From a virus (taxonomy: Duplodnaviria; Caudoviricetes), in IMG/VR virus record IMGVR_UViG_3300001528_000580, positions 64,001 to 128,000 of that record: DNA of 64,000 nucleotides; one strand, given 5' to 3'. The notes under the pieces were generated by a model that was given only the letters and a program-made list of their open reading frames with translations, did no database searches and had not been told where the DNA came from. This document shows positions 1 through 64,000 of this stretch, one piece after another; positions within the stretch are counted from its first letter, which is position 1; each line of letters starts with the position of its first letter. The position numbers and the translations under genes were made by a program.

Positions 1-110
1 TATTGTGCTATTTTTTATTTATGTGAAACCATTGATATATTTAATATTATTATCGATAATAATATATAAATCTAGTTATAAAAAAGTTGTGTTTTTTATA
101 CTTATATGAC

Positions 111-140
111 TTGAAAAAATATATTTTAGGTGTATAGTAA
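111..140 (+). promoter_or_regulatory. sigma70/sigmaA-like early promoter; representative of dozens of near-identical promoters in the window
   Basis: TTGAAA then GGTG-TATAGT. The same pattern precedes almost every unit in 1-28 kb and recurs on the - strand later (actatacacc). Confidence 0.8.
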
Positions 141-179
141 TAATGGTTAAAGGGAAAATAAGTATAGGAAACTTTCATT

Positions 180-347
180 ATGAAAATTGTTGAATGGTAT
201 ATTTATTCTACTATCAATAACGAGCAAATTGGTGAAACATACGAGTGTGAAAGTATGTGCGAAGATGAAGTAATGGACAAACTTATTTCTGATTATGGTT
301 ATCCACGTGAAATCTATATTAAGAAGAATGATTCTTGGGAGGAATAA
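180..347 (+). CDS. hypothetical acidic protein (55 aa)
   Basis: ORF after promoter and RBS; below the ORF-track cutoff. Confidence 0.65.
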   Translation: MKIVEWYIYSTINNEQIGETYECESMCEDEVMDKLISDYGYPREIYIKKNDSWEE

Positions 348-349
348 AA

Positions 350-754
350 ATGAATAAAGTTTTCAACTTGGTTCATGTTAACTTGAAGGTCGAATTTATT
401 ACTGATGAATCCGGCGGTATTGTTAAGAAGAATTGGGAAATTCATAACTATAATGTTATTATTGAAAATACCAATAATACCAAACGGTATACTGCTGGTG
501 GTTATAAAGGTAATGAACGTTATCTGGTTGCTGGTTATGGTGCTTATAGCATTAAGGCAGAAAATGTTAATAAAGTTTTTTCTTCCGTTGCCGGAAACAT
601 GGTTTATGTTTCTGTTGATATTATTGAAAATAAAGGCAAAAGAGTTAATCATTTTGAGCTTAAAAAGAAACTTGAGCAAGAAGCATTGAATAAACTCCTT
701 GAACGTCATCAATATTACCTTGACTTTGCTAGCTTCTTCAGAAACGCAGAATAA
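350..754 (+). CDS. hypothetical protein
   Basis: ORF, GGAGG RBS before ATG 350. Confidence 0.75.
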   Translation: MNKVFNLVHVNLKVEFITDESGGIVKKNWEIHNYNVIIENTNNTKRYTAGGYKGNERYLVAGYGAYSIKAENVNKVFSSVAGNMVYVSVDIIENKGKRVNHFELKKKLEQEALNKLLERHQYYLDFASFFRNAE

Positions 755-763
755 AATATTATT

Positions 764-795
764 ACAGAAAGTTGAAATATACTTTCTGTTTTTGT
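764..795 (+). terminator. Intrinsic terminator; same GTTGAAATATAC core reused at about 1427-1450 and 2089-2115
   Basis: acagaaagt-tgaaatat-actttctgt followed by a T-run. Confidence 0.8.
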
Positions 796-969
796 TTTTA
801 TTTTTATGCCGAATAGATAAATATTATTATCGATAATAATATCTATTTACTTATATTAACGGAGAATAATCAGGAGAGACAAATAAAAAATTGAAATTTC
901 TTCGTTTTATAACTTGAAAAAAATATTAATTGTGATATAGTATATTACAACTAAATGAAAGGGATAACA

Positions 970-1152
970 ATGAAATTTCTTCGGAAAATTACTTATAATT
1001 TCAAAAATGCAGTTATTGCTATTTTTATGATTCTTATTACTTTTTTGTTTGTGTATGTGAAATACTGGTGGACAAAAGAAGCACTTTCCGATATTGCAGG
1101 AAGAGAAGTAAAAACAACAACGGTTCTTTGGTCAATATTTAAGGAGAATTGA
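970..1152 (+). CDS. small membrane protein
   Basis: ORF, one TM segment. Confidence 0.7.
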   Translation: MKFLRKITYNFKNAVIAIFMILITFLFVYVKYWWTKEALSDIAGREVKTTTVLWSIFKEN

Positions 1153-1154
1153 AA

Positions 1155-1415
1155 ATGAAGAAAGAAGCAATTGTTGATTTTAACAAATTGTCTAAATGGG
1201 GATTGATTGTTGAAATTAACAAAAAAGTTCTTCATCCGCTCGGTTTAGCTTTGAGCTATAATGACAATGGAAAATCAAAGGGAGCGATTATTTCCGATGA
1301 TTATATATGGGAATATGGCAAAGATACAGTGAAAAAACATAAAAAGTTGAAAAAGAAATTTGCCAAAAACAGAAAGAAAATTTTAGGTTCACTTTTGAAG
1401 AAAAAGAAAAAGTAA
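1155..1415 (+). CDS. phage hypothetical protein
   Basis: ORF, AAGGAG RBS, EINKKVLHPLGLAL motif seen in phage proteins. Confidence 0.75.
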   Translation: MKKEAIVDFNKLSKWGLIVEINKKVLHPLGLALSYNDNGKSKGAIISDDYIWEYGKDTVKKHKKLKKKFAKNRKKILGSLLKKKKK

Positions 1416-1621
1416 ATCAAATATTAAGCAAGTTGAAATATACTTGTTTTTTTATTTTTATCATATCATTGTTTAACTAATATATTGTTATCGATAATAA
1501 TATTTCTCTTCATAATAAAAAATGTATTTTTTATATTTTTGCTCTTGACTTTTTACAAAATGAGATTATATTAATAAGTAGAAATAAAAGTTATGTCCAT
1601 GATAAAATAAAGGTTTTTTAT

Positions 1622-1798
1622 ATGGATAAAGAAACTATGAAAAAAGTAAATGAACTTTTGTTATCTGCTCCGAAACCTACAATTAAAGAACTTGCCGAAC
1701 TTGTTATTTGGGCAGGTTATAAACTTCCTTCGCCTAAAATTAAAGAAGGTCAGTTTGATTTTAAGAAAAAAAAGAGAAATAGAAAGATTATCGCTTGA
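1622..1798 (+). CDS. hypothetical protein (58 aa)
   Basis: ORF after promoter. Confidence 0.55.
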   Translation: MDKETMKKVNELLLSAPKPTIKELAELVIWAGYKLPSPKIKEGQFDFKKKKRNRKIIA

Positions 1799-1863
1799 AT
1801 TTCTTTGTTTTTGTGCTATATTATAATTAGTAACAGAAAAACAACCACTAAAGGAGTTTAATC

Positions 1864-2082
1864 ATGGAAGACCTCAAATTTCAATATATGATGCTTGGAC
1901 GGCTTAAAAGCGATTGTGATTATTTCTTGGGATTTGGTGGAAGAAGTGAACGCCGCCTTTGGGCAGGTAATGTAAAAGACCAGATCAAAGAAATGAAAGA
2001 ACGGTGGAACAGGTTGGAAGTAAAACCGGAATGGTTGACTATGGAACAAATAGAAGAATATGAAAGACAGATGACAGCGTGA
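1864..2082 (+). CDS. LPD11-like (large polyvalent protein-associated) domain protein
   Basis: YMMLGRLKSDCDYFLG...LWAG...KPEWLT motif. Confidence 0.7.
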   Translation: MEDLKFQYMMLGRLKSDCDYFLGFGGRSERRLWAGNVKDQIKEMKERWNRLEVKPEWLTMEQIEEYERQMTA

Positions 2083-2289
2083 TTATATAAGGCAGTTGAA
2101 ATATACTGCCTTTTTCTTTTTATTATTCTTAGATAATATAATATATTATTATCGATAACAATAGATATTGTTGCAATTCTTCATTGAAAAATAATTAAAA
2201 ATTTTTGTTGTATCTCCTTGAAATTTTTATGTTTTATTGTATATTATAAACAGTTACCAGTAAAACAACCAATAAATACAGGAATTGAA

Positions 2290-2817
2290 ATGAAAGCGCA
2301 GAATGTTGTTGAAGCTGTCAAATTTTTTCTTGAAAAGGGAGAATCCAAAGAGGAAATTATTGATTGCCTGAAATTAACAACTTTGGAATTTGAATTGGTT
2401 GAATTGATTGTTTCACAAGAGGAAAAGCTGGTTAACCGTAGTTTAATATCGGAACCAGTAAAATCAAATTTTTCTGATGAATTATCACGTTTTATCTTGA
2501 TGAATAGTTGTAAATATACCTACAATGATTTGGTAATAAAATTTAACAAATCATATCAAACTATTTATCAACAGATTCACAAGCTGAATTTGAGTGTTCA
2601 TATTCTTAGTGGTAAAAGAGTAACACAACGCACTGGAATTATAGCTGATTTGGTAGCTTTTGTCAATAAAAACAAACATAAATACACAGAAAAAGAACTT
2701 GCAGAACTGTTTGGATTGCCGCTTAATAGAGTAAAAACATCATTAGCAAATGCTGATATGCGTCAGTATATTAAAGGCACTTATGGAAAACCAATGAAAA
2801 CAAGCATCAGAAAATAA
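2290..2817 (+). CDS. putative DNA-binding protein with tandem HTH-like segments
   Basis: KYTYNDLVIKFNKS and KYTEKELAELFGLP repeats. Confidence 0.55.
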   Translation: MKAQNVVEAVKFFLEKGESKEEIIDCLKLTTLEFELVELIVSQEEKLVNRSLISEPVKSNFSDELSRFILMNSCKYTYNDLVIKFNKSYQTIYQQIHKLNLSVHILSGKRVTQRTGIIADLVAFVNKNKHKYTEKELAELFGLPLNRVKTSLANADMRQYIKGTYGKPMKTSIRK

Positions 2818-3008
2818 GTTCAAAAATAGTAGGTAATTTACATTACCTACTATTTATATTTATTGTTATAGGTTGAATTAATATATTATTATCAATAATA
2901 ATATATATTCACAATAAATAAAAACATAATTTTTTCAAATTCAGACTTGTATTTTTATGTTTATGTGGTATAGTATAATAAAGGCAAAAACCACACAATA
3001 TAAAGGGA

Positions 3009-3524
3009 ATGAATATGTTGTTGACTTACGAACAGCTTCCGCAGGAAACGAAAAATTTTATTGATGGTGTTGTTAATGCTATCAAAAAATATTTTCCCTA
3101 TTCCGATGTAGGTTATAAATTTTGGGCAGGTTTGGGAGAACCGAGTGTTCAATTTTATATTTACCTTTCAAAAGATGCTTCTGAATGTGCTAGCCGTATT
3201 CGGCGTAATGATGCGTTGAGAACTTACTTTGAAGTATACCTTAATAGTGATGGTTCTCTCAATGGGGATAAAACAGTAATACAACTTATTACTGGTGGTT
3301 TCTGTATGCGTATTGCAGACAAAAATATTCCGAAGGAAAAGTTTTGTGTATATGGTAGTGTAAAACTTCCATTCCGCAAAATTACAGGAACTCCTGAAAA
3401 AATTATTGCAGGTATGGAAAAATGGGCGTTGAAAACTGCAACAATCTTGCTTGAAAATGCTGAAGCTATCAATGCCGGAACGATTAAGGGACTTTTCACT
3501 GTTCAAGATAAAGTAGTTATTTAA
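3009..3524 (+). CDS. hypothetical protein
   Basis: ORF with promoter and RBS. Confidence 0.75.
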   Translation: MNMLLTYEQLPQETKNFIDGVVNAIKKYFPYSDVGYKFWAGLGEPSVQFYIYLSKDASECASRIRRNDALRTYFEVYLNSDGSLNGDKTVIQLITGGFCMRIADKNIPKEKFCVYGSVKLPFRKITGTPEKIIAGMEKWALKTATILLENAEAINAGTIKGLFTVQDKVVI

Positions 3525-3536
3525 TGAGGTTTTCAA

Positions 3537-3773
3537 ATGGACAAGATTAAAGAACTTGAAAAAATCCTCGAAGAACTGAAAAAGTCAGACGGTTTAACTA
3601 TCATTTCTTATCATATCGGAAGTAAAGGAGAATATAAAACTGTTCAAGAAAATATTAAATTTGATGTTTTTGAAAGGAATGTCAATTTTAAGAAAGTTTC
3701 TTTATTTGACAGTTTGGATATTCATAATAAAATAATTGAACTTATCCAAAATGAAATCCAAAATTTGAAATAA
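3537..3773 (+). CDS. hypothetical protein
   Basis: ORF, GAGG RBS. Confidence 0.7.
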   Translation: MDKIKELEKILEELKKSDGLTIISYHIGSKGEYKTVQENIKFDVFERNVNFKKVSLFDSLDIHNKIIELIQNEIQNLK

Positions 3774-3965
3774 TATTTATAAAGGAATGTTATAAAATAC
3801 ATTCCTTTTTTCTTTGTATTTATATAAGCAATTAATTTATATTATTATGGATAATAATATATAAGCATTCATAATTTTTGTTTATTTTTTTGGAAATATG
3901 ATTTGATTTTTTTATTTTTTGTGATATAGTATAATAAAGGGAAAATAAAAATAAGAGGTATTAAA

Positions 3966-4403
3966 ATGAATAAATCTGAAATTGAAAGAATCCTGAAAAG
4001 AGTTTGTGCTGATTATGAACTGGATTTTTCGGCAGATGACCAGTATTTTGATATTTATGTAACAAATTATAATGCCGATTCTTATGGCATTAACCATGTT
4101 GATACGCAGGTTTTTAATAAGCGTGGTTATGAACGCTTTGAAAGAGTGATGGATAACCTTCAGGTAAGATGTTCAAGTTATAATTTTGATGTTCTTTATG
4201 ACGTAAGCGGTTATGAATACTGGACAAAAGATATGCAGGAATCAAATTATATTTGCATTTCTATACTTATTCATAATTATGATGCAGATTTTTCCAAATT
4301 TGAGGAAGATTTGGATAAATTTATTTCCAATGTACAAGAAAAATATCGTGAAATCCTTTCGCATGACAGCTATATCCGTAAGGGATATGAAAGCTGTATT
4401 TGA
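3966..4403 (+). CDS. hypothetical protein
   Basis: ORF with promoter and RBS. Confidence 0.75.
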   Translation: MNKSEIERILKRVCADYELDFSADDQYFDIYVTNYNADSYGINHVDTQVFNKRGYERFERVMDNLQVRCSSYNFDVLYDVSGYEYWTKDMQESNYICISILIHNYDADFSKFEEDLDKFISNVQEKYREILSHDSYIRKGYESCI

Positions 4404-4490
4404 AAAAATCGATAATTTTTCAATTTCATAACTTGTATTTTTTAGAAATGGTGATATAGTATAGTAAACAACCACAACAGGAGATACGAA

Positions 4491-4730
4491 ATGAAAATTG
4501 AAGACATTGGACTTTACAAGCATGTAACAGGATTGATTGTCGCTGCAAATAAAAAAGTAGAGGTTCACGGCGATTATAAAGAAATTGCACGGTGGTTTCC
4601 TAATGAGGGAATCCAATGGAACATGAAACGCATTCCTGCCGATTGCAGAGCGCATATTGAATCGGTTTATAAAGCCGATTGCAAAGAAGCAAAAGAAAAA
4701 CAAGAGAAAAATAAATCGGATTCACAGTAA
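4491..4730 (+). CDS. hypothetical protein
   Basis: ORF with promoter and AGGAG RBS. Confidence 0.75.
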   Translation: MKIEDIGLYKHVTGLIVAANKKVEVHGDYKEIARWFPNEGIQWNMKRIPADCRAHIESVYKADCKEAKEKQEKNKSDSQ

Positions 4731-4957
4731 TCAGAAAAATAAATCAAATTCAAGGTGGATTTTTCCACCTTATTTTTTTGTTTCATTATGTCAAAAAAAT
4801 ATATATTATTATGGATAATAATATATTATGATGTTTGTCATTGATAAAAAAATTCTAAAAAATATTGAAAAGGTACTTGAAAAATCATTGTAATGGTGTA
4901 TAGTATATTAAAGGCAGAAAGAAAAGCCTAAACGCAAAAATAAGGAAGGATCTGAAA

Positions 4958-5068
4958 ATGGGCAAAACCTACCGCAAGTCTGCAACTCTTGAAAACCGTA
5001 AAGCCAAGAATTTCAAGAAAGCAAAGGATGCCAAGCGGTTTAAAAACAAGAAATATGCTGACGATTAA
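4958..5068 (+). CDS. small basic protein MGKTYRKS... (36 aa)
   Basis: Own promoter, AAGGA RBS; N-terminus shared with 11756 and 58453 ORFs. Confidence 0.6.
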   Translation: MGKTYRKSATLENRKAKNFKKAKDAKRFKNKKYADD

Positions 5069-5263
5069 AATAGTTTCAATCGGCTTTGGGGGTGATTGGA
5101 ACGTAAGATTGTCGATTTTGGAGATGTAACAAAAACAGTAAGTCTCAATTTCAGCAAATAGTCCACCGATTTCTATTTGTGGACTATTTTTATTTAACAA
5201 CTTGACTTTTTGGAGAGTAGTTATATAGTATATAATAATCAAAAAATGGATTAGCAAAAAATT

Positions 5264-5791
5264 ATGCTGTTAAGGAATATAAATTCAGGGGATAAGTTTA
5301 TTATTGATAGTAGGGGAAAACAAGTTGTAATAACTATTATCAATAAAACACCTGATGGAAAATATACAGTTGAAACACAATGTGGAAAAGTTCACATTCT
5401 TTCAAGAGAAACAATAAGCACTTTTTCAAGATATAAAGAGTTTAAAGAAAAGAAGCAAACACTCTTGGATTTAGCTGTTTTAGTTCTGATAGAAGAAAAC
5501 AAACCAATGAAAGTGAGCGAAATTCTTCGATGTATTAAAGAAAAAGGGTACAAGGTTCCAAGAAATGGTGACACTTTAGAATGTTCTCTGTCGTCAAGGT
5601 TAACAACAAATGCAAAAGAATGTATTGTTGGAAGAATTAGAGTTAAAAAGTTGGCGAATGGTATTTTTGTTCATAAAGATTGGCAAGGAATATTTAATGC
5701 GCCTTTAACTCAATTTGAATTGAGAGAACAATCAAAAGAGAATAGAAAAAGGTTGATTGAGCATGAAATAAGTAGCATTGTAGGAGAATAA
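5264..5791 (+). CDS. winged-helix (HARE-HTH-like) protein, paralog 1
   Basis: PMKVSEIL...TLECSLSSRL...KKLANGIF; aligns with 14117 and 19589. Confidence 0.65.
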   Translation: MLLRNINSGDKFIIDSRGKQVVITIINKTPDGKYTVETQCGKVHILSRETISTFSRYKEFKEKKQTLLDLAVLVLIEENKPMKVSEILRCIKEKGYKVPRNGDTLECSLSSRLTTNAKECIVGRIRVKKLANGIFVHKDWQGIFNAPLTQFELREQSKENRKRLIEHEISSIVGE

Positions 5792-5794
5792 AAA

Positions 5795-6100
5795 ATGGCA
5801 AAAATGACATTTGCACCTTTTTCTGGTATTAATGCCGACGGTTTTAAAATAAAAGTTGGTGATAAAGAGGAAACATATTATTATGGAGTTAACGCTTCAT
5901 ATAATAGAGTTTTTGCAACTGCTGAAGAACCTTATGTTTCTGATATATTGCAAAAAACAATTAATGAAAACAAAATTTCAATCAATGAATTTGAAGTTGT
6001 TGATAGTTGGAATGTTTATAAAAATGTTTATCATAAAGGAGTTGAAAATAAAAAGTCAATATGTAAATATATCCAAGAATTGCAATTTGTGAAAAAATAA
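5795..6100 (+). CDS. hypothetical protein
   Basis: ORF, AGGAG RBS. Confidence 0.75.
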   Translation: MAKMTFAPFSGINADGFKIKVGDKEETYYYGVNASYNRVFATAEEPYVSDILQKTINENKISINEFEVVDSWNVYKNVYHKGVENKKSICKYIQELQFVKK

Positions 6101-6309
6101 AATATTTGAGGAATGGTGGAAAACCCATTCCTTTTTTTGTCTGTTAATAGTAGTTGATCATTTATATATTATTATCGATAATTATATTATCTAGTTTTTA
6201 TAACATAAAAATATTCAATTTTTTTTATGATAACGTATTGATTTTTTCTAAATATGTGTTATAGTATATATAAGAAAACCAAAACACAAAATTAAATTTG
6301 GAGCTAAAA

Positions 6310-6843
6310 ATGAATAAACTTACCGCTCTTGTTAAAGTGATTTACAATGATAAGGACTGTGTTATTCTTTCTACGAAAAGAAAAGACAAAATGGCTCTGA
6401 TTTGTACTGGCTGTTTTAATGGTGATGAAAATACGATTCGACTGACAAAAGAGAAAGAACCGACATATACTATTTTTAATGGTAGTTCACATTATTCAAT
6501 GAGTGAAAATATGCTCGTTTCTCAGCAGGATAGAAACAAGATGAGACTTATCAAAGAAACAGTTGTAGAGGATTTTGGAATTGCTCTTTATGGAAATGAT
6601 GTTGCAAAAACTTGTGGCGATGCAAGTGTAGAAAAAGCAAGAAGTGGAAAGCATGTCATTCGTCTTTGTTGGTTTCATGAAAATGACATTGCCATTCATC
6701 GTGATAGCACTTATATTAAACATGTGAAAGGCATAGAAGAAGCAAGAAAATGGGTGTTCAATCACTTTAATAATGTTATTGCAGAAACTCCCATTATGAA
6801 AACTGAAAACAATAGTTATAAGATTGATTTTGCAACCAATTGA
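6310..6843 (+). CDS. hypothetical protein
   Basis: ORF with promoter and RBS. Confidence 0.75.
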   Translation: MNKLTALVKVIYNDKDCVILSTKRKDKMALICTGCFNGDENTIRLTKEKEPTYTIFNGSSHYSMSENMLVSQQDRNKMRLIKETVVEDFGIALYGNDVAKTCGDASVEKARSGKHVIRLCWFHENDIAIHRDSTYIKHVKGIEEARKWVFNHFNNVIAETPIMKTENNSYKIDFATN

Positions 6844-6951
6844 GAATTTTAAGGCAAGCTAAAAACTTGCCTTTTTTATTTTTGTTTTTCTGTTAATATT
6901 ATACATATTATTATCGATAATTATATATAACAATTATTCCAGAATAAAGAC

Positions 6952-7130
6952 AAAAAAATTGGTGTAACACGGTAAAGCAAATGAAAGGGAAAAGAATTAC
7001 TTTACCTAGCAGACAACCACGAACTGCTGTTACACCAATAAAAAACCAGAGGAGTGGTTTTTTAGCGCCCCGACCGCATCGATTTTTAAACAACAATATA
7101 CAGAAAGGAGAAGTCATTTTTTCTGTTACT
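6952..7130 (-). ncRNA. putative structured sRNA with CU-rich loops
   Basis: Own - strand promoter (TTGACT 7164-7159), long stem attggtgtaaca/tgttacaccaat ending in a U-run, no convincing RBS or ORF. Confidence 0.5.
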
Positions 7131-7276
7131 AATTATAATATAGCACGAAAAAAATGAAAGTCAAGTATTTTTTAAAAAATATTTTTATTTTTTTTGTATC
7201 TATTGGACTTGATTTTTCATTTTTTGGTGTTATACTAATAATAGAGAAACAACCATATTGAAGGGGAATAAGAAAA

Positions 7277-7502
7277 ATGGGAAGCAATAATACTATTGAA
7301 AGCAAAATAGAGCACCTTGCAAGCGATTTAAGGCAGGTCTTTTTGTCCATGAAAGTAATACATGGAAAAGAAGTTGAACGACCTTGTAAATCAATGCAGG
7401 GACAAAATAATCGAATATGCCAAAACGATTAAAGGCACTGATGAATTTAAATTCATTGATAACCTTATGTTTGAAATGTTTATTGAATATTCCAAAATGT
7501 AA
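7277..7502 (+). pseudogene. frameshifted hypothetical gene
   Basis: Coding-like sequence continues in another frame after ggaaaagaag (about 7365). Confidence 0.45.
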
Positions 7503-7576
7503 AGAATTTTTTGCTATTACTACTTGAAATTTCATTTTTTTGTGATATAGTAATAATAGAAAATAAAGGAAAGCAT

Positions 7577-7768
7577 ATGAAAACAATTCTGCTGATTCCA
7601 AGTATGGTAATAATTAATACTACTGCTATTGCAGTTATGCCAAAGTTGTTTTCTTATTTTGGTTATAATAATTGGCAAGCAGGACTTTTTTGTGTTGGGC
7701 TTATTGCTGTTATTATTGGAATGGTTTTCTTGATGGTAATGCACGATGACAGAAAGGGAAGAATATGA
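7577..7768 (+). CDS. small membrane protein
   Basis: Two hydrophobic segments, RBS. Confidence 0.7.
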   Translation: MKTILLIPSMVIINTTAIAVMPKLFSYFGYNNWQAGLFCVGLIAVIIGMVFLMVMHDDRKGRI

Positions 7769-7884
7769 AAATTATTCAAAGAAAAGCGTATTGTGCTTTC
7801 TGTGGCAAAAAAGTTTTGCTCCCTTTGGAACGGTGGAAAATCCTTAAACAAGGTGGTATGTTTGTTTGCAAACGTTGCAGTTAA
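7765..7884 (+). pseudogene. Zn-ribbon mini-gene split by a 1-nt frameshift
   Basis: CAFC in one frame and CKRC in another; one extra A in gcaaaaag restores the frame. Confidence 0.4.
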
Positions 7885-7893
7885 GGAGTAATT

Positions 7894-8193
7894 ATGAATT
7901 TCAGACAAATTATGGCAGAAATGGCAAGACGGAAAGTTCAATTTCATAAAGATGAAAAATGGAACGAAATTTCTTGTTTTGGTTTATTTCAATGGGGAAC
8001 AATTTCAAAATACCTTGTTGGTAATGAAAATATGAAAACTTTTGTTTCGCCTCTTTTTATAAATTCATTCGGTTCAACAAGAGAAAATAAAATTATTTGG
8101 GTTAAACCAACAAAAGAATGTTGGGAAAAATATATCAAACCTTTGATTGAAAAACACACTCTTGTTGAATTACAAGAAATGTCATGGGGATAA
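7894..8193 (+). CDS. hypothetical protein
   Basis: ORF, AAGGAG RBS. Confidence 0.75.
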   Translation: MNFRQIMAEMARRKVQFHKDEKWNEISCFGLFQWGTISKYLVGNENMKTFVSPLFINSFGSTRENKIIWVKPTKECWEKYIKPLIEKHTLVELQEMSWG

Positions 8194-8197
8194 AAAT

Positions 8198-8416
8198 ATG
8201 ATTTGGTTAATTATTGGATTGATTGTTTATGCAGTAATCGGCATTATTTTAGGTGTTGGTTATTGTATTGTTTCTCAATCAGATTCAGGGTTTGTTAAGG
8301 ATCTGTTTTTCAAAATAATTCCTATAATGTTTATTTGGCTGATTGTGATTATATTAGCAGTAATAGCAATTGTCCTTTATAAAATTGCTAATGCAATATT
8401 TAGTATTATTGAATGA
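8198..8416 (+). CDS. membrane protein
   Basis: Two TM segments. Confidence 0.7.
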   Translation: MIWLIIGLIVYAVIGIILGVGYCIVSQSDSGFVKDLFFKIIPIMFIWLIVIILAVIAIVLYKIANAIFSIIE

Positions 8417-8599
8417 TGCAACTATCATTCTTTTTTTATCATGTTTTGCGAAAATAAAAGATATATCATTATCGATAATAATATAATATGGTATCTTCAG
8501 CTATCATAAAAAAATGAAAAAATTATTGTTTTTGTGCTTGAAATTTCAAAGAATTGATGTATGTTATATATTGTAAACAGGAAAGGAAATACAAGCAAT

Positions 8600-8722
8600 A
8601 TGGATTATGAAATGATTTTTTTGTTGGTCGGTGTAGCGGTAATTATCGGCATTAAAATCTATGTTGCTTATCAGAAAACCAAACCTGAAAAAAGTTCAAA
8701 AAAAGTTCACAAGAATACTTGA
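8600..8722 (+). CDS. small membrane protein (40 aa)
   Basis: Promoter, RBS, TM segment. Confidence 0.55.
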   Translation: MDYEMIFLLVGVAVIIGIKIYVAYQKTKPEKSSKKVHKNT

Positions 8723-8854
8723 AAAACTCAAAAACTGGTGTATGTTATAGTAAAGCAAAAGAACAGAGAACTTGAAAAAGAGCAAATAAAAAAATTCAAA
8801 AAAAGTTCAAAGTTGAGCTTGAAAAAAACACAAAACAGAGTATATTAAGTAATG

Positions 8855-9160
8855 TAAACGATAGCTCATAAGAGCAAATGATAAATCGAAAAAATCGGAA
8901 TGGCGATAAGGAAAGGATGGTTATAAAATGAAGTAACGTTAAAATAACAACCAACCTCTTGACATGATAAATAAAATTAAACGTTAACGCCGCAACAATA
9001 TGGTGAATAAAATGAAGTAACGAAGAAATAAACTTAACTTTTTGAATATATCGCTGTGTTAGCTAAAACATTAACGCCGAAGTCGGCATTAAAAGCGGGT
9101 AAGCGGAATGAATAAGATTCGAGATCGAACTTAACAAGTTATAAACTTGAATATTTGCTT
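8855..9160 (+). ncRNA. putative ncRNA with internal repeats
   Basis: Tandem promoters upstream, no ORF; ATAAAATGAAGTAACG x2 and AAACRTTAACGCCG x2. Confidence 0.5.
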
Positions 9161-9162
9161 AA

Positions 9163-9181
9163 AATTTCTACTTATGTAGAT
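9163..9181 (+). CRISPR. solitary Cas12a-type repeat handle AATTTCTACTTATGTAGAT
   Basis: Matches the 19-nt type V-A crRNA handle AATTTCTACT-NNN-GTAGAT. Confidence 0.8.
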
Positions 9182-9322
9182 AAACTCACAGGAGAAATGG
9201 AAAATGAACATCGACTACGCCGCAAATACAAACATTCACCCTCCGTAACGTTTAATTAACCTTTTTTTAACTTAAATAATAATGATTAGATTTTTTTAGT
9301 TTTTCTTTTGATTGTTTCTTTT

Positions 9323-9341
9323 AATTTCTACTCGTGTAGAT
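9323..9341 (+). CRISPR. solitary Cas12a-type repeat handle AATTTCTACTCGTGTAGAT
   Basis: Type V-A handle, loop variant. Confidence 0.8.
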
Positions 9342-9419
9342 ACTAAGACAAAAAGTAATCAGGATAATCTTCCAAATGATGAAATTTTGTTAAATAAAAG
9401 TAAATAATCAGCCGTTGAT

Positions 9420-9495
9420 GCGTTCTTAACTCAGTCGGTAGAGTATCACCCTTTTAAGGTGAGAGTCATGGGTTCGAGTCCCATAGAACGTACCA
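9420..9495 (+). tRNA. tRNA-Lys(TTT)
   Basis: Full cloverleaf, CTTTTAA loop, encoded CCA. Confidence 0.95.
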
Positions 9496-9892
9496 TTTTC
9501 TCAAAATTAGGTTGTAGAGAAGAACCTAAAAAATATAACAAAAACTGCTCTTGTTAAAATCATTTGAGATTTCGATTGGCAAGATACAAAGCATTGGAGC
9601 AAAAAAACCATGCACTTTATTAGAGCCATGCCGTAAAATAATTTCTTCATTTGTAATTTTCGATTATGTAATCCTTTTGAATAGCCTGTTATGAAAATAG
9701 CAGGTTATTTTTTTGTTTTATCATTTTCTTTTCTATTTATTATCTATAATTATCGATAATAATATATTTCAATATTTGGTTGTAGATAAAAAAATGAAAA
9801 AAAGTTTTATTTTAACTTGTAATTTTCAAATAATGATGTATAGTATATTTAGAGAACAGAGAAAACCACACTTAATATAAAGGGAATAAAAC

Positions 9893-10087
9893 ATGTTGGC
9901 TTTTGAAAAAACTCTTATGACCGTTTATTTCTCGAATGAAAACAAAGAATTAGCACCCCTTTTTATTGATGGCAAAATTGAACAGCAAAGGGACGGTTCT
10001 TTTTATGTCATTGTGAACGGTGAGCTTGTTGCCAAGTATGGCAATTATAACGATGCTGTGCAATTCGTCAAAGAAAACTATAAATAA
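9893..10087 (+). CDS. hypothetical protein
   Basis: ORF with promoter and RBS. Confidence 0.7.
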   Translation: MLAFEKTLMTVYFSNENKELAPLFIDGKIEQQRDGSFYVIVNGELVAKYGNYNDAVQFVKENYK

Positions 10088-10096
10088 AGGTTTGAC

Positions 10097-10405
10097 ATGC
10101 TTTATCTTGAAAAAGTAAATGTTCAATATGGTGCTCCAATGGGGCGTAGAGAATGGAATGAATGTCCCGGAATAAAAGTCTGTGGCAGTATTCAAGAAAT
10201 AGCCATGAGAGAAGGCTATGATTCAGGCGGCGCATATTGGGGAACTCCTAATAATGTATATTGCGCACAATACAATCATTTTGATAAGAATACAAATAAA
10301 GAGTATTCCGGCAGAGTGTTTGTACGTGCCTTTTCTCGTGAAAGTGCAATAGAGCAGGTGAATAAGATTAGCGGTTGGGAAAATGTAAAATTCCGCAAAA
10401 AATAA
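10097..10405 (+). CDS. conserved phage protein
   Basis: YGAPMGR...GYDSGGAYWG motif. Confidence 0.75.
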   Translation: MLYLEKVNVQYGAPMGRREWNECPGIKVCGSIQEIAMREGYDSGGAYWGTPNNVYCAQYNHFDKNTNKEYSGRVFVRAFSRESAIEQVNKISGWENVKFRKK

Positions 10406-10604
10406 ATCAAATTTATACACCTTAAAAAAATGAATTTGATTCAAAGAGGGAAAGAGAAATTCCCTCCTTTATTTTTTTATTTATTTGGATTCTAAACAAT
10501 ATTATTATCGATAATGATAATAAAAATAAATCGAATTTATTTTAGAATCAGACTTGAAAATGAAACGAAATAGTGTATAGTATATATAAACGGAGAACAA
10601 TTAT

Positions 10605-10787
10605 ATGCTTATTGCTTTATACATCATTGCATCATTAGCAATCATTTATTTATTGATTGCAGTATTGTTTTATGTGATTGCATGTAAAATCATGTGTCCC
10701 AAAAGCAAATGGCAATATATCGATTTAATGGTATTGGCTATTAACTGGTTTCCTGTATCACTTGTATTTATGTTTTTCACAGATTAA
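10605..10787 (+). CDS. small membrane protein
   Basis: Hydrophobic ORF, GGAG RBS. Confidence 0.7.
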   Translation: MLIALYIIASLAIIYLLIAVLFYVIACKIMCPKSKWQYIDLMVLAINWFPVSLVFMFFTD

Positions 10788-10890
10788 ATTTCAAATTTTT
10801 TCATTTTATCACTTGACTTTTTGCGAGTTGAATATATATTAATAACATAGCAAGATAAAACCTTTCAACCACAACATAAAGGGAAAAATC

Positions 10891-11247
10891 ATGGAAATCA
10901 AAACTCGTTACGAAATTCAGGATGACGAAAAGAACCTGAATAACATTGAACGGCAGAAAGAACAAACCAAAGAAGCTGGTCGGCAAGTTGCCGAATTGAT
11001 TATGCAGTTTATCAACGGTGGTTTTACTGCTGACTTCTTTGAAGGTTTCTTTGACATTATTCTGAATAGCCATCGAACATTGCAACAGGTATTTCAGAAA
11101 TACCTTATTCTTAAATGGATAAGAATGCAAGCACTCAAAACCGAAGGTTTTTTCGATGAGCGTAACAAGTATACGGTCGAACAATGTAAAATCATGGATA
11201 AAGCATTGCGTGACAATGAAAAACACTATAATCCACCGTTCATTTAA
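10891..11247 (+). CDS. hypothetical protein
   Basis: HRTLQQ motif, promoter and RBS. Confidence 0.75.
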   Translation: MEIKTRYEIQDDEKNLNNIERQKEQTKEAGRQVAELIMQFINGGFTADFFEGFFDIILNSHRTLQQVFQKYLILKWIRMQALKTEGFFDERNKYTVEQCKIMDKALRDNEKHYNPPFI

Positions 11248-11465
11248 TCGAAATATTAAAGGCTGATTGATTCAGCCTTTTTTGTTGTTTTAATATTATT
11301 GATATATTATCTATAATTATCGATAATAATATTTGAATTAATTTCATGTAATAAAAAAGTTTGAGTTAATTTCATTTTGTAGCTTGCAATTATATGTTTT
11401 TGGTGTATAGTAATATTAGAAACAAAAAAGCAATAGCTGTTACCACAATATAAAGGGATTAAATT

Positions 11466-11756
11466 ATGAGCCAATACACCCGTCTTGCATGTTCTGACGA
11501 GCAGGAAAGAGCTATTGCAACTATTGAAAAATGGTTGAAGAAGCTGAATAAAAATATTTGTGGTTCTACCAAAATTGGCAAGTATTACGATACTGTGATT
11601 TTGGATTTGGAATTTCATGGGAACAACATTTATGTTCATTCAAATGGATTTGAAGATACTGACTTTGGTAATGAAGGAGTAACAGTAAATAATGTCCATA
11701 TTGAAAATGAAGGACAGTTTGAAAAGTTCAAGGATGCTGTTATGAAAGATGAATAA
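11466..11756 (+). CDS. hypothetical protein
   Basis: ORF with promoter and RBS. Confidence 0.75.
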   Translation: MSQYTRLACSDEQERAIATIEKWLKKLNKNICGSTKIGKYYDTVILDLEFHGNNIYVHSNGFEDTDFGNEGVTVNNVHIENEGQFEKFKDAVMKDE

Positions 11757-12004
11757 TGAGCAGAACGTTTCGCAAAAGTGATATTTTCGAGTTTACGGAA
11801 GAAAGGCACAATAGGAGTGCCAAAGTTGACAAAAAACACTTGAGAATGAAAGTCCCTGATGGGAAGGTTCAAAGTCCTGTGTTTGATGCCTTTACAAATG
11901 ATGGTGATGGTTTTCTTGGTTATGGCGAAGAATTTTGTCACAAGAAGTTGTATAAGAAACTTCGTAACAAGAAAAAACGTCATCAAAAAGTTGATGAAGA
12001 ATAA
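11756..12004 (+). CDS. basic protein MSRTFRKS...
   Basis: Translationally coupled ORF. Confidence 0.7.
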   Translation: MSRTFRKSDIFEFTEERHNRSAKVDKKHLRMKVPDGKVQSPVFDAFTNDGDGFLGYGEEFCHKKLYKKLRNKKKRHQKVDEE

Positions 12005-12310
12005 AAAATATGATGCAGTAATTTAATTACTGCATTTTTTGTTTTTATATATTTGAAGATAATTTATGTATTATTATCGATAATAATATAGTTGTTGTTT
12101 TTATCAACAGAAAAAAGTAACATATTTTTTATTTTTCGACTTGAAAATATGATAATATGGTGTATAGTAATAAATAGAAAGAAGAAAGAGAGTTATGGAT
12201 AATATAATTGTTGTAGAAAAAATACTTGTTGTTTTATTTATAATTGCATTAGTTATATACGCTCATGTAGGATTATTCATTAGAACTAAATAAAAAAAGG
12301 GAAAGAAAAA

Positions 12311-12493
12311 ATGAAAATTATTATTCCGATTGTCATGTTTGTGTTTGTGTTTTTCGCTTTTATTGCCATTGCTCAATGGCTGTGGAGCATCTTTTGTCCT
12401 GTATTTGGTTTGCAGGAAATGACTTTTTGGCAGATGACAGCTTTCCTTGTGTTTGTCTCTGCTTTCCTTGCGCCTTGTTGGGTTAAACGGTGA
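12311..12493 (+). CDS. membrane protein (paralog of 16718)
   Basis: AQWLWSIFC...WQM motif. Confidence 0.7.
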   Translation: MKIIIPIVMFVFVFFAFIAIAQWLWSIFCPVFGLQEMTFWQMTAFLVFVSAFLAPCWVKR

Positions 12494-12545
12494 AATATTC
12501 CTGATAGTAAAATAGTTGAACAACCGAAAAGTAAAGGGTAACACA

Positions 12546-12821
12546 ATGGAAACCAAGAAACCGACAAGGGAAGAAGTTAAGAAAAAAACTTTGTCCGAAG
12601 AATTTGCAAATTTTTTCGGAAACCTTTACTTTCGATGGCTCGATGAGAAAGATTATGAGGACATCGAAGAATACAAAAAAGTCATTGAAAGAGAACTCGG
12701 TTACTCAATTAAGAGAATCAAAAAACGTCCTTTCAGTATCGAAATTGAAACAAGTGACAATTTCCTTATGACACTCAAAGCCAATTCCAGTGGTATTGAG
12801 TTGTTTCGACAGGCAATCTAA
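12546..12821 (+). CDS. hypothetical protein
   Basis: ORF, LYFRWLDEKDYED motif. Confidence 0.75.
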   Translation: METKKPTREEVKKKTLSEEFANFFGNLYFRWLDEKDYEDIEEYKKVIERELGYSIKRIKKRPFSIEIETSDNFLMTLKANSSGIELFRQAI

Positions 12822-13018
12822 TATCAATTTATGGTGGTGAAATATCCACCATTTTTGTTTTGCTAATTGAGTAACATTATTTTATATTATTATCGATAAT
12901 AATAAATTTATATATTCATTGCTAGATAAAATTTTGAATTTTTATTTTATTTTAACTTGACTTTTTCAAAAACTATGATATGTTATAAGTAGTAAAACAA
13001 CCATAGGGAGTATTAGAA

Positions 13019-13582
13019 ATGGATACGGCATATGTTTCACTTGAAGAAGCAAAAAGGCTTTCTTTTCAGTATGTCAAAGAAGCATACGATTATTTTGTAG
13101 AACATATTGAAGAAACACCGTTTCGGTATGAAAAACACCGTATTAAACTTATGCCTTTTATCATTTGGAAGAAAAAGGGATTCAAACTTGCAGGAACAGC
13201 TCATGGTGGTTCTCTGAATACTATTGAAATGAATATCAATTTCTTGTATTCACCGGACGCAATGAGATTTATCAAAAACACAAGTGTTCATGAATTAGCA
13301 CATCTTATCAATGGTTGGTTTCATGGACGTAACCATGACAAACAATGGAAATATATTGCTAAATTCATTGGTGACGATGGTGAACGTTGCCATGATTATA
13401 AGCTGCCGGAGATTGCAAGTAATAATCACAAGTATACAGCTTATTGTGCTTGTCGTGAATGGAAGTTTACAAAGTATCGTTATGACAAGTGCGCTGACGG
13501 AGGCTATCGTTGTAGGAAGTGTGGTGAACTGTTATCAACAAAACCATATCAAATATTGACAATTCACGTTAAAGCACAATAA
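13019..13582 (+). CDS. SprT-like zinc metalloprotease
   Basis: HELAH, HDKQWK, C-terminal CxC...CxxC ribbon. Confidence 0.85.
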   Translation: MDTAYVSLEEAKRLSFQYVKEAYDYFVEHIEETPFRYEKHRIKLMPFIIWKKKGFKLAGTAHGGSLNTIEMNINFLYSPDAMRFIKNTSVHELAHLINGWFHGRNHDKQWKYIAKFIGDDGERCHDYKLPEIASNNHKYTAYCACREWKFTKYRYDKCADGGYRCRKCGELLSTKPYQILTIHVKAQ

Positions 13583-13721
13583 ACAATATAATGGAGCTAT
13601 ACAAATGGCTCCATTATTCTTTTTAGAATATTGTTGTTTTTAGATATACTATTATCGATAATAATATATAAATGATTATTTTGATGTGATAAAAAAATTC
13701 TGATTTTTTTTGAAACGTTAC

Positions 13722-14051
13722 TTGAAATTTAGTTGTTTGAGTGTATAGTATATATTGTAACAAGAAAACGTTACAAGTTGATTGAAAATGAGGTTAAATA
13801 AAAAACTGATTTTCTTTGAAATAAGACTTGAAAAACTTAAAAATGGTGATACATTATAAGTAACAAGCAAAAAGCTGTTAAGTTGATAAAAAAAAGAAAA
13901 ATCAAAAAAAGTTAAAAATAAGACTTGAAAAAATCAAAATCGATGATATAGTATATAGTATCAAAGAAAAAGAAAACAAGTCAAGTTTATAACAAAAAAA
14001 ATTAAAAAAGTTTACAATGCCACTTGAAAAATTAAAAAATGGTGGTATAGT
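13722..14051 (+). promoter_or_regulatory. four tandem sigma70-like promoters
   Basis: TTGAAA at 13722, 13828, 13926, 14024, each with a -10 TA(T/C)A(G/T)T. Confidence 0.75.
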
Positions 14052-14116
14052 AATAAAAGAAAAGAGAACTGAATGGTTCGGTTCTCAAAAACCTGAAATC
14101 ATGAAGGAGGTAAATC

Positions 14117-14638
14117 ATGATTCGTAAATTTGAAGTTGGAATGAAGCTGGAAATTCAGAACGGCGCTCAGCGGGTCAATGTCATCGTGACCGATGTTCCG
14201 GAAGATGCCAATGAAAAGCTGACGGTGGCATTCGAGAAGTCCGGCAAGGAACGCAAGATTTCTCGTGAAGCGCTGAAAACAGCCACTCGTGTGAAAGAAG
14301 TCAAGGAAAAGCGTCCGTCCGTGGTTTCGACGGCGATTCAGATTCTCGTGGACAAGAACGTCCCGATGACAATCAAGCAGATTACCGAGTGTCTGCCCGA
14401 ATATGGGTACACTCAGCCTCGTGAGGGAAAGACCCTTGCGAACAGTGTTTCGAGCCGGATGAACGGTGCCGCCAAAGAAGGCAAGTGCAAGAAGCTGGCG
14501 AACGGCGTATTCGCCGCAAACGAATGCACCGTGGAGTATGTGAAGCCCTTGACTGCCGCTTCCAAGAAGGCTCTTGAAGCCGAAGCCAAGAAAGAGGCGG
14601 TTGCGAAGGAACTGGCGGAGGCTCTTGCCGAAGCCTAA
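14117..14638 (+). CDS. winged-helix (HARE-HTH-like) protein, paralog 2
   Basis: PMTIKQI...GKTLANSVSSRM...KKLANGVF; GC-rich codons, GGAGG RBS. Confidence 0.7.
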   Translation: MIRKFEVGMKLEIQNGAQRVNVIVTDVPEDANEKLTVAFEKSGKERKISREALKTATRVKEVKEKRPSVVSTAIQILVDKNVPMTIKQITECLPEYGYTQPREGKTLANSVSSRMNGAAKEGKCKKLANGVFAANECTVEYVKPLTAASKKALEAEAKKEAVAKELAEALAEA

Positions 14639-14863
14639 GAGGTGACAATGGGGGAGAAATCCCCCTTGTTCTAAAAAAATTAAACACTATCAGAAAAAAA
14701 CTGATAGTGTTTTTTATTACATATTTTTTTGAAACTATTGTTTATTATTATCGATAATAATATAATTGTGTGTTACTTATGCAGATAAAAAATTCAATTT
14801 TTCTTTTGTTTTAACTTGTAATTTTCTAAATGTGGTGTATAGTATATTAAAAGGAAGAAAAAT

Positions 14864-15256
14864 ATGAAACTTATAATTAAAGATTCTGCAAACTCGTTTA
14901 TAATCAGTGATTCAATGCACTATCATAAGGTATTGCAGGAACGTGAAAGATTAGGTTTTCGTAATGTTGGAATTGATAAAGTTCCAACTCATGATGAAAT
15001 AAAAAATCTTCCTATATTTGCAGGTGGAAAGTTTGTTTATAAAACAGAACCTAAAGTTATATGGGAAGTCGAAGAAATAACAATAGAATGGTTGGATGGA
15101 TATTATTTTAATGCTTTCTGTTCAAATGGGAAAGAATATAGGTGTATACCATTCTATAACCGTAATTGCATCAATCCCCATATTATAAGGGATATTGACA
15201 ATTTCAAAAACAAAACAACCATAAGGAATAGGAAGAATGAAAAAAGCGATTTATAA
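14864..15256 (+). CDS. hypothetical protein (paralog of 56308-56718)
   Basis: Shared ERExxG and DGYY motifs. Confidence 0.75.
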   Translation: MKLIIKDSANSFIISDSMHYHKVLQERERLGFRNVGIDKVPTHDEIKNLPIFAGGKFVYKTEPKVIWEVEEITIEWLDGYYFNAFCSNGKEYRCIPFYNRNCINPHIIRDIDNFKNKTTIRNRKNEKSDL

Positions 15257-15683
15257 TCGGCAGGGAAATCAGATTGTTGAAACTGGTCATAAAACTTTTG
15301 ACCGTCAAACAAATGCTATTTCACATGGCAATGTTATAGCCAATACCATGTTCGGCTCATATATTCGCTCTTATACTGAAACTGAGTGTAATGGTTTTGA
15401 TTTTCCTGTTGGACATTTGTTTAATGTTGATATGAAGCCATTTATTGAACGGATGGGATTACGCAATCAGCGTATTATTGAATATATCAAAGAAGAAACA
15501 GAAGCACGGCAAAAGTCCGTTATTCTGTATTGCTTTTTCCATTGGAGAAATGGGGAACGTATCGTTCATGGATACATTTTGACTGACTGGGATTATAATC
15601 ATATTCAAACATTTTATGGAGAAAGATATAGCAGTAAATCCATTTCAGTTCTTGAAGAATGCAAACAGTATGTTTGTAATTGA
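15237..15683 (+). CDS. hypothetical protein
   Basis: ORF, RBS. Confidence 0.75.
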   Translation: MKKAIYNRQGNQIVETGHKTFDRQTNAISHGNVIANTMFGSYIRSYTETECNGFDFPVGHLFNVDMKPFIERMGLRNQRIIEYIKEETEARQKSVILYCFFHWRNGERIVHGYILTDWDYNHIQTFYGERYSSKSISVLEECKQYVCN

Positions 15684-15877
15684 AACTGATTCAAAATTCA
15701 GGAGTATAAAAAGCTCCTGTTTTTTATTTTAATTTTGAATCCGATTTATTATCTATTGTTATCGATAATAATATATCTTAATTTATTAAAGCAAAAATAA
15801 TTATGATATATTAATAAAATTGATTGATTTTTCTATTAACGATTGTATATTAGCTATAACCAAATAGGAGAATAAAA

Positions 15878-16147
15878 ATGAATAGAAATGAATCAAATTC
15901 AAAAAACATTGATTCCATTGAAGAACATACTCGGAAAACAGAAAGAAAGATTATTATAATATGGAGTATTACATTAATTATAATAATATTATCAATTATA
16001 AATGTGTTCTATCCATTTATTTCTGATTATATTGATTCATATTTTATAAATGGAAATGGAGAAATAGATTATAATAAAAAAACGTATAGCCTTGTTTCGT
16101 TTATGATATGGTATGTTCCATTTTGTTTCATGATTTTCAAAAAATAA
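15878..16147 (+). CDS. membrane protein
   Basis: TM segments, AGGAG RBS. Confidence 0.65.
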   Translation: MNRNESNSKNIDSIEEHTRKTERKIIIIWSITLIIIILSIINVFYPFISDYIDSYFINGNGEIDYNKKTYSLVSFMIWYVPFCFMIFKK

Positions 16148-16234
16148 ATAATAATATTTTTTCTATATAATAACTTGCATTTCATTAAAATTGGTGTATA
16201 GTATATATACAATCAATATGGAAGGGAGTTAAAA

Positions 16235-16639
16235 ATGGCAAATGTTTGTGAAACAATTATCATTGCTGAATTTGATTCAGAGAAAGCAAAAAATGAATTA
16301 TTTTTGAAACTCCAAAACACCATAAAGAAAAATGATGACGGAATAGATTATTTCACTCTTGGAAGTGAAAAGTGTTTTTTGTTTGATGGAGCTATTGAAG
16401 ATACTGAACAGTCACCAAAGAAATTGGAAATGGTTTTTTCTTCAAAGTGGACAGGTTGTGAATCCATTGAAGTATTCAAAGAAATTATCGAATATTTGAA
16501 AGTAGATGGATTGAAAAAATTTGCTTTATATGATTATGAACCTTTAGAAAATTTCAAATACCATTATACCTATCATAATGGAAAATTTTATGAAGGAAAA
16601 GGAAATGCTCATGCAGGGAAATATATGGGAATTGAATAA
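16235..16639 (+). CDS. YubB/DUF1281-like ferredoxin-fold protein
   Basis: MANxC N-terminus, FxSKW and YEP motifs. Confidence 0.55.
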   Translation: MANVCETIIIAEFDSEKAKNELFLKLQNTIKKNDDGIDYFTLGSEKCFLFDGAIEDTEQSPKKLEMVFSSKWTGCESIEVFKEIIEYLKVDGLKKFALYDYEPLENFKYHYTYHNGKFYEGKGNAHAGKYMGIE

Positions 16640-16717
16640 AAATTAAAAAATAGATTTGACTTTTCATAATATGCTCTTATATTATATGTAATATATAATA
16701 TAGGAGTATAATGTTAT

Positions 16718-16930
16718 ATGAATAAAATTGTTTATATTATAGGTGGAATTGTTGGATTTATTATTGGATATAGTGCTGTAATGTTATTACTAACATTTTT
16801 AGCACAATGGTTATGGAGTATCTTTTGCGTTTGTATAAATTGCAGTCCCATGTCCTATTGGCAAATGTTTAGTTTTATTATCTTCTTATCAATGTTTATT
16901 GTACCTCGTTATGTAAATACAGGAAAATAA
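16718..16930 (+). CDS. membrane protein (paralog of 12311)
   Basis: AQWLWSIFC...WQM motif. Confidence 0.7.
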   Translation: MNKIVYIIGGIVGFIIGYSAVMLLLTFLAQWLWSIFCVCINCSPMSYWQMFSFIIFLSMFIVPRYVNTGK

Positions 16931-17017
16931 CGTTTTTTTCTATATAACAACTTGCATTTTATAAAAACTAGTGTATAGTATATGTAGAAACAAAAAACAA
17001 AATAAGAGGTCAAAATT

Positions 17018-17203
17018 ATGTGCGCTGGTGCTTGCAAATGTAAAGAACGTAAAGAAATTGCAAAGAAAGCTGCAAATGCAAAACTTGACGAAGCAAGGGA
17101 GCTTGCAAGGCAGTTGATGGACGAGGGAAATGAAGGTGTTACAAAACTCGACAAAATCATGACTTTGATTGATACAGCCAAAAATCATATTCACAACATT
17201 TAA
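17018..17203 (+). CDS. hypothetical protein
   Basis: ORF with promoter and RBS. Confidence 0.7.
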   Translation: MCAGACKCKERKEIAKKAANAKLDEARELARQLMDEGNEGVTKLDKIMTLIDTAKNHIHNI

Positions 17204-17225
17204 CCAAAATAATAAGGTAAAAATT

Positions 17226-17438
17226 ATGGCGAAGATTGTTGTTGTAGTTCATGGTGGATTGGTGGAAAGTGTTTACACTGATGACGGAAACGCCGAAGTA
17301 AAGTTGATTGATTACGATATTCTCAAGGATGACATGGGAAAATCGTATCAGGAAATTACTGAAATTACCAAAAAAAATGTTGGCGACCTGAAAAATAATC
17401 CTATCGGATATGTTTCCGATATTGAGGAAGTTGAATAA
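17226..17438 (+). CDS. hypothetical protein
   Basis: IVVVVHGGLVESVY motif. Confidence 0.75.
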   Translation: MAKIVVVVHGGLVESVYTDDGNAEVKLIDYDILKDDMGKSYQEITEITKKNVGDLKNNPIGYVSDIEEVE

Positions 17439-17698
17439 AAATTAGAATATAACAACCTACAATGCGATTACCCATAGAGATATGCGGTATGTGGAACAGA
17501 GTAGGTTGTTTTTTTATATATTTAATGTCGAATATTCATATATTATTATCGATAATAATATACATTATTTTGTTTGTTAAAATGTTACCATCAAAAAATA
17601 TTATATTTTTTCATAAATCAACTTGAAAAATTGCGTTAAAGGTGTATAGTATATATAGAATGAAAGAGAAACACCAAAACAACCACAAGGTGAATATA

Positions 17699-18433
17699 AT
17701 GGAGATTAGCAATCTGACGATTGAACTTACTCGTAAATGCAACATGAAATGCAAACATTGCTTGCGTGGTACTCCTCAATGTGTTTCTTTGAGAAGAGAA
17801 GCATTGAAAAATATTTTCAAAAATGTTGAATATATTGGAGCATTACAATTTACAGGCGGTGAGCCGTTGCTTGCATTGTATCAAATGCGGCAAATTGTCG
17901 ATTACTTGAAATGGGCTAATATTGAAATTGGCTATTTTTGGATTAAAACCAATGGAACTATCTTTTCAAAAGCATTCTTGAAATATTTGCAGGAATTGCA
18001 GAATATTACAAATGAACCTGACATGTGTTGTATGGAATTTTCGCTTGATCAATATCATAATAGCAAATATAAAAATGTTATTTATGAATATCAAAATTAT
18101 GAATATGAATACACTTTCATTAAAGCAAGTGACAATTTGCATAGTAAATACAATAAAATTTATACTATTATTAAAGAAGGTAGAGCTAAACGGTTAAGGA
18201 AATACGAGGTTTACAATTTTGATAAACCGAGCTTTTATGATGGTTGGAATGCTGATGATTATGATACCGATAATATGATATATGTTTCAGCAAATGGTAA
18301 TGTAATGACAGATTGCAATTTGTCATTCAATAGCATTGACAAGTATTCTTTCGGAAATATTTACAAAGAAACACTTGAAAGTATTGTTGACAGGAACACC
18401 AAAGAAGAAATTAAAAAAATTTATGCAAAATGA
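17699..18433 (+). CDS. radical SAM protein with C-terminal SPASM/twitch-like remnant
   Basis: CNMKCKHC, TGGEP, TNG, YVSANGNV..C, GNIYKETLESI. Confidence 0.9.
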   Translation: MEISNLTIELTRKCNMKCKHCLRGTPQCVSLRREALKNIFKNVEYIGALQFTGGEPLLALYQMRQIVDYLKWANIEIGYFWIKTNGTIFSKAFLKYLQELQNITNEPDMCCMEFSLDQYHNSKYKNVIYEYQNYEYEYTFIKASDNLHSKYNKIYTIIKEGRAKRLRKYEVYNFDKPSFYDGWNADDYDTDNMIYVSANGNVMTDCNLSFNSIDKYSFGNIYKETLESIVDRNTKEEIKKIYAK

Positions 18434-18501
18434 CAAATAACAACTTGAAATTCTCGCTTTTTGTGTTATATTAACAATAACAACCAAAGGGAGGTTTGAG
18501 A

Positions 18502-18690
18502 ATGGGAATGATTAAAGTCCGTGCATCAAAAATTAAATGGAATGTCGATGACAAATCAGAACTTGAATATTTGCCAACTGAATGTATTCTTGAAGTTGAA
18601 ATCGATGAACTGGATGAAGTCATCAGTGACAAATTAAGTGAAGAATATGGCTTCTGCCATGAGGGATTTGAATATGAGATTATAAAATAA
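18502..18690 (+). CDS. small acidic protein
   Basis: ISDKLSEEYGFCH motif, GGAGG RBS. Confidence 0.75.
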   Translation: MGMIKVRASKIKWNVDDKSELEYLPTECILEVEIDELDEVISDKLSEEYGFCHEGFEYEIIK

Positions 18691-18919
18691 ACACAACACA
18701 AGAGAGTAACTATATAGTTACTCTCTTTTTTATTTTGTTGTTTGATAAAAACTATTATATTATTATCGATAATAATATAAATACTATTGTTATATATGTA
18801 TAACAAATAAAAAATATACTATTTTTTTTAGTTTTTACTTGAATTTTTCTAAATATGGTGTATAGTAAACACATAGCAAAAAATAACCTAAAACCACAAC
18901 TATAAGAAAAGGTGAAAAA

Positions 18920-19339
18920 ATGAATAATCAAGTATTGGAAGTCCTTTCTCTGATTGAAAACAAAAAATCGGATATTATTACATGTATTGATGAACTGAAA
19001 AGTTTTGAAATTATTAGCATTGAAACCTTACAAAAAGCACATGATAGAAGAAAATATTATAAAACATTAAAGTATTTTGGCGTTTTGAATTATTTGATGT
19101 ATCAAAAATTTTTTGACTTTTGGCACAAAAAATGTGACAAATGTAATATTGAACATAGTTTTAATAAACGTTATCAAATGATTCATGCTGTATTAAGTTT
19201 GTTAAAAAAAGAAAATAAAAAAATGACCTTTAAGGAATTGTCGGAAATTTGTGAATGTCAAATTATAGATATTAAAAATTTTCTTGACAGTCAATATAAT
19301 TGTGGAAAGTTTGAAAACAATATTATTGATGGAAAATAA
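18920..19339 (+). CDS. hypothetical protein, possible C-terminal HTH
   Basis: MTFKELSEIC. Confidence 0.65.
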   Translation: MNNQVLEVLSLIENKKSDIITCIDELKSFEIISIETLQKAHDRRKYYKTLKYFGVLNYLMYQKFFDFWHKKCDKCNIEHSFNKRYQMIHAVLSLLKKENKKMTFKELSEICECQIIDIKNFLDSQYNCGKFENNIIDGK

Positions 19340-19588
19340 GAATAGTAAAAATGCAAGGAATTTATCTTTGCATTTTTGTTTTAACATTTTATGATTATAA
19401 ATTAATATTATTATCGATAATAATATAATATGATATAATCACTTTCCAAAAATGATTGTGATACTAAACAAAAAAATATTGACTTTTTTCATTTTAACAC
19501 TTGAAAAATCATTGTTTGGATGTATATTTATATTAGAAAAGAGAAACAAGGGGTTTCTCTAAAACGACAAACCATAGTGGAGGTAATT

Positions 19589-20053
19589 ATGGAAAAGTCA
19601 CAAGTCAGAGTCGGTTGGAAGTATCGCAAAGTTTGTGGTGCTGTCGCATCGGAAATTTCAATCGTTGAAAAACTGGAAGACGGAACTTTTACCTGCTCTT
19701 ACAAGAGCGGAAAAACGTTCAAGGCAAGCCGTGAAACGATTTGCTCATGGGAACGCATCGTCAAGGCAAAGCCGGAACACAAGAAGCGCATCAATCAGCC
19801 TGTTTTGGTTGACGCTTGCAAAACGGCGTTGAACGCTGAAAAGCGTTGGTTGACACCTACGGAGCTTGTCAAGCAGTTGGTCGAAAAGGGGCTTTACAAA
19901 TTCACGGAGAAAGCCAAAACGCCCCATTGCACTGTCAGCAGTCGGTTGAATACTTATTTGCGTGAAGGCGGCAAAGGTATTCAGAAGTTCGGGCGTGGAC
20001 ATTTCGCCGCCGAAGGTGTTGAACCTCCGGTTGCAACTCCTGCCGAAGCATAA
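19589..20053 (+). CDS. winged-helix (HARE-HTH-like) protein, paralog 3
   Basis: LTPTELV...AKTPHCTVSSRL...KFGRGHF; GC-rich codons. Confidence 0.75.
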   Translation: MEKSQVRVGWKYRKVCGAVASEISIVEKLEDGTFTCSYKSGKTFKASRETICSWERIVKAKPEHKKRINQPVLVDACKTALNAEKRWLTPTELVKQLVEKGLYKFTEKAKTPHCTVSSRLNTYLREGGKGIQKFGRGHFAAEGVEPPVATPAEA

Positions 20054-20229
20054 GGAATAAAAGCAAGGGGAAAATTCCCCTTGCTTTTTTGTTTCCAACT
20101 TTTACCATCATAATCTTATATTATTATCGATAATAATATATTTTTGATCGATGGTCTTTTTTTGTCTACAGATCTCGTACTATAGATCTGCGGACATCTT
20201 TTTATATCATTATCGATAATAATATATTA

Positions 20230-20471
20230 ATGTTTGATGGTAGATAATAATAGTTATTAGATTGTGGTAAAGATAATAATAATTATCAGATTCAGGTAAA
20301 GATATTTCAGTTGAAATGATTATGGTAAAGATTAATCTATTGTTCAGATGAAGAAGGAGATGTTTGATTCATCTTGATGGAGATATTGATTAATTCATTG
20401 ATCAGATTATGATAAAGATTAAAATCTATTATAGATTATGATATAGATTAAAAAATAATCTTGATAAAGAT
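20230..20471 (+). repeat. degenerate 29-bp-period tandem repeat (xGAT-N8-xGAT core), iteron-like
   Basis: Units at 20230, 20259, 20288, 20317, 20346, 20375, 20404, 20433. Confidence 0.7.
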
Positions 20472-20479
20472 TTATATTG

Positions 20480-21037
20480 TTACCATAACAAAGATAAAAG
20501 AATTGACTTAATCAAACTTGGTTTATAAGTAAGATTATAAATATCATTTTCAAGTTTCCATCTTCTGATATTTTTATAACCAGTTTTTGCATATAATGGA
20601 ATATGAATTTTTGATTTATAATGTTCACTTACAAGATTCATAATATGGAATGCAGGACTAAATTCAAAATCTTCAACAGAAACTTTTCTGATTTTAAATT
20701 TTGAAAATCCAATGTTGAAAGTTTTATCAAGTGAAAAATTCTTTACTTCAACTTCTTCACTACAGATTTGATTATAACCACTTCTCAAATCAACCATTTC
20801 AATATTGCAAGTAACAAATGATTTGAGATCTTTGTCAACAACCAAATTAAATGTTGCGACATATTTTGCATTCAAGAACAAAGAATTATATTCAACAACA
20901 AAACTGTCAACAATTGAATCTTTAAAATATTCAAGATTAATTGTTTTTTCATCATCAATATTTACTTGTTCTTTATTTTCCAGAATTTCCTTCCAGAAAT
21001 TGTAACGAAAGATTGTCATATTATAAATGTGCTTCAT
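20480..21037 (-). CDS. hypothetical protein
   Basis: ORF, AGGAG RBS. Confidence 0.7.
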   Translation of the reverse strand: MKHIYNMTIFRYNFWKEILENKEQVNIDDEKTINLEYFKDSIVDSFVVEYNSLFLNAKYVATFNLVVDKDLKSFVTCNIEMVDLRSGYNQICSEEVEVKNFSLDKTFNIGFSKFKIRKVSVEDFEFSPAFHIMNLVSEHYKSKIHIPLYAKTGYKNIRRWKLENDIYNLTYKPSLIKSILLSLLW

Positions 21038-21050
21038 AAATTTCTCCTAT

Positions 21051-21506
21051 TTAAACAAGTTGATCTAATACTGCAAAAAGTACTAAATTATCTACTTTTG
21101 GAAATCTTTCTTTCAAAAGTTCGCAACAATCATAATAGGAAATTTCATGAGCTTGATATTGCGAATAAAATCTTTTACTTTTATCATAAATGCAAGAATA
21201 CAACATAATATTTCTTTCTTGAAGTTCAGTAATTACCATTTGGTAAAACATTTTCCTTGCAATATCATAGCAAAAATTATCTATTGTTTGTGTATTACAA
21301 TCCAATACTTTTGACATTTGATTTTTATATTCTTCTGAAATTTTTTCTTTTAACTCAAGAAGAACTGTAAATTCTTTTTCATGTTGTTCAAAACAATCAA
21401 AGGAATGAATTGCTACTGTACTTTTTTTAGAAAGAGTAGTTTCATATCTTGTATTAAAGATATCTGTATCATTATTCAAGACATCAGCAATGGTGTTGAA
21501 ACTCAT
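21051..21506 (-). CDS. hypothetical protein
   Basis: ORF, RBS and - strand promoter. Confidence 0.7.
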   Translation of the reverse strand: MSFNTIADVLNNDTDIFNTRYETTLSKKSTVAIHSFDCFEQHEKEFTVLLELKEKISEEYKNQMSKVLDCNTQTIDNFCYDIARKMFYQMVITELQERNIMLYSCIYDKSKRFYSQYQAHEISYYDCCELLKERFPKVDNLVLFAVLDQLV

Positions 21507-21976
21507 TTAAAACATTCCTTGTTCTTTAAGGTTGATATTATTATGTTCATGTTTTCCAATATAGCATATTTTTTTGAAATGTCAATATATCATTTTAAAA
21601 TCTATTAAGTTTTTTTGTTATTCATTTAAAGCGATTATAAGGCTCACATAGTTTGTGTGCATATATACACTGGTATTTTTAAATAACATGGCTGTATTTT
21701 CACGGAAATGCCTTTATTTCCTTTCCTATAATATAAAGAACGATTGTGTTTTATGTTTATGGATGACATGAAATAAATTTATCTGATAGTAGATGAATCA
21801 TTTTTAAATCTATAGCAAGAATGAATCGGATTCATTCTACAGGTCAAAATTTGAATTCGTTTCAATCTCAAGGGTCAAAATGAATCAGATTCATTTATAG
21901 AAAAAATAGGTGGAATGTATTTGATTTTTTCTATAAACATGTTATGTTATATAAAAACTATAAGGATATAAGAAAA

Positions 21977-22327
21977 ATGAAAGCTCCATATTATTCATGT
22001 GCATGTGGAAATTGTGATTTTTATAATTTTGCATTAAAAAAATGTATGAAACATGACTTTGATATTAATCCTTGTTATAATTGTTGTCCAGATTTTCAAA
22101 GACTCCGTGTTAAAGTAGGAGATAAAATCAAATTTGAATGGATGGGAGATATTGTAGAACAAACTGTTGTGAAAATTCATCCTTTTTTGGATTCAGAACG
22201 TTACGAAGTTGAATTTCCTGTCAAAAATGTAGCTCATCATAAAGTTTCTCCTGCTTCTATTATTATTGATCCTAATGATAACAGAAGATATACTAATGTC
22301 ACAGTTATTTGGACAGAAAAATCATAA
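21977..22327 (+). CDS. Cys-rich hypothetical protein
   Basis: CGNC...C...CC motif. Confidence 0.7.
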   Translation: MKAPYYSCACGNCDFYNFALKKCMKHDFDINPCYNCCPDFQRLRVKVGDKIKFEWMGDIVEQTVVKIHPFLDSERYEVEFPVKNVAHHKVSPASIIIDPNDNRRYTNVTVIWTEKS

Positions 22328-22498
22328 ATTTTTTTCAAAATTGAACTTGAAAAACCAAAATCATGTGTTATATTAAGTTTTGTTGACAGAGAAAAGCAGT
22401 TGTGAAAACAATACATATCAAAGTCAATAAAAAAAATGAAAAAAAGTTCTGAATTGAACTTGAAAAAAACAAAACTCGATGTATATTGAGTAATGTGA

Positions 22499-22525
22499 CA
22501 GGGAAAACCTGATGCTGATTGAAAA
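22499..22525 (+). promoter_or_regulatory. boxB-like hairpin plus boxA-like antitermination leader (duplicated at 24461-24486)
   Basis: CAGG-GAAA(A)-CCTG then TGCTGATTGAAAA directly after promoters. Confidence 0.55.
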
Positions 22526-22531
22526 AAATTA

Positions 22532-22778
22532 AACTTATGAGCGGTAGGCTTAGAAGTAGCCATCCGATAATGAGTGAAAGGAACCACCAATTAGTGCAAA
22601 ATGTCAAGAAATATCTAATGGTTCAATTATAAACGACTTAGAATCGATAAACTTGATTCAAGGTATATGTTGATGATGTGCATTTGGTAAAATGGGAATA
22701 AGCATGGTTAATGACCATCACCCAGATTAGATAATACTATGGGGTCGCTTTCTTTGGTGTAATAACACATCATAAGTT
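22532..22778 (+). ncRNA. 23S rRNA H43/H44 (GAC, uL11-site) mimic RNA, copy 1
   Basis: GGTAGGCTTAGAAGTAGCCATCC...GAGT-[insert]-GTGTAATAACACA, closed by aacttatga/tcataagtt. Confidence 0.8.
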
Positions 22779-22800
22779 CTTTTTTATAAATGCTGTTTGA

Positions 22801-22819
22801 AATTTCTACTTATGTAGAT
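22801..22819 (+). CRISPR. solitary Cas12a-type repeat handle
   Basis: AATTTCTACTTATGTAGAT. Confidence 0.8.
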
Positions 22820-22931
22820 AAAATTATTAGAATGTCAAAACTTTTAATTTGTGAAATTTTGTGAGTTGGACTATTATTGTTATAACTCAATAATGAAAAT
22901 AGTAACAAATGAACCGACAAGTTGAATATAA

Positions 22932-23016
22932 CATGTCGATGAAAGTATCTTGCGAGTGTGGTTTGGTGACACCTTCTGCGAGTATTTCGTGGAGATAGAG
23001 GTTCGATTCCTACATG
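22932..23016 (+). ncRNA. tRNA-like element (T-arm plus long irregular stem)
   Basis: AGG-TTCGATT-CCT T-loop, catgt/acatg closing stem. Confidence 0.4.
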
Positions 23017-23143
23017 AAAAATCGAAAGTATTGTGATAGCAATTATAATTTGCTAATGTCTTCGGACGATCATTAAGTTGAGGCGCATAAATACTTAATG
23101 ATGATAATGTCACTATCACGGCATTCTTTTTTTAGATTTAAAT

Positions 23144-23219
23144 GGACCGTTAGCTCAGTGGTTAGAGCAGGAAACTCATAATTTCTTGGTCGGGGGTTCA
23201 AGTCCCTCACGGTCCACCA
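23144..23219 (+). tRNA. tRNA-CAT (probably Ile2; elongator Met possible)
   Basis: Cloverleaf, CTCATAA loop, G1-C72, CCA. Confidence 0.93.
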
Positions 23220-23487
23220 TTTAAAATTCCCATCTACTCGATGTAAAGAGTCGGCAAAACATCTAACGCCGTTAAATTGATGTGTTTTCCTCAAGGCTAA
23301 CGAGGTTTTTTACCAACAGTTTTTAAAATTAAAACGGTTGGCTCTGATGAGATGGGTTATAAACCTAATTGGTGAGTAACCGAAACATAAAGGTACAGTC
23401 TTTACCTTTAGTGATGGTAAAACATAGACACAATTTTGACGTTAATCATGTTAGCGTTGCTCCATGCTATTAGCTAGTCATGAGTTA

Positions 23488-23549
23488 TGGATGCTGTTGG
23501 TTAGTAGGAGCGCAATTAGCTCTGACGGGGTTCAACTCCCTGCAATCCA
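23488..23549 (+). ncRNA. tRNA-like mini RNA lacking a D-stem
   Basis: tggat/atcca, gagc/gctc hairpin, GACGGGGTTCAACTCCCTG T-arm. Confidence 0.4.
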
Positions 23550-23609
23550 GTTTCTTCAAGTGGTTGCAAACTCTTGAAGATGCTCTTGAGCATTGAGCAA
23601 AAGCGAAAG

Positions 23610-23646
23610 CAACATAGATGACAGCTTGGAAAGACAAGCGATTATG
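23610..23646 (+). ncRNA. possible C4-antisense-like hairpin
   Basis: TGACAGCTTGGAAAGACAAGC resembles the GACAGCnnGGAAAGACnnGC motif (recalled, not searched). Confidence 0.35.
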
Positions 23647-23652
23647 ATTTTT

Positions 23653-23711
23653 AGTCAGAGGGCATTGGTCAAGACCAATCGATTACGTGGTGTAGTGAAG
23701 CATATCTGACT
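23653..23711 (+). ncRNA. permuted tRNA-like element (T-arm, mini acceptor loop, D-arm)
   Basis: agtcaga/tctgact closes attgg-tcaaga-ccaat, cg-atta-cg, TG-GTGT-AGTGAA-GCAT. Confidence 0.5.
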
Positions 23712-23844
23712 TTTGTTTTCCAAATTTTTCTCTCTTTTTGGTTGGCTAGTAGATAAATATTTATCTACTAGCTTTTTTATTTTCAAACTATTGAATTTAT
23801 TGTATATTGTGTTATATTATATTAAATTCATACAAGGAAAAATA

Positions 23845-24393
23845 ATGCGTAGAAAAGAAATACATAAACCAGATCATCCAAATGCATATAAAAATGGTAA
23901 TATTTTAGAATATGTTTATATTGCATCAAAAAAATTAAATAGACCATTATTGAAAGGTGAGATTGTTCATCATATAGATGAAAATCCATTTAATAATGAT
24001 GAAGATAACCTAATGGTATTTGCTACAAAATCAGATCATAATAAATTTCATGCAAATGGACTTGATTTTAACATAGTTGAAAAATTAAGTAATGGTTCTT
24101 ATAAAATAAAAGATGATGTTATGCTAATAAGTAGCAAAGAATTTATTTGTGAATATTGTCATAAGAGATTTATTGCAGAAAAAATAAATCATAAGAAAAA
24201 TAAAATATATTGTTCAATTGAATGTTCAAATAAAGATAAAGAAAAGTTCGATATTCCAATTGAACAATTAAAAGAACTAGTTAAAACATATAATTTAACC
24301 AAAATAGGAAAAATGTTTGGTGTTTCTGACAATGCAATCAGGAAAAGATGTATTAAAAATAACATCGATTTTAAAAATAAGAAAAAATCATAA
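23845..24393 (+). CDS. HNH homing-type endonuclease with Zn finger and C-terminal HTH
   Basis: VHHIDENPFNN..NL..H, CEYC/CSIEC, GVSDNAIRK. Confidence 0.85.
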   Translation: MRRKEIHKPDHPNAYKNGNILEYVYIASKKLNRPLLKGEIVHHIDENPFNNDEDNLMVFATKSDHNKFHANGLDFNIVEKLSNGSYKIKDDVMLISSKEFICEYCHKRFIAEKINHKKNKIYCSIECSNKDKEKFDIPIEQLKELVKTYNLTKIGKMFGVSDNAIRKRCIKNNIDFKNKKKS

Positions 24394-24491
24394 AAAAATT
24401 CAATTTTTTTATTTTGGGAGCTTGAAAAAAACAATATTTGGTGTATATTAAGTATTGTAACAGGGAAACCTGATGCTATTTGAAAAATTAT

Positions 24492-24569
24492 AGAGGTGCT
24501 TGGAAAAACTTTCAACGAGTAGACTTTTAATCTAAATACGTGCAAACAGGTTTTTTCGCTTATTCCTCT
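24492..24569 (+). ncRNA. scaffold RNA displaying a tRNA-Lys(UUU)-like anticodon arm
   Basis: agagg/cctct scaffold shared with 26105-26244; taga-CTTTTAA-tcta. Confidence 0.6.
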
Positions 24570-24657
24570 TTTTTTCAAATATTTTTAAAAATAATACTTG
24601 AAAAAATCAATATTAGGTGTATATTAAGTATTGTAATAGGGAGACATGATATTTGAA

Positions 24658-24725
24658 AATTTCTACTTATGTAGATAAACAAGGAAAACTTGAGGTTGAT
24701 TAAAAAAATTTCTACTTATGTAGAT
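24658..24725 (+). CRISPR. Cas12a-type mini-array: handle, 30 nt, handle
   Basis: AATTTCTACTTATGTAGAT at 24658-24676 and 24707-24725, just after a promoter. Confidence 0.8.
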
Positions 24726-24988
24726 AAACATTAGAAACAAATGGTGAAAAGCCGTCAGGAATCTACCCATCACGCACCATGATTAGTGATGTGGTTTACT
24801 GAAAACGAGGTACGAAAGAACAGAGTCTTTTTGAGTATATCTCATAAGCTATAGCGTACAACGAGGCGATGCTAGTGAAATGCAATAAAAGTAGCGGTCA
24901 TGGTACAACCTGCATAGGATGTGGAGTAGACTGAAATATATCAGCTACGTATCAAGAAATTGATTAAACATGTAATTTCTAATGTTTT
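24726..24988 (+). ncRNA. about 260-nt multibranched structured RNA
   Basis: aaacattagaaa/tttctaatgttt closing stem; tcag-tctac/gtaga-ctga and accatga/tcatggt inner stems; no ORF. Confidence 0.6.
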
Positions 24989-25330
24989 TTGCTCTTATGA
25001 GCTGATGGACTTGTACTCAATTGCAACTTAACATTATTCATAATGTTGATGTAAAAGGTCTGACGTACAGTACCTAAAATAAAGTAATGACCTGCCTAGA
25101 TTGAAGCACTAGAAACTTATGCTTCACAGCTTTATGTCGATATTGAGCTGTTTATCCGTAGGATAAAAAATAATCGGTAATCCAAGATGTAATTCTTAGC
25201 ATTGCAAGCATACTAAGTGAGGATTTAAAACATTAATAACTTGATGCTGATAGGTAAGCTATCACTTTTTCAAGATTTTTTTATATTTATCATATATGTG
25301 TAAAATATAAATAATGTTGATTGAAAATTT

Positions 25331-25622
25331 TGTCAAAAGTTGAAATGTTGGATTAGAGGCATCCATCATCTAAGGAGTAACCCACGACATTGAACATTGC
25401 AACTGTAATCACTGATACTTAAAAAGGAAACACTTACAATAAACCAGTGAGCCATAATTAACTGAATAATGACAAAAACTGTTAGGTTGGTATAAGTGAT
25501 AACTTTAAAAGAATGTGATATGCTTACATGTCCTAATTCAGTAGGAAGGTTCGATGGCTAACGAGGAGCATGAGATTACATGCTGAAAGGTTTTTGGCAT
25601 AAAAGCACATCAAGTTTTGACA
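25331..25622 (+). ncRNA. 23S rRNA H43/H44 mimic RNA, copy 2
   Basis: ATGTTGGATTAGAGGCATCCATCATCTAAGGAGT-[insert]-GCATAAAAGCACA, closed by tgtcaaaagttga/tcaagttttgaca. Confidence 0.8.
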
Positions 25623-25649
25623 TTTTTATTCATACAATATAATTGTATA

Positions 25650-25761
25650 GCTATCATGCTAGCTAACTCGTGATACATCAGTGGTTAAAAGGAGCTGTAT
25701 ATCACTGAAAGAGTTTGAACTTACAGCTTGAAAAACTTGATCATGATTGTGGTGCGATAGT
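25650..25761 (+). ncRNA. pseudoknotted ncRNA
   Basis: cagtggt/atcactg interleaved with agctgta/tacagct. Confidence 0.45.
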
Positions 25762-26104
25762 TTTTCTTCTTGACCCACACATGGAGTTGGTTAGCTACCA
25801 ATACTCCATGATTTTTATGAAAAAAGTTCAGAAATGAGCTTGAAAATAAAAAAATCAATGCTATATTATAGTATTGAAAGAAAAAAATAGACGATAGCAT
25901 GGAGACGTTTTTCTTGAAATAAAGAAAAATTTAGACAATGCAACTAACTTGAAAATTTGATGGTTCAATCAAGTTACGGAGCTATTCTGAAAGAGATAGC
26001 AATTATTATCAGAAATCATTTAGCTTATGGATGTGAAAGCTATGAACTTATGTTCTAAAGTATGTCAAAGAGATATATAATCATTTTTGCTGATTGAAAA
26101 TTAT

Positions 26105-26244
26105 AGAGGTGGCATAAAAACGTTCAACGCTGATAACGTCGAGGCTGTAGGTTCGAGTCCTATTATTATAGATAGATAATATCAAACTATAATATAGCTC
26201 AATTGGGTAGAGCACGTAAAAAATGTTTTTATAGTAATTCCTCT
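26105..26244 (+). ncRNA. circularly permuted tRNA-Ile(GAT)-like RNA (YrlA-like topology) in shared scaffold
   Basis: Order is anticodon loop, T-arm, acceptor hairpin, D-arm; all arms pair. Confidence 0.75.
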
Positions 26245-26258
26245 TTTTATAAATTCAT

Positions 26259-26347
26259 GTCTGGGTATGCGAATTGGCATAGCAAATTGACTTAAAATCA
26301 ATTGTATTCCGAAAGGTATGAGGGTTCGAGTCCCTCCCCAGATACCA
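26259..26347 (+). tRNA. tRNA-Leu(TAA)
   Basis: Cloverleaf with long variable arm, CTTAAAA loop, CCA. Confidence 0.93.
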
Positions 26348-26492
26348 TTTTTACCCAAGAGATTAAATAAAAAATAATCTCTTGGGTTTTTTTATGTATT
26401 TTTCTTAAATTAACGGTTCGAGTCCAGTTTTAATATTTTTTTATATTTTCTTTTATATGAAAAATTTTAATATGAAAGGAAGATATTAAAAA

Positions 26493-27467
26493 ATGACTAA
26501 ATATACTTTAGATGAATTTAGAGATGCAGTAGCTAACAGCAATAATATAAGACAAGTATGTTTAAAATTAAATATATCAGCTTATGGTGGTAGTTATGAA
26601 TATATAAAAAGAAAAATAAAAAAATATAATATTGATACAAGCCATTTTAATAAAAAATCAACAAAAAGAATTACTTGTTTTTCATTACCATTAGATATAA
26701 TTTTAGTCAAGGGAAGTTTTTATACAAATACATCTGTTTTAAAAAATAGATTAATTGCAAATGGAATATTAGAAAACAAATGTTATAGTTGTCAAAGGAC
26801 AAAGTGTGAAATTAATGGAAAAATGATAAATATGCCATTAGAATTACATCATATTGATGGTGACAGAAACAATAATGAAATAGAAAATTTAACTTTATTA
26901 TGTCCAATATGCCATAATTTGACTACTAATTTCAGGGGAAAGAAAAAAGTTAAAAAATTGTATATGTATTGTAAAAAATGTCATAAAGAAATTAGACAAA
27001 ATAAGTATGAATTATGTAAAGATTGTTATGTTGAAGAAAATTATCCAAGAGAAACAAAAGTATATCCAGCGTTTTGTTCAGAATGTGGAAGAGAACTTAA
27101 TAAATCAAAATCAGGATTATGTAGATCGTGTATTAATAAGAAAATGACTACACTTAATAAACCAAGTAAAGAAGTATTAGAAAAAGAGATACAAGAGAAT
27201 AGCTTTCTAGCATTAGGAAGAAAATATGGAGTTTCAGATAATGCTGTTAGAAAATGGTGCAAACAATATGGTATTGATTTTAAACATGGAATAAGAAAAG
27301 AATCTTTACAAGGATTAAAAAAAGGCAGAGAAACTCAAGCATATCAAGCAAAATTAAAAAGAATATGTCCTAAATGTGGGAAAAAGAAATCACCAGATTC
27401 AGAATTGTGTAGAACATGTTATTTAGAAGAAGAATTAAAGAAAAAACAAGCAACATATTTAAATTAA
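26493..27467 (+). CDS. HNH endonuclease with multiple Zn fingers and HTH
   Basis: LELHHIDGDRNNNEIENLTLLCPICH, CxxC pairs, GVSDNAVRKW. Confidence 0.88.
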   Translation: MTKYTLDEFRDAVANSNNIRQVCLKLNISAYGGSYEYIKRKIKKYNIDTSHFNKKSTKRITCFSLPLDIILVKGSFYTNTSVLKNRLIANGILENKCYSCQRTKCEINGKMINMPLELHHIDGDRNNNEIENLTLLCPICHNLTTNFRGKKKVKKLYMYCKKCHKEIRQNKYELCKDCYVEENYPRETKVYPAFCSECGRELNKSKSGLCRSCINKKMTTLNKPSKEVLEKEIQENSFLALGRKYGVSDNAVRKWCKQYGIDFKHGIRKESLQGLKKGRETQAYQAKLKRICPKCGKKKSPDSELCRTCYLEEELKKKQATYLN

Positions 27468-27541
27468 TTTAAACAATTATAAGTTATAGATATTATATTA
27501 ATATAACTATTAATAACTTATTTATTATAAGGATAAAAATA

Positions 27542-28114
27542 ATGTTAGATGATAATAAATTATACTGTATACAATGTGGTAAAGAAAGAGAATTAGGAAG
27601 AAGATATTGTAAAGAATGTCATAAAAAAGTTCAAAGAGAAAGATTCAGAGAAAAATATAAAACTAAAGGAAGATATAGATATACTATTACTTGTATGTTT
27701 TGTAATGAATTATATAATTTAGCGGTAAGAAAAGATCAAAAGTTTTGCGAAAATTGTTGGAAAGAGAGATTACAATTTATAACTAAATATCATTCGACAA
27801 ATCAATATGAAAATAAGTTTGGTCAAAATAAACATAGACAAATTGTAGAATCAATATTGAATAGAAAGTTGTTTTATAATGAAGTAGTTCATCATTTAGA
27901 TCATAATCCAATTAATAATTCTATTGATAATATTATAGTTTTAGAAAGAAAGGATCATATGGCATTACATAATTATTTATATGATTATGAATTTAAATTA
28001 TATAAATTACATGGAAAACAGTATAAAGAATATTGGAATGGAACAATAGAAAAAGATGTTACATTAAAATATCTTAATGAAAATAAAATAAATTATATTT
28101 CTTTTGAAAACTAA
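27542..28114 (+). CDS. HNH endonuclease with N-terminal Zn fingers
   Basis: HRQIVE...VVHHLDHNPINN..N...H. Confidence 0.85.
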   Translation: MLDDNKLYCIQCGKERELGRRYCKECHKKVQRERFREKYKTKGRYRYTITCMFCNELYNLAVRKDQKFCENCWKERLQFITKYHSTNQYENKFGQNKHRQIVESILNRKLFYNEVVHHLDHNPINNSIDNIIVLERKDHMALHNYLYDYEFKLYKLHGKQYKEYWNGTIEKDVTLKYLNENKINYISFEN

Positions 28115-28324
28115 TTTGACTTTTTATATAATTGTGCTATATTATATATGTTGTTAGAGAAACGTTTTTTAACATCTTCTCCAAAAATCGTGAATTACCT
28201 TTTTCTCTAACAACACTTTTTTTAAAAAAATATTATAATAACACTTGATTTTTTAAAAAATTGATGTATATTATATTTTGTAATAGGAATAACAAACAAA
28301 TTCCTATTGGTTGATTAAAATTTT

Positions 28325-28422
28325 AACCATGTGGTATTAACTATTTCTTTTTGTACGCTTGTTTTTACGGTTTTCCACGAATTGATTTCAAATGAAAAAA
28401 GAAAAAAGAATACCGCATGGTT
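28325..28422 (+). ncRNA. putative long-hairpin sRNA
   Basis: Own promoter and boxA-like leader; aaccatgtggtatt/aataccgcatggtt followed by a U-run. Confidence 0.5.
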
Positions 28423-28698
28423 TTTTTATGCCTTTTTATTTGACTTTTAAAGGATTTTGGGCTATATTATGTGCAAACATATAAAAGGAGCTAGTAAAAA
28501 TGGATAAGAAGCAAATAGAGCCTGTTTCAGCCAAAAATAACAATAACAAATATATTCCTGACTGGTATATTGGAGAACCAAAACCTGTAAAAAAAATTAA
28601 AGATAATAAGAAAAAAGAACCTTACTTCAACGAATGGAGTTAATATTTCCTTATATTTTTATATTGTTAAAACATTATTAACAAAATATGAGGATTTT

Positions 28699-29234
28699 AT
28701 GAATGTAAATCTACCACGCTTAGTTTTAGTTGGAGAAGACGAAAAGAAACTTGGTTTAAATAATAAAGTAATTTTATTAAACAAACCAGTTATATCTATT
28801 GGTAGAAAGAATGGTAATAACGTTGTTGATTAAGTGGACATCATGCCGATATTATTATTTCCGAAAGCGCAGAGGGCGTAAAATACTTACTAATGGATAA
28901 TAATAGCACCAACAAAACATTTGTGAATGGTATGCCTGTTTTAGAAAAAGAATTGCATAACCAAGATTTAATAAGATTTGGTAAAGTTGAATTTATATTT
29001 CACGATGAGAATCAGAATGATCAATTATCATCAACTACTTTTTTAACCGATATAATAGATGATAATTGTGAAGGTGGAAAAACTGTTGAAGAAATAAAGA
29101 AAATGAATCCTATGTCAGAAAAAGAACAAAAACTTAAATTTCTTTTATTGACATTACTTATAGTATTTGGTGGTTCAATACTTATCTTAGTAATCTTTGC
29201 TTTTATTATGTTATCTCGTACTTCATTTATTTAA
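28699..29234 (+). pseudogene. FHA-domain protein with C-terminal TM, frameshifted at about 28830
   Basis: ISIGRK in the first frame, then LSGHHA...DNNSTNKTFVNG...DLIRFG in the -1 frame. Confidence 0.75.
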
Positions 29235-29269
29235 TCATATTTTTTATTTGTTTGCATGTAATAATTTTA

Positions 29270-29289
29270 TATTATTATCGATAATAATA
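29270..29289. repeat. 20-bp palindrome copy at convergent junction
   Basis: tattattatcgataataata. Confidence 0.9.
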
Positions 29290-29403
29290 TATTTTATTTT
29301 CATATTTAATAACAAAAAATAGATACTACTAATTTATAATATCTAGATAATAGTTTTTGTCAATAAATGTTATATTAATTATATGGTTTTACAATAGTTT
29401 TTG

Positions 29404-29664
29404 TCAATCTTCTTTATATTCAATATCAGTCCATTTTAATTCTTGAAGTTGAAAATATTTCCAGAAATCTTCTTTTGAGTTAATTTTATCAATTACTTCA
29501 TCAATAGCATATTCTTCATCAGAATAAACAAATGAATAAAGAGTTTTCTTATCTTTATTAATAAAAGCATTAACAACTCTATTAACCCAATATTCAGTAT
29601 CACCTTCATAGAATGGTCTTAGAAAACCAATTGGTGAATCCTTTAAAATTAATCTTCTTGTCAT
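29404..29664 (-). CDS. hypothetical protein
   Basis: ORF, RBS. Confidence 0.7.
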   Translation of the reverse strand: MTRRLILKDSPIGFLRPFYEGDTEYWVNRVVNAFINKDKKTLYSFVYSDEEYAIDEVIDKINSKEDFWKYFQLQELKWTDIEYKED

Positions 29665-29677
29665 ATTATTAAAATCC

Positions 29678-30013
29678 TTATTTTTTCAAAAGCAATTTTA
29701 ACTTTGCTTTATGTTCATTGATTGTTTTAATTTTTCTATTAATTTTATCAATAATATAATTGACACATTTTCTTTTCATCTCTTCGATTTTTTTATCACT
29801 TGCATTGAGCAAAACTGTTCTTACAGAATATTCAATATTATGGTTTGGAATAATCTTGTTTAAATTTTTTTTGGTACAATATGTATCTGGACTATCATAT
29901 TCAATTACACCATCATCACAATATTCTTCACCTTCTGATTGAATGATAGTAATTTCTGGATCAGCTCCACGATAAAGAGTTACATCAATTTCTGTTAAAA
30001 TAATCTTTTTCAA
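29678..30013 (-). CDS. hypothetical protein
   Basis: ORF, probable TTG start after AAGGA. Confidence 0.6.
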   Translation of the reverse strand: MKKIILTEIDVTLYRGADPEITIIQSEGEEYCDDGVIEYDSPDTYCTKKNLNKIIPNHNIEYSVRTVLLNASDKKIEEMKRKCVNYIIDKINRKIKTINEHKAKLKLLLKK

Positions 30014-30121
30014 TTTATTTTCCTTTTGGACAAATGATACATTTTTCAATATTTGTAAAACAAAGTCTGCAAATACCAAACTGATTATAAGAGCAATTAT
30101 TACAATTCATAATTTATCTCC

Positions 30122-30763
30122 TTATTCTATTTTTTTAATATATCTTTGAGGAAATTCAAATAAAGGTTTATTAATATATTCGTCATGAAGAGTAAAGCTA
30201 ATTGTAACAATGTTTCTTTCGGTATCTATTTTGTGAAAAATTGCAGTAGAAAGAACACTATAATCTTCATCAAGAACATAAACTTCTTCACCAATTTCAT
30301 AATGAATTTTTTCTATTGAATCATTATGAATGCTTAATGAAATTCCATCGCATAAAATAGTACAACCTTTTTTCCCAACATAAGTAATAACACCATCTTT
30401 ATAACGTCTATTAATATTGGAAATAGAATAATCATCCGTTGTAAACATAACTCTTTCGCATAAAACAAATCCTTTTTCATTTATGCTATTGATATAACGT
30501 AAATTTTTAATATTCTTATCAATCATATCGAATGTATTATTTTTATCTAATTTATATCCAAATATTTTTTGATAAACAATATTTGTCAATCCTGTTACAT
30601 CTATAATGAATTTAACATTACCATTTTGAATAATTTCAATAGTTTTTTCAATAGCTGTTTCATAATTTTCAAACATAAACGGTGAAACAATATATTTCTC
30701 ACCATTTAAATCTTTGATAATTTTATCAATTTGTTTGATATTATCTGGATTAATAATTTGCAT
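30122..30763 (-). CDS. hypothetical protein
   Basis: ORF in operon. Confidence 0.7.
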   Translation of the reverse strand: MQIINPDNIKQIDKIIKDLNGEKYIVSPFMFENYETAIEKTIEIIQNGNVKFIIDVTGLTNIVYQKIFGYKLDKNNTFDMIDKNIKNLRYINSINEKGFVLCERVMFTTDDYSISNINRRYKDGVITYVGKKGCTILCDGISLSIHNDSIEKIHYEIGEEVYVLDEDYSVLSTAIFHKIDTERNIVTISFTLHDEYINKPLFEFPQRYIKKIE

Positions 30764-30790
30764 AATTTACCTTATTATTTACCTTATTAT

Positions 30791-31057
30791 TTACCTTATG
30801 GCATAAACATTCATTTCATCAGCACGAGGATGCCAACCACCATTTTCAGAAATCATACGCTTCAAACCTTCAATCTTGAAAGTTTTATTACTACGTTTAT
30901 CTGCAATAATGACAACAGGAAGTTTTTCAACACAAACATGATTGTGTTTTGCCCATTCAGCTTGTTCGATAACAATAATATTGCTATCCATAAACCGCCC
31001 ACGATTAACAAAAGATCTCAATTCTCTAATATTCAATTCCATTTTTTTATCCTTCAA
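30791..31057 (-). CDS. hypothetical protein
   Basis: ORF in operon. Confidence 0.65.
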   Translation of the reverse strand: MKDKKMELNIRELRSFVNRGRFMDSNIIVIEQAEWAKHNHVCVEKLPVVIIADKRSNKTFKIEGLKRMISENGGWHPRADEMNVYAIR

Positions 31058-31382
31058 ATTTCATTTCATTTGCTTCTTCATAATATGATTCATATTGTGC
31101 AATATGTAAAACCAATTCTCTACACATTGCAACCCTACATTGATTAAATGCTCTTTTTGTATCTTCTTTTGTAGGATTCAATAAAGTAATTTCAGCACAT
31201 TCTACACTTGCATATATATCATCCAACGAATTTTCTGATATGTTAAAGCCAGTTTGATAATCGCAATATTGATAACCGCCACAAGTTAAACTAACTTTTT
31301 TACACTCATGATTAACAATATTTTTTACTATCTTCTTAGTAGTATGATCAATATAGATTTTTATTTTTTGAATAATATCCAT
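31047..31382 (-). CDS. hypothetical protein
   Basis: ORF in operon. Confidence 0.7.
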   Translation of the reverse strand: MDIIQKIKIYIDHTTKKIVKNIVNHECKKVSLTCGGYQYCDYQTGFNISENSLDDIYASVECAEITLLNPTKEDTKRAFNQCRVAMCRELVLHIAQYESYYEEANEMKFEG

Positions 31383-31700
31383 TTACGTTTTCATCTCCAA
31401 TAATTCTTTAAATGTTTTTTTAGTTGCCCCACCCAAACCATCAAAACACAATCCTATATCATAATTATGAACACAATCAAACAATTTCAATATTGTTTTA
31501 ATATCTTCTTGTGTGAAGTCATCACGATTAAGTCTTTCAAGAATTTTTTTATTTACTCTTTCACTATAACGATTCGGTGTTATAAAATCTTTTGAATTAG
31601 GTTTTGTTGTAAGGTTAATGGTTACAGCAATACAAACTCCTAATGCTATTTGCTCATTAAATTCACTTTTTATTTGCTTAAACAATTCGTATTTATTCAT
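31383..31700 (-). CDS. hypothetical protein
   Basis: ORF after - strand promoter. Confidence 0.7.
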   Translation of the reverse strand: MNKYELFKQIKSEFNEQIALGVCIAVTINLTTKPNSKDFITPNRYSERVNKKILERLNRDDFTQEDIKTILKLFDCVHNYDIGLCFDGLGGATKKTFKELLEMKT

Positions 31701-31817
31701 GATTATATTTCCACCATATTTATTTTGCTTCAATATACTATACACCAAAAACATTTATTTGCAACCATAAATAAAGAAATTTTCTATATTTTTTAAAATA
31801 AAAAAGGAATATAAAAG

Positions 31818-32018
31818 ATGACATTAAACGATGCAATTGATCATTGTAAAGAAGTAGCTGAAACAAATGATTGTAAACCATGTGCAAAAGATCATATTCA
31901 ATTGATGAAATGGCTACAAGAACTTGTTAAATATAGACAAGAATTCGGTGATATACATTCATATGTTGGAGATGGTAATGATTTTTTATTTGAACCTTCT
32001 GAATTTTTTAATGAATAA
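31818..32018 (+). CDS. conserved small phage protein
   Basis: MTLNDAIDHC...CAKDHIQLMKWLQEL motif. Confidence 0.75.
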   Translation: MTLNDAIDHCKEVAETNDCKPCAKDHIQLMKWLQELVKYRQEFGDIHSYVGDGNDFLFEPSEFFNE

Positions 32019-32033
32019 TTGGAGAATATAATT

Positions 32034-32507
32034 ATGCCAGCATTTATAAAAACACCAAAAGATGAAAAAATTTGGCAAGACGCTAGACAAAAAGTAGATG
32101 ATGAATATGATTATTCTGAAAATGGAGATACATATTGGAAATTAGTTAATAGTATATATCATAAGATGAGAAAGAATGCTGAATTAGAAATAGCTTCTGA
32201 ATTATTTGACAATATTAAAGATGATGATAAGATAAATACTTTACCTGATGATATTATTACCGAATTAAAACAAAGAAATTATATTGCCAAAGAAAAAGTA
32301 TTAACTAATCAATCAGAGGAAATACTAAAAGGTGGCATTGATTTAATGTTAGATAATCTTGAATCATTATTTAAAGATTATCCAGAGTCATATAAAGAGT
32401 TAGTAGATTACTGGAATACAAATGAGTTCAGAGTTGGCACTTTATATTTAATTGAAGATTTAGAAAATCCAAATAATATTACATTTAAAATATCATTACG
32501 TTTTTAA
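32034..32507 (+). CDS. hypothetical protein, N-terminal ChaB-like helix motif
   Basis: MPAFIKTPKDEKIWQDA...YWKLVNSIYHKM. Confidence 0.65.
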   Translation: MPAFIKTPKDEKIWQDARQKVDDEYDYSENGDTYWKLVNSIYHKMRKNAELEIASELFDNIKDDDKINTLPDDIITELKQRNYIAKEKVLTNQSEEILKGGIDLMLDNLESLFKDYPESYKELVDYWNTNEFRVGTLYLIEDLENPNNITFKISLRF

Positions 32508-32525
32508 GTATGAAAGGAATTTAAT

Positions 32526-32921
32526 ATGAAAGTACATTTTAGTCAAAAAGAATTAAAAATAGCTTCTGGTTTATTTAATTGGATGAAAAAAGATAATAAT
32601 AGTGAAAATGATATAAAAGTATTATATTATGCTATCCCAAATGAGTTTCAAGATTATGTAGAGAGAAATGGCTTAGACAAAGATATTGATGGAAGTACTT
32701 TATTATTACATGAAAACAAAAAATCTGCTATTGCTTTTACAGAAGCTAATATGATTGATATTGATAATGAATATTCTGGTGAAGCGGTTGTTTTTGAAAT
32801 TAAAACAAAAGATTTAGATATCAATAAATTAAAACCAAGCAGCAAATACAAACGTAGTTCCGATAGAATATTTGAATATACTGATAAAATACCATATAAT
32901 AAATTAAAAGAAGTTAGATAA
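32526..32921 (+). CDS. possible ADP-ribosyltransferase-fold protein
   Basis: LYY...VERNGL...VVFEI...FEYTDKIP pattern. Confidence 0.45.
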   Translation: MKVHFSQKELKIASGLFNWMKKDNNSENDIKVLYYAIPNEFQDYVERNGLDKDIDGSTLLLHENKKSAIAFTEANMIDIDNEYSGEAVVFEIKTKDLDINKLKPSSKYKRSSDRIFEYTDKIPYNKLKEVR

Positions 32922-33152
32922 TTTTAAAGGTGGTTTGGTAATATTATTAAACCACCTTTTTAAATCTTCATAAATATATTAAAAACAAACTTTATTCCAA
33001 TATTCTATCATATCTTTTAGTTCATTTATATAAAATGAAATAATTTTAATCATTACTTCATCTTTATTATCCATAGCAGATTTTAATTTATTTTCTTGTT
33101 CACTTAATCTTTCAGTTAAAAAATATAATATTTCACTATTTGTTTCCATAAT

Positions 33153-33347
33153 TTAATCCTTCTTTCTCATGACAACCCAATCAAAAAATATTCCATAATG
33201 AATATCACCAATAGGTTCGTATTGATCAGGAGATAACCTATCAAGTTCATTCATAATATCTATTAATTCATCAAGACGTGTTCTTAACAATAATATATAT
33301 TTGTTTCCAACACGTTTTTTTAATTCTTTTTTACTTAACAATAACAT
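33153..33347 (-). CDS. hypothetical protein
   Basis: ORF in operon. Confidence 0.55.
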   Translation of the reverse strand: MLLLSKKELKKRVGNKYILLLRTRLDELIDIMNELDRLSPDQYEPIGDIHYGIFFDWVVMRKKD

Positions 33348-33666
33348 TATTCTCTTCCAATTTTTTATCAATATTATCTTTATCAATTAAAAGATTGGCA
33401 ATAATGTTACCAAACAATAAGATGATATGTTCTAATATTTTATATATTCCATAAAACACTGACAAAACTAATATAACAATTGATGCTAAAACAATTGTTA
33501 TAATAAAACATGGGTAAAATAATAAGATAGTAAAAAACATAGAACCTAATTCTATTCTATTATTAATATCAATTCTATTTCTTAATGGTTTGACATGTTT
33601 TATTAATGTAAACCATACAATATTAATAACTAACCCAATCAGAAGATAAATAATAACAAAGTTCAT
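33331..33666 (-). CDS. membrane protein
   Basis: TM segments. Confidence 0.7.
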   Translation of the reverse strand: MNFVIIYLLIGLVINIVWFTLIKHVKPLRNRIDINNRIELGSMFFTILLFYPCFIITIVLASIVILVLSVFYGIYKILEHIILLFGNIIANLLIDKDNIDKKLEENNVIVK

Positions 33667-33667
33667 T

Positions 33668-33871
33668 TTATTCTCCCTTGTACATTTGTTCTAACATTTT
33701 ATATTTATATTCCAATTCCATATCTTTGGCTTTATAAACATATTTATCATTTAAACAACAAGAGTGAAAAAGACATATAACGAGTAAAAGCCATGCAACA
33801 AACCAAAATATTTTCCATAAATTCTTAACAAAATTATCACCAATCTCAATACAAATTATCTTTTTATCCAT
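33668..33871 (-). CDS. membrane protein
   Basis: TM segment. Confidence 0.65.
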   Translation of the reverse strand: MDKKIICIEIGDNFVKNLWKIFWFVAWLLLVICLFHSCCLNDKYVYKAKDMELEYKYKMLEQMYKGE

Positions 33872-34094
33872 TTTCTTTCCTCAATATATTTCTTATATGA
33901 AATGTTTTGATATTATTACTTTTATCTTTGTAACAACTCAACTTATACAATTTTCCTGTATAAGAAAATGTAGTAGAATATCCATTCCAAATTATCATGA
34001 AATATTTTATTTGTTCTCCTTGACAAACAAAATGATCACGAACAATCGTAATTTGAAACATTGATATTAAAAATTGTTTTATTGCTTTAAACAT
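33864..34094 (-). CDS. hypothetical protein
   Basis: ORF in operon. Confidence 0.6.
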   Translation of the reverse strand: MFKAIKQFLISMFQITIVRDHFVCQGEQIKYFMIIWNGYSTTFSYTGKLYKLSCYKDKSNNIKTFHIRNILRKENG

Positions 34095-34297
34095 AATTCC
34101 GAATCTTTAAGAACACTGAAATTTCCTATCTTACTTTTCTTCTTTATCATCATAAATAAACTATCAGCTTCTTTTGTTAAGTTTTTTATTTCTTTATTAG
34201 CTTTTATAGTATCTTCTACTGATAAATTAGGTAGAGTATTCTTGATTTCCTTTATCTTTTTATGTATACTAATATATTCTTCTATACTACTCTGCAT
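34079..34297 (-). CDS. hypothetical protein
   Basis: ORF, RBS. Confidence 0.65.
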   Translation of the reverse strand: MQSSIEEYISIHKKIKEIKNTLPNLSVEDTIKANKEIKNLTKEADSLFMMIKKKSKIGNFSVLKDSELCLKQ

Positions 34298-34418
34298 TCC
34301 TTATGCCTTATTCTTTTTCATTATAGTAATATACACTTTATTTTGATTTTTTCAAGTCCAAGTACTTGATTTTTTAAAAAATTGGTGTATGTTATATATA
34401 TTAAAAAAGGAATATATC

Positions 34419-34877
34419 ATGAGCAAGAAAATTAATACAACTTTTACACAATATCGATGCACAGAATGCGGAAATGTATATTCCTCTGAATGGCAAGCAA
34501 ACGAATGCGAACAAAAAGATATTTTCAAAAGAAATGTAACTCCAAAGTTCAATACTACCGATCATGTTATTTATGATAACAACAGTAAGGCTATTGGAGT
34601 TATTGTATCTTATTGTCCTGATTTTTATTTCAAAGATATTTTGAATAAAAGAGAACAAAAGTCAATTGAATATTGTTACAAAATAAAAACAAATGGTAAT
34701 ATGATGATGGATTGTTTTGAATCAGAACTTGTATTATTCAAAACAAAAAATGATATTATCGAAGAAGGAAAAAGAATTAAACAACTTGCAAATGATATTC
34801 ATGTTGATGGTATGAAAGTATATCATCAATGGGATCAAAAACAATGTAAGTGGATTATTATTATCGAAGAAATTTAA
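34419..34877 (+). CDS. hypothetical protein with Zn-finger-like N-terminus
   Basis: YRCTECG...ANECE; promoter and RBS. Confidence 0.7.
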   Translation: MSKKINTTFTQYRCTECGNVYSSEWQANECEQKDIFKRNVTPKFNTTDHVIYDNNSKAIGVIVSYCPDFYFKDILNKREQKSIEYCYKIKTNGNMMMDCFESELVLFKTKNDIIEEGKRIKQLANDIHVDGMKVYHQWDQKQCKWIIIIEEI

Positions 34878-34944
34878 AAAAGAAAGGAATATATTATGAA
34901 TGCTTTTGATGATGTTACATGGTAAGAAAGGAGATTAATATAAA

Positions 34945-35133
34945 ATGATTCTTGGATATATTTATGGTGGATTAATTACCACTATACTTTTTGCTTTCAT
35001 TCTCACAATAAATAATTCATGGAATAAATATAAAAAAGATAAATTAATTAAAATTTTTATGTTTATATTTATCTTCTGGATATTTGTTATTCCATTTATG
35101 TTTATCTGTTTAATTAAAAATACCACAAAATAA
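34945..35133 (+). CDS. membrane protein
   Basis: TM segments, AGGAG RBS. Confidence 0.65.
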   Translation: MILGYIYGGLITTILFAFILTINNSWNKYKKDKLIKIFMFIFIFWIFVIPFMFICLIKNTTK

Positions 35134-35290
35134 TAAAAATAATTTTTAGGAACTTTATTAGTTCCTTTTTTGTTATCATAATATGCCTTTAATTTAATTC
35201 TTTGGCACTTCTCATTGCGATTATATTATTTTACAAGTAAATATACTCACACAAACTATATCGTTGTTCTATGGCGTTGTATTTTAATTA

Positions 35291-35310
35291 TATTATTATC
35301 GATAATAATA
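35291..35310. repeat. 20-bp palindrome copy at convergent junction
   Basis: tattattatcgataataata. Confidence 0.9.
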
Positions 35311-35642
35311 TATATTTATTCTTGTAAAAACAAAATAAAAAATATTATTCTATTATTATATCTAATAAAATATAATAACAAAACAATATTCACAAAGATT
35401 TATTCGCAAAATTATTTCTAAACTATATTTTCGCACAATATATAGCACAAAAATCAGTCGCAATTTATTTCTAACTACGTATTCATAATATAAAACGCAC
35501 AATATCTATGAAACAATTCGTTTCAATATAAATACAATCATCTATTGTAATGTTTTGTGCGAAAATTATTAATAGATTAGATAAATATCTACGAAAATTA
35601 TCAAAAAGATTAAAAAATAAGATGAATATCTAATCTTTTCTC

Positions 35643-35738
35643 AAAATGTGTCGCCTAATCTATAAAATTTTCAATTCTAAATCTAATCTGCTGCCGCCAG
35701 TCAAAAATTTTTTTAGATTTTTTGGATTTTGGAAAATC
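35643..35738. repeat. about 95-bp dispersed element, copy 1
   Basis: aaaatgtgtcg.ctaatct...aaaattttttttagattttttggatttt; copy 2 at 42399-42494. Confidence 0.7.
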
Positions 35739-35985
35739 AGATTTTTTGGAAATTCCTAGCTGTATTATTTTTATTTTTTATAATAGTTCTTACAATCTGT
35801 TGATATGCCCAATTATATTTTTCTGGTGACATTTTTTCAATACCACCTTCATATAATCTTAGAAAAAATTGTTTTTGTTTATCTGTTAATTTAGAATATA
35901 CATTTATCAATTCTTTCTTTTTAAAATCATTCGCCAAATCTTCTAAAGAGGCAAATGAATATTCTTTCATATTATATATTTTCAT
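35737..35985 (-). CDS. hypothetical protein
   Basis: ORF in operon. Confidence 0.7.
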   Translation of the reverse strand: MKIYNMKEYSFASLEDLANDFKKKELINVYSKLTDKQKQFFLRLYEGGIEKMSPEKYNWAYQQIVRTIIKNKNNTARNFQKI

Positions 35986-35987
35986 TT

Positions 35988-36170
35988 TTATTCCACCACC
36001 AAAGGAGCAGCATTTAAATCTACTCTACGAATTGTACTAATAGAAGTAATAACGCCAAGCTCTTCAAGTTTTATATCATCTATTGGATGAATGAAAACAG
36101 GTCTTGTTTTATCTTCTATTTTATTTAACTTATCAATTAATTCCTGAACAGTAATAATTTTTCTATTCAT
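35988..36170 (-). CDS. hypothetical protein
   Basis: ITVQELIDKL motif. Confidence 0.7.
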   Translation of the reverse strand: MNRKIITVQELIDKLNKIEDKTRPVFIHPIDDIKLEELGVITSISTIRRVDLNAAPLVVE

Positions 36171-36192
36171 CTTCTTCCTTTCTACAATGTTT

Positions 36193-36504
36193 TTATTTCA
36201 TCAATATTTTATTATTAAACATAATTAATTTAGTTTTAAAATCAGGTTGAACAAATGTTTTTTTATTTTTATCTAAATTCAATTGTTTTATAACATTATA
36301 AATATATCCAGTACATTGTATGCACTTATCTATAATTTTCTTATCCCAATCTGTTGTTTCGATAATGATAGTATCAACATTAAGTTCTTTGAAACGTACT
36401 TGATATTTTTTCATATCATCTAAATCATTACCTATTGAAAGTATAGTTGCTTTAATAGGTAATTTTTCATGAATATCAATTAATGTAAATTGTCTTTTAT
36501 TCAT
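36193..36504 (-). CDS. hypothetical protein
   Basis: ORF in operon. Confidence 0.7.
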   Translation of the reverse strand: MNKRQFTLIDIHEKLPIKATILSIGNDLDDMKKYQVRFKELNVDTIIIETTDWDKKIIDKCIQCTGYIYNVIKQLNLDKNKKTFVQPDFKTKLIMFNNKILMK

Positions 36505-36506
36505 AT

Positions 36507-37085
36507 CTAAATTCCTTGATTTAACAAACGTTTATTTCTTATTGCAATACTTCTTTTCTTATCGCAAAATTCACAATATTTTTTGTGATAAGTAGACATA
36601 GGATGTAACGAAAAAATTTGTCTCATAATTGGAATTGAAATTCCTTGTTTATTCATTTTCTTAAAATCAAAATAATATTTCTGCCATCCCCAATCTTCGT
36701 GTTCATAATCTACATCAACATATTCTATTTTGCCATCATGTTTATTGATAGCATAATAATATTCTACTTTATTAAAAAGATGAGGATAATGTTTATATAA
36801 CCATTTGACTTGTTTCTTTGTCATTGTTTTGTTATATTCTTCAATCTTCTTCAAACGCTTTTTATTTTGTACTCTATATTGAATAGCGTTCTGTTCTCTT
36901 ATATTATCTTGTTTTTGTTTTTCTTTATTTTCAAGCTCTGTAAGTTTTGCAACTAATTCAGCTCTTTCAATTTTTCCTTCTTTAGAACGAGGATCATGTT
37001 TCGGAAATTGATTATACTTTTGCATAAGTCTTAATCCTCTACGTATTTCACGCCTATACAACACATCTTCCGAAACGTTACTCAT
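36507..37085 (-). CDS. hypothetical protein
   Basis: ORF in operon. Confidence 0.7.
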   Translation of the reverse strand: MSNVSEDVLYRREIRRGLRLMQKYNQFPKHDPRSKEGKIERAELVAKLTELENKEKQKQDNIREQNAIQYRVQNKKRLKKIEEYNKTMTKKQVKWLYKHYPHLFNKVEYYYAINKHDGKIEYVDVDYEHEDWGWQKYYFDFKKMNKQGISIPIMRQIFSLHPMSTYHKKYCEFCDKKRSIAIRNKRLLNQGI

Positions 37086-37087
37086 TT

Positions 37088-37420
37088 TTAAACCTCAACT
37101 AATTTATAATTTATTTCAACTTGACAACATTTATTTTTGTCAATTAAATTATCTATATTATTAAAGAAATTTACTAAATCTTCTAAACTAACAACATGAA
37201 ATTGATCGCCTATTTCTTTTCTATCTATTGACAATATACTAAAATTAGCTATTTTAATATTATTTTTAAAAAAGTCATTTTTTTCTTGTTCTGAATCAAA
37301 TTTAATATGTTGGTTTTGTTCTAAAAATCTTTCAATATTTATTTTTCTAAATTCATCTTTATCTTGTACATTTGTACTCGAATGTCCGACACTTTTTACA
37401 AGTTTTAAAAATACACTCAT
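37088..37420 (-). CDS. hypothetical protein (tandem paralog A)
   Basis: Shares DEFxxINxERxL...HIKxDSEQ...NFSI with the next ORF. Confidence 0.75.
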   Translation of the reverse strand: MSVFLKLVKSVGHSSTNVQDKDEFRKINIERFLEQNQHIKFDSEQEKNDFFKNNIKIANFSILSIDRKEIGDQFHVVSLEDLVNFFNNIDNLIDKNKCCQVEINYKLVEV

Positions 37421-37422
37421 TT

Positions 37423-37752
37423 TTAATCTTTTCTTTTAATAATTAGTTTGTAATATATTGACATGTGATCACTTTTATATTTACTAATCAAATCTTCTAT
37501 ATTAAATAAATTTATCAAATCTGCAAAACTAATAATATTAAATTCATTGGTTATATCTTTTTTATCCATTGTTTGTATACTAAAATTAGTTACTTTAATA
37601 TTATTTTTAATAAAATCATTTTCATCTTGCTCTGAATCTAATTTAATATGTGGATTTATTTTTAAAAGTCTTTCTAAATTGATATTTTTAAATTCATCGT
37701 CATTCTCTAATGTTTTATTTGGATAACCATTATTTGTTAATATTTTTATCAT
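37423..37752 (-). CDS. hypothetical protein (tandem paralog B)
   Basis: As above. Confidence 0.75.
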   Translation of the reverse strand: MIKILTNNGYPNKTLENDDEFKNINLERLLKINPHIKLDSEQDENDFIKNNIKVTNFSIQTMDKKDITNEFNIISFADLINLFNIEDLISKYKSDHMSIYYKLIIKRKD

Positions 37753-37753
37753 T

Positions 37754-38092
37754 TTATATTTTCTTATATCTAGTTACAGTTACTTCATATGGTTCAACTT
37801 CTTCGAGATCTTTAATAGTAAAATGAAATCCCAAATCTTCTGCACTATCACCACCATCACTTTTTGATTTTAAATATGGGAAACTAAAATGTTTATCTCC
37901 AAATTTATATATTGCTTCATATAAGAAGTACCAACGATGTTCATCTTCATTTTGTAAACAAATTGGTGTTTCTTCTTTGATACATTCCAACAATATATCT
38001 TCTGATAGGTTATTATTATACTTTTTTGTAAACTCTGGATCAATTTTAGAATAGTATTGGTTTAAATAATTTATTTTTTCTTCATTTGTCAT
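37754..38092 (-). CDS. hypothetical protein
   Basis: EHRWY...EVEPYEVTVTRY phage motif. Confidence 0.75.
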   Translation of the reverse strand: MTNEEKINYLNQYYSKIDPEFTKKYNNNLSEDILLECIKEETPICLQNEDEHRWYFLYEAIYKFGDKHFSFPYLKSKSDGGDSAEDLGFHFTIKDLEEVEPYEVTVTRYKKI

Positions 38093-38103
38093 CTTTTATT
38101 TCC

Positions 38104-38613
38104 TTATAAATTATAATCTTTTTTATTTTGTTCAGCACATTCTTTACAAATTCTTGACAACCATCCTTTGGTTGTTACAATAGGATTGTTTTTATCATTA
38201 TCATGACCACATATTTCACATTTATAATAACAATCATGAGCTGTTTTTCTATATAGATCAATGTATATTTTATGAACCATATCTATAACATTCTTCTGCT
38301 CATCAGTTAATTTTAATTCTTTACCTTCTGTAACAGAATATCTTATTGTTTCATATATAGTTAGTTCAGCAAATTTTTCTTTAATCTGCAATGCTGTTAA
38401 TTTAGCATCTGTTTTATAATCAGTTAATACTTTATTAAGAAATGCAGTTTTTTCAGCTAGTTTTGCTAACGGCATAAACCAACCATCTCCACATTCGCAA
38501 CCCCAATACATACAAGTATCCATTTGATCCTTTTTCTTATTTTTACATGCAATTAAATCTTCATAAAAAATAGGATCAATTTCACATAATTCATTTTCTA
38601 GTTCTTTTCTCAT
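38104..38613 (-). CDS. conserved phage protein with Zn ribbon
   Basis: ECGDGW, QIKEKFAEL, CEICG..GWL..C. Confidence 0.75.
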   Translation of the reverse strand: MRKELENELCEIDPIFYEDLIACKNKKKDQMDTCMYWGCECGDGWFMPLAKLAEKTAFLNKVLTDYKTDAKLTALQIKEKFAELTIYETIRYSVTEGKELKLTDEQKNVIDMVHKIYIDLYRKTAHDCYYKCEICGHDNDKNNPIVTTKGWLSRICKECAEQNKKDYNL

Positions 38614-38625
38614 TTTATAATCTCC

Positions 38626-38919
38626 TTATAAGCAACCACCGCAACAACCATGAGTTATGTTTTCATTTGCTAATTCTTCAATTTTTTCAATATCTTCAAC
38701 TGTTAAGTTTAATTTTTGTCTTTCTTTATTATCTAAATTAAACTCCCAACTACCTTCTTCAACATGTGAATCTTGATAATCGTTAGTGAAATAACACGAA
38801 CCGTTGCTTGATAAACAACTATTAAATTTGATTTCTTTACCGTCTATTTTAACAATTAATGTTCCGCTACATAAGTTTGGATAATGACCATCATAACTAA
38901 CAAATTCTATTTTTTTCAT
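38626..38919 (-). CDS. conserved phage protein
   Basis: YDGHYPNLCSG...GCCGGC. Confidence 0.75.
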   Translation of the reverse strand: MKKIEFVSYDGHYPNLCSGTLIVKIDGKEIKFNSCLSSNGSCYFTNDYQDSHVEEGSWEFNLDNKERQKLNLTVEDIEKIEELANENITHGCCGGCL

Positions 38920-38921
38920 AT

Positions 38922-39146
38922 TTAATCTTCCTTATATTTCAAATGTATATTCCCTTCAAATTGATTTTCAATCTTTAATTCATTACAAACAAGTTGTAAC
39001 ATTAAATAATCATATTGACCTTCAAATTCATCTTTGAAATGAGCATTAACAACTTCTCTTGGTAAATTTTCTACATTACCAACATTTTCGATCCATTTTA
39101 ATAGAAATCCTTTGATTTGATTATACGTTGCTTTACAATCATTCAT
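38922..39146 (-). CDS. hypothetical protein
   Basis: ORF in operon. Confidence 0.65.
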   Translation of the reverse strand: MNDCKATYNQIKGFLLKWIENVGNVENLPREVVNAHFKDEFEGQYDYLMLQLVCNELKIENQFEGNIHLKYKED

Positions 39147-39171
39147 TTTCTTCTATTCTTCCTTCTGTTTT

Positions 39172-39699
39172 TTATCTACTATATTTTCTGATTGCTTCAT
39201 TAATTTTATTTTTATTATATTTATCTAACTCACCTTCATAAAATACGGTTGCATCTTGTTTGTTTTCAAACAACTCATTAATTTGTACCTCTATGGTATA
39301 ATATCTTGTTTGTTTTCCCCAATGTTCACTTTCATTTCTAAATTCAATAAGTTTATTATCTCCATTGATTTTTAATATATTTACAATTCTTGGAAGACAA
39401 GGTTTGTTATTGATAAATCTAACCCAATATTTCTTTTCTAATATATTAATAGGAAAAATTTTATCCGATCCATGATGAAATCCTCTATATGAATCAAACC
39501 AAGTTGTAATAGCATAATCATATTTATTGTTATTAATTGTTTTTCTAATATGATCTACTCTTTTAGTACTTTGAAACCAGTCGTCTGCTTTTTCAACTTT
39601 TACAATTTGATCATCTTTGAAATAGACAAATGCGTATCCAAATTTATATTCTTGTTCTTTAGTCAATTCAATTTTTTCATAATAAGTTCTGATATACAT
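39172..39699 (-). CDS. hypothetical protein
   Basis: ORF, AGGAG RBS. Confidence 0.7.
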   Translation of the reverse strand: MYIRTYYEKIELTKEQEYKFGYAFVYFKDDQIVKVEKADDWFQSTKRVDHIRKTINNNKYDYAITTWFDSYRGFHHGSDKIFPINILEKKYWVRFINNKPCLPRIVNILKINGDNKLIEFRNESEHWGKQTRYYTIEVQINELFENKQDATVFYEGELDKYNKNKINEAIRKYSR

Positions 39700-39721
39700 T
39701 TGTTTATCTCCTGTTAATTAT

Positions 39722-40003
39722 TTAATCAATAAGCCACGGCATAGTTAGAAAACAAAATACATAAAATACACATAGATTTATTCTATGTATTACACTTGAT
39801 CTATCATTATATTTGAAAATACCATATAAAATTCCTGAATATATCATAAATAAAATAATTGCAGGAGAAAGAAACAAAAATATGGTTATATGTAACCAAA
39901 ATCTGATAAATATAATATTAATCCACAAAAAATCATGTCTCGTTAGAAATGATTCTGCTCTCATTGCAATTTTTTCAACTGTTTCCATTAATATTCCTTT
40001 CAA
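39722..40003 (-). CDS. membrane protein
   Basis: TM segments. Confidence 0.6.
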   Translation of the reverse strand: MKGILMETVEKIAMRAESFLTRHDFLWINIIFIRFWLHITIFLFLSPAIILFMIYSGILYGIFKYNDRSSVIHRINLCVFYVFCFLTMPWLID

Positions 40004-40587
40004 AAATTTAACTCTTCATCTATTGAGTTTTTAATTAAATCTTTTTCATTTATTGTTTTAAATAATTTATGGCAATCAAAACAATAATAATCAGAAATTA
40101 TTACTCTTCCATAATCGCCATTAATTTCTTTTGATTCTATATGCTGAATCTTTCTATATTTACAATATGGACAAAAAGCATTTTCTTCTATCCTGATTGC
40201 TTTAATATCATATGGTGTAAAAGATGGATAAGCATATTCCTTATATGATTCCACACACCATTTAGCATGTTTAATCATCACATCTGTTTTACTAAATCCA
40301 CAACATTCAAGTTCAAAAAATGCTCTTTTCCAAGCATCTTTTTCCATCAAGTAAATAGATGCTAATTGAATATCTTGTTTAAATTGTTGAATATGACCAT
40401 ATTCATGAAGAAAAGATATTAACATTATCTCATGATTGTCATATACACCAACATCAATCTGTTTTCTATTACAAGAACTAAAATTGATATATTCTTTTTC
40501 TTCTCTGTTATGAAATACTATTTGTATTTTATTAGAGAATCTATCAATAATAAATTGTTTAACTTCTGTAATAGAGTTTAAGTTCAT
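40000..40587 (-). CDS. HExxH metallopeptidase-like protein with Zn ribbon
   Basis: LHEYGH...EKDAW; CPYC/CFDC. Confidence 0.65.
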   Translation of the reverse strand: MNLNSITEVKQFIIDRFSNKIQIVFHNREEKEYINFSSCNRKQIDVGVYDNHEIMLISFLHEYGHIQQFKQDIQLASIYLMEKDAWKRAFFELECCGFSKTDVMIKHAKWCVESYKEYAYPSFTPYDIKAIRIEENAFCPYCKYRKIQHIESKEINGDYGRVIISDYYCFDCHKLFKTINEKDLIKNSIDEELNF

Positions 40588-41069
40588 TTTACAATCTCAC
40601 CACCATAATAATATTCCCTGTTTTCATGGAAATTTTTAGAATCAAAAGTTTCATGCCCAACAATGATCCTAGAATTATTGCTATATTTTTTGCATTTAAC
40701 TTTGTAAATAGTATATCTTCCAGTTCTTGAATATTGTGAAGCAACAGTGCAATGTTCAGTATGATATTTTTTCCGTTCTTGTGCTTCTTCGATAGTTTTA
40801 AAAATTCCTTCAATGAAATTTTCATAACTACAGCAAGTACATCCAGTGCTACCATGAATAAGATAAGCATCAAATTCTTCACATGTGATATTGCTTGATT
40901 TATTATATTTATTAATAAATTCATTCAAATTTAACAAATCATCTTCACCAAAGTTTTCTTCAAATTTGTAATCACATTCTTTACAAAAAATAGAACCATC
41001 ACCTTCACTATATGAAGAGTATGCTCCAACAAAAATTTTATCACTTTCGCATTTAGGACATTTGATCAT
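40584..41069 (-). CDS. Zn-ribbon protein
   Basis: CPKC...CKEC; GCTCC. Confidence 0.7.
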   Translation of the reverse strand: MIKCPKCESDKIFVGAYSSYSEGDGSIFCKECDYKFEENFGEDDLLNLNEFINKYNKSSNITCEEFDAYLIHGSTGCTCCSYENFIEGIFKTIEEAQERKKYHTEHCTVASQYSRTGRYTIYKVKCKKYSNNSRIIVGHETFDSKNFHENREYYYGGEIVK

Positions 41070-41084
41070 TTTTCATACTCCTTT

Positions 41085-41543
41085 TTATTTGCCATGAAAA
41101 ATCCAATGAATATTATCATTACTAATCTCTGATGAATGTTCTTCATATTCCATGTAATCAAAAAGAGTATCAACAGCGATTGACATAGGATCATAACAGA
41201 ATTTTTGTTGTGTAAAATACATGAAGAAATAACCTTTGTTTAAATATTCCTTCACAATATTGTTAACTTCTTCTGTATAAAAAAATGCTGACATATCTTT
41301 AGAAATTTCTTTAAAATTTTCCTCATTATAGAGTTTATAATAAAGAAAATAACCTTTACCAATAGTATTTGGTTTAAGGATAATGTTAATTTCAGCAAGT
41401 TTTTCAATCATAGTTTTAAAATTATTGAAAGCATTGATATCTTTAAATGCAATCAATGATTTGATGTCATGATTTTTCCACCATTCTTTTACTTCATCAT
41501 TGATTAATGCTGTGCTTTCAACATTGATAAAATGTATAAACAT
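41085..41543 (-). CDS. hypothetical protein
   Basis: ORF, AGGAG RBS. Confidence 0.7.
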   Translation of the reverse strand: MFIHFINVESTALINDEVKEWWKNHDIKSLIAFKDINAFNNFKTMIEKLAEINIILKPNTIGKGYFLYYKLYNEENFKEISKDMSAFFYTEEVNNIVKEYLNKGYFFMYFTQQKFCYDPMSIAVDTLFDYMEYEEHSSEISNDNIHWIFHGK

Positions 41544-41561
41544 TTTGAATACTCCTTGTTT

Positions 41562-41936
41562 CTAAAATACATTATCATTTAAAATTAATCTGAAACATCT
41601 ACCATCTTTTGTTTTCATATATGGACTAGTTTTATTAATTTTATAATAAAACCAATCATATTCACATTCAATATCTTCATGATATGTAGCAAAATAATGT
41701 CTAAAATAATTTTGAACAATCTTACCAGAAGAATATTTCTTAATATGTTCCAATGTACTTTCATTGTAACCAATATTATAAACTGTCATTAAAATCTTGA
41801 CAAGTTCTTCATCATTTTTAAATACATTAGTTTGAATAACTTTATTTGATTTTAAATTATCAACTTCAATAATAACGCCTTCAACATAATCTTCTTTATT
41901 TTTCTTGAAGTTTTTCAGAAAATTTTTGAAATTCAT
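41562..41936 (-). CDS. hypothetical protein
   Basis: ORF after promoter. Confidence 0.7.
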   Translation of the reverse strand: MNFKNFLKNFKKNKEDYVEGVIIEVDNLKSNKVIQTNVFKNDEELVKILMTVYNIGYNESTLEHIKKYSSGKIVQNYFRHYFATYHEDIECEYDWFYYKINKTSPYMKTKDGRCFRLILNDNVF

Positions 41937-42098
41937 TTTGAATGTTCCTTATTCAATATTTCTTTTCTTCCTACTATATACTATACACCATTTTTACTAA
42001 AAAACAAGCTGTCATTCTGAAAAAATGGTATATTTTTTAAATTACTTCTACTGATTCTATTGAAAATTCTAATTGAAATGAAATTAACTTTATATATT

Positions 42099-42374
42099 TT
42101 ATTCATAATCTTTTTCATTATAATTAAATTCTGCTTGACATTCTTCACACACTTCCAAATTTTCTTCATCATCTGTCTTTAAAGAAGTTTCACAATATTT
42201 ACATTTTTTTGAATGAAAACATTTCAAACAAATTTTCTCATTATATTCATTTTCAATTAAATGAGATTCTGGTTTATCTATTTTGCATAGTTCACATGGA
42301 ATTTTAGCTTCTGATCTATCAATATTATCATTTTCAATAAAGTTTCTATATTTGTTTACATAATTTTTTGCCAT
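42099..42374 (-). CDS. Cys-rich Zn-finger protein
   Basis: Four CxxC motifs. Confidence 0.7.
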   Translation of the reverse strand: MAKNYVNKYRNFIENDNIDRSEAKIPCELCKIDKPESHLIENEYNEKICLKCFHSKKCKYCETSLKTDDEENLEVCEECQAEFNYNEKDYE

Positions 42375-42398
42375 TCTATTACCTTTTATCTTTTGTTT

Positions 42399-42494
42399 AA
42401 AATGTGTCGGCTAATCTTATAAATTTTGGTTTATAATCTTGAAATGCTGATTAGGTGTAAAATTTTTTTTAGATTTTTTGGATTTTCAGAAATC
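42399..42494. repeat. about 95-bp dispersed element, copy 2
   Basis: Matches the ends of 35643-35738. Confidence 0.7.
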
Positions 42495-42682
42495 TACTTT
42501 TTTATAAATTTCTTAACTATTTCAGCAACAGAATCAGATGTTATGATAATAGAATCTTGATTTGATATAACAAAATCAGGAAAATTATAATTATTTAGTT
42601 TTCTAACTTCAAAAATATAAACATTTTCATTTGTATCTTCAAATTTTTTGGTAGCTTCTTTTAATGCATCTTGATAATTCAT
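42494..42682 (-). CDS. hypothetical protein
   Basis: ORF, RBS. Confidence 0.65.
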   Translation of the reverse strand: MNYQDALKEATKKFEDTNENVYIFEVRKLNNYNFPDFVISNQDSIIITSDSVAEIVKKFIKK

Positions 42683-42708
42683 ATTTTATTTATTCCTACT
42701 TTAAAAAA

Positions 42709-43221
42709 TTAAATATTCTTTTTAATATCAATTTTCATTTGTTTATCTTTTAAAGATTCTCTTTTATCATAATTGTGTTTACCTTTAACAAGAGCAATCT
42801 CTACTTTGATTTTGCCTTTGTTGTTAAAATAAATAGATAATGGAATTATATTATATCCTTTTGATCTTACCTTTAATGCAAGTTTGATCATTTCATTTTT
42901 ATGTAGAAGAAGAAATCTATTTGCTTTTTCTTCATGGTTATTATATGTTCCATTATTATATTTGCCAATAAAAGCATTGTGCAAAATAACTCTATTATTA
43001 TTTATTGTAATAAAAGAATCTTGTAAATTTACATTGTTTGCTCTGCAAGATTTTACTTCTGTACCAACTAATGATATTCCAGCTTCATATTTATCAAATA
43101 TAAAGTAATCATGAAACGCTTTTCTATTAGTACAGATGATTTTTTTATAGTTATTTTTTTCTATTATATTGTTCGATTTATATATAGCATTTATCCTATT
43201 ATTTGTTTTCGTGTTTTTCAT
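42709..43221 (-). CDS. smpB: SsrA-binding protein SmpB
   Basis: NRKAFHDY...YEAGISLVGTEVKS...LLLHKNE...KGKHNYDKRE. Confidence 0.95.
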   Translation of the reverse strand: MKNTKTNNRINAIYKSNNIIEKNNYKKIICTNRKAFHDYFIFDKYEAGISLVGTEVKSCRANNVNLQDSFITINNNRVILHNAFIGKYNNGTYNNHEEKANRFLLLHKNEMIKLALKVRSKGYNIIPLSIYFNNKGKIKVEIALVKGKHNYDKRESLKDKQMKIDIKKNI

Positions 43222-43232
43222 TTCATCTACCT

Positions 43233-43502
43233 TTAATGATCTAATTTTCTTTTAATTGTAGGAAATTTTTTCCTGTTTTTGAATTGATCTAATCTTCTAA
43301 CGCATAAAAACTTTGTACTCATTTCCTGCATATTTTTACAACCACAAAATAACATTGCTTCCTTTTTTGAATTGAATGTTATCGCTTTTTCTAACATATA
43401 ATGATATGAAAAATGTTTGCAAGGAATATAATTCACCTCTGATAAAAAACCATTAAATTTAATAGTCCCATCACAAACAACCCATTTGTTTTTCCATTTC
43501 AT
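43233..43502 (-). CDS. hypothetical protein
   Basis: ORF, RBS. Confidence 0.65.
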   Translation of the reverse strand: MKWKNKWVVCDGTIKFNGFLSEVNYIPCKHFSYHYMLEKAITFNSKKEAMLFCGCKNMQEMSTKFLCVRRLDQFKNRKKFPTIKRKLDH

Positions 43503-43535
43503 TTTTAAAATCCTTGTTTTAAAAATATATTTATA

Positions 43536-44267
43536 TTAGATAAATGTATCTAAAATATTCATTATTCTATTTTTTAATTTTTGTTCATTAGGATAAAATA
43601 TATAATCATAATAATATGTATATTGTTTATCTCCATTATTAAAACTATATGTGTCAATTATTCCATATGGTTGTCCTACTACTATTTTACCTACAACATT
43701 TGTGAAAAGTTTTTCATCTAATATCCAACATTCACTAGTATTTTTTGCATCAGCAACATATTTCACAATATCTTTACTATATAAAACTTTTTGAGGATTA
43801 ATTGGAACATGAACATATAATTCATCACCAGTTCTACCAAATTGAATAGCAGATAATGCTCCAAATATGGATTGTGCAAAACAAATTCTTGGTATGGTGT
43901 TATTCTCAACACCTGATTTTGTTAGTTTGTTGACTGGTATTCTAGGTTTCATTAACTTTGGTTTATCATCTAATGATAAATGAATTAAAGATAAACCATA
44001 ACTTTGCATTTCTTCATTATAATGTTGTTTTATTTTTTCAATATAAATACCTTCTTTTGCATATTTTTCCATATAACGATCATTTCTATCCATATTATTT
44101 TCACCAAATATTTTTATGGATTCTTTGTCACTTTGATTTCTTTGTTCATCACTCATATTGAAAAAATCTTGTGCTAAAGATTCTTGTTCATAATATGAAT
44201 TAGCTTCATATATAATCGTTAAATTTTTATTCTTTTTTATTAATTTAATTTGATCAATTAAGTTCAT
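43536..44267 (-). CDS. phage protein, possible ADP-ribosyltransferase-like fold
   Basis: HLS...PRIP...PRICFA...DAKNTSECWI. Confidence 0.5.
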   Translation of the reverse strand: MNLIDQIKLIKKNKNLTIIYEANSYYEQESLAQDFFNMSDEQRNQSDKESIKIFGENNMDRNDRYMEKYAKEGIYIEKIKQHYNEEMQSYGLSLIHLSLDDKPKLMKPRIPVNKLTKSGVENNTIPRICFAQSIFGALSAIQFGRTGDELYVHVPINPQKVLYSKDIVKYVADAKNTSECWILDEKLFTNVVGKIVVGQPYGIIDTYSFNNGDKQYTYYYDYIFYPNEQKLKNRIMNILDTFI

Positions 44268-44306
44268 TTTGTTTCCTTTTTAAATAAAAAGAAAATAAAA
44301 TTTTTA

Positions 44307-44747
44307 TTAATTTTTTACATTCCTGCGAATATTAGCTAATTTTTCTAAACATTCAAGGCTTTCAGGATCAAAATCTCTTTTTGCTTTATTGCAAATTCTA
44401 CAAAACAGTTGATAATTATCAATGTTATTTTTGCCGCCCTTACTTTTAGGAATAATATGGTCTTTAGTCATTAAAATTGCACTCATATTTTGATCAAGAC
44501 AGTACAATTGAAAAAAATAAACATCTTTAATTTCTTGATGTTTATGCAATTTAAAAAAGTTTGCTTTTCTTTGGCAATTAACGCAAGCTAAGTTATCAAT
44601 ATATTTCATCCAAAGTTGATATGCAGAATATTCCGCATATACTTTCATATTATGAAATTTTTTATTTGATCTACTTGCTGATTTTGCAGAAAAAATCTTA
44701 TGTAAAGAAAGATAATTGATTACTTCATCTATTGAATATGTTTCCAT
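44307..44747 (-). CDS. HNH endonuclease
   Basis: CVNC...TKDHIIPKSKGGKNNIDNYQLFCRICN. Confidence 0.88.
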   Translation of the reverse strand: METYSIDEVINYLSLHKIFSAKSASRSNKKFHNMKVYAEYSAYQLWMKYIDNLACVNCQRKANFFKLHKHQEIKDVYFFQLYCLDQNMSAILMTKDHIIPKSKGGKNNIDNYQLFCRICNKAKRDFDPESLECLEKLANIRRNVKN

Positions 44748-44748
44748 T

Positions 44749-45261
44749 TTAATTACCATATTTAAAATTTGGACAGTGACAATTTAAATTGACAATACAT
44801 TCTTGATTTGTATTATCTCCTTTTTTCTTTTTTAATTTACAATATCCTTTTGCCTCTTCATTATACCTTCTATCTTTATCAAATGGTATAATATGAATAC
44901 AATTTCTACATCTTTCAAAACTATGAATAAATTTTATTTCTTTATCTACTTCGGTAGTATATCTACGTACTTCTGGATATTGTTTTTTATATTCTTTAAA
45001 AAAGTTATCTTCTTCTTGTATTTTTCTTTTTAATTCATCTTCTTTTTCTTTTTGCTCACGTATTCTTTTTTCTTCAATACGTTTTCTTCTTTCTAATTTT
45101 AATCTTCGTAGTTCTTTATTTTTCTTTTCGATTCTATGTTTTTCTATTCTTTTCTTTTCTTCATCTAATCTTTTTTTACGAATGTTATTCTGTACCAATA
45201 CAAAAGCAATTGCTAATATAGCAACTATTACAAGTAAAATTATTAATGTTTTAATTATCAT
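44749..45261 (-). CDS. membrane-anchored coiled-coil protein with Cys-rich C-terminus
   Basis: N-terminal TM, CRNC...C...C. Confidence 0.7.
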   Translation of the reverse strand: MIIKTLIILLVIVAILAIAFVLVQNNIRKKRLDEEKKRIEKHRIEKKNKELRRLKLERRKRIEEKRIREQKEKEDELKRKIQEEDNFFKEYKKQYPEVRRYTTEVDKEIKFIHSFERCRNCIHIIPFDKDRRYNEEAKGYCKLKKKKGDNTNQECIVNLNCHCPNFKYGN

Positions 45262-45677
45262 TGTCTACCTTTGTATTCATATAATTCACAACAATTGTCT
45301 TCTGAAACATGACAATTTTCAATATTTAATCTTTTCAATTTCTCAAGACAAATGAGTTTATTTAATTTTATAGAAAATTTGCTTTTCTTACATATTGAAC
45401 AATTAGAATATTTAATATTTATTGCCCAACATCTTGGAACATCTTTATCTATTTCTACTTGATTCAATTCTAATTCTGCAAGTAGTTGTTTATTTCTTTC
45501 TTCAAGTTCTTTAATTTTTGTATCATCTTCATCATTTAATGTTCTTCTAATATTTGAATATTTTCTATCTTTCATTCTTCTTTTTCGTTCATTAATTTCC
45601 TCTTCATTATTTTTAATGATATTCATCATTGTAGCAGATACAGCAGGAGCAATCATCATATATGGTGGAATTGGCAT
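45258..45677 (-). CDS. coiled-coil, Cys-rich protein
   Basis: CSIC...C...CC. Confidence 0.6.
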   Translation of the reverse strand: MPIPPYMMIAPAVSATMMNIIKNNEEEINERKRRMKDRKYSNIRRTLNDEDDTKIKELEERNKQLLAELELNQVEIDKDVPRCWAINIKYSNCSICKKSKFSIKLNKLICLEKLKRLNIENCHVSEDNCCELYEYKGRQ

Positions 45678-45678
45678 T

Positions 45679-46284
45679 TTAGTTATCTTCCTTACATGTT
45701 TTTGCAATGTTTAAAAAAACATTTCTATTTTCTAAACAATTAATAATGAAATTGATAGAATCAAGTTTCTTTCTCATAATATCTTTGTCAAATTCAATAT
45801 AAAAAAACAATTTATGAAGCTCAATATATCCTTTATGAATTTCTCTTACTTTTTCTAATTGATTATTGATATAATCTTTTGTTGGTTTTACACCCCAAAT
45901 TGAATAATCATATTTATAAAGATTTTGAAATAATTCTCTTGCTTCATCAAACTTTTCATTATCTTTTTGCCTTTGAAGAAAAAATTTAACTTCGCAAACA
46001 TTGAAATTAAAATCATGAACATCACTCTGACAATAAAAATTATAATTATGAAACAAAGAAGATAAACTTGGTTTATTACCAATTAACTCTCTGCGAGTAA
46101 ACCAAAGTTTAAATGTACTCCAATCAACATTAATTTCTTTAGGACGATCTGCTAACCATTTCAACCATTCTTTTGTATCAAATTGTGACATTAAATATTC
46201 AGGAATATCAAAGTTTTTAGTTAATTTTCTCAAAAAAAGAGCAATGTTGAAATTTGTATCAAAATTTAAATCTTTATTGTTCAT
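45679..46284 (-). CDS. hypothetical protein
   Basis: ORF, GGAG RBS. Confidence 0.7.
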   Translation of the reverse strand: MNNKDLNFDTNFNIALFLRKLTKNFDIPEYLMSQFDTKEWLKWLADRPKEINVDWSTFKLWFTRRELIGNKPSLSSLFHNYNFYCQSDVHDFNFNVCEVKFFLQRQKDNEKFDEARELFQNLYKYDYSIWGVKPTKDYINNQLEKVREIHKGYIELHKLFFYIEFDKDIMRKKLDSINFIINCLENRNVFLNIAKTCKEDN

Positions 46285-46285
46285 T

Positions 46286-46573
46286 TTATTCTCCATCCAA
46301 ATATTGAATCATTTCTTTTATATAAGAATCTTCTACCTTACCATATAATGTATTGAGTTGTTCTTGTGTGCATTTTTCAAACAATACTCTTCCACAAGAA
46401 ACTTTTATCCAACCTACATCTTCAAGTTGTTTTTCATAATTTATTTCAAATTTTCTTGTATCTAATCTTTCTGCTGAATTTCCTGTAATAATCTCATAAG
46501 CACAACGAATGTGTTGATAAGGTTCACAAATAACAATTTTACCACTAGGACTAATCCATGCAGAATGTAACAT
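46286..46573 (-). CDS. conserved phage protein
   Basis: WISPSG...H...LEDVGWIKV. Confidence 0.75.
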   Translation of the reverse strand: MLHSAWISPSGKIVICEPYQHIRCAYEIITGNSAERLDTRKFEINYEKQLEDVGWIKVSCGRVLFEKCTQEQLNTLYGKVEDSYIKEMIQYLDGE

Positions 46574-46574
46574 T

Positions 46575-46853
46575 TTATTTCCTCAAAATATTGTAAGATT
46601 GTTCATCTTTTGCAGAAATGCGATATCTTGTTTCTTTGTCATTTGCTTTAATCAGCCAAAGATCAAATTGATCACAATCATCTCTACACGTTTTAATATC
46701 ATACAGTTGTCCTGCGCCATTAAACAATGGACTATACCATCCCGAAAATTTCCAAACACCATTTGTTTTGTGATAAGTTTCACATAAAACATTGTTATCT
46801 CTTGTATATTCACTAAGAAAATTTTTGATTTCAGAATAAGTAATTTTTTTCAT
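46575..46853 (-). CDS. hypothetical protein
   Basis: ORF after promoter. Confidence 0.7.
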   Translation of the reverse strand: MKKITYSEIKNFLSEYTRDNNVLCETYHKTNGVWKFSGWYSPLFNGAGQLYDIKTCRDDCDQFDLWLIKANDKETRYRISAKDEQSYNILRK

Positions 46854-46984
46854 TTTTCAACTCATTTGGTTTATGGTTATAGTTTTCTTCTTCAATAATA
46901 TACTATACACCCAAATGACAATAAAATCAAGCAGGAAAATAAATATTTTCCTGCTTTTTTAAGAAAAATTTGTAATATAATATA

Positions 46985-47422
46985 TTACATCATTGCTTTT
47001 GCAAGTTTAGCTACAATTCCTTTATCTGCATTGAGATTTTTGAAGTTAGTCATAACCAACTTCATATCAATTTTTCCACCATTATCCTCTTTGAACTTGT
47101 TCAAAACATCCTGAATTTCTGCTTCATTCATCTGTTTCGGCATATCTTTTTCAAGTTCTTCCATAAGAACAGAAATTGCATCTACTTCATTCTTTTCTTT
47201 TTCAGCCAGATCATTTCGATTATTTGCTTCATAAATTTCAAGTGATTTCTGGCGATCTGATTTCATCTTTTTGAGCATTTTGTATTGAACTTCATTGGTG
47301 ATATCTTCACGAATATCAACATATTTTGTTTTTACTTCACGAAGAACTGTAAGCATAGCATCTCTTACTACACCCTTTTCAGCTTTCATCCATTCTACAA
47401 TCCGCTTTGCTACATCAATCAT
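46985..47422 (-). CDS. GatB/YqeY domain protein
   Basis: MKA...RQKSLEIYEANNRNDLAEKEKNE...PKQMNEAEI...ADKGIV. Confidence 0.88.
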   Translation of the reverse strand: MIDVAKRIVEWMKAEKGVVRDAMLTVLREVKTKYVDIREDITNEVQYKMLKKMKSDRQKSLEIYEANNRNDLAEKEKNEVDAISVLMEELEKDMPKQMNEAEIQDVLNKFKEDNGGKIDMKLVMTNFKNLNADKGIVAKLAKAMM

Positions 47423-47439
47423 TTGTTACACTCCTTTTG

Positions 47440-47709
47440 TTATTCAAATGTTTCTCTAATTCCACTTATAATTGCTACAATTATTGATTTAATAAACGAT
47501 ATGATAACTTTAAAAGTTTTAACAATCAAAGTAACAATCGCAATTATAATTAACAATGGATATACAATTAAAAATAAAAATTTTTCCAGTCGTTGATTAT
47601 CTGATTTATATTGATATTTATCAAGAAATAATATCATTTCATATAAAGACATTCCCAATAAGAGATAAGAACCTAATAAGAAAACTATTTTTGAATATAA
47701 TACCAACAT
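47440..47709 (-). CDS. membrane protein
   Basis: TM segments. Confidence 0.65.
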   Translation of the reverse strand: MLVLYSKIVFLLGSYLLLGMSLYEMILFLDKYQYKSDNQRLEKFLFLIVYPLLIIIAIVTLIVKTFKVIISFIKSIIVAIISGIRETFE

Positions 47710-47734
47710 TTTCTTTAAGAACTTTCATGTGCAT

Positions 47735-48031
47735 TTATGGCAAATCAAACAAATGAATGTAATCTTTATTATATTCATTGTTAAATTTAACAAATTCTTC
47801 TTTAATTTCAATTACATCTTCAAGAAGAAATGTATTATATGTACTTTCGCTGATTTGATTTGTATTTTTAACTTCAAAATCAAAATGAAGATTAGGATCT
47901 CCATTACCATAAAAATGTGGGACACCAGCAAGATACAGGTTTTTCTTGTCGGAAAAAAGATCACCATTTAAAATCAGATGATCCACTTTAACACAACAGC
48001 CTGTTTTTAAACATTTCATCGAACTAATCAT
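47735..48031 (-). CDS. hypothetical protein
   Basis: ORF, GAGG RBS. Confidence 0.65.
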   Translation of the reverse strand: MISSMKCLKTGCCVKVDHLILNGDLFSDKKNLYLAGVPHFYGNGDPNLHFDFEVKNTNQISESTYNTFLLEDVIEIKEEFVKFNNEYNKDYIHLFDLP

Positions 48032-48193
48032 TATTGTATTAATCCTCTTTAAATGCAATTACAAAAAATACAGAAAGACCAGAAAAAATTCCAAACATAC
48101 AAGCCGTATCCATATCTTTTTTTGCAAGACATGACCCAAACAAAACACACGAAAACGCAAGAGTTGCAATTGCCAAATAGAAGAATTTCCCCT

Positions 48194-48757
48194 TCATTTT
48201 TTATCTCCTTTATGAAATTGATAATATAAAGACATTACCTCTGTCAAAAGATTGACATGCACTTTTTTAAATCTCATCCACGGTTTATTTGTCTCTCGAT
48301 ATAAGCTGTCAAACAAAACATCTGCTTTATGAAAATATGTTTTTGCATATTTGTAATCTCCCATGTTGAGAAAATCTTTAACATTGCAAATTCTATCTGC
48401 AATTTTAACAGTAAATACCGAACTTGTATTATTCAATGCAATATTTGCTAAATATCCTGATTTAGCAAATGGATTATTCTTGTTTTCATAGAATGATATT
48501 GATTTAACAAGAAAAGCCACAGAATATCCGAAATTATCTTCAATTTCATATTCTGAACATTTTGTATCTTCTAAAATATCGTGCAATAATGCAACAATAT
48601 AATAATATTCTTCAAGATCATTCGATTCATCACATTTTTTCAAAAGATTATAAACATCAAGAGGATGGTTCCAATATAATGTTTTACCATCTTTCCTTAA
48701 ATCATCTCCATGCCATTTTTTCATAAATTCAATGGCTTTTTTAATTTTATTACTCAT
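48194..48757 (-). CDS. RelA/SpoT-type HD hydrolase (small alarmone hydrolase, Mesh1-like)
   Basis: H..RKDG..Y..HP..V, ALLHDILEDT, VKIADRICN. Confidence 0.85.
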   Translation of the reverse strand: MSNKIKKAIEFMKKWHGDDLRKDGKTLYWNHPLDVYNLLKKCDESNDLEEYYYIVALLHDILEDTKCSEYEIEDNFGYSVAFLVKSISFYENKNNPFAKSGYLANIALNNTSSVFTVKIADRICNVKDFLNMGDYKYAKTYFHKADVLFDSLYRETNKPWMRFKKVHVNLLTEVMSLYYQFHKGDKK

Positions 48758-48978
48758 TAATATTTCTCTTTACCTCTTTTGCTTTATTGATCGTAAGAAT
48801 TAATGTAACCAATTTTAAAGCAATATCTTCAATTTTTACCTTTAAATCACACGAAACAGTATAATATCCTAAATCAAGATGAACAAAACAATCATCATTA
48901 GTCATCTTATAATTCCTTGATTTTATCATATTTTTTTATATTTCTTTATATTATATAATATAACACAAAAAAGGAAAA

Positions 48979-49551
48979 ATGCAAATGAAATTAAGAGAAT
49001 ATGCTAAGAAACATGGATTACATTATAATACGGTATATGGATGGTTTCATCAAGGAAAATTAAAAAATGCAGTTCAGTTAGATACAGGAACTATTTTAGT
49101 TTACGAAGATGAAGATAATTTGAAAACCAAAGAAGAAAAAATAGTTACATATGCGAGAGTAAGTTCAAGAGAAAGAAAAAATAGTTTAATAGAACAAGAG
49201 AATAGATTAATAAACTTTTGTAATGCTAGAGGTTGGATAGTTAATAAAAGTTATAAAGAAATAGCAAGTGGAATAAATGATAACAGAAAACTATTATTAG
49301 AAATGCTAAATTCTAATCCGACAAAGATAGTAATAGAAAACAAAGATCGTTTAACAAGATTTGGATTTAATTATTTAAAAGTGTTATTAGAAAAACAAGG
49401 TTGTGAGCTAGTAGTTTTAAATGATTCAGAAGATCAAGAAGATTTAATGAAAGATTTAGTTAGTATAATAACAAGTTTTTGTGGTAGAATATATGGATTA
49501 AGAAGAGCAAAAAATAAATTAAATAAGATAAAAGAAATAGTAGAAGAATGA
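48979..49551 (+). CDS. tnpA: IS607 serine recombinase TnpA
   Basis: N-terminal MerR-like HTH, YARVSS, EIASG, DRLTRFGF, SFCGRIYG. Confidence 0.92.
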   Translation: MQMKLREYAKKHGLHYNTVYGWFHQGKLKNAVQLDTGTILVYEDEDNLKTKEEKIVTYARVSSRERKNSLIEQENRLINFCNARGWIVNKSYKEIASGINDNRKLLLEMLNSNPTKIVIENKDRLTRFGFNYLKVLLEKQGCELVVLNDSEDQEDLMKDLVSIITSFCGRIYGLRRAKNKLNKIKEIVEE

Positions 49552-50909
49552 TAACTTATAAATTTAAATATGAATTTGAAGATAAAGAAATTATAAAAGA
49601 TTATATAAGAGAGTATAATGTAGTTTATCGTTATGCTTATAATAGGTTTGTAGATAATTCAAATTTAAGTTTAAATGAAGTTATAAAATTAACAAAAGAT
49701 AATATAAAAAATATAAAATTATTAGATGCTACGATAATTCAAAATGCCTGTGAAAAAGCCAAACATACTTTTAAAAACAATGAAAATAACAAAGTAATAT
49801 TTGGTGGGAAGAACAATTATTTTAGATATATAAAAGGCTTGATATCTAAAGAAGAATATAAGAATAAGAAGAATATTTCTTTTTATATAAGAGGACAAGA
49901 AAATAGCTATGGTAATAGGAAGTTTAGATTAAATACTAAAGTTAGAGAATTATTTTTTCAACCGAATAGGAAAGAAAAATACGTTTTAAAATTTAAATTA
50001 GATAATAAACGTTTAAGAGAATTAGAGATATTAGAAAACAAATGTAAATTATGTGAAGGTAGTATAAATGTAGGAATAGATTTAAGTTATATTTATTTGA
50101 GTTTTGAAGAAACTTTAATAAATTATCAACCAATAGAATCAATAGAAAACCGTATATTGAGTATAGATTTAAATCCTAATTATATAGCTTATGTTATTTG
50201 TGATTATAACGAAGAAGCTAGAAAAAACATAATAACCAAAGAAATAATAAGTATAAAAAACTTAAATGATAAAGATAAGAAAAAAAACTATAAAGATAAA
50301 GAAAACAAGTTAAATTATAGAAAATATTTAAATAACAAGAAAAAAACAGAGATATTAGAAATAAGTAAATATATAATTGACAAAGCAAAACATTATAAAG
50401 TAGAGAGTATAGTTATAGAAGATTTAAATATAAGAAGTAGTAATAAAAATTTAGGTAGAAGGTTTAACAAATTATGTAATAATGATTGGATTAGAAATGC
50501 TTTTGTTAATAATTTAAGTAAAAGATGTAATATTTATGGAATAAGATTACAAAAAGTTTTAGCTTGTTATAGCAGCTTTATTGGACAATTAACTAATAAA
50601 GATGAATTTGACTCCATTGCAGCCGCAATGGAGCTTGGACGTAGAGGAAATCTTTTTATAAGAAATTATATAAAAAGTAAAAATAAAATAGATGTTGTAT
50701 ATCCAAGATTTAATATTAGAAATTTAATGGATCAATGGAAGAAGAAGTTAAATTTTGATGAAAATATTAAAGATTGGAAATCCTTATACAACAAAATAAA
50801 AGAAACGAAACAGAGCTATCGTTTCTTGTTTGATGAAAATAAAAATTCATTAAGTTCTTTTAGATTAAATTCTTATAAATCTTTCGTTAATGTTTATAAC
50901 ATTTTGTGA
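49548..50909 (+). CDS. tnpB: TnpB-family RuvC nuclease
   Basis: SIDLN (RuvC-I), VIEDL (II), DSIAAA (III); no CxxC finger. Confidence 0.85.
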   Translation: MITYKFKYEFEDKEIIKDYIREYNVVYRYAYNRFVDNSNLSLNEVIKLTKDNIKNIKLLDATIIQNACEKAKHTFKNNENNKVIFGGKNNYFRYIKGLISKEEYKNKKNISFYIRGQENSYGNRKFRLNTKVRELFFQPNRKEKYVLKFKLDNKRLRELEILENKCKLCEGSINVGIDLSYIYLSFEETLINYQPIESIENRILSIDLNPNYIAYVICDYNEEARKNIITKEIISIKNLNDKDKKKNYKDKENKLNYRKYLNNKKKTEILEISKYIIDKAKHYKVESIVIEDLNIRSSNKNLGRRFNKLCNNDWIRNAFVNNLSKRCNIYGIRLQKVLACYSSFIGQLTNKDEFDSIAAAMELGRRGNLFIRNYIKSKNKIDVVYPRFNIRNLMDQWKKKLNFDENIKDWKSLYNKIKETKQSYRFLFDENKNSLSSFRLNSYKSFVNVYNIL

Positions 50910-51224
50910 AAATTTATAATTATTTAAGTAACTCAAACTTAAAGTTATTGTATTATCATGATTGGTATAAATCAAAAGATTTATCTTATCAGAATGTTCT
51001 ACTTCCAATCTATCATAATAACAATCTGGAATTGGTTTTTGAATAATATTATGAAGATAATTCAATGCTAATCCAGTACAAGTACTTGGAAGCGGTGGAA
51101 TATCTTCTTTTTCATCAAATTCTGAAATTTCTGGAAAAATTTTTTGAATAAGTTCAAAAAAGATAGGTTCTCTTTTTTTGAAACTACGAATTGTGAAATT
51201 AATTTTATTAAAATCAACATTCAT
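50865..51224 (-). CDS. hypothetical protein (3' end probably altered by the IS)
   Basis: ORF runs into the tnpB end. Confidence 0.6.
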   Translation of the reverse strand: MNVDFNKINFTIRSFKKREPIFFELIQKIFPEISEFDEKEDIPPLPSTCTGLALNYLHNIIQKPIPDCYYDRLEVEHSDKINLLIYTNHDNTITLSLSYLNNYKFSQNVININERFIRI

Positions 51225-51584
51225 TATTTATTATTCCATCTTTTTGAAAAATGTTCAGGATACAAATCTCTTAAATCTTTCAACTCATTGCATTTTATTT
51301 GCAATGCCTGATCTTGTTTCATTTTTTTAAATTGAAAGATATCAGAAAGAATTTCATCTTCCTTTTTGCAATATTCTTCATAATTCATTCAACACCTCTT
51401 TCTATGTATTGTAACATAGCACTAATATTTCAAAAGTCAAGAAAAATTTAAAAATATTTTTAAATTTTATTTTTAGCGATTTTAAGGCGTTGTAATAACA
51501 AATATGTAGCAACACTTACAATTTATTATAACATCGCTCTATGTCGCTGAAAATGGCTTTATTTGGCGTTATAAGGAATTGTTT

Positions 51585-51803
51585 TTAAACCGCTTTGTTA
51601 GATTCATTATAATCTAAGATAATATCATCAATCAATGATTGAGAGATTCCTTGTTTTTCTTGTGCTGTTTCTGAGATAATATCCATAATTTCTTTAACTT
51701 GATTATCAGTCAAATTAATTTTAAGCTGTTCTTCTGCTCTATTTTTAATTTCTGCGAAAGAAATCTTAACAGAAATGTTATTATGATTACCAACAATGTT
51801 CAT
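51585..51803 (-). CDS. hypothetical protein
   Basis: ORF after promoter and RBS. Confidence 0.7.
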   Translation of the reverse strand: MNIVGNHNNISVKISFAEIKNRAEEQLKINLTDNQVKEIMDIISETAQEKQGISQSLIDDIILDYNESNKAV

Positions 51804-51944
51804 ATAATATCCTTTCATTTTTGGTTCATAATATATAATATACACCATAAAACATAAAAAACAAGTATCACCAAGAATTTTTTGTAAATTTATTTTCAGA
51901 TAATTTTATAATTTTTAATTTAAAAACAAATAGGAGTATATAAA

Positions 51945-52448
51945 ATGCAATTTAAAGATATAGTTTCTAAAGCAAAAAAGATTAGAGCTAGTTATAATAA
52001 TGAGCAATTATATCAGTATTTAATAAATAATGGTTTTGAAGTTTCAAATTATAATGATGCATTTGAAGATTGGCTTGATGAAGGTGACAGATTTTATAAG
52101 GGTATTCCTAATAATCTATCAGAAGATGAAGTAAAACAAATATTTGAAAAAAGTGATGCAATGTATAACATTAATTACGAATCAAATTATGAAAATGAAG
52201 TTTTTATTACAATTAATTTCACTCCAATATATACTTACAATAGTGCAAATGGATTACTTGAAATTACTGACTATGAAATATTTGAATGTAGTATGAGCGA
52301 TTATGATTGGGATATTGAAATTAATTCAACTAATAAAACAATTATGACTAACTTTATGAATGGTTGTGATGATTTAAAGAAATTATTTGCAAGATATATA
52401 AATTTATTAAATGATTTAGAAAAATATGGAATTAAATGTTGGAGATAA
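51945..52448 (+). CDS. acidic hypothetical protein
   Basis: ORF, AGGAG RBS. Confidence 0.75.
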   Translation: MQFKDIVSKAKKIRASYNNEQLYQYLINNGFEVSNYNDAFEDWLDEGDRFYKGIPNNLSEDEVKQIFEKSDAMYNINYESNYENEVFITINFTPIYTYNSANGLLEITDYEIFECSMSDYDWDIEINSTNKTIMTNFMNGCDDLKKLFARYINLLNDLEKYGIKCWR

Positions 52449-52461
52449 AAGGAGATAAAAA

Positions 52462-52836
52462 ATGAACAAATTAGCTAAAGAATTATTAAGTATTGCAAAC
52501 TCATTAAAAAATATTTATGGTGAGGAAATAGATATTGGTGAAGAATATCAAAAGGAATCCGGTAATAGAACATTTGTATGTTTACCAAAGATATATACTC
52601 TTAGCGTTGAAGTTTTAAAAGATGAAATAGATTTTAATGTTTTAAATAAACTTATAAATTCATTAACAAAAGAATTAAAGTATGAATTAGAAGATTTAAA
52701 TTTACAATATAGTAATTTTTATATTACAATAGAACCAAATTCTAGTTCTGATATTAAAATTGTTGTAAAAGCAAATTTAAACAATCAAACTACCGAAGAT
52801 GTTTTATTAAAAAATGGATATAAAAGATTAAAATAA
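52462..52836 (+). CDS. hypothetical protein (ELLSIAN N-terminal motif)
   Basis: ORF, AGGAG RBS. Confidence 0.75.
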   Translation: MNKLAKELLSIANSLKNIYGEEIDIGEEYQKESGNRTFVCLPKIYTLSVEVLKDEIDFNVLNKLINSLTKELKYELEDLNLQYSNFYITIEPNSSSDIKIVVKANLNNQTTEDVLLKNGYKRLK

Positions 52837-52855
52837 TTTATTAAGGAAATATATT

Positions 52856-53287
52856 ATGTATAGAATATCAAGAGAAATATTAAGTATTGCTAATCAGGTT
52901 GATCATTTTTATTTAGATGAAAAATTAAAAAATGTCAAAACCAAAAGAGGCGCTATTAATTATATTTATAAAGTAGTTAATCCTTATACAAGAGGATTTT
53001 TTAGAGATTTTGCATGGGAAAATGTTAATAAAGTATTTAATACAATTAGAAATTTAGGAGTTGATTTAGAAGTCGATACAGATAAATCTAAAGGTGGAGA
53101 TTATCATGAAGTTCAGCAATCAGGAAATCATGTTACAAAATATAAACAATGGAATCTTGAAATAACTTTCACAAATAAATATGATCAAGATTTCAAAATT
53201 ACTGGTAGATTGATTGCTAGTGATGCAAGTGATGTTGGATCATTACATGATTTTGAAAGATATGATATGTCACTCATTTTGGATTAA
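52856..53287 (+). CDS. hypothetical protein (EILSIAN N-terminal motif)
   Basis: ORF, RBS. Confidence 0.75.
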   Translation: MYRISREILSIANQVDHFYLDEKLKNVKTKRGAINYIYKVVNPYTRGFFRDFAWENVNKVFNTIRNLGVDLEVDTDKSKGGDYHEVQQSGNHVTKYKQWNLEITFTNKYDQDFKITGRLIASDASDVGSLHDFERYDMSLILD

Positions 53288-53289
53288 TA

Positions 53290-53309
53290 TATTATTATCA
53301 ATAATAATA
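53290..53309. repeat. 20-bp palindrome copy (1 mismatch) at convergent junction
   Basis: tattattatcaataataata. Confidence 0.85.
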
Positions 53310-53390
53310 TAAACTAATTTTTAAATTTAAAAAAAATAAAAAAGAAGAATGGTTATTTCCATTCTTCTTTTCATCTTAAGTAACTTTATA

Positions 53391-53735
53391 TTACTTCTTT
53401 TCCGACTTCGGAGCAAACATGCGCTTTTCAACTTCATTCGGAGTAGCACCGTAATCTCCGGCATTTACCCGACCATAGTATTTGAAGTTGATTTTTTCTT
53501 TCTTGCCGAGATATTCCTTCATTGGAATACTCTCCTTCTTTTCAAGAACCTTGCGATAACGACCACGAGCAATATTTACTGCAATCGTCTTATCGAAACG
53601 ATCCTTTGAAGAACAAATCGACACTCCACGATTGACAGTGCCATCTTCATTCATCGACACAACCACAGCGCCATACATGTCACCACGCTTGCCATTCTGA
53701 CCTTCCTTACGGAGATAGTAATACCGTTCACTCAT
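53391..53735 (-). CDS. conserved phage protein
   Basis: GVSICSSKDRFDKTIAVNIARGR motif; GC-rich codons. Confidence 0.75.
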   Translation of the reverse strand: MSERYYYLRKEGQNGKRGDMYGAVVVSMNEDGTVNRGVSICSSKDRFDKTIAVNIARGRYRKVLEKKESIPMKEYLGKKEKINFKYYGRVNAGDYGATPNEVEKRMFAPKSEKK

Positions 53736-53817
53736 TTTTCTTTTTCCTTTTTGTTTGTTTATTTGTTTTTCTGCACCATGCAGAATTAAGTTTCTACCTA
53801 TAACATACACCATTTTT

Positions 53818-54207
53818 TCAAATATTCAAGTCTATTTCAGAACATTTTTTGATTTTTTCAATAATACTTGAACGTTCTTTACCTCTTGAAGTATCATTTT
53901 CCATCATCTCAATCCACTTTTTGTATGATTTTAAATTTTCAAAAAAAGTGAAACCGTTTAACATCTCTTTTTCAATTTCGTCATTTGTTAAATCATTGCC
54001 TTCCCATTCATCACAACAAGGACAACTACCATATGAATAACGATAACTTGCAACTCTTCCATCTTTCAGGAAGATATCAATATCTACTTCTCCTGACCAG
54101 CTATCTTCAAAATATAAAAATAAAACATAAATTCCATTGAGTTTGTTAATAACATTGATTAAATTTTCTGAATAATTGCAATTTGAAATTTCATTGAGTT
54201 CAAACAT
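53818..54207 (-). CDS. conserved phage protein
   Basis: YSYGSCPCCD motif. Confidence 0.75.
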   Translation of the reverse strand: MFELNEISNCNYSENLINVINKLNGIYVLFLYFEDSWSGEVDIDIFLKDGRVASYRYSYGSCPCCDEWEGNDLTNDEIEKEMLNGFTFFENLKSYKKWIEMMENDTSRGKERSSIIEKIKKCSEIDLNI

Positions 54208-54356
54208 ATATCACCTTTTCCCTTGTTTATGAATATACTATACACCCCAATAGCAATAAAATCAAGCAAGAAAACAAATATTTTTCTAATTTTTTCGATT
54301 TTTAAAAGATATAAAAAAACATTATTTATATTTTTTTGATATAAATAATGTTAAAA

Positions 54357-54432
54357 TGGTAGGGATGACAGGAATCGAACCTGTGACCAATTGCTTAGAA
54401 GGCAACTGCTCTATCCTCTGAGCTACATCCCC
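54357..54432 (-). tRNA. tRNA-Arg(TCT)
   Basis: Cloverleaf, CTTCTAA loop, CCA. Confidence 0.95.
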
Positions 54433-54442
54433 AATTAATTTT

Positions 54443-54970
54443 TTAATTAACACATGGTATTTCTACCAATTCTTTTCTTCCTATTGGATTTTCACCATTT
54501 TTAATAATTTCATATGCTGCTTTAACGGCAAAGCAATTATCACTTGAATGAATTGATTTATATAAACTTAACAAATAGTTTGGTTCAATTACTTTAAAAC
54601 CATTCACAATAATAAATGGTGGATTACCAACGAAAAAGTCAATAATCAATTTTTTGTTATCTTTATACAATTCATATCTTCTAAAATCAGCTTCACCAGC
54701 AGGAAATCTTGTGTGAACTTTTTCAAAACCAATACTTTTCAGTATTGATATAACTGTTACAACATCTTCTTTATTAACAAATATATCAACATCTTTATGA
54801 TCATGAGCATGTTTCAGCTCTTTATGATCTATGGGAGACATGAAATGCCAAGCCCAACCACCAGAAAATATAGCATAATTCTTTATCGCTTCCAATTTTT
54901 CAAGATATAAATCAATGACGTCTTGGTTCCATGTTTCTCCATATCTTTTTTTATTATGAGCATCAGCCAT
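54443..54970 (-). CDS. nucleotidyltransferase-fold protein
   Basis: SGGWA...HKDVDIFV...IIDFF. Confidence 0.65.
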   Translation of the reverse strand: MADAHNKKRYGETWNQDVIDLYLEKLEAIKNYAIFSGGWAWHFMSPIDHKELKHAHDHKDVDIFVNKEDVVTVISILKSIGFEKVHTRFPAGEADFRRYELYKDNKKLIIDFFVGNPPFIIVNGFKVIEPNYLLSLYKSIHSSDNCFAVKAAYEIIKNGENPIGRKELVEIPCVN

Positions 54971-55111
54971 ATTTTATTGATTCTACTTTTCTTTTTTGTT
55001 TATATAACATAATATACATGTGTTTTAGAATTTTTCAAGTTCAAAAATTAAATTTTTTTCATTTTTTTTATAATTCTATAATATCTCTTTCAAGTTTTAA
55101 AATTTCTATTT

Positions 55112-55552
55112 TTAATTCAGATGATAGTTCAAAAAATATTCTTCTGTATCTCCAAGAAAAGTTCCCAAATGTAATTTTTTCTTTTGTAATTCATCAATCA
55201 AATTATTAATCTGTTCCATTTGTTCTTCGTACAATTTTTGAACTTCTTTGATAATATTTTTCCTAATATTTTCTACCTTATCTGAAATATTTTCATTATC
55301 TTCAAAATAAAATCCACCAGCAAGTTGAACACGATCTTTATCTTCATAAAAATCTTGATCCAACACTTTTAATCTTTTAATATTACCATCAGAAATATTA
55401 TCAGGAAAAAAATATGCTCCCTCTTTATCGTTACACCATGCTCCATGAATTTTTCCATTTTCATATCTACATGTTGCAATCTCCATATTGCAATAGCTTT
55501 TTGCAGGATTCTTCTTATTAAATATAACATTTACATAAAAAACTTTTTTCAT
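55112..55552 (-). CDS. hypothetical protein
   Basis: ORF in operon. Confidence 0.7.
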   Translation of the reverse strand: MKKVFYVNVIFNKKNPAKSYCNMEIATCRYENGKIHGAWCNDKEGAYFFPDNISDGNIKRLKVLDQDFYEDKDRVQLAGGFYFEDNENISDKVENIRKNIIKEVQKLYEEQMEQINNLIDELQKKKLHLGTFLGDTEEYFLNYHLN

Positions 55553-55812
55553 TCTTTATTCCTTTTTTCTTCAAAGCCATCACATGAAGTTAGCCAAGCA
55601 GGATCATAATTTTCAGGAAAGAAAAACCACCCTTGATCAAAGCCATGTTTAATACATGTTACTTTGCAGGTCTTATTTGCACAAGAAGAATGACAATCTT
55701 GTGGTACATCCCTTCGATGAATACATTTATAACAATCTTTTTTATTTGAATCATCATTATTAAAACTGAAACGAATATTTCCAGTTAAAAGATTTTCTAT
55801 AAATTCAAACAT
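55549..55812 (-). CDS. Cys-rich conserved phage protein
   Basis: CYKC..H..C...GWFFFPENYDPAWL..C. Confidence 0.75.
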   Translation of the reverse strand: MFEFIENLLTGNIRFSFNNDDSNKKDCYKCIHRRDVPQDCHSSCANKTCKVTCIKHGFDQGWFFFPENYDPAWLTSCDGFEEKRNKE

Positions 55813-55824
55813 TATGTTATCTCC

Positions 55825-56265
55825 TTAGATTACACTTAAAATTTTAATAATAACTTCTTTAGGAGCTATACCAATTATTTTTCTTGCTTTTGCTAAATAT
55901 TTTTTCTTTGCTTTATTTATATCCCAACCATCTTCTCTTTTTTGAGCAAACCATGTACAATTTGTATAATGATCATCTCGGCAAATAATGCTATGAAGAA
56001 TACACGCAAGTTGTTGCTCTTCCGAAAGAGTTGTTGGACTATATTTTTCTTTTGCACATTCATTAATAGCTTCTTTATGACTACAAATATCTGATTTCCA
56101 AAGTTCTATGCTTCTTTTATTAGAACCATAAAAATTCGTCCCTTTTTCTTTATCTCTTTTTTTATCATTTTCAAGCTCATTAATTTGAGCGTTCATACAT
56201 TTTTCAGCTTCTTTGATTGCTTTTTTATGTCTTTCAATTAAAACATCATACCATAAATTTAACAT
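55825..56265 (-). CDS. hypothetical protein
   Basis: ORF, RBS. Confidence 0.7.
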   Translation of the reverse strand: MLNLWYDVLIERHKKAIKEAEKCMNAQINELENDKKRDKEKGTNFYGSNKRSIELWKSDICSHKEAINECAKEKYSPTTLSEEQQLACILHSIICRDDHYTNCTWFAQKREDGWDINKAKKKYLAKARKIIGIAPKEVIIKILSVI

Positions 56266-56307
56266 TATTAATTTCCTTTCCTAAGTTTAATAACAATAAA
56301 TTGAAAT

Positions 56308-56718
56308 TTATTCTACTTTTGTATAATTGTTAAAAATATTTTCTTCTGCAAATGGACTATTTACATTTTTGATAATTCTCGTGCCATGAGATTCATTTTC
56401 AGGATTTTCTTTATCATAATGATAATGTACCAACATTTCAATGTAATATCCATCATAATACTGCCAATAGATTTTTTGAACATGATATTCTCTATCAGGA
56501 CATGTATTATCAATAAATTTATCACCTACTTTAAAAGGAAGATCATCGAATGCTTTTTTGAGATTAGGAAGATTAGATGGCACTTTTTCTTTCACTCTAT
56601 CTTCTGCCAAATCAAAACATTTTAATCCTCTTTTTTCTCTTTCTTTATGAATTGAACAATAATGATCAATATCAAACATAAAATATGAATTATCTTTATT
56701 TCTTTCAATGATTTTCAT
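56308..56718 (-). CDS. hypothetical protein (paralog of 14864)
   Basis: Shared motifs. Confidence 0.75.
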   Translation of the reverse strand: MKIIERNKDNSYFMFDIDHYCSIHKEREKRGLKCFDLAEDRVKEKVPSNLPNLKKAFDDLPFKVGDKFIDNTCPDREYHVQKIYWQYYDGYYIEMLVHYHYDKENPENESHGTRIIKNVNSPFAEENIFNNYTKVE

Positions 56719-56733
56719 TTTGTTTTTTCCCTT

Positions 56734-57075
56734 TTATTGTTCAAAATATATCAGATAATGTAATGATATTGCAGTTCTTAATTCAGCTTTTGCACCATTG
56801 GAATTTTCCCAACCCTTTAACATATATATTGCTTTACAATCTTCTTTTAATACTTTTATAACAGTATCAAGGACGAATTGGTAATCGTAATTATTGTTAA
56901 GCAAATCATCCATTGAATATATTTTAAGAATAACATCCATAGGATTAATAATAACGCTTTCAGGGAATTGTCTTTTTAATTTTATTTCAGCTTTTTTAAA
57001 GCCATCATAATTATATTCAGGCATTCCTGACATCTTTCCTGAAATATATATTGCGTTTTTATTATTGTTATTCAT
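56734..57075 (-). CDS. DUF4406 / nucleoside deoxyribosyltransferase-like protein
   Basis: IYISGKMSG, INP, IYMLKGWENSNGAKAE. Confidence 0.8.
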   Translation of the reverse strand: MNNNNKNAIYISGKMSGMPEYNYDGFKKAEIKLKRQFPESVIINPMDVILKIYSMDDLLNNNYDYQFVLDTVIKVLKEDCKAIYMLKGWENSNGAKAELRTAISLHYLIYFEQ

Positions 57076-57089
57076 AATTTATTCATGTA

Positions 57090-57611
57090 TTAAAAAATTA
57101 AAACAAGATCATGACCATTATTGAAGGTAAAATGATAGTTTGGATGAAAATTATTCACCCATGTATCAACACTCATCAATCTTTCATCTCCGAAAGATGG
57201 AGTTTTATATTTATCTGTTGGAACATAATGAATAACAATATTCGCCTCTTGTTTTTGACGATTCAAGATATTACGAATATTATTATCAGAAAAATGTTCC
57301 AATACACCATGAGAGAAAATCAAATCTGTTTTTCCATGATTTGAGAATATATCTCCAACATAAGGAGTATTTGAATTAGTGTTTTCTTTTGAAAGTTCAA
57401 CTTGGTCAGGATCAATATCAAACATTTGCATTTGAATGTTAACACGTTGCATGATAATCTTAGAGATAGTAGCAATGCCACATCCTTCTTCTCTTACATT
57501 TTTCCCAATGTTTGAAATAATTGAATCAATAAACGGTTTATATCTATCTTTACAATAGTTAGAATAACCATTACCAACCCGACTTTTATAAAAATCAGAC
57601 CATACACTCAT
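57090..57611 (-). CDS. class I SAM-dependent methyltransferase
   Basis: EEGCGIA, FDID, FSHGVLEHF. Confidence 0.85.
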   Translation of the reverse strand: MSVWSDFYKSRVGNGYSNYCKDRYKPFIDSIISNIGKNVREEGCGIATISKIIMQRVNIQMQMFDIDPDQVELSKENTNSNTPYVGDIFSNHGKTDLIFSHGVLEHFSDNNIRNILNRQKQEANIVIHYVPTDKYKTPSFGDERLMSVDTWVNNFHPNYHFTFNNGHDLVLIF

Positions 57612-57623
57612 CTTAAATTCCCC

Positions 57624-58010
57624 TTAGTCTTTGGTTGTTGATTCATAAGTGATATGTTTTACGCTATCACAATCTTTACATAATGGAAGAAAAATGTCAC
57701 GCTTCTCAATATTAAATGATTTACATTTTGAACAATATAATTTTAAATCACTACCTAAAAATCCTAATTCAGCAAACATTTTTGCCGTTTTAAATTTATC
57801 GCTTTCAGAAAAATGAATGCCTCCATTGTAGGGAACATTATTAATTCTTACTGTTTTTGTTCCATCTCCAAAATCAACAATCTTACCGATTATGATGTAA
57901 CTTCCATAGAAACAAATCCTATCTTCTGCAACACTATTAATTCGTCTTTCTTCCTGCAGTTGACTTATCAGTTTAAGATATTCATTATATCTTTGAATAA
58001 TAGTTTGCAT
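57624..58010 (-). CDS. hypothetical protein with C-terminal Zn ribbon
   Basis: CSKC...CKDC. Confidence 0.7.
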   Translation of the reverse strand: MQTIIQRYNEYLKLISQLQEERRINSVAEDRICFYGSYIIIGKIVDFGDGTKTVRINNVPYNGGIHFSESDKFKTAKMFAELGFLGSDLKLYCSKCKSFNIEKRDIFLPLCKDCDSVKHITYESTTKD

Positions 58011-58177
58011 TTTTATATTCCTTAAATGAAATGAGTTTTATTTTCTTCTTAATATATACTATACACCATAAAATAAAAAATTCAAGGATTTTTCAAAAAA
58101 ATAACAATTTATTTTCAAAGATATTTTTGTATTTAAAGCAAAAAAGTTAGATTAAAATCTATCTTTTTATTGATTGA

Positions 58178-58453
58178 TTATTCTATATCTAACAATTGCT
58201 GATTGATAATATCTTTTTCATGCGACCGCTCGATACCATGAATATTATCTTTTTTAATATCTTTATTATGAGAACGATTATTCCATTCACCATCAGCAAT
58301 TAAAACTAAACTATGTTTATAATCAATACGTTTAGTCTTTTTTAATTTTCTTTTAAGACTGTTGCGAAAATGATTATCCATAGTTTGATCATCTTGATAT
58401 TTTTCATCAAATTTATGATATTTGACAGAATAATTTCTAAATGTTTTTCCCAT
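58178..58453 (-). CDS. basic protein MGKTFRN...
   Basis: ORF in operon. Confidence 0.65.
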   Translation of the reverse strand: MGKTFRNYSVKYHKFDEKYQDDQTMDNHFRNSLKRKLKKTKRIDYKHSLVLIADGEWNNRSHNKDIKKDNIHGIERSHEKDIINQQLLDIE

Positions 58454-58465
58454 AATAAAATCTTT

Positions 58466-59257
58466 CTAAAATTTTGGTGAGATTGGCATTTGTCTTTTAT
58501 GTTTAGAATTGTTATAAAGTTTTACAATTCTTTCAAATGCTTTTTCTTCAATTTGTTTATTACTAAGAAAGTCATCAATATTTTGATAACTAATTCCTAA
58601 TTCATCTTCATCTGTTTCACTAATTCCTAATCCCGCTGCTGGAGCTTTTTCAATAAGTTTATTGGGAACACTGAACCATTTTGCAATCTTATAAATTGTA
58701 GATTTTTTCAATCCACTCAAAGGATTTATATCAGTTCCGCCATCACCATATTTTGTAAAAAATCCAGTCAATGCTTCACCTGCATGATCAGTTCCAACAA
58801 CAAGACCATTAACATCTTGAGCATACATATATTGTAAAATCATTCTTGCTCTTGCATGAACATTTCCTGCAATAGTTTTACTTATATCTTTTTTGTATTC
58901 ATTGTAAAAACTATTTGCAATATTATAAATATCATAAGTTTTAAAACAGTATGGTTTAATTATATCAACCGATAATATAACATCATCCATATCTTTTTGA
59001 GTTCCGTAGGGTAAACTAATAAGATGAAGTTTTATTTTATATTCAGATATTTGATTGATATAATTACAAATAAGACCTGCAACTAAACTGTCAATGCCAC
59101 CAGATATACCAAGAACAAGATTATTCATTCTGTTTTGTTCAAGATAATCCTTGACAAATATTGCTCTTTTTTCAACAAGTTCTTTTATATCTAGACATAA
59201 TTGATCTTTGCTTACAAGTTCTTCAATAATTTTTTCTTGTATAGTTAATTCTTTCAT
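58466..59257 (-). CDS. nadE: NH3-dependent NAD+ synthetase
   Basis: LGISGGIDS, GNVHARARM, GTDHAGE..GFFTKYGDGG, TDEDELG, HKR. Confidence 0.93.
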   Translation of the reverse strand: MKELTIQEKIIEELVSKDQLCLDIKELVEKRAIFVKDYLEQNRMNNLVLGISGGIDSLVAGLICNYINQISEYKIKLHLISLPYGTQKDMDDVILSVDIIKPYCFKTYDIYNIANSFYNEYKKDISKTIAGNVHARARMILQYMYAQDVNGLVVGTDHAGEALTGFFTKYGDGGTDINPLSGLKKSTIYKIAKWFSVPNKLIEKAPAAGLGISETDEDELGISYQNIDDFLSNKQIEEKAFERIVKLYNNSKHKRQMPISPKF

Positions 59258-59265
59258 TTTTATTC

Positions 59266-59487
59266 CTATTGAGTTAAAATAAACTTAAGAGGTGGATCAA
59301 TTGTAACGTGCATTGGATTTCCATAATATGTAATAATAGAATTAACTTTTAAATTATCAAGATGATATTGTTGGATTTTATTTTTTCCAGCATATTGCTC
59401 AATAATCTCTTTTGCACTATCAATACTTGAAACATGTTCTAAACATGTTCTTGTTGCTAAATGAGTATTAATAATGATTAATTTCAT
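59266..59487 (-). CDS. hypothetical protein
   Basis: ORF in operon. Confidence 0.65.
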   Translation of the reverse strand: MKLIIINTHLATRTCLEHVSSIDSAKEIIEQYAGKNKIQQYHLDNLKVNSIITYYGNPMHVTIDPPLKFILTQ

Positions 59488-59496
59488 ATATTACCT

Positions 59497-59829
59497 TTAT
59501 ATGTTATATGATTCTACCTTGATTCCAAGTTTATCTATTACTTTTTTACAAGTTTCACATGGATGAATAGGAAGCAAACTTCCATCTTTTGCACTTCTGA
59601 TAATAACAATCTTTCTAATTTTCATGCCATATCTTTTAATCAGTTCTCTTTCGGCATGTTTTCCTTTACCTTTTCCAAGACCAATAGCTTTAATATCACC
59701 AAAACTATTGGAGCGCATACCAATATAATCACCTTTATTATTAAACCCCAAAGCAATAACTCTTTGAGTTAATATCTTTGGTTGTTTCTTTGCTTTTTTC
59801 AACGCTTTTTCTAACAAAACATCATTCAT
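59497..59829 (-). CDS. cytidine-deaminase-fold protein
   Basis: HAE...PCETC zinc motif. Confidence 0.75.
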   Translation of the reverse strand: MNDVLLEKALKKAKKQPKILTQRVIALGFNNKGDYIGMRSNSFGDIKAIGLGKGKGKHAERELIKRYGMKIRKIVIIRSAKDGSLLPIHPCETCKKVIDKLGIKVESYNI

Positions 59830-59843
59830 AACAATCAACCAAA

Positions 59844-60176
59844 TTATTTGTGCTCCACATGCGTACAATTTTCATCATGAATATGATTATGATCTTTATA
59901 AAGAGCATAACCAATAAAGATAATAGCAAACAAAATCATAATAGTTGTGATAATGTTAAACCAATTATGACTAATTTTGTGAAAGGTATTTTTCATTGCC
60001 CCGTACATTCCCTCTTGATGGGAAATAATATTTTTCACAGCACACTTTTTAGTGCAATGGGAGCATTCTTCTTTAGTGGCATGGCATTTACAAGTGCATT
60101 TCTTCCATAACCGAAGCCCAAAACCAAGAATTGCCATTCCTAAGCCAATTTCAATAACACCACCACACATACACAT
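59844..60176 (-). CDS. Cys/His-rich membrane protein
   Basis: Two TM segments, CxCxCH, His-rich tail. Confidence 0.65.
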   Translation of the reverse strand: MCMCGGVIEIGLGMAILGFGLRLWKKCTCKCHATKEECSHCTKKCAVKNIISHQEGMYGAMKNTFHKISHNWFNIITTIMILFAIIFIGYALYKDHNHIHDENCTHVEHK

Positions 60177-60286
60177 TTTTTATTCTCCTTGCTTTTATAC
60201 ATAGGGTTTTTTATTTCCGTTATATTATATACTATACAACAAAAACGAACTTTTTCAAGTCCGTTTAAAGAAAAAATCATGTTTTT

Positions 60287-60724
60287 TTAATAGAATCTGC
60301 GAATGATGGGTTGTATTTCAAGTTTACTATATCTTCCAGAATGACTTATATAAAAATCTCCACATTTTACTCTGCCCCCTCTAAATACACCACATAAATC
60401 TCTTGATGCTATATGTAATTGTGATTCATAAATTATTAATCGATCAATTTCACAATTACATTTTTTACATAAATCTACATATTGACTCCACAGTTTTTCA
60501 CAATATTCGTTTGCAAAGTAGTTAAAAACTTCTTTTCTAACTTTTGCTTTATATAATTCTAATTGTTTTTGATAATCTTTTTCATATACTTTGCATGTTG
60601 GGAAATGATCAATAGCAAATCTTTTTTTGCGAAAATATGGATCTTCCAGCATAAGAAAATATTTTGGAATTAACCATGCAATGAATACCAAAATCCCAAT
60701 AAAAATAAACAATCCCATAACCAC
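60287..60724 (-). CDS. membrane-anchored protein
   Basis: N-terminal TM, GGAGG RBS. Confidence 0.7.
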   Translation of the reverse strand: MVMGLFIFIGILVFIAWLIPKYFLMLEDPYFRKKRFAIDHFPTCKVYEKDYQKQLELYKAKVRKEVFNYFANEYCEKLWSQYVDLCKKCNCEIDRLIIYESQLHIASRDLCGVFRGGRVKCGDFYISHSGRYSKLEIQPIIRRFY

Positions 60725-60746
60725 CCTCCAATCTTTTGTTTAAAAA

Positions 60747-61376
60747 TCAATCACTATCTTCCATATACATTATTGCAGAATCTATCCAAAATAATGCCAT
60801 ATTAATCTTCTTTTCAGTAGCATATGCTTTTTCAACTTCTTTATGAATATATTCATATTTCATAACATGAAATTCATCTCTCAAATCGCCATAACCATAT
60901 TTAAAATTATTTTTTCTAAATATATCCAATTGTTTTTTTGTTAACAATACAGTGATAATTTTTGGGCAATAACCTAAATATTTAATTATAACAAGATAAT
61001 TATCATCAATGCAAATATCACAATCATGAATTATGAGAACTTCTTTTTCTTCAATGATTTTATTATCTTCTTTAGTAGAAGCTGGAAGTCCTAAGATTTC
61101 GTTTACATCAAAATCTAATTGAATAATTTCAGGTTTTACATCTTCTTTCCAAAATCTAAAATCACAATCTCTAAAACTAAGACAATTTTTATATCCAATA
61201 GGAGCAAATGAAAATAATTTTTCGATATTTTTTAACCGTCTTTCAATTTTCAAACCATAAAGTTTTTCTTTTATACGCTGAAAATAATAACCACTATCTC
61301 CACCATCAAATTCAACTTCTGAATTTTCAATAGTTTCAGCAATTTTTAAAATATTGTCTTCAAGTTCTTTTTTCAT
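60747..61376 (-). CDS. hypothetical protein
   Basis: ORF in operon. Confidence 0.7.
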   Translation of the reverse strand: MKKELEDNILKIAETIENSEVEFDGGDSGYYFQRIKEKLYGLKIERRLKNIEKLFSFAPIGYKNCLSFRDCDFRFWKEDVKPEIIQLDFDVNEILGLPASTKEDNKIIEEKEVLIIHDCDICIDDNYLVIIKYLGYCPKIITVLLTKKQLDIFRKNNFKYGYGDLRDEFHVMKYEYIHKEVEKAYATEKKINMALFWIDSAIMYMEDSD

Positions 61377-61395
61377 ATTTTTCTCATTTTATTTT

Positions 61396-61563
61396 TTAAA
61401 CATTATAATAATTTTGATCAAAAGGTTCAAAATATTTTTTCTCTTTATTACATCTTTTGCATTTGATATGCTTTATAGGAACGTTACCTAAAACTCCAAT
61501 AGGATAATATTTAATTAATTTCCATTCATGAAAACAAAACAATTGTTTAAGAAAGTTTTTCAT
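61396..61563 (-). CDS. small Zn-ribbon phage protein
   Basis: LFCFHEW...CKRC. Confidence 0.65.
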   Translation of the reverse strand: MKNFLKQLFCFHEWKLIKYYPIGVLGNVPIKHIKCKRCNKEKKYFEPFDQNYYNV

Positions 61564-61951
61564 AATCAAATTCTCCATCATCTTTAAACAAAGAAAAGTC
61601 ATTGTTTTTTAATGCTTTTTGCAAACAAATAATATGAATCTTTTTCATTCTTAATTCTTTTTCAAGCTCTTTTACTTCTGATAATACATCATTTAAACTA
61701 TTTTGTATTTTAAATTTAAAGTAATCTTCTTTTGATTTAAATAGTTCAAATTCAAGTGCGCTAAAAGATTTAGAAATATTACCAGCCTTAATTTCTACTC
61801 TATAAAGATATTTAACTCCACTATGATATTCTTCATATATATCTTTATAATTATAATGTTTTTCTACTATATCTATAATCCTACATTTTTGTAGTGGTGG
61901 TAATCCTTTCCACGCATAAAATACTGTATCATTAATATTATATTTTTGCAT
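61547..61951 (-). CDS. hypothetical protein
   Basis: KYNINDTVF phage motif. Confidence 0.7.
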   Translation of the reverse strand: MQKYNINDTVFYAWKGLPPLQKCRIIDIVEKHYNYKDIYEEYHSGVKYLYRVEIKAGNISKSFSALEFELFKSKEDYFKFKIQNSLNDVLSEVKELEKELRMKKIHIICLQKALKNNDFSLFKDDGEFDYEKLS

Positions 61952-61963
61952 TATTTATCCTTA

Positions 61964-62389
61964 TTAAATATATTTATCTTTATGTTTGTTTTTATGTTTA
62001 ATAATGAAGTCTTTAATTTTTAACCAATCAATAGGTTCATAAAGAAAAGATTTATCATCAATATAAAAATCTGCAAATATTTTTCTTGAATCATTTTTCC
62101 ACTTTTCAATAATAATATTTGCATTCCTATTTATACAATCGTAATGAATATCATGATATTTGAGAAAATCAATTGCAACATTTAAACCGTCAAAGTAGTA
62201 GTTATCTCTACATGTCCAAATAATTATTTCTACATTTAAAATATCATGTAAAAAGTTAATTACTTCTTTTGCGTTTGGTTTTATCTCATTTGCATAATAC
62301 CAACAATTTTCATTTGTAATAGTTCCATCAAAATCAACAGCAAGAATTAGTTTCCGCTTGAAATTTAATTCTCCATCATATATTCTCAT
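61964..62389 (-). CDS. HAD-superfamily hydrolase
   Basis: AVDFDGTI, WTCR, RKIFADFYIDDK. Confidence 0.88.
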   Translation of the reverse strand: MRIYDGELNFKRKLILAVDFDGTITNENCWYYANEIKPNAKEVINFLHDILNVEIIIWTCRDNYYFDGLNVAIDFLKYHDIHYDCINRNANIIIEKWKNDSRKIFADFYIDDKSFLYEPIDWLKIKDFIIKHKNKHKDKYI

Positions 62390-62658
62390 TTATTTTTCCC
62401 TTTTATATATTTATTATAAAAAGCAGATGTTACAGTTGGTTTATCTTCATCATCACAAAACAAATCAATTTTCACATATCCACGTTCATCATAATTAGTA
62501 TCATCTACAAAATTATGCCAAATATTTTTTCCTTTGCACCATATGCAAGGAATTTGCTTTATAGATAATCCTTCTGTATATAATCTTTCATCAAACATAT
62601 TTACAATATAAACATGTTTGTTTTCACAAACGCATTGATAATATCCTTCGCAAGACAT
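62386..62658 (-). CDS. hypothetical protein
   Basis: CENKH...CIWC...VDDTN. Confidence 0.7.
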   Translation of the reverse strand: MSCEGYYQCVCENKHVYIVNMFDERLYTEGLSIKQIPCIWCKGKNIWHNFVDDTNYDERGYVKIDLFCDDEDKPTVTSAFYNKYIKGKNK

Positions 62659-62668
62659 TTTTATTTCC

Positions 62669-63091
62669 CTATTTTATACATTTAGGTTTATCTTTTTTAG
62701 TTATTGCTGGATCGCAAATCCATGCTCCACCAACTTTTTCTAATTTTCCACAATGATTAGACCAATCTTCTCCCGCATTCATAAGAAGTTCAATTGCACT
62801 CCAAAATTCATCTTGTTTAATAGTAACATCAGAATAAAATGGACATTGTGAAACTTTATTATAAGATGATTTAAAATCTGCACAAATACAGCCTCCAGTT
62901 TTTGTATCTGTACGATAATTTCCAGCATATATTTCTACTTTGATTTCTGGTTTACAACCTAAGAAAGAAATATATTTATTACCAAATTTGTCAACCTCTT
63001 TATCTTCATACAGGACTTTAAATCCTTTAGATAAAAGATATTCTTTCCATTGGTTACAAATTTCAGTTACATCAATCTTTTTATTCTTCAT
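62669..63091 (-). CDS. hypothetical protein
   Basis: ORF in operon. Confidence 0.7.
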   Translation of the reverse strand: MKNKKIDVTEICNQWKEYLLSKGFKVLYEDKEVDKFGNKYISFLGCKPEIKVEIYAGNYRTDTKTGGCICADFKSSYNKVSQCPFYSDVTIKQDEFWSAIELLMNAGEDWSNHCGKLEKVGGAWICDPAITKKDKPKCIK

Positions 63092-63290
63092 ATATATCAC
63101 CTGTTATTTCCCATTGTTTTGTTCCGTCTTCATATTCAATTAAATCAGCTTTTAATTTTCCTGAATAAAAATCTTTGCAAGCCTTGATGTATCCATATTT
63201 AAAACCTGTTTCGTTAGCTGATTTTACTGTCATTACAAAAGTTGCTAATATCGCAATAATTGCTATAATTATAATTATTTTGTCAATCAT
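63081..63290 (-). CDS. membrane-anchored protein
   Basis: N-terminal TM, promoter upstream. Confidence 0.7.
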   Translation of the reverse strand: MIDKIIIIIAIIAILATFVMTVKSANETGFKYGYIKACKDFYSGKLKADLIEYEDGTKQWEITGDIYEE

Positions 63291-63365
63291 TTAAAATTTT
63301 CTTTCTAAAATTTCTATATTATAACATACACCATAAAAATAAAAATACAAACGAATTATAAAAAA

Positions 63366-63842
63366 TTATTGATTTTTTTGGGATTTAAAATATCTCAATA
63401 TTTCATCTTTTTCTTTTAGAACATTTTCATATTCTTGCATTGTATTTGTTTTACGAGCTACATATTCAGCAAATGTGATATTGAAATTTTTTAATCTCAT
63501 TTTTAAACGAAAATATTTATGTTTAAAGAAATAAAAATCTTCTGCACGTTTGAAATATTTATTTAATATTTTAACTTTAATTGGTATGAAACCAAATAAT
63601 CTTATAGTTTTTTTCTTTATTCCTAAAATTTTATTTTCATCATGTTCATATTTATATATTGTTTTTTGTTCTCTAATGGAACATGTATCTCCACCTAAAT
63701 AAATATTATAACTGTATGTTATTGTAATTAGCTTAGAATATTCACTTATAAAAGGTTTAACGGAAACTTTTATATCATTATCTGTACTTGATATTTTATC
63801 AAAATAATATCTTTTATCTTTATACTCAAAATAATCTTTCAT
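63366..63842 (-). CDS. hypothetical protein
   Basis: ORF, RBS. Confidence 0.7.
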   Translation of the reverse strand: MKDYFEYKDKRYYFDKISSTDNDIKVSVKPFISEYSKLITITYSYNIYLGGDTCSIREQKTIYKYEHDENKILGIKKKTIRLFGFIPIKVKILNKYFKRAEDFYFFKHKYFRLKMRLKNFNITFAEYVARKTNTMQEYENVLKEKDEILRYFKSQKNQ

Positions 63843-64000
63843 TATTATTTCCTATTTATTATTTATCTTTAATTTCTATTTCAATCTTATTGCCAAAATA
63901 GTTGAATTTTAATTTAGATTGATTGAAAAAATCTTCTGCAATATTTTTAAATTTATTCATTGTTTGTTCGTTTATTTTATTATCTTTTTGCGTAGATATT

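What the first reader, a model, noticed from the sequence alone, without database searches (positions are those of the whole stretch)
9163..24725. Five orphan Cas12a (type V-A) crRNA handles with no cas genes, most followed by a base-paired 'spacer'
Seen: AATTTCTACT(TAT/CGT)GTAGAT occurs at 9163, 9323, 22801, 24658 and 24707. All are on the transcribed strand of ncRNA islands, and only the 19-nt mature handle is conserved, not a 36-nt repeat. 24658/24707 form a handle-30 nt-handle unit directly after a promoter. The sequence after a handle usually starts a helix: 9182 aaac..ggag with ctcc..gttt 9241-9253; 9342 actaa..taatc with upstream gatta..ttagt; 22821 aaattat with ataattt at about 23045; 24726 aaacattagaaa with tttctaatgttt 24975-24986. 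Established: Cas12a binds and cuts just 5' of this hairpin, and solitary repeat units can act as RNA anti-CRISPRs (Racrs). Inference: these could be Racr decoys that load host Cas12a with non-targeting guides, mini-arrays aimed at competitors, or, more novel, host Cas12a co-opted as a processing nuclease that releases the downstream structured RNAs.
Basis: partly seen in the sequence, partly recalled or inferred. Interest (0 to 1): 0.86.

Follow-up and report, generated by a model that had tools for sequence, protein, structure and literature searches.

The report
Cas12a guide-handle decoys in a megaphage
A 441-kb gut phage carries five exact copies of the short hairpin that Cas12a proteins grip, set inside its non-coding RNA operons; they most likely act as RNA decoys against a host Cas12a, and the phage runs its own Cas12a with a slightly different hairpin.

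Summary
The five 19-nt Cas12a handles are real: exact, all on the + strand, none expected by chance, and the only ones of this type in the 440,868-bp phage genome. "No cas genes" holds only for the window. About 140 kb downstream the phage encodes a 1186-aa Cas12a followed by a 13-spacer array. That array uses a different handle, with the loop-proximal C:G pair replaced by A:U, and a 67%-identical relative keeps the same variant.

In ten related phage contigs the promoter-proximal handle is invariant, but the sequence after it differs (at least four versions). The same RNA modules occur with and without a handle. The 30-nt "spacer" between handles 4 and 5 is a copy of the phage's own promoter leader. 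No protospacers were found.

Other complete phages carry the same canonical orphan handles and have no cas12a.

Best reading (about 50%): handle-only RNA anti-CRISPR (Racr-like) decoys against a host Cas12a, built as modules into early non-coding operons. Use by the phage's own Cas12a, guide (Cracr) functions and RNA processing are not excluded. The host is unknown and no RNA data exist.

This is a new variant of a known kind. The scan noted a similar solitary Cas12a handle in another phage (e1-5495772).

The parts
9163..9181 (+). Orphan Cas12a handle 1 (TAT loop). It sits inside ncRNA island 1, about 320 nt after the promoter at 8819, and is followed by an RBS-like GGAG and a possible mini-ORF.
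9323..9341 (+). Orphan Cas12a handle 2 (CGT loop), 79 nt upstream of tRNA-Lys(UUU) at 9420-9495. The homologous place in relatives L054 and L064 has no handle.
22801..22819 (+). Orphan Cas12a handle 3 (TAT loop), directly after the linker TGCTGTTTGAAA. The block 22532-22819 (one RNA module plus this handle) is absent from relatives L054 and L057 and from a contig of run X1.
24658..24676 (+). Orphan Cas12a handle 4 (TAT loop), about 25 nt after the predicted start of the promoter at 24598-24625. It is invariant in all 10 related contigs, while the sequence after it differs.
24677..24706 (+). 30-nt inter-handle segment. It is not a foreign spacer but a copy of the phage's promoter leader (CAAGG-AAAA-CTTG hairpin plus an A-rich linker). 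The same leader precedes handle 4 in relatives and follows a promoter at genome 139.7 kb.
24707..24725 (+). Orphan Cas12a handle 5 (TAT loop), abutting a roughly 265-nt structured RNA.
24726..24990 (+). Structured RNA after handle 5. Its first 12 nt (24726-24737) pair with 24975-24986 and a U-run follows. It is present only in the window, L061 and L062.
24598..24625 (+). Sigma-70-type promoter (TTGAAA-16-TATATT) driving handles 4 and 5. Like promoters lie at 8819-8846, 22460-22487 and 24422-24449.
23744..23773 (+). Intrinsic terminator closing the island that holds handle 3 and tRNA-Met (23144-23219). The matching terminator of island 1 is at 9679-9710.

Best explanation
The five units are handle-only mimics of a canonical type V-A crRNA. 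They are transcribed early from host-type promoters as parts of long non-coding (tRNA/ncRNA) operons. Their most likely job is to be bound, and cut just 5' of AAUU, by the host cell's Cas12a, filling it with useless RNAs so that it cannot load phage-targeting crRNAs. That is Racr-like RNA anti-CRISPR decoys, present in several copies.

The phage's own Cas12a is a separate system. Its array uses a handle whose loop-proximal C:G pair is A:U, which may keep the two RNA pools apart.

Shown:
- the handles, their constraint pattern and their placement;
- the separate phage cas12a and array with a variant handle;
- the turnover of what follows the handles;
- canonical orphan handles in phages without cas12a.

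Inferred:
- transcription of the units;
- binding by a host Cas12a;
- inhibition of interference;
- insulation between the two handle types.
For: 1. Constraint pattern of a Cas12a ligand. The AATT motif, both stem arms and the final T are invariant in all 5 copies and in the 16 copies on related contigs. Only the loop varies (TAT, CGT, TTT, AATT). This matches the published finding that Cas12a stems are nearly identical between orthologs while the loop is solvent-exposed and free to vary (PMC11031708), and that the AAUU motif plus stem are needed for maturation (PMC6507119).

2. The orphans are C:G type in every copy. The phage's own array is A:U type in every intact repeat. The arrays beside the 99%- and 67%-identical Cas12a relatives also start as A:U type. 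One sample (SRR24039121) holds both types.

3. Complete or near-complete phages of 640, 224, 58, 58 and 46 kb carry 1-3 canonical orphan handles and have no cas12a. There the handles can only work with a host Cas12a.

4. In 9 aligned relatives the promoter and handle 4 are invariant, but the sequence diverges at once after GTAGAT into at least four unrelated versions. What follows the handle is therefore not what is kept.

5. The downstream sequences are phage-native. GC is 0.275 against 0.251 for the genome and 0.376 for the array spacers. The inter-handle 30-mer is a promoter leader. No protospacers were found.

6. V-A solitary repeats have been shown experimentally to inhibit Cas12a (RacrVA1-3, PMC10651486).

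7. Real V-A arrays with exactly this TAT-loop handle exist in gut and digester Clostridia, Succinivibrio and others. The phage is found in animal-gut samples.
Against: - The host is unknown, so it is not shown that it has a V-A system or this repeat.
- None of the bacterial arrays fetched targets this phage.
- There are no RNA data, so transcription and 5' ends are inferred.
- Only handle 4 is promoter-proximal. The other four lie deep inside long transcripts.
- Published Racr screens required at least 90% of the full repeat, whereas only 19-20 nt are conserved here.
- Cas12a orthologs generally accept each other's handles. The phage's own Cas12a, which keeps the RNase triad, might therefore bind these units too. 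In that case they are not host-specific decoys.
- Copy number varies from 0-1 to 5 between relatives over the same region, so no single copy is essential.
Confidence: 0.5

Rival explanations
1. The units serve the phage's own Cas12a. They would be extra loading or processing sites that cut the long ncRNA/tRNA transcripts at module borders, or that load the phage enzyme with non-array RNAs for regulation.
For: - The phage encodes a full Cas12a with RuvC motifs and the conserved RNase triad (As H800, K809 and K860 equivalents).
- Orthologs are tolerant of foreign handles.
- Handles sit exactly at module borders after the recurrent linker.
- In L059 a handle abuts the 5' end of a scaffold RNA.
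Against: - None of the 21 orphan copies has the A:U variant that this Cas12a lineage keeps across 67% protein identity.
- The same canonical orphans occur in phages with no cas12a.
- The same RNA modules occur without handles in close relatives, so maturation does not need them.
- After cleavage the handle stays on the downstream RNA and Cas12a stays bound, so the RNA is not released free (established Cas12a biochemistry).
Confidence: 0.2
2. Some units are true guide RNAs that reprogram a host Cas12a. Either they are Cracr-like repressors of the host cas12a promoter, or mini-array crRNAs against competing elements.
For: - The architecture psi-repeat (20 nt conserved) plus psi-spacer is that of V-A CreR/Cracr RNAs (bioRxiv 10.1101/2024.10.29.618823).
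- Handle 4 plus 30 nt plus handle 5 would give a normal-sized crRNA.
- Three of the five guides start with AAAC.
Against: - The guide after handle 4 changes completely between strains that are about 94% identical.
- The 30-mer is the phage's own leader.
- No PAM-flanked seed match of 10 nt or more beyond chance was found in the phage or in candidate-host loci.
- No hits were found in viral, phage or plasmid collections.
- No terminator follows the psi-spacers.
- The guide of unit 5 is sequestered in a 12-bp helix.
Confidence: 0.12
3. The host Cas12a is exploited as an RNA-handling factor. Cleavage and tight binding at the handle would give downstream phage RNAs (ncRNAs, tRNA precursors, some mRNAs) a defined, protected 5' end.
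For: - Handles lie just upstream of tRNAs and structured RNAs.
- In relatives and other phages they lie just upstream of ribosome-binding sites: L054:6079, and the 224-kb and 58-kb phages.
Against: - Handle presence is not tied to any cargo.
- There is no evidence on RNA ends or stability.
- The benefit would exist only in Cas12a-positive hosts.
Confidence: 0.1
4. The units are non-functional leftovers of CRISPR repeats that spread by recombination.
For: - Breakpoints between strains coincide with handle edges.
- Decayed copies exist, for example L056 and L060 with AATTATATTTATGTAGAT.
Against: - Nineteen of 19 nt are exact in 4 of the 5 copies; the fifth differs only in the loop.
- Handle 4 is invariant in all relatives while its flanks diverge.
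- Variation is confined to the loop.
- All copies are on the transcribed strand.
Confidence: 0.05

Closest known systems
RNA anti-CRISPRs (Racr) / viral solitary repeat units, including RacrVA1-3 (Camara-Wilpert et al. 2023, PMC10651486)
   Same: Both are cas-unlinked repeat mimics in a phage, on the transcribed strand, with one directly behind a promoter. They keep the hairpin that the Cas protein binds. V-A examples were shown to inhibit Cas12a.
   Different: - Only the 19-20 nt mature handle is kept, not the 36-nt repeat.
- There are five copies, built as modules into polycistronic tRNA/ncRNA operons, not a stand-alone small RNA gene.
- The phage also has its own Cas12a and array with a variant handle.
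- No activity has been tested.
Cracr / CreR crRNA-like regulatory RNAs of type V-A (Liu et al., bioRxiv 10.1101/2024.10.29.618823)
   Same: Both have a psi-repeat in which only about 20 handle nucleotides are conserved, followed by a spacer-like segment. Both are Cas12a-processed and can be multiplexed.
   Different: - No partial PAM-adjacent match to any cas12a promoter was found.
- The guides are not conserved between strains.
- No terminator follows the guide.
Virus-borne CRISPR mini-arrays used in inter-virus conflict (Faure et al. 2019; Medvedeva et al. 2019; from my own knowledge)
   Same: Handles 4 and 5 form a repeat-30 nt-repeat unit behind a promoter.
   Different: The 30-mer is the phage's own promoter leader and has no foreign target.
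Canonical type V-A crRNA 5' handle and Cas12a self-processing (Zetsche 2015, Fonfara 2016; reviewed in PMC6507119)
   Same: AAUU, a 5-bp UCUAC/GUAGA stem, a 3-4 nt loop and a final U are identical to the consensus handle. Real arrays with the same TAT-loop handle exist.
   Different: The units are not in an array, have no 5' repeat half, and carry phage-native downstream sequence.
CRISPR-Cas loci of huge phages that lack adaptation genes (Al-Shayeb et al. 2020; from my own knowledge)
   Same: The phage's own locus is an effector plus array without cas1 or cas2.
   Different: The effector is a Cas12a with an unusual A:U handle variant, and it coexists with canonical-handle orphans elsewhere in the genome.

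Membership tests
Type V-A crRNA handle (Cas12a ligand) | AAUU motif, 5-bp UCUAC/GUAGA stem, 3-5 nt loop and a terminal U | tested here: met
   All five copies match exactly. The hairpin forms in the MFE fold of every context.
Type V-A CRISPR array | Full 36-nt repeats alternating with foreign-derived spacers, next to cas12a | tested here: not met
   Only 19-20 nt are shared. The units are dispersed and lie 140 kb from cas12a. The inter-handle 30-mer is a phage leader. The true array elsewhere has a different handle.
Racr / solitary repeat unit | Solitary repeat mimic on a mobile element, not linked to cas genes | tested here: met
   There are no cas genes within the window or within 140 kb. 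Caveat: it is handle-only, about 55% of a repeat, which is below SRUFinder's 90% rule.
Racr / solitary repeat unit | Expressed as RNA from a nearby promoter | tested here: inconclusive
   Consensus promoters lie upstream on the same strand. No RNA run holds the phage.
Racr / solitary repeat unit | Matches the repeat of the host's CRISPR-Cas subtype | not testable with these tools
   The host is unknown. The TAT-loop handle does occur in arrays of gut Clostridia and others.
Racr / solitary repeat unit | Binds the Cas protein and inhibits interference | not testable with these tools
   This needs biochemistry and infection assays.
Cracr / CreR (V-A) | Psi-spacer with at least 9 PAM-proximal nt matching the cas12a promoter or CreR target | tested here: inconclusive
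   There is no such match in the phage genome, including its own cas12a upstream region, or in the fetched candidate-host loci.
Cracr / CreR (V-A) | Rho-independent terminator after the psi-spacer | tested here: not met
   No terminator lies within about 100 nt after any handle. The transcripts run on into structured RNAs or tRNAs.

The most novel reading that the evidence does not exclude
The phage keeps two insulated Cas12a RNA pools. Canonical C:G-stem handles, multiplexed as modules of an early operon of mimic RNAs, jam the host's Cas12a. The phage's own Cas12a has co-evolved with an A:U-stem handle (and carries Arg at the PAM-sensing lysine), so it neither wastes itself on the decoys nor loads host crRNAs. 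If so, a single base pair would set self versus non-self for crRNA loading.
Probability: 0.25. Interest if true: 0.82.

Novelty: new variant of a known kind. Interest (0 to 1): 0.6.

Why it matters
RNA anti-CRISPRs are a recent discovery, and few type V-A examples have been studied.

Three features here are unusual:
- The mimic is stripped to the 19-nt handle.
- It is multiplied and wired into long non-coding operons next to tRNA genes and further unidentified structured RNAs.
- It sits in a phage that also wields its own Cas12a with a compensatory handle change.

That combination raises a directly testable question: how does a phage that uses an RNA-guided nuclease avoid jamming it with its own RNA decoys?

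Handle-only units may fall below the repeat-coverage rule quoted for SRUFinder, so they may be under-counted. A naturally orthogonal Cas12a/handle pair would also be of practical use.

Tried and rejected
- Rfam: a gathering-threshold scan of the whole window and E-value scans of 8300-9900 and 22200-26600 found only tRNAs and one weak YrlA-like hit. No known family covers the handle contexts.
- RNA evidence: no RNA holder was listed for the phage. Laying contigs of four DNA runs gave only strain variation.
- Self-targets: blastn-short of the five downstream 30-mers and the 13 array spacers against the phage gave only chance-level 12-16-mers. The one exception is the leader copy at 139.7 kb.
- PAM-plus-seed scans of the phage and of 24 bacterial loci holding the TAT handle gave nothing beyond chance.
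- Exact searches of guides 1, 2 and 5 and of two array spacers in IMG/VR gave 0 hits.
- GenBank phages and PLSDB plasmids gave only E >= 0.09.
- Host finding: spacers of the fetched TAT-loop arrays do not hit the phage.
- The A:U/TTG handle was searched in IMG/VR and in JGI metagenomes. Only single chance matches turned up, mostly inside unrelated sequence, with no arrays and no Cas12a.
- Close relatives of the phage Cas12a in IMG/VR: none by peptide patterns.
- AcrVA5 idea for the GNAT upstream of cas12a: the PDB sequence search returned only generic GNATs and no AcrVA5. Pfam gives a generic GNAT.
- The helices claimed after handles 1 and 3 are not better than shuffles.
- No close relatives exist in GenBank phages.


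Full report
**Observation.** The pattern AATTTCTACTNNNGTAGAT occurs five times in the window, at 9163, 9323, 22801, 24658 and 24707. All are on the + strand, with no further sites even at two mismatches and none expected by chance. The window is bases 64,001-128,000 of a 440,868-bp virus record with direct terminal repeats, rated complete, with 25% GC. A relaxed scan of the whole genome finds no other handle of this type. Outside the 19-20 nt the five copies share only an A-rich run upstream. So the core observation stands.

**Setting.** All five lie in ORF-poor stretches that also hold tRNA-Lys (9420-9495) and tRNA-Met (23144-23219). They sit between strong sigma-70-type promoters (TTGAAA-16-TATATT at 8819, 22460, 24422 and 24598) and intrinsic terminators (9679-9710 and 23744-23773). 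Rfam recognises nothing there except tRNAs and a weak Y-RNA-like hit. A linker, TG(C/T/A)T(G/A)(A/T)TTGAAAA, precedes each RNA module, and three of these linkers run straight into a handle. The handle hairpin forms in the minimum-energy fold of every context.

**'No cas genes' is wrong for the genome.** A search with the Cas12a family model finds one 1186-aa open frame at genome 227,292-230,852, scoring 709 bits. It matches solved Cas12a structures along its whole length. It keeps the three pre-crRNA RNase residues, the equivalents of AsCas12a H800, K809 and K860. It has Arg where AsCas12a has the PAM-sensing K607. Directly downstream lies a regular array of 36-nt repeats and 13 spacers of 26-29 nt. 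There is no cas1 or cas2.

**The array handle is a different variant.** The array handle is AATTTCTAATTTGTTAGAT. Relative to the orphans, the loop-proximal C:G pair is A:U, a compensatory double change, and the loop is TTG. Every intact array repeat has this variant and none of the orphans does. The arrays next to a 99%-identical and a 67%-identical relative of this Cas12a begin with the same TCTAAT variant. It is therefore a stable trait of this Cas12a lineage. Published work on 23 orthologs reports nearly identical stems and variable, solvent-exposed loops (PMC11031708), so an altered stem is unusual. Exact searches for the variant found no arrays elsewhere.

**Relatives.** I fetched 14 related contigs through the neighbouring HNH gene.
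- In all ten close relatives, which are about 94% identical in the flanks, the promoter and handle 4 are invariant. The sequence diverges immediately after GTAGAT into at least four unrelated continuations.
- The RNA that follows the handle in L054, L057, L058 and L063 is present in the window from about 25006 without a handle.
- A scaffold RNA that has a handle in L059 has a decayed one in L056 and L060, and none in the window at 24486.
- The module plus handle 3 (22532-22819) is missing from L054 and L057 and from a contig of run X1.
- The homologues of the handle 1 and handle 2 sites in L054 and L064 lack handles.
- The 30 nt between handles 4 and 5 is a copy of the promoter leader that precedes handle 4 in relatives and that follows another promoter at 139.7 kb.
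- In L059 the inter-handle segment is again leader-derived.

The 'handle-30 nt-handle' unit is therefore a tandem of leader-plus-handle modules, not an acquired spacer. Across the 21 copies seen, variation is confined to the loop (TAT, CGT, TTT, AATT).

**Guides.** The sequences after the handles have the phage's own composition, with GC 0.275 against 0.376 for the array spacers. They have no PAM-flanked targets beyond chance in the phage or in candidate-host loci, and no matches in viral, phage or plasmid collections. Of the claimed spacer helices, only the 12-bp pairing of 24726-24737 with 24975-24986 is solid. The unit 2 fold is modestly better than shuffles, and units 1 and 3 are not.

**Other phages.** The exact TAT-loop handle is found in genuine V-A arrays of Clostridia, Clostridiaceae, Succinivibrio, Patescibacteria and other MAGs. 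It also occurs as solitary units in twelve viral contigs. Five of these records were searched: 640 kb, 224 kb, two of 58 kb and 46 kb, all 91-100% complete. They hold 1-3 canonical handles each and no cas12a. One unit is a promoter-handle-33 nt-handle-RBS arrangement, and another lies just upstream of a tRNA-like sequence. In those phages the handles can only meet a host Cas12a.

**Interpretation.** The strict conservation of exactly the nucleotides that Cas12a reads, together with free loops and free downstream sequence, says the handle itself is the selected element and the guide is not. The consistent C:G versus A:U split says the orphans and the phage's own array answer to different constraints. 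The cas12a-less phages show that such orphans work with host enzymes. Solitary V-A repeats are proven inhibitors of Cas12a (PMC10651486).

I therefore favour handle-only Racr-like decoys against a host Cas12a, at about 0.5. They would be placed under host-type promoters in long, probably early, non-coding operons. The host-type promoters, Shine-Dalgarno sites and low GC suggest a Firmicutes host (inference), and the phage occurs in bovine, pig and other gut samples.

Not excluded:
- use by the phage's own Cas12a (0.2);
- Cracr-like or other guide functions (0.12; bioRxiv 10.1101/2024.10.29.618823);
- exploitation of host Cas12a to define or protect RNA 5' ends (0.1);
- no function (0.05).

The main gaps are the unknown host and the absence of any RNA data.

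**Comparison and novelty.** This belongs with viral solitary repeat units, Racr and Cracr elements, so the principle is known. Four things are new:
- the reduction to the bare handle;
- the multiplication and modular integration into tRNA/ncRNA operons;
- the rapid cassette exchange at the handle edge in natural strains;
- above all, the coexistence with a phage-encoded Cas12a that uses a compensatory handle variant.

Whether that single base pair insulates the two systems is a clean experiment. Earlier first-reader notes of this scan interpret neighbouring modules as mimic RNAs (tRNA anticodon arm, 23S GTPase centre) and describe a similar solitary Cas12a handle in another phage. I confirmed only the linker grammar and the Arg substitution, not those interpretations.

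Noticed in passing
genome 227,292-231,844 (L006:454-5006), outside the window: This is the phage-encoded Cas12a (1186 aa) plus a 13-spacer array, with no cas1 or cas2 in the genome. The handle has an A:U in place of the usual C:G stem pair. The AsCas12a K607 equivalent is Arg (as in the engineered RR PAM variant). A generic GNAT gene lies just upstream, with no detectable AcrVA5 similarity.
   Followed up: partly
window 24486-24570 and 26100-26250: These are scaffold RNAs of the form GAGGTG...TTCAACG-cargo-...TATTCCTC followed by a U-run. One cargo looks like a tRNA-Lys(UUU) anticodon arm, the other like a permuted tRNA. There is a weak Rfam YrlA (Y RNA-like) hit at 26113-26236 (30.6 bits, E 8.5e-4).
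   Followed up: no
window 22513, 22791, 24474, 24647, 25315, 26088: A recurrent linker, TG(C/T/A)T(G/A)(A/T)TTGAAAA, often after a CAGG-GAAA-CCTG hairpin, precedes each RNA module. Another reader called it boxA/boxB-like.
   Followed up: partly
L021 (Clostridia MAG contig JAUNSP010000106.1), around 1093-1111, minus strand: This is a solitary TAT-loop handle in a bacterial contig. The first 14 nt of its psi-spacer match the opposite strand about 35 nt upstream, next to a TTTG PAM. That is the layout of a CreR-type Cas12a autoregulator.
   Followed up: no
window 23845-24393, 26493-27467, 27542-28114: Three HNH (HNH_3) endonuclease genes are interspersed between the ncRNA/tRNA islands. They are likely homing endonucleases and may help the cassette turnover seen between strains.
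   Followed up: no
window 9204-9248: A possible mini-ORF lies after handle 1, with a GGAG ribosome-binding site and a peptide ending His-Pro-Pro-stop. Relatives L054 and L064 have a similar ending, but the evidence is weak because several frames look alike.
   Followed up: partly
genome 256,421-256,495, outside the window: A suppressor-type tRNA with anticodon CTA is one of 33 tRNA genes. It hints at TAG recoding in part of the genome.
   Followed up: no
L078 (224-kb phage, G002:205,725-205,793) and L076 (640-kb phage, G001:156,925): Other huge phages without cas12a carry canonical V-A handles. One has promoter-handle-33 nt-handle directly before a ribosome-binding site, and another has a handle just upstream of a tRNA-like sequence.
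   Followed up: partly

Follow-up and report, generated by a model that had tools for sequence, protein, structure and literature searches.

T4-like and T5-like phages carry tRNA clusters with homing endonuclease genes, and HNH homing endonucleases are common in phage tRNA regions. In bacteria, ribosomal RNA (rrn) operons carry, in leader and spacer, boxB-boxA-boxC antitermination elements that are read by NusB-NusE, NusA and NusG as well as SuhB (PMC12360218, PMC10250234, PMC4807359), and boxA recruits NusB/E in both rrn and lambda complexes (PMC12360218). The nut sites of lambda have the order boxA then boxB, their boxB binds the phage protein N, and their targets are protein-coding early operons. 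Upstream of bacterial CRISPR arrays, boxA promotes transcription of the array (Stringer et al. 2020, PMC7665894, cited in PMC7862264, where it was tested in Legionella). The RNA anti-CRISPRs Racr (solitary repeat units, RacrVA1-3; PMC10651486) and the Cas-repressing Cracr RNAs (bioRxiv 10.1101/2024.10.29.618823) are single, promoter-driven handles of host type located away from cas, and a single handle with downstream sequence suffices for a Cas12a crRNA (bioRxiv 10.1101/2024.10.29.618823). No paper was found that describes rrn-type boxA leaders on the RNA operons of large phages.

The locus examined here belongs to a gut phage of 441 kb (440,868 bp, GC 0.251) with Victivallis bacteria as its host. 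The host is placed in Victivallis because the phage CRISPR array has two spacers with matches in genomes G021, G105 and G126 (27/27 and 27/28), at protospacers with 5' TTTG or TTTC PAMs, and because G021 and Victivallis lenta / Victivallaceae BBE-744-WT-12 have the same NusB, letter for letter. NusB and Rho were present in all five host-lineage genomes searched, and a search of the phage genome found neither NusB nor S10. S10 (NusE), universal to our knowledge, is taken as given for the host lineage. Within the window, the whole 64-kb stretch analysed, the RNA island spans 22,328-28,499 and holds about 4 kb of gene-free DNA at 31-36% GC compared with 25% in the phage, so the original prediction of GC-rich non-coding DNA broken solely by HNH genes was borne out. 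Two of its gaps without ORFs of at least 100 aa, 24579-26492 (GC 0.31) and 22591-23712 (GC 0.36), are the third and sixth longest in the genome. PHROGs identifies the three island ORFs as HNH endonucleases (E 8e-34, 5e-37 and 2e-11); their Pfam matches are near threshold. The phage heads a cluster of its non-coding RNA genes with copies of the host rRNA promoter, hairpin and boxA, and it therefore probably borrows the host rRNA transcription machinery. The features of the island, in window coordinates, are as follows.

22347-22415, plus strand: promoter P1 (TTGAAA-16-TATATT) with a decayed hairpin/boxA leader copy
22460-22487, plus strand: promoter P2, in tandem with P1; 84.5% identity over 71 nt to the cassette at 24418-24487
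22499-22525, plus strand: boxB-like hairpin CAGG/CCTG (22499-22511) and boxA (22513-22525), with a 12-mer identical to host rrn
22530-22790, plus strand: structured RNA A, including a hairpin (about 22546-22563) that resembles 23S helix 43 (fold z -2.4; host 23S comparison)
22791-22819, plus strand: canonical Cas12a handle (22801-22819), overlapped by an internal boxA-like site (22791-22803)
22895-23125, plus strand: tRNA-like or T-arm remnant and hairpins (weak folds, z -0.6 and -1.4; no match in Rfam)
23144-23219, plus strand: tRNA-Met (CAT), by ARAGORN and Rfam (70.6 bits)
23220-23735, plus strand: structured RNA with a T-arm-like hairpin near 23520-23545 (fold z -2.5; no Rfam family)
23744-23783, plus strand: intrinsic terminator closing unit 1 (13-bp stem and U-run)
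23845-24393, plus strand: HNH endonuclease gene; its own promoter (23791-23818) has no hairpin or boxA
24422-24486, plus strand: promoter P3, hairpin CAGG/CCTG (24461-24472) and boxA (24474-24486)
24487-24575, plus strand: small RNA whose closing helix starts directly after boxA, then a U-run (predicted fold)
within 24598-24725, plus strand: promoter P4, decayed leader, boxA-like site (24647-24659) and handle (24658-24676)
within 24598-24725, plus strand: second hairpin CAAG/CTTG and boxA-like site (24680-24706), handle (24707-24725)
24726-25270, plus strand: large structured RNA ending in a hairpin and U-run at 25248-25270 (fold z -2.3; no Rfam family)
25315-25327, plus strand: boxA behind an A/T-only hairpin
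25328-25817, plus strand: structured RNA B, 23S helix-43/44-like at 25345-25378, terminator-like hairpin at 25780-25817 (z -2.0)
25840-26085, plus strand: promoter P5; the RNA behind it has no boxA leader
26088-26100, plus strand: boxA, exact 13-mer
26101-26249, plus strand: tRNA-like RNA in YrlA-type order (T arm, closed acceptor-like stem, D arm) within a closing helix
26259-26394, plus strand: tRNA-Leu (TAA), by ARAGORN and Rfam (51.8 bits), and intrinsic terminator (26354-26394)
26493-28114, plus strand: two HNH endonuclease genes (26493-27467 and 27542-28114)
28116-28225, plus strand: promoter and long hairpin RNA with a U-run (fold z -4.5)
within 28245-28427, plus strand: promoter, 9-bp hairpin (28282-28308) and spacer-type boxA (28309-28321)
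within 28245-28427, plus strand: long closing-helix RNA with a U-run behind the boxA at 28309-28321 (fold z -3.5)

At least seven units can be told apart; every one has a promoter to itself, and a hairpin with a U-run ends most of them. The island had been described as polycistronic, which is partly right: several RNAs share a unit solely at 22495-23783, 24633-25270 and 25875-26394, and the number of separate promoter-to-terminator units argues against the rest of that description. Judged from the sequence, the island probably consists of seven or more short, clustered, untranslated units for host RNA polymerase and is not a single operon. Some of the sigma-70-type promoters do stand in tandem ahead of the leaders, as had been proposed (P1 and P2), and the hairpin CAGG-GAAA(A)-CCTG with its boxA is indeed duplicated behind promoters, at 22499-22525 and 24461-24486.

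Comparison of these leaders with the host rrn, as the original prediction had proposed, revealed sequence identity. In the genus Victivallis the rrn leaders run from a CTTGAAA/TATATT promoter through a hairpin to GCTGATTGAAAA, a 12-mer that recurs unchanged in the phage at 22514, 26089 and position 253,714 of the phage genome (G000), and is found in the rrn leaders of G484, G485 and G228, which belong to the genus of G021. Six rrn leaders from four genomes of the genus have a TATATT -10 box and a hairpin followed by GCTGATTGAAAA or GTTGATTGAAAA, with boxA about 110-200 nt upstream of 16S. The 16S-23S spacers of the genus carry a hairpin and GGTTGATTGACAA, TGTTGTTTGAAAA and similar sequences, and the variant boxA sites of the phage match these spacer forms. 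The same pattern holds in the rrn of the host family. The rrn of the outgroup Succinivibrio carries AGTTCTTTAAAAA, a canonical form that the phage motif does not match. The host boxA variant has G where most bacteria have C, and that C is critical for function in E. coli (PMC5725501); the case for the phage motif depends on the presence of this G in the host's own rrn.

The eight boxA-like sites claimed for the island were all confirmed on the plus strand, at 22513, 22791, 24474, 24647, 24694 (earlier given as 24695), 25315, 26088 and 28309. A degenerate pattern built to cover all eight matched 11 times in the 64-kb window against 4.0 +/- 2.0 times in shuffled DNA, and is thus commoner than chance, with 8 of the 11 matches inside the 6-kb island; as some copies came from duplication of the promoter-leader cassette, not every site counts as independent. 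In the whole genome the exact 13-mer has two copies, both in the island (22513 and 26088), and allowing at most one mismatch gives five on the plus strand and none on the minus. A core pattern derived from the host matched the phage eight times on the plus strand and once on the minus (0.7 per strand in shuffles), compared with a single match in each of three other AT-rich huge phages. Seven of the eight plus-strand matches fall in non-coding leaders: three in the island, one following a promoter (window 13,777), two before other tRNA arrays (the tRNA-Ile/Gln block and an array beginning with Asn, whose leader is identical to the host's over 20 nt) and one before the phage CRISPR array. Among 69 plus-strand promoter-like sites scanned, five have the motif downstream and all five head RNA units; the promoters of phage protein genes are without it. 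boxA lies 17-36 nt downstream of consensus -10 boxes and before RNA genes (the start is uncertain at 26088 and 230,868) and is predicted to be unpaired in the RNA folds. A perfect hairpin ends 0-1 nt upstream of boxA at 6 of 12 sites, with five distinct stem sequences, against a background of 2.2% at that spacing (p ~9e-8); the other six have no clear hairpin upstream. The reading of these elements as rrn-like boxB/boxA leaders is well supported by the identity of the 12-mer to host rrn and the enrichment in non-coding leaders, together with the hairpin and the sigma-70-type promoters.

Most units appear to open as a Victivallis rRNA operon does near its promoter, with CTTGAAA/TATATT, a boxB-like hairpin and boxA 0-1 nt later. 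The nascent single-stranded boxA would bind host NusB-NusE(S10), and NusA, NusG and SuhB would then join to form an rrn-type polymerase complex that is Rho-resistant and fast and aids RNA folding. Stable RNAs could in this way be produced efficiently without protection by ribosomes, and the same leader would serve the two other phage tRNA arrays and perhaps the phage's own CRISPR array, which also has the motif ahead of it. It speaks against this reading that good Rho loading sites may be rare here, as G exceeds C throughout the plus strand. The predicted products are two tRNAs, a YrlA-like tRNA mimic, three solitary handles, two helix-43-like RNAs and several unassigned folds, and HNH homing endonucleases seem to have settled between the units.

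The island shares with rrn the order hairpin then boxA, the position of boxA shortly after tandem promoters and once more within the presumed transcript, the predicted untranslated stable RNAs downstream and, in some units, a closing helix straight after boxA. Unlike rrn, it is phage-borne, its leader type heads tRNAs, a CRISPR array and other RNAs, and it consists of many short units and not one 5-kb operon. No clear boxC was seen in the phage leaders, except that at 253,714 the bases after boxA continue the host leader. As with lambda nut, a phage would be using boxA and host Nus factors, but these leaders follow the order and sequence of host rrn. The phage array is boxA-led like the bacterial arrays of the reports cited above (its motif lies about 120 nt upstream of the first repeat), and each solo handle is directly preceded by a boxA motif; in contrast to those arrays, the element is phage-borne and found on tRNA units and further RNA units alike. 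No boxA is present in the leaders of two Cas12a arrays from the host family.

The modules comprise Cas12a handles, real tRNAs, rRNA-like and tRNA-like pieces, and large folds without an Rfam family. Only tRNA-Met and tRNA-Leu exceed the RF00005 threshold. A candidate tRNA-Ile at 26103-26236 is not a member (23.6 bits against a threshold of 29), and the RNA at 26101-26249 is not a member of the YrlA/Y RNA family RF02553 (30.6 bits against 69), the alignment covering its tRNA-like part alone. Searches of the phage and five host-lineage genomes found no TROVE (Ro60/Rsr) protein. In RNA B, 34 nt (25345-25378) match the helix 43/44 region of the host 23S GTPase centre at 30 positions (E 0.02); helix 43 and its flanks include one compensatory stem pair, and helix 44 is not recognisably kept. 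A shorter helix-43-like match lies at 22546. A decoy role for the rRNA-like and tRNA-like pieces is a weak proposition, and they could equally be remnants.

Three canonical Cas12a handles lie in the island, at 22801 (internal to unit 1), 24658 (33 nt downstream of P4) and 24707. They resemble Racr in being single repeat-like units of host type, with a promoter of its own (P4) for the one at 24658, and about 140 kb away from the phage cas12a, and the published Racr/Cracr class fits them (PMC10651486; bioRxiv 10.1101/2024.10.29.618823). Most likely they are Racr/Cracr-like RNAs that load host Cas12a, for which a decoy role is plausible. They differ from that class in being embedded in longer predicted boxA-led transcripts and in coexisting with a phage Cas12a whose repeat stem is changed. 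Guide RNAs of the phage's own enzyme in dispersed mini-arrays would also suit the intact Cas12a of 1186 aa that is encoded by the phage (709.6 bits for the two parts), and the ability of one handle with downstream sequence to make a crRNA (bioRxiv 10.1101/2024.10.29.618823). This is unlikely, as the 36-nt repeat of the phage has the stem TCTAA/TTAGA and another loop, while the stem of the solo handles is the canonical one found, with its flanks and two different loop bases, in Cas12a arrays of at least 7 of 144 host-family genomes. Between the handles at 24658 and 24707 lie 30 nt that were ruled out as a spacer, being a copy of the hairpin-boxA leader, and beyond the last handle the sequence continues into a large fold. 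The exact handle also occurs in CRISPR arrays of other bacteria, and 12 other viral contigs carry it singly, with AAA directly after it and frequently no spacer-like sequence behind.

Host-directed handles and rrn-type leaders remain the preferred reading against a more doubtful possibility, namely a decaying tRNA cluster churned by HNH homing endonucleases, its modules mostly pseudo-tRNAs or debris and its cassettes leftovers of duplication without a role. As in T4-like and T5-like clusters, tRNAs, tRNA-like remnants and HNH genes, here three, are interleaved; the pieces resembling T arms give poor folds (z -0.2 to -0.6), one tRNA-like RNA is below threshold, a lone T-arm remnant lies at 26411-26436, and the cassettes are visibly duplicated, with decayed leaders at P1 and P4. 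Yet the island RNA, unlike that of those clusters, is mostly non-tRNA and its units carry an rrn-type leader. Furthermore, the large RNAs beat shuffles (z -2.0 to -2.5) at a GC above that of the genome, units free of tRNA keep promoter, hairpin, boxA, closing helix and U-run, four handle copies are identical (19/19), and boxA is conserved although the hairpin stems vary.

The motif could also be a real signal other than an antiterminator, such as a processing mark beside closing helices (comparable to the RNase III stems on either side of rRNA), a phage-protein site or a Nus-factor sponge against host rrn. The 5' strand of the module-closing helix comes directly after boxA in three units (24487, 26100 and 28325), which resembles the rrn leader-trailer layout (PMC10250234); at least 11 boxA copies stand behind strong-looking promoters; and several units seem too short for antitermination to be needed, those of about 90-110 nt at 24487-24575 and 28325-28427 hardly requiring Rho protection. 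It is nevertheless the least probable of the alternatives, since identity to host rrn boxA points first to host factors reading that sequence, the phage is without its own NusB or S10, and boxA also precedes the tRNA array at 253,714 and the CRISPR array, long RNA operons at which antitermination makes sense.

Rrn-type leaders, the preferred reading, do not extend to every RNA unit. Three of about 13 island modules and one promoter unit have no boxA; units that lack the motif include the one at P5 (25840), and it is also missing from another RNA island, at window 7.6-10.1 kb.

The phage record (G000; coordinates so prefixed are positions on the full genome, plain ones are window positions) is complete, with terminal repeats, 440,868 bp and 25.1% GC, and the window covers its bases 64,001-128,000. 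Among gaps without an ORF of at least 100 aa, 24579-26492 (GC 0.31) is the third longest in the genome and 22591-23712 (GC 0.36) the sixth; the remaining top gaps are more RNA loci, namely a tRNA array at G000 253.5 kb, the CRISPR array and an RNA island at window 7.6-10.1 kb. The three ORFs that break up the island studied here (22,328-28,499) are HNH endonucleases. The original prediction had thus described the island accurately, with its ORF-poor, GC-raised stretches, its HNH interruptions and all eight boxA-like sites on the + strand. It had also called the island polycistronic, which holds in that some units carry several RNAs; a single operon does not hold, as seven units were counted (P1 to P5 are the island promoters).

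RNA units of the island
Unit 1, P1/P2 to a strong terminator at 23744-23783, + strand: RNA A, internal boxA with a solitary Cas12a repeat-like unit (handle), tRNA-like debris, tRNA-Met, 0.5-kb fold
Unit 2, P3 to a 90-nt RNA, + strand
Unit 3, P4, + strand: two boxA-handle repeats, 0.55-kb fold
Unit 4, boxA at 25315 to RNA B, + strand
Unit 5, P5, + strand: RNA without boxA, boxA at 26088, tRNA-like RNA, tRNA-Leu, terminator
Unit 6, 28.1 kb: short hairpin RNA
Unit 7, 28.3 kb, + strand: short hairpin RNA after a hairpin and spacer-type boxA

The host lineage was identified from the phage's whole CRISPR array, which was searched against 401 genomes (the phylum containing an Opitutales MAG) and matched three genomes of 4.6-5.5 Mb. 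Spacer 10 matches at 27/27 positions and spacer 6 at 27/28, with TTTG or TTTC, a Cas12a PAM, directly before each matched protospacer. The NusB of the best-matching genome, G021, is letter-identical to that of Victivallis lenta / Victivallaceae bacterium BBE-744-WT-12. Because the G021 assembly holds no rRNA, host leaders were read from its relatives, of which four genomes in the genus and six in the family have rRNA operons. All rrn leaders of the genus have a -35 box CTTGAAA or CTTGCA, 16-17 nt, a -10 box TATATT, a short hairpin and then boxA, GCTGATTGAAAA (or GTTGATTGAAAA) followed by TTGAATAGTG, located 110-200 nt before 16S. The 16S-23S spacers have another hairpin with GGTTGATTGACAA, TGTTGTTTGAAAA or GGTTGTTTAAAAA. 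Both this hairpin-then-boxA layout and its position are those of rrn boxB-boxA (PMC10250234, PMC12360218). The consensus boxA GYTCTTTAANA is gamma-proteobacterial (PMC5725501); the host lineage has G in place of its first C, and a Succinivibrio outgroup has the ordinary form AGTTCTTTAAAAA.

When the phage motif was compared with the host rrn boxA, as the original prediction had proposed, the 12-mers at 22514 and 26089 proved to match the Victivallis leader letter for letter. Promoters of the phage have the form CTTGAAA-16-TATATT. As in the host, the phage hairpin stops 1 nt short of boxA, at about 25 nt downstream of the -10 box. The variants GGTT...AAAA at 24694 and 28309 are similar to the host spacer forms. 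At G000 253,714-253,740, in the leader of a tRNA array starting with tRNA-Asn, 20 consecutive bases equal the Victivallis rrn leader, a match that runs beyond boxA into the following TTGAATA. A degenerate pattern covering all eight sites gave 11 hits in the window, 8 of them within the island's 6 kb, against 4.0 +/- 2.0 in shuffles. Since that pattern was drawn from the phage sites themselves, an independent standard was sought in the host leaders. Their hairpins lie in different registers in an ungapped alignment, and in place of a covariance model a pattern taken from the host was therefore compared with shuffles and complemented by a hairpin test. The host-leader-only pattern found 8 plus-strand hits and 1 minus-strand hit in the phage, where dinucleotide shuffles gave an expectation of 0.7 per strand; only 1 of the 8 plus hits is intragenic.

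Plus-strand hits of the host-derived pattern scan
Island, + strand: three hits
Window 13,777, + strand: behind a promoter
G000 204,060, + strand: ahead of a tRNA-like RNA, tRNA-Ile and tRNA-Gln
G000 253,714, + strand: ahead of the array starting with tRNA-Asn
cas12a-array interval, + strand: about 120 nt upstream of the phage array's first repeat

The motif lies downstream of 5 of the 69 plus-strand promoter-like sites, all five driving RNA units; the promoters of an HNH gene (23791) and of a protein gene at 28,500 are without it. Generic promoter and terminator scans in AT-rich phage DNA barely exceed shuffles (62 vs 48 +/- 7.5), so the promoter calls rest on the phage-wide cassette. A perfect hairpin ends 0-1 nt upstream of 6/12 motif sites, with five different stems, against a genomic background of 2.2%, and boxA is single-stranded in the predicted folds; some motif sites are duplicates of one cassette. 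With host-identical 12-mers, a matching promoter-hairpin-boxA layout and enrichment in RNA leaders, the proposal of rrn-like boxB/boxA leaders is well supported at the level of sequence comparison. In predicted folds of units 2, 5 and 7, a module-closing helix that ends in a U-run has its 5' strand directly after boxA, an arrangement resembling the rrn leader-trailer helix.

From these leaders we infer Nus binding and antitermination. NusB and Rho are present in the host lineage, and a search of the phage found neither NusB nor S10. The G>C skew of the + strand speaks against strong Rho sites, the need for antitermination in very short boxA-led units is not obvious, and boxA is absent from one island unit and from the neighbouring RNA island. 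No boxA was found in the two host Cas12a array leaders read. A single core match is present in each of three further huge phages, which are AT-rich and 224-640 kb long. In real 36-nt repeats that share the island's handle the 5' half is unrelated to the motif, as it is in the phage's own repeat, and the idea that the motif represents this half of a Cas12a repeat is rejected.

Boxes of this kind and Nus antitermination are textbook matter for rRNA operons and lambda, and have recently been extended to bacterial CRISPR arrays. Here, by contrast, the phage copies the whole rrn promoter-hairpin-boxA front end of its host genus. Judged by sequence, this is a clear host-matched case of that front end placed specifically on phage non-coding RNA genes, and the literature searched for boxA in connection with tRNAs of phages, CRISPR systems encoded by phages or huge phages contained no description of phage RNA genes with rrn-type leaders. 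Such a leader offers a sequence-only way to find phage stable-RNA genes, and, the boxA variant being specific to the lineage, it provides a means of inferring the phage host. By marking the expression of the RNAs of no known family as deliberate and probably high, it also makes these RNAs worth testing. The flanking 127-aa protein, used to seek relatives of the phage, had none in viral_contigs and only two weak matches in metagenome_contigs (47% over 34 residues, 55% GC DNA). DNA polymerase searches with a single sequence and an alignment gave only relatives at 29-38% identity; one polymerase, P0001, is 90% identical to the phage's. A scan with the leader pattern yielded two stray hits, and the GenBank phage set held no similar DNA except tRNA-Met and an HNH gene.

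Among the modules, tRNA-Met and tRNA-Leu are genuine. The 'tRNA-Ile' falls below the tRNA threshold; the tRNA-like half of YrlA gives a better alignment (30.6 bits vs a threshold of 69), and the elements of this RNA run T arm, closed acceptor-like stem, D arm. Membership of this RNA (26101-26249) in YrlA/Ro Y RNA is rejected on the sub-threshold score and the absence of Ro60/TROVE, which was sought in phage and host lineage without success; for want of that protein it is not functionally a Y RNA. The notion of an rRNA mimic is supported in part. RNA B (25328-25817) matches host 23S helix 43/44 at 30/34 positions with one compensatory pair (E 0.02), the best non-tRNA match between host rrn and phage, and RNA A (22530-22790) keeps the helix-43 hairpin; helix 44 is not recognisably kept, which makes the support partial. 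The large folds match no Rfam family, occur once each in the genome and fold 2.0-2.5 sd better than shuffles. T-arm pieces fold at chance level and may be remnants; a lone one (GGTTCGAGTCC type) lies at 26411-26436, after the tRNA-Leu terminator and just before an HNH gene.

The phage itself encodes Cas12a (G000 227,304-230,825), followed by a 14-repeat array (G000 230,990-231,830). The solitary handles compared with its repeat (window 9163, 22801, 24658 and 24707) have the canonical stem, whereas the phage's own repeat has the stem TCTAA/TTAGA and a different loop (TTTG). The 30 nt separating handles 24658 and 24707 are a further hairpin-boxA copy and hence not a spacer. Canonical-stem arrays occur in at least 7 of 144 host-family genomes. 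The exact 19-nt handle stands alone in 12 other viral contigs (L008-L019), nearly always followed by AAA. Solo handles fit the Racr and Cracr classes (PMC10651486; bioRxiv 10.1101/2024.10.29.618823), and use by the phage's own Cas12a is conceivable. The changed repeat stem may separate the phage CRISPR system from its own repeat look-alikes, and Racr-like repeats beside a phage Cas12a with a different handle pose a testable question, the sparing of a phage's own CRISPR from its own decoys.

A wider reading, which we regard as improbable, is a regulon of stable RNAs spread over the genome and run on stolen rrn signals, which would serve as a weapon through mass-made RNA mimics and the soaking up of Nus factors. 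In its first arm, host-type Cas12a repeat decoys would be mass-produced and, because the phage repeat stem is changed, ignored by the phage Cas12a (orthogonal handles), alongside RNAs that would present the 23S uL11/thiostrepton hairpin and a tRNA-like domain. In its second arm, a dozen strong promoter-boxA units would soak up Nus factors and starve host rRNA synthesis.

Several minor observations were made on handles and tRNAs. A second RNA island (window 7600-10100) has two Cas12a handles (9163, 9323) and tRNA-Lys, with the same promoter cassette and without a boxA-like leader. In about nine phages of roughly 55 kb, all from one metagenome, the handle lies between a promoter immediately upstream and a gene downstream, and the exact handle also occurs in 640-kb and 224-kb phages. 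Single Cas12a-type handles stand alone in host-family bacterial genomes (L084, L086, L087, L088), where a regulatory role as CreR-type crRNA-like RNAs is possible. Over 37 nt, the phage tRNA-Ala (G000 255,080-255,116) shares 92% identity with the tRNA-Ala of the host family's 16S-23S spacer. Within the boxA-led tRNA region, ARAGORN called a tRNA with anticodon CTA (labelled Pyl) at G000 256,421-256,495, a possible amber suppressor.

What the first reader, a model, noticed from the sequence alone, without database searches (positions are those of the whole stretch)
22532..25622. Two phage ncRNAs that rebuild the 23S rRNA GTPase-associated centre (H43/H44, uL11/thiostrepton site) around a large inserted domain
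Seen: 22532-22778 and 25331-25622 each align nucleotide by nucleotide to E. coli 23S nt about 1055-1104 (GGAUGUUGGCUUAGAAGCAGCCAUCAUUUAAAGAAA-GCGUAAUAGCUCAC). Each carries a different insert of about 180-220 nt at the same point, between 1090 and 1091. The inserts are closed by gaaag/ctttc and aacc/ggtt and both end TTTG. Changes are compensatory. Copy 1 has C1057-G1081, G1058-C1080, A1082-U1086, A1061, and a full swap of the 1072/1092/1099 base triple to U/U/A. Copy 2 has A1064-U1074 and C1082-G1086. A1067, G1071-G1091-C1100, A1088 and A1095 are kept in both. Established: this fold binds uL11, thiostrepton and translational GTPases, and uL11 is needed for RelA activation. Inference: the 3D mimic is under selection rather than being captured rRNA debris. 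It could titrate uL11 or RelA, decoy rRNA-targeting defence toxins, or recruit translation factors. I know of no described phage RNA family like this.
Basis: partly seen in the sequence, partly recalled or inferred. Interest (0 to 1): 0.92.

Follow-up and report, generated by a model that had tools for sequence, protein, structure and literature searches.

The report
Phage RNAs copying ribosome's GTPase centre
This 441-kb gut phage encodes two very different non-coding RNAs whose ends fold into a close copy of the 23S rRNA domain that binds protein uL11 and docks translation factors; they belong to a large phage RNA family that I could not find described and that probably acts off the ribosome as an imitation of that site.

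Summary
Window 22532-22778 and 25331-25621 each hold a self-closed copy of the 23S GTPase-associated centre (GAC, E. coli 1056-1103). Each copy is split after position 1090 by its own insert of 181 or 217 nt. Each insert is closed by a short stem and ends in TTTG.

A covariance model built only from 22 other phages finds both copies full length (91 and 64 bits). It finds nothing else in the 441-kb genome. Rfam 15 has no match.

They come from phages of 30-69% G+C. Pairs 1057/1081, 1058/1080 and 1082/1086 covary, and the 1072/1092/1099 triple swaps as a unit. So the tertiary fold is under selection.

Elsewhere the family sits inside tRNA arrays. Here it lies in a 4-kb non-coding island with repeated phage promoters, tRNAs and Cas12a-type crRNA handles. 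No protein gene travels with the family, and this phage has no uL11 gene.

The most likely function is an off-ribosome imitation that binds host uL11, or another protein that recognises the GAC. This is untested. A1067 varies in the family, which argues against factor or thiostrepton binding as the common constraint. The inserts are lineage-specific and unexplained.

This scan had already noted the family on other DNA (31 notes, at least 24 genomes).

The parts
22459..22487 (+). Phage promoter cassette CTTGAAAA-N15-TATATT in front of copy 1
   Evidence: The window holds 9 exact matches against 0.05 expected, and 5 of them lie in this 4-kb island. The scan scores it 10 of 12 as sigma-70-like. 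It belongs to repeat family D1/D2.
22488..22531 (+). Conserved transcript leader: a small CAGG-GAAAA-CCTG hairpin followed by the box TGATTGAAAA
   Evidence: Repeat families D2 and D4 recur behind three promoter cassettes. A similar TGATTGAAAA box lies 3 nt upstream of copy 2's closing stem at 25317-25327. Its role as a processing or stabilising signal is inferred.
22532..22575 (+). Copy 1, 5' half: closing-stem strand (22532-22540) and GAC positions 1056-1090 (H43, the 1082-1086 turn and the 5' strand of H44)
   Evidence: Read from the sequence. Full-length match to model R1 at 91.4 bits. Position table.
22576..22756 (+). Copy 1 insert (181 nt), closed by GAAAG/CTTTC and ending in TTTG. It contains the module GUGC-AAA-UGU / AUG-A-UGUGC that eight other family members share.
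   Evidence: Weak local similarity to L040, L038, L011, L042 and L085. Consensus structure of that class. Copy 1 keeps the module with one compensatory A-U to C-G change (read from the sequence).
22757..22785 (+). Copy 1, 3' half: GAC 1091-1103 (H44 loop with A1095, U1092-A1099), closing-stem strand 22770-22778 and T-run 22777-22785
   Evidence: The closing helix plus T-run looks like an intrinsic terminator, which is an inference.
25331..25378 (+). Copy 2, 5' half: closing-stem strand (25331-25343) and GAC 1056-1090, with A1064-U1074 and C1082-G1086
   Evidence: Full-length match to model R1 at 63.8 bits. Position table.
25379..25595 (+). Copy 2 insert (217 nt), closed by AACC/GGTT and ending in TTTG. 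It shows no similarity to any other insert examined.
   Evidence: blastn against all fetched loci gave nothing at E 0.1 or better. No sarcin-ricin-like hairpin.
25596..25629 (+). Copy 2, 3' half: GAC 1091-1103 (A1093, A1095), closing-stem strand 25609-25621 and T-rich tail 25622-25629

Best explanation
Both stretches are genes for stable non-coding RNAs of a large, phage-specific family.

Architecture:
- A variable closing helix stands in for H42.
- Above it the RNA reproduces the H43/H44 domain of 23S rRNA (E. coli 1056-1103), including its tertiary contacts.
- H44 is opened between positions 1090 and 1091 into a junction. From that junction a lineage-specific domain of 45-338 nt protrudes, always followed by UUUG.

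Expression:
- In most phages the RNA is cut out of a tRNA precursor.
- In this phage, copy 1 probably has its own promoter and terminator-like end.
- Copy 2 either uses a weak promoter or is processed from a longer island transcript.

Mechanism I think most likely:
- The folded RNA works off the ribosome as an imitation of the GAC. It binds a host protein that recognises that fold.
- The best candidate is uL11, whose C-terminal domain binds the isolated 58-nt RNA only when it is folded.
- Binding would either drain uL11 from ribosomes, which would blunt RelA-dependent (p)ppGpp synthesis, or build an off-ribosome uL11-RNA particle.

Shown here: family membership, the fold and selection on it, phage specificity and genomic context.
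Inferred: transcription, the ligand and the consequence of binding.
For: (1) Model R1 was built from 22 other phages. It matches both copies end to end (91.4 and 63.8 bits) and nothing else in the window or the 441-kb genome.

(2) Covariation in 60 members with canonical spacing:
- 1057/1081 is A-U in 50 and C-G in 10.
- 1058/1080 shows all four Watson-Crick pairs.
- 1082/1086 is U-A in 29, C-G in 21 and A-U in 5.
- The 1072/1092/1099 triple is C/C-G in 50 and U/U-A in 8, with only 2 partial states.

(3) On a 58-sequence alignment, 95.8% of cells pair against 73.4% in shuffles. The covariation score is 0.58 against 0.15. Slid controls reach at most 0.16.

(4) The family is widespread and phage-specific. 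The 3' motif occurs in only 57 stretches of 185,579 species genomes, mostly on MAG contigs.

(5) Family-wide derived characters (G1089, U1090-A1101, an insert stem followed by UUUG) separate it from real rRNA. This argues for one origin and against repeated capture.

(6) Context points to a stable RNA product. The member loci hold 484 same-strand tRNAs against 4 on the opposite strand. In 31 of 69 members a tRNA lies within 25 nt of the core.

(7) No protein family recurs near the RNA; the most frequent one is in 9 of 168 loci. The phage has no uL11 gene. So the partner is probably a universal host component.

(8) In members found through the 3' half only, A1067 is A in 22, G in 6 and U in 2, and G1068 is G in 16 and A in 14. 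The stem and the tertiary-contact nucleotides G1059, U1060, G1063, U1066, G1071, C1075, A1077 and C1079 are invariant. That pattern fits recognition of the fold better than factor or thiostrepton contacts at A1067.

(9) uL11 binding needs the GAC tertiary fold, and the GAC is an autonomous folding unit (PMC6239185).

(10) The island also carries Cas12a-type crRNA handles. That is a known class of phage RNA decoy (PMC10651486).
Against: - There is no transcript, binding or phenotype evidence.
- The insert enters H44 itself. Whether uL11 can still bind was not tested.
- Draining uL11 from tens of thousands of ribosomes needs a very abundant RNA.
- A uL11 sponge does not explain why the insert is always present, why it is so variable, or why this phage keeps two copies that are as different as any two members of the family (32/48 identical, the family minimum).
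- Some long-insert members carry a sarcin-ricin-like hairpin. That points to translation factors or ribosome-directed enzymes rather than uL11 alone.
- The statement that uL11 tolerates A1067 changes while thiostrepton does not rests on my recollection of the work of Draper and of Cundliffe. The papers were not held.
- The shuffled-sequence folding z-scores of the two RNAs are modest (-2.4 and -1.7).
Confidence: 0.5

Rival explanations
1. The RNA is a decoy substrate. It soaks up an enzyme that attacks the GAC of host ribosomes, such as an ADP-ribosyltransferase, nuclease or methyltransferase of a defence system or a competitor. Ribosomes then stay active during infection.
For: A bacterial toxin with this target exists. 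Tre23 ADP-ribosylates H44 at nt 1095-1098 and blocks the EF-G GTPase (PMC8661411). The H44 loop is well kept in the family: A1095 in 55 of 60 and G1093 in 58 of 60. Phage tRNA arrays, the usual home of the family, are thought to offset attacks on the translation apparatus. The same island carries Cas12a-handle decoys. Different inserts and two diverged copies could serve different attackers.
Against: No anti-phage system that targets the GAC is known to me. Tre23 is an interbacterial T6SS toxin. A competitive substrate must rival ribosome numbers. Nothing here ties the family to hosts that carry such toxins.
Confidence: 0.2
2. The RNA is a factor trap or platform. Alone, or with uL11 and perhaps the uL10/bL12 stalk, it binds translational GTPases (EF-G, EF-Tu, IF2, RF3) or RelA off the ribosome and so redirects or damps translation or the stringent response.
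For: Both window copies keep A1067 and A1095, the factor-contact adenines. Some long-insert relatives add a sarcin-ricin-like hairpin, for example L068 with AGUACGGGAGGAA. Together those would be the two rRNA elements of the factor site. Isolated GAC and sarcin-ricin oligonucleotides have been reported to bind EF-G; this is my recollection of Munishkin and Wool 1997 and was not checked here.
Against: A1067 is G or U in 8 of 30 independently ascertained members, and G1068 is A in 14 of 30. Neither window insert nor the whole island holds a sarcin-ricin-like motif. Only 1-3 of 69 inserts do. The closing helix varies freely, so a sequence-specific uL10 site is unlikely.
Confidence: 0.13
3. The GAC fold is only a compact, ion-stabilised RNA scaffold, reused as other RNAs reuse T-loops. 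It presents and protects the variable insert, which is the functional part.
For: The insert is universal, always at the same junction, and highly diverse at 45-338 nt. Some insert modules recur across phages and covary. The two copies here have unrelated inserts.
Against: A scaffold role does not need about 83% identity to bacterial rRNA (family mean 40.1 of 48) across phages of 30-69% G+C. That includes unpaired loop nucleotides that have no known structural need. The smallest inserts (45-67 nt) are little more than a hairpin.
Confidence: 0.12
4. It is a captured 23S rRNA fragment interrupted by a small self-splicing intron or mobile insertion. The 5' part ends in U and the insert ends in G, as at group I splice sites.
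For: U1090 stands before the insert and G at its end, in both copies and in nearly all members. HNH endonuclease genes lie nearby.
Against: No match to the group I intron model or any other Rfam ribozyme, even at E up to 10. Inserts range down to 45 nt and share no common core. After removal of the insert the product would still differ from rRNA and would still be a free 58-nt RNA closed by its own covarying helix. There is no flanking rRNA sequence.
Confidence: 0.03

Closest known systems
GTPase-associated centre of bacterial 23S rRNA (top of H42, H43, H44; E. coli 1051-1108; the 58-nt uL11- and thiostrepton-binding fragment)
   Same: Same length and register over 1056-1103. Same helices. Same U1082-A1086-type closing pair, bulged A1088 and U1060. 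Same G1071/G1091-C1100 and 1072/1092-1099 triples, and the latter covaries as a unit. The 1067 and 1095 loops are kept in both window copies. Identity to E. coli is 35/48 and 37/48.
   Different: It is not part of an rRNA. It is closed by its own variable helix. It is encoded by phages, usually among tRNA genes. It always carries G1089, U1090-A1101 and a domain inserted between 1090 and 1091 followed by UUUG. A1067 and G1068 vary in the family.
Ribosomal-protein operon leaders that imitate rRNA binding sites (for example the L10 and L1 leaders in Rfam)
   Same: An RNA outside the ribosome that copies an rRNA site recognised by a ribosomal protein.
   Different: Those leaders act in cis in the 5' UTRs of r-protein operons of cellular genomes and copy only part of a site. 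These RNAs are free-standing, phage-encoded and lie next to no r-protein gene. They copy the whole domain down to its base triples. No Rfam leader family matches. To my knowledge no uL11-binding leader is established.
Phage RNA decoys: RNA anti-CRISPRs (Racrs, PMC10651486), pseudo-ToxI and phage tRNAs
   Same: Phage-encoded RNAs that imitate a host RNA in order to occupy a host protein. Cas12a-type crRNA handles of this kind lie in the same island.
   Different: The RNA imitated here is a ribosomal functional domain. The protein partner and any link to defence are unknown.
Large ornate phage-associated RNAs near tRNA islands (ROOL, GOLLD)
   Same: Structured, phage-borne and often next to tRNA genes (bioRxiv 10.1101/2024.12.08.627333).
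   Different: No sequence or model match to either family. Those RNAs show no reported rRNA mimicry and form RNA-only cages.

Membership tests
23S rRNA GAC fold (H43/H44 domain) | H43 stem pairs 1057-1059/1079-1081 and 1062-1064/1074-1076 | tested here: met
   Both copies pair at all six positions. In the family 99.7% of cells pair, and 1057/1081, 1058/1080 and 1064/1074 covary.
23S rRNA GAC fold (H43/H44 domain) | H44 pairs 1087-1102, 1090-1101, 1091-1100, 1092-1099 and the 1082-1086 pair | tested here: met
   All are present in both copies. 1092/1099 is C-G in 49 and U-A in 9. 1082/1086 takes three pair types.
23S rRNA GAC fold (H43/H44 domain) | Tertiary base triples 1072/(1092-1099) and G1071/(G1091-C1100); bulged A1088; U1060 | tested here: met
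   At sequence level the triple is C/C-G in 50 and U/U-A in 8, with 2 partial states. Copy 1 has the full U/U-A swap. G1071, G1091, C1100, A1088 and U1060 are kept in both copies. The 3D contacts themselves were not testable with these tools.
23S rRNA GAC fold (H43/H44 domain) | Being a contiguous part of a 23S rRNA gene | tested here: not met
   No flanking rRNA and no LSU rRNA match. The domain is closed by its own helix and split by an insert.
Phage GAC-mimic RNA family (unnamed, not in Rfam 15) | Full-length match to a covariance model built from other phages' members | tested here: met
   91.4 bits (E 7e-24) and 63.8 bits (E 3e-16), model positions 1-162 of 162.
Phage GAC-mimic RNA family (unnamed, not in Rfam 15) | Signature G1089, U1090-A1101, an insert stem directly after 1090, and UUUG before G1091 | tested here: met
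   Both copies carry it. In the family, G1089 and U1090 are each present in 59 of 60 and A1101 in 60 of 60. Part of this is fixed by the search patterns used.
Phage GAC-mimic RNA family (unnamed, not in Rfam 15) | Embedded in a same-strand tRNA array, often abutting a tRNA | tested here: inconclusive
   For the family, 31 of 69 members have a tRNA within 25 nt. Here the nearest same-strand tRNAs are 374 and 491 nt downstream. The copies lie in a non-coding island with 3 tRNA genes (Met, Ile, Leu) and its own promoters.
Group I intron (RF00028) | Conserved catalytic core (P3-P8, G-binding site) detectable by the Rfam model | tested here: not met
   No match even at E up to 10. Family inserts go down to 45 nt.
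uL11-binding RNA | Direct binding of uL11, cooperative with thiostrepton | not testable with these tools
   The complex predictor takes protein partners only. The test needs filter binding or EMSA.

The most novel reading that the evidence does not exclude
Large phages assemble, from their own RNA and host uL11 (perhaps with the uL10/bL12 stalk), an off-ribosome replica of the factor-docking site. Its variable inserted domain sets the target. The two maximally diverged copies in this phage would be two such devices with different partners. One could silence RelA-dependent alarm signalling, and the other could intercept a ribosome-directed defence enzyme or a translation factor.
Probability: 0.15. 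Interest if true: 0.95.

Novelty: categorically new. Interest (0 to 1): 0.85.

Why it matters
If the reading holds, phages carry a portable copy of one of the most conserved functional sites of the ribosome. Ribosomal RNA would then join tRNA and crRNA among the host RNAs that phages imitate.

This would open a testable route to several questions:
- how large phages control host translation or the stringent response;
- whether there are still unknown host enzymes that attack the GAC;
- how nature has engineered a textbook RNA fold, given more than 100 natural variants and a tolerated insertion site in H44.

The family is abundant, crosses bacterial phyla, and is missing from Rfam 15 and from the literature I could search.

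Tried and rejected
- Rfam 15 at gathering threshold over the whole window, and at E up to 10 over 21500-27500, gave nothing on either copy.
- blastn against 50,697 phage records matched only the tRNA and HNH parts of the region.
- A search for close relatives through the neighbouring 324-aa gene failed. That gene is an HNH endonuclease with one distant hit. So no syntenic homologue of the island was found, and the two inserts could not be tested by covariation.
- The inserts show no similarity to any other fetched locus, except for the module that copy 1 shares with eight members.
- No sarcin-ricin-like hairpin occurs in either insert or anywhere in the island.
- I briefly thought the copy-1 module resembled the H42 flanks of E. 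coli 23S. I rejected this after reading the real sequence, because the two similar strings do not face each other in rRNA.
- The group I intron reading was rejected (insert sizes).
- The phage has no uL11 gene of its own.
- No protein neighbour is conserved across 168 loci.
- Two older papers on uL11 and thiostrepton recognition were not held.
- Relatives cannot be drawn for a virus record.
- One script call returned no answer and was repeated.
Full report
**What is in the sequence**

The window is part of a 440,868-bp IMG/VR virus record with terminal repeats and 25% G+C. Region 22330-26490 has almost no ORFs, apart from one HNH endonuclease gene.

I read both stretches base by base.

- Copy 1 runs 22532-22778. 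It has a 9-bp closing helix, GAC positions 1056-1090 (22541-22575), a 181-nt insert (22576-22756), GAC 1091-1103 (22757-22769), the other strand of the closing helix, and a T-run.
- Copy 2 runs 25331-25621. It has the same plan with a 217-nt insert (25379-25595).
The two inserts are closed by GAAAG/CTTTC and AACC/GGTT, and both end in TTTG.
- Both copies also share G1089 and a flipped U1090-A1101 pair.

**Is it more than chance, and is it known?**

Rfam 15 reports only tRNAs in the window and nothing on either copy, even at E up to 10.

Only one of them is a true 23S gene. About 70 show the same architecture as the window copies: a closing helix, an H43 part ending in GAGU, an insert of 45-338 nt ending in UUUG, and then GCGUAAYAGCAC with A at 1101. 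They come from contigs of 30-69% G+C.

I built covariance model R1 from 22 of these and did not include the window copies. It finds both window copies full length, at 91.4 bits (E 7e-24) and 63.8 bits (E 3e-16). It finds nothing else in the window or in the whole phage genome. A fuzzy motif scan of the genome agrees.

**Selection on the fold**

Among 60 distinct members with canonical spacing:
- 1057/1081 is A-U in 50 and C-G in 10.
- 1058/1080 takes all four Watson-Crick pairs.
- 1082/1086 is U-A, C-G or A-U.
- The 1072/1092/1099 triple is C/C-G in 50 and U/U-A in 8, with two partial states.

On a 58-sequence alignment, 95.8% of cells pair against 73.4% in shuffles. The covariation score is 0.58 against 0.15, and all slid controls stay at or below 0.16. 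The closing helix covaries at all seven tested pairs.

Many loop positions in that set were fixed by my search pattern, so I ran a second scan with the 3' half only (119 stretches, again capped). I aligned the new loci to R1, which gave 55 matches. In 30 distinct 5' halves:
- G1059, U1060, G1063, U1066, G1071, C1075, A1077 and C1079 are invariant.
- A1067 is A in 22, G in 6 and U in 2.
- G1068 is G in 16 and A in 14.
- U1078 is often C.

So the fold and the H43 stem are held more tightly than the adenine that contacts thiostrepton and the translation factors.

**Where the family lives**

In the member loci there are 484 same-strand tRNA genes against 4 on the other strand. In 31 of 69 members a tRNA lies within 25 nt of the core, which is directly beyond the 8-14-bp closing helix. 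Most members are therefore probably released by tRNA-processing enzymes; this is an inference.

No protein family recurs within 4 kb. The most frequent one is in 9 of 168 loci.

The 3' motif occurs in only 57 stretches of 185,579 species genomes. These are mostly MAG contigs plus a few isolates, and they span many phyla. The family is thus phage-borne and not tied to one host group.

**This phage**

The two copies lie in a non-coding island, not in a tRNA array. A promoter cassette CTTGAAAA-N15-TATATT occurs 9 times in the window against 0.05 expected, and 5 of those are in the island. One ends 45 nt before copy 1. It is followed by a conserved leader that recurs behind other cassettes. Copy 1 ends in its closing helix plus a T-run.

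Copy 2 has only a weak promoter-like site. It is preceded by the same TGATTGAAAA box as copy 1, so it may be processed from a longer transcript; this is an inference.

The two cores share only 32 of 48 positions, which is the lowest value among all family pairs. Each is closer (43/48) to copies from other phages. They are therefore ancient paralogues or separate acquisitions, not a recent duplication.

Shuffled-sequence folding z-scores are modest, at -2.4 and -1.7.

The phage encodes no uL11.

**The inserts**

- Neither insert matches any Rfam family.
- Neither matches any other fetched locus by blastn.
- Copy 1 carries a module shared with eight other members: GUGC, an AAA bulge and UGU on one strand, facing AUG-A-UGUGC on the other. 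It keeps this module through one compensatory change.
- Copy 2's insert stands alone.
- Earlier notes of this scan say that long-insert members carry a sarcin-ricin-loop copy. I found such a hairpin in 1 of 69 inserts by the strict pattern and in 3 of 69 with up to two mismatches. I found none in the window's inserts or island.
- An intron reading (U before the insert, G at its end) fails. There is no group I core, and inserts go down to 45 nt.

**Mechanism**

The GAC is an autonomous folding unit, and uL11 binds it only when it is folded (PMC6239185). The conservation pattern, the lack of any partner gene and the spread across phyla all point to a universal host ligand that reads the fold. 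uL11 is the obvious candidate. I give this about 0.5.

A decoy for GAC-directed enzymes is a real alternative, because Tre23 ADP-ribosylates H44 at 1095-1098 (PMC8661411). Factor trapping and a pure scaffold role remain possible.

The neighbouring Cas12a-type crRNA handles (Racrs, PMC10651486) show that this island already deals in RNA imitation. That is circumstantial support for a decoy role.

**Novelty**

I found no Rfam family and no paper in six searches of the full-text library. The ROOL/GOLLD paper mentions nothing of the kind.

This scan itself has met the family before on other DNA: 31 notes in at least 24 genomes. My analysis was done independently of those notes. It agrees with them and adds:
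- the two-copy case, with maximal divergence between the copies;
- the promoter-driven island context;
- the variation at A1067 and G1068;
- the rarity of the family in cellular genomes.

Noticed in passing
window 22801-22819, 24658-24676, 24707-24725 (also 9163-9181 and 9323-9341): There are five copies of AATTTCTACTNNTGTAGAT against 0.01 expected. This is the 19-nt handle of Cas12a (type V-A) crRNAs as I recall it. I saw no cas gene nearby. One copy lies 22 nt after copy 1, and two form a handle-30 nt-handle unit just behind a promoter. They look like RNA anti-CRISPRs or viral crRNA-like RNAs (PMC10651486; bioRxiv 10.1101/2024.10.29.618823).
   Followed up: partly
window 22346-22374, 22459-22487, 24421-24449, 24597-24625, 25839-25867 (and four more in the window): The promoter cassette CTTGAAAA-N15-TATATT occurs 9 times against 0.05 expected. 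Three of the five in the island (at 22459, 24421 and 24597) are followed by a conserved leader (a CAGG-GAAAA-CCTG hairpin and a TGATTGAAAA box) that precedes different small RNAs. The box may be a processing signal.
   Followed up: partly
window 24726-25265: A stretch of about 540 nt between the Cas12a-handle pair and copy 2 has no ORF and no Rfam match. Its folding z-score is -2.4. It may be a further large structured RNA.
   Followed up: partly
window 23222-23740: A non-coding stretch of about 520 nt lies after tRNA-Met, with a folding z-score of -2.6. At 23490-23547 it contains a tRNA-like arm with a weak match to the mascRNA model (E 2.5). A strong terminator hairpin follows at 23744-23773.
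   Followed up: partly
window 26101-26236: The 'tRNA-Ile' called by ARAGORN at 26101-26172 scores below the Rfam tRNA threshold (23.6 bits). The stretch 26113-26236 gives a sub-threshold match to the bacterial Y RNA-like family YrlA (30.6 bits, E 0.0012). It may be a phage Y-like RNA with a tRNA-like module (compare PMC4201824).
   Followed up: no
window 22900-23020: There is a T-arm-like string (GGTTCGATTCC) in a stretch that neither ARAGORN nor Rfam calls a tRNA. It may be a tRNA-like processing element between copy 1 and tRNA-Met.
   Followed up: no
L147:1052-1180 (IMG/VR contig 3300020172_006270): In this family member the closing helix and H43 5' strand are identical to E. coli 23S 1046-1077 over 32 nt. 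Its sequence departs from the family plan after A1077. Nine members in that set have their extra sequence after A1077 and not, or not only, after 1090. This suggests a second insertion site, or exchange with host rRNA.
   Followed up: no
window 23845-24393, 26493-27467, 27542-28114: Three HNH endonuclease genes, two of them with zinc ribbons, flank or interrupt the RNA island. This suggests that the island is shaped by homing-type mobility.
   Followed up: no
L138 (3766-4087 and 4857-4944), L127, L089: Other phages also carry two GAC-mimic copies close together, so multiple copies recur in the family.
   Followed up: no

What the first reader, a model, noticed from the sequence alone, without database searches (positions are those of the whole stretch)
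24492..24569. Same scaffold displaying only a tRNA-Lys(UUU) anticodon arm: a modular anticodon-decoy family
Seen: 24492-24569 and 26105-26244 share the frame boxA-ATAGAGGTG..AAAAAC.TTCAACG-[cargo]-CGT..AAA..GTTTT..ATTCCTCT-U-run. The cargo here is TAGA-CTTTTAA-TCTA, the same loop as the real tRNA-Lys at 9420; in the other copy it is the permuted tRNA-Ile. Established: tRNA-Lys(UUU) is the target of the anticodon nucleases PrrC and PARIS AriB. Inference: a reusable scaffold presenting anticodon loops as decoys or inhibitors of anticodon nucleases or synthetases.
Basis: partly seen in the sequence, partly recalled or inferred. Interest (0 to 1): 0.72.

Follow-up and report, generated by a model that had tools for sequence, protein, structure and literature searches.

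The report
Phage Y RNA with lysine-anticodon loop
This 78-base stretch encodes a small 'Y RNA', one of five in a giant gut phage that share a handle probably gripped by the phage's own Ro60 ring protein; this one carries only a hairpin copying the anticodon loop of lysine tRNA, which hints at, but does not show, a role against tRNA-cutting host defences.

Summary
Window 24492-24569 and 26105-26244 share a two-helix frame, and a covariance model finds exactly five members in the 440-kb phage genome. The other three lie in tandem at genome position 204 kb.

The same frame sits directly beside Ro60 (Rsr) genes in at least five other phage or prophage lineages, in arrays of 2 to 10 units. This phage also encodes a Ro60 ortholog (genome 340302-341837) and an RtcB ligase. 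The "scaffold" is therefore most likely the Ro60-binding handle of Y RNAs, the YrlA/YrlB kind known from bacteria, mycobacteriophages and Thermus phage phiLo. It is a diverged form that scores below the Rfam YrlA threshold.

The larger members carry complete, circularly permuted tRNAs. The element in question is a minimal member carrying only an anticodon-arm-like hairpin. Its CUUUUAA loop is invariant in strain relatives. It also survives in a paralog whose stem changed by three compensatory pairs, so the loop sequence is under constraint. Minimal members of distant lineages do not keep anticodon-like loops.

A decoy role against anticodon nucleases remains possible but untested. This scan has reported similar phage Ro60-like proteins with handle-bearing RNA arrays on other DNA, with a different handle.

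The parts
24422..24449 (+). Promoter-like site (TTGAAA, 16 nt, TATATT) in front of the RNA. The same promoter type recurs at 24598 and 25840.
   Evidence: 10 of 12 matches. It is conserved in strain relative L188. No transcript data.
24456..24491 (+). Predicted 5' leader: a small hairpin (about 24461-24476) followed by the A-rich 'boxA' UUUGAAAAAUUAU, which can pair with the 3' U-rich tail.
   Evidence: third fold, z = -2.8. A similar leader precedes the units at genome 204 kb and in L188. Its role is inferred.
24492..24569 (+). Minimal Y RNA (YrlB-like), 78 nt. Parts: outer stem 24492-24496/24565-24569; internal loop UG.. / ..AUU; inner stem 24501-24511/24548-24558; conserved UUCAACG 24511-24517; ACG/CGU closure 24515-24517/24539-24541.
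   Evidence: 68.3 bits, E 1.7e-11 with model R2.
24520..24534 (+). Cargo hairpin: 4-bp stem UAGA/UCUA with the 7-nt loop CUUUUAA (24524-24530), identical to the tRNA-Lys(UUU) anticodon loop.
   Evidence: The loop is invariant in the orthologs L186-L193. It is also kept in a paralog in which 3 of 4 stem pairs are compensated.
24570..24576 (+). U run directly after the outer stem. Probably the 3' end or terminator of the RNA.
   Evidence: A U run is kept in all strain orthologs. The simple terminator scan did not call it.
26105..26244 (+). Sister Y RNA (YrlA-like). Same handle; the cargo is a circularly permuted tRNA in the order anticodon arm with loop CUGAUAA, T arm, acceptor stem closed by a 17-nt loop, D arm. 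The break lies between tRNA positions 26 and 27.
   Evidence: Rfam YrlA 30.6 bits, E 8e-4, below the gathering score of 69; 60.7 bits with R2; re-ordered halves called tRNA-Ile GAU.
9420..9495 (+). True phage tRNA-Lys(UUU), whose anticodon loop the cargo hairpin copies. It is the reference for comparison and not part of the RNA.

Best explanation
Window 24492-24569 is a gene for a small Y RNA of the YrlB type. It is transcribed from its own promoter and ends at the U run.

Its 5' and 3' ends form a conserved two-helix handle: a 5-bp outer stem, an asymmetric internal loop U(G/A) / A(U/G)U, an inner stem of 7-11 bp, and then UUCAAC(G). I infer that this handle is the binding site for the phage's own Ro60 (Rsr) ring protein, encoded at genome 340302-341837.

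The part beyond the handle is the effector module. In four sister RNAs of this genome it is tRNA-like: circularly permuted (T arm, closed acceptor stem, D arm) in two, one of which ARAGORN calls as a complete tRNA when re-ordered, and in normal arm order in the other two. Here it is cut down to an anticodon-arm-like hairpin with the tRNA-Lys(UUU) loop.

By analogy with studied Y RNAs, the handle holds Ro60 and the module brings in a second protein. For this RNA, that protein most likely recognises either the lysine anticodon loop or a U-rich loop.

Shown here: the family, its structure, its linkage to Ro60 genes, and the constraint on the loop. Inferred: binding to Ro60, the partner of the loop, and any role in RNA repair or counter-defence.
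For: 1. Family and structure. Five members in the genome. 30 curated units from seven loci keep both helices with entirely different sequences. Covariation is strong.

2. Linkage to Ro60. A pattern scan found contig L105, in which a 532-aa Ro60 ortholog (Pfam vWA_Ro60 6e-10, TROVE 23.6 bits) is followed within 20 nt by two units. Model R2 finds units within 2 kb of Ro60, on the same strand, in L173, L177, L179, L180 (10 units) and L181. It finds none elsewhere in those loci. Weaker hits lie beside Ro60 in five of 21 loci from gut bacterial genome bins.

3. The phage has the protein. A 514-aa ORF is 42% identical to the L105 Ro60 (E 2e-124). It matches solved human, Xenopus and Deinococcus Ro60 over about 410 residues at E 1e-8. 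The DxSxS metal-site motif of the vWA domain is invariant in the alignment. The phage also carries RtcB (208.7 bits). RtcB or RlaP follows Ro60 in L173 and L181.

4. Kinship with YrlA. Four units give full-length Rfam YrlA alignments at 30.6-37.5 bits. One keeps the GACGAAG Ro motif in the inner stem.

5. Fit to published Y RNA sets. [quoted passage not shown]

6. The loop is constrained. It is unchanged in 5 distinct orthologs while the adjacent linker varies. It is also unchanged in a paralog with 3 of 4 stem pairs compensated.
Against: - This RNA is 252 kb from the phage Ro60 gene, so the adjacency criterion used to define YrlA is not met for it. The link rests on homology of the handle.
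- The published Ro60 motif GNCGAAN0-1G is absent from all five copies, which have G/U-AAAAA-C/G at that place.
- No unit reaches the Rfam YrlA gathering score.
- There is no transcript, binding or processing datum.
- One Ro60 locus (L185) and the loci of the closest Ro60 relatives (L168-L172) have no unit nearby, so the linkage is frequent but not universal.
- The cargo stem has only 4 A-U-rich pairs.
Confidence: 0.8

Rival explanations
1. Anticodon decoy, the first reader's reading, with or without Ro60. The hairpin mimics the anticodon stem-loop of tRNA-Lys(UUU). It titrates or inhibits a lysine-specific anticodon nuclease of the host (PrrC, RloC or PARIS AriB type), or another anticodon reader such as LysRS or a modification enzyme. 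The sister RNAs do the same for other anticodons.
For: - The loop is identical to both phage tRNA-Lys loops and is conserved through compensatory stem changes.
- Four of the five copies in this genome have loops of the form CU-NNN-AA.
- Strain orthologs of the sister RNA differ in the anticodon triplet (GAU, GGU, UGU).
- The phage carries two tRNA-Lys genes and RtcB.
- AriB cleaves tRNA-Lys (PMC11455837).
- The same islands hold CRISPR-repeat-like RNAs, so RNA mimicry may be a theme in this phage.
Against: - The stem is 4 bp plus an internal loop, not the 5-bp anticodon stem.
- Minimal members in distant lineages carry unrelated cargo: a 14-nt loop, hairpins with 4- to 9-nt loops, and no U33-type pattern.
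- An orthologous tRNA-order unit changes its loop from CUCACAA to AUGCCAA between related phages, which fits weak constraint.
- CUUUUAA is low-complexity sequence in a genome of 25% G+C.
- No host, and no nuclease, is known.
Confidence: 0.2
2. A Y RNA whose U-rich loop is simply a single-strand binding site for a general RNA-binding partner, such as the KH/S1 domains of host PNPase, as in the Ro60-Y RNA-PNPase machine. On this reading the likeness to the lysine anticodon loop is a coincidence.
For: - Small pyrimidine-rich loops are a published feature of the second Y RNA in Deinococcus, Salmonella and M. smegmatis (PMC4201824).
- Thermus phage phiLo Ro60 with its Y-like RNAs binds host PNPase (PMC12135203).
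- Minimal members elsewhere have varied, often A/U-rich cargo.
Against: All seven loop bases and the 3' flank AAUACGU are kept while the stem turns over. That is stricter than 'pyrimidine-rich' requires. In the sister RNAs the same position of the handle carries a true anticodon arm.
Confidence: 0.3
3. Decaying remnant: a deletion derivative of a YrlA-like gene that lost its T, acceptor and D arms and no longer functions.
For: It looks like the sister RNA with most of the tRNA removed. A degenerate copy fused to a CRISPR-like repeat exists in strain relatives.
Against: - It has its own promoter and U run.
- The handle is intact and gives the best model score in the genome.
- The hairpin is invariant in strains while the linker drifts, and the paralog shows compensatory changes.
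- Minimal units make up about a third of the family and sit right in front of Ro60 in four lineages.
Confidence: 0.05
4. A DNA-level signal and not an RNA. The conserved UUCAACG and AUUAUAGAGG read on the minus strand as a sigma-70-type promoter (TTGAAA, 17 nt, TATAAT).
For: One search lists minus-strand sites at 24515-24487 (11 of 12 matches) and 26127-26100 (10 of 12).
Against: The -10 part is absent from the three units at 204 kb and from the G+C-rich relatives, which still keep UUCAAC and both helices with compensatory changes. No minus-strand gene follows.
Confidence: 0.02

Closest known systems
YrlA and YrlB, the bacterial and mycobacteriophage Y RNAs bound by Rsr/Ro60 (Rfam RF02553; Chen et al. 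2014, PMC4201824)
   Same: - A stem formed by the 5' and 3' ends.
- Several Y RNAs per genome.
- One type carries T arm, closed acceptor stem and D arm. [quoted passage not shown]
- Encoded beside Ro60, and often RtcB, in relatives.
- Sub-threshold but full-length YrlA model hits.
   Different: - An extra outer stem with a conserved U(G/A)/A(U/G)U loop.
- UUCAAC(G) is conserved, and the GNCGAAN0-1G motif is lost in this phage.
- The permuted tRNAs keep an anticodon arm, so re-ordering gives a full tRNA.
- In this phage the RNA genes lie 136-252 kb from Ro60.
- All units score below the Rfam gathering score.
Thermus phage phiLo Ro60 with Yrl1 and Yrl2 (PMC12135203)
   Same: A phage-encoded Ro60 with phage-encoded Y-like RNAs. 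The proposed use is to engage host factors such as PNPase.
   Different: The phiLo RNAs lie directly upstream of the gene, were picked by their CGAA motif and stem-bulge-stem shape, and are not described as tRNA-like in the passages I read. Here there are five RNAs with tRNA-derived modules and a different conserved motif.
Deinococcus radiodurans Yrn1/Yrn2 and the Ro60-Y RNA-PNPase (RYPER) machine
   Same: Modular logic: the handle binds Ro60 and the other end binds an effector. In Yrn1 the stem-loop between the D and T arms stands in the place of the anticodon arm. Units B and C at 204 kb have the same arm order.
   Different: No sequence similarity was tested or seen. The effector here is unknown.
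Phage tRNA-based escape from anticodon nucleases (T5 tRNA-Lys against PARIS AriB; PMC11455837)
   Same: A phage RNA bearing a lysine anticodon loop, in a phage that also carries spare tRNA-Lys genes.
   Different: Those are working tRNAs that replace the cleaved host tRNA. This RNA has no acceptor, D or T arm and cannot be charged. Any protective action would have to come from binding, and that has not been shown.
Handle-bearing RNA arrays beside Ro60-like DUF2828 proteins, reported by this scan on other DNA (unchecked AI notes)
   Same: Arrays of small RNAs that share one handle and carry varied, partly tRNA-like cargo, next to a Ro60-shaped protein in large phages.
   Different: That handle is a 7-bp stem plus ACAGCAA and its protein is DUF2828. 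Here the handle is GRNGU(G/A)...UUCAAC(G) and the protein is a true Ro60 (vWA_Ro60, matching solved Ro60 structures by sequence).

Membership tests
Y RNA (Ro60/Rsr-bound ncRNA, YrlA/YrlB type) | About 80-130 nt, with a long stem formed by the 5' and 3' ends that holds the Ro60 site, plus a loop or module at the other end | tested here: met
   78 nt. Two-helix stem with covariation. Definition quoted from PMC4201824.
Y RNA (Ro60/Rsr-bound ncRNA, YrlA/YrlB type) | Encoded near a Ro60 ortholog (within about 2 kb), same strand | tested here: inconclusive
   Not met for this copy: Ro60 is in the same genome but 252 kb away. Met for homologous units in L105, L173, L177, L179, L180 and L181.
Y RNA (Ro60/Rsr-bound ncRNA, YrlA/YrlB type) | GNCGAAN0-1G motif in the 5' strand of the stem | tested here: not met
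   All five copies of this phage have G/U-AAAAA-C/G at that place. The motif (GACGAAG) is present in units L173u2 and L177u2 of the same family.
Y RNA (Ro60/Rsr-bound ncRNA, YrlA/YrlB type) | Reaches the Rfam RF02553 gathering score (69 bits) | tested here: not met
   No hit for 24492-24569. The sister RNA scores 30.6 bits, and the Ro60-adjacent units 30.8-37.5 bits.
Y RNA (Ro60/Rsr-bound ncRNA, YrlA/YrlB type) | [quoted passage not shown] | tested here: met
   26105-26244 and unit A at 204 kb carry T arm, closed acceptor stem and D arm. 24492-24569 is the hairpin type, with loop CUUUUAA.
Y RNA (Ro60/Rsr-bound ncRNA, YrlA/YrlB type) | Physically bound by Ro60 and dependent on it for stability | not testable with these tools
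   Needs co-purification or gel-shift assays.
tRNA | Cloverleaf with acceptor, D, anticodon and T arms | tested here: not met
   ARAGORN and the Rfam tRNA model give no call at 24492-24569. Only an anticodon-arm-like hairpin is present.
Anticodon stem-loop mimic of tRNA-Lys(UUU) | 7-nt loop identical to the tRNA-Lys loop and kept in relatives | tested here: met
   Identical to both phage tRNA-Lys loops. Invariant in orthologs and in a stem-compensated paralog. Not kept in minimal members of distant lineages.
Anticodon stem-loop mimic of tRNA-Lys(UUU) | 5-bp anticodon stem closing the loop | tested here: not met
   4 bp, then a 2x4 internal loop, then the 3-bp ACG/CGU closure.
Anticodon stem-loop mimic of tRNA-Lys(UUU) | Binds, or is cut by, a lysine-specific anticodon nuclease or another anticodon reader | not testable with these tools
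   The host and its defence genes are unknown. A biochemical test is needed.

The most novel reading that the evidence does not exclude
The phage uses Ro60 as a common chassis. A panel of Y RNAs present tRNA parts as bait. This RNA offers the lysine anticodon stem-loop so that a lysine-specific anticodon nuclease (PrrC, RloC or AriB type) is captured on the Ro60 particle and neutralised, or handed to a nuclease or to the RtcB repair pathway. The anticodon on the bait is swapped between strains (GAU, GGU, UGU in the sister RNA) as the host's nucleases change. That would make Y RNAs programmable anti-defence decoys.
Probability: 0.15. Interest if true: 0.85.

Novelty: new variant of a known kind. 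Interest (0 to 1): 0.5.

Why it matters
What bacterial and phage Y RNAs do is still largely open. Only tethering of Ro60 to PNPase has been shown.

This family gives a clean, modular series on one handle: whole permuted tRNAs, tRNAs in normal order, and a bare anticodon arm. It comes with a matching phage Ro60 and RtcB. That makes it possible to test directly what the tRNA-like part of a Y RNA is for. One can swap or mutate the module and ask which protein it recruits, and whether it protects against tRNA-cleaving defences.

The finding also exposes an annotation gap. This Ro60 clade has about 1,000 relatives in gut metagenomes. The Pfam TROVE model missed the phage's own copy, and its RNAs fall below the Rfam YrlA threshold.

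Tried and rejected
- blastn of the 2.2-kb island against GenBank phages: no match.
- Pfam TROVE search of the phage's own genome: no hit. This was a false negative, overturned by a protein search.
- Pattern scan of IMG/VR for the 5' half of the handle: 27 hits, all chance.
- The search for related loci with the two genes flanking the 204-kb array and with the DNA polymerase: no relatives.
- The closest GenBank phage by terminase is only 32% identical and was not pursued.
- MAFFT alignments of whole units (A2, A4) misalign the 3' strand. I did not use them for pair counts. I used an anchored cofold table and Infernal alignments.
- A relaxed descriptor search of the genome was too noisy in DNA of 25% G+C. 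It was replaced by the covariance model.
- Loci of more distant HNH homologs carry no unit, so I could not test conservation of the lysine loop beyond close strains.
- Recently described bacterial tRNA mimics (skipping-rope, DUF2693-FD, salivarius-1): no Rfam hit for them in the region.
- The minus-strand promoter reading was rejected (see rival explanations).
- Complex prediction and structure prediction were not used. The open question is RNA-protein binding, which those tools do not address.

Full report
**Setting.** The window is bases 64001-128000 of a complete virus record of 440,868 bp with direct terminal repeats and 25% G+C. Window 24400-26490 has no convincing ORF. It holds several promoter-like sites of one type (TTGAAA, 16 nt, TATATT) and a tRNA-Leu gene.

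**The observation.**
- The element at 24492-24569 folds into a 5-bp outer stem, an internal loop, an 11-bp inner stem, a 3-bp ACG/CGU closure and a 4-bp hairpin with the loop CUUUUAA.
- That loop equals the anticodon loop of both phage tRNA-Lys(UUU) genes.
- The sister element at 26105-26244 carries, in this order, an anticodon arm, a T arm, an acceptor stem closed by a loop, and a D arm.
- When its two halves are re-ordered in silico, ARAGORN calls tRNA-Ile(GAU). The "permuted tRNA" is therefore real, with the break between tRNA positions 26 and 27.

**More members in the genome.** A motif search found three further members in tandem at genome 204075-204452, followed by a true tRNA.
- In one of them the outer stem reads GAUG/CAUC where the others read GAGG/CCUC, a compensatory change.
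- Two carry a D arm, an anticodon arm (loops CUGAUAA and CUGCAAA) and a T arm in the normal order.
- A covariance model later confirmed exactly five members in the genome.

**Finding the partner.**
- Rfam gave a full-length but sub-threshold match of the sister RNA to YrlA, the bacterial Y RNA (30.6 bits against a gathering score of 69).
- A Pfam TROVE search of the genome was negative.
- A pattern scan of metagenome contigs then gave one true homolog, L105. There a 532-aa ORF with the Ro60 vWA and TROVE domains is followed within 20 nt by two units of the same RNA family.
- Using that protein as the query, the phage genome turned out to encode an ortholog at 340302-341837: 42% identity, E 2e-124.
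- The ortholog matches solved human, Xenopus and Deinococcus Ro60 over about 410 residues at E 1e-8.
- It scores just under the Pfam cut-offs, which explains the first miss.
- The phage also encodes RtcB.

**Linkage across lineages.** The phage Ro60 has about 1,000 relatives, mostly from gut metagenomes. I fetched loci for several of them, plus IMG/VR loci found with an alignment.

| Locus | Units | Position relative to Ro60 |
|---|---|---|
| L173 | 4 | directly upstream; RtcB follows Ro60 |
| L177 (and L178) | 4 | directly upstream |
| L181 | 4 | directly upstream; an RlaP gene follows Ro60 |
| L179 | 2 | directly upstream |
| L180 (a 314-kb phage) | 10 | directly downstream |

Sources.

- Model R1, built only from this element, its four strain orthologs, a paralog and a degenerate copy in strain relatives, finds these units at E down to 2.6e-5.
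- The second-round model R2 finds 18 of them, and none elsewhere in those loci.
- Five of 21 Ro60 loci from gut bacterial genome bins also have units.
- Loci of the Ro60 genes closest to this phage's have none nearby. This fits the dispersed layout seen in this genome.

**Structure of the handle.** In 30 curated units the two helices are always formed, although their sequences differ completely. On 17 distinct sequences aligned by Infernal:
- 95.4% of cells pair, against 44-59% for slid partners;
- all 4 outer-stem pairs and 9 of 11 inner-stem pairs change on both sides;
- no shuffle out of 500 reaches the observed values.

This alignment was fitted to the model, which favours pairing. The slid controls and the independent cofold table nevertheless agree.

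The conserved unpaired parts are U(G/A) after the outer stem, A(U/G)U before its 3' strand, and UUCAAC(G). In the permuted-tRNA members, CAACG is the 5' strand of the anticodon stem.

The published Ro60 motif GNCGAAN0-1G lies in the inner stem of some members (GACGAAG in L173u2 and L177u2). In this A+T-rich phage it is replaced by an A run.

**The cargo of this element.** Eight contigs from strain relatives were reached through the neighbouring HNH gene.
- The ortholog keeps the hairpin and loop unchanged, while the 3' linker differs in three versions.
- A paralog present in some strains has the stem AAAC/GUUU where this element has UAGA/UCUA. That is three compensatory pairs out of four, with the same loop and the same 3' flank.
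- The loop sequence is therefore selected, not only the hairpin.
- In contrast, minimal members in distant lineages carry unrelated cargo.
- An orthologous tRNA-order unit changes its loop freely between related phages.
- The sister RNA's anticodon triplet reads GAU, GGU or UGU in different strains.

**Interpretation.** The layout matches published Y RNA sets. There are several RNAs per Ro60. One has a tRNA-like module. [quoted passage not shown] Phage Ro60 with its own Y-like RNAs is known from mycobacteriophages and from Thermus phage phiLo. TROVE proteins have also been noted in some jumbo phages as part of RNA repair (PMC7824862).

I conclude, with confidence 0.8, that this element is a minimal Y RNA whose handle binds the phage Ro60. 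What the lysine-type loop recruits is open. It could be a reader of the lysine anticodon, including an anticodon nuclease, as was proposed for YrlA by Hughes et al. (PMC7790460). It could instead be a general binder of U-rich loops such as PNPase. The decoy reading is plausible in a phage that also carries spare tRNA-Lys genes, RtcB and CRISPR-repeat-like RNAs, but nothing here tests it.

**Novelty.** The kind is known: phage Ro60 with Y RNAs. Four things differ:
- the handle (an extra outer stem, UUCAACG, and loss of the CGAA motif);
- the complete permuted tRNAs that keep an anticodon arm;
- the member that carries an anticodon arm only, with a constrained lysine loop;
- the dispersal of the RNA genes far from Ro60.

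Earlier notes of this scan describe similar handle-and-cargo arrays beside Ro60-like DUF2828 proteins on other DNA, with another handle. A first-reader note had flagged the three tandem units of this genome. I confirmed those units myself.

Noticed in passing
window 9163-9181, 9323-9341, 22801-22819, 24658-24676, 24707-24725; L188:4721-4860: Five copies of a 19-mer with the form of a Cas12a (type V-A) crRNA repeat handle: 5 matches where 0 are expected by chance. In strain relatives a handle, a 30-nt spacer and a partial handle run straight into a degenerate unit of the Y RNA family.
   Followed up: partly
L173:9901-9968, L177:2869-2935, L179:2869-2929, L181:3895-3961: In four lineages the last unit of the array is a minimal Y RNA that ends 15-66 nt before the Ro60 start codon (or the first aligned residue). 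It could double as an autoregulatory leader of the Ro60 mRNA.
   Followed up: no
window 26129-26135; L187:4975-5111; L186:6221-6342: The anticodon-like triplet of the permuted-tRNA Y RNA differs between strains. Re-ordered, the units are called Ile GAU, Thr GGU and Thr UGU. UGU also occurs in the first unit of the arrays in L173 and L177.
   Followed up: partly
L168, L169, L170: The gene for a Ro60 62% identical to this phage's translates to the recorded protein only with TAG read as glutamine. A related phage lineage therefore seems to use a recoded stop codon.
   Followed up: no
genome 340302-341837 (outside the window; L167:1489-3033, minus strand): The phage Ro60 ortholog scores below the Pfam cut-offs (vWA_Ro60 27.2 against 27.7; TROVE 19.4 against 23) and was missed by a TROVE search of the genome. 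About 1,000 relatives exist in gut metagenomes, nearly all unnamed.
   Followed up: yes
L173:11574-12728; L181:5744-6706; genome 161977-163044: RtcB directly follows Ro60 in L173, and an RlaP-family gene follows it in L181. In this phage RtcB lies 178 kb from Ro60.
   Followed up: no
window 24730-25830 and 22532-22778: Long stretches with no ORF of 60 aa or more and no Rfam match. An earlier first-reader note reads two of them as mimics of the 23S rRNA GTPase-associated centre. I did not check this.
   Followed up: no
L216:3044-4426: A distant HNH homolog's contig (a 125-kb gut phage-like contig) encodes a DUF2828+DUF7788 protein, the other Ro60-like class reported by this scan. It has no unit of the present RNA family.
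   Followed up: no
window 26400-26425: A lone T-arm-like fragment (GGTTCGAGTCC) after the tRNA-Leu terminator. It may be a remnant of another tRNA or Y RNA unit.
   Followed up: no
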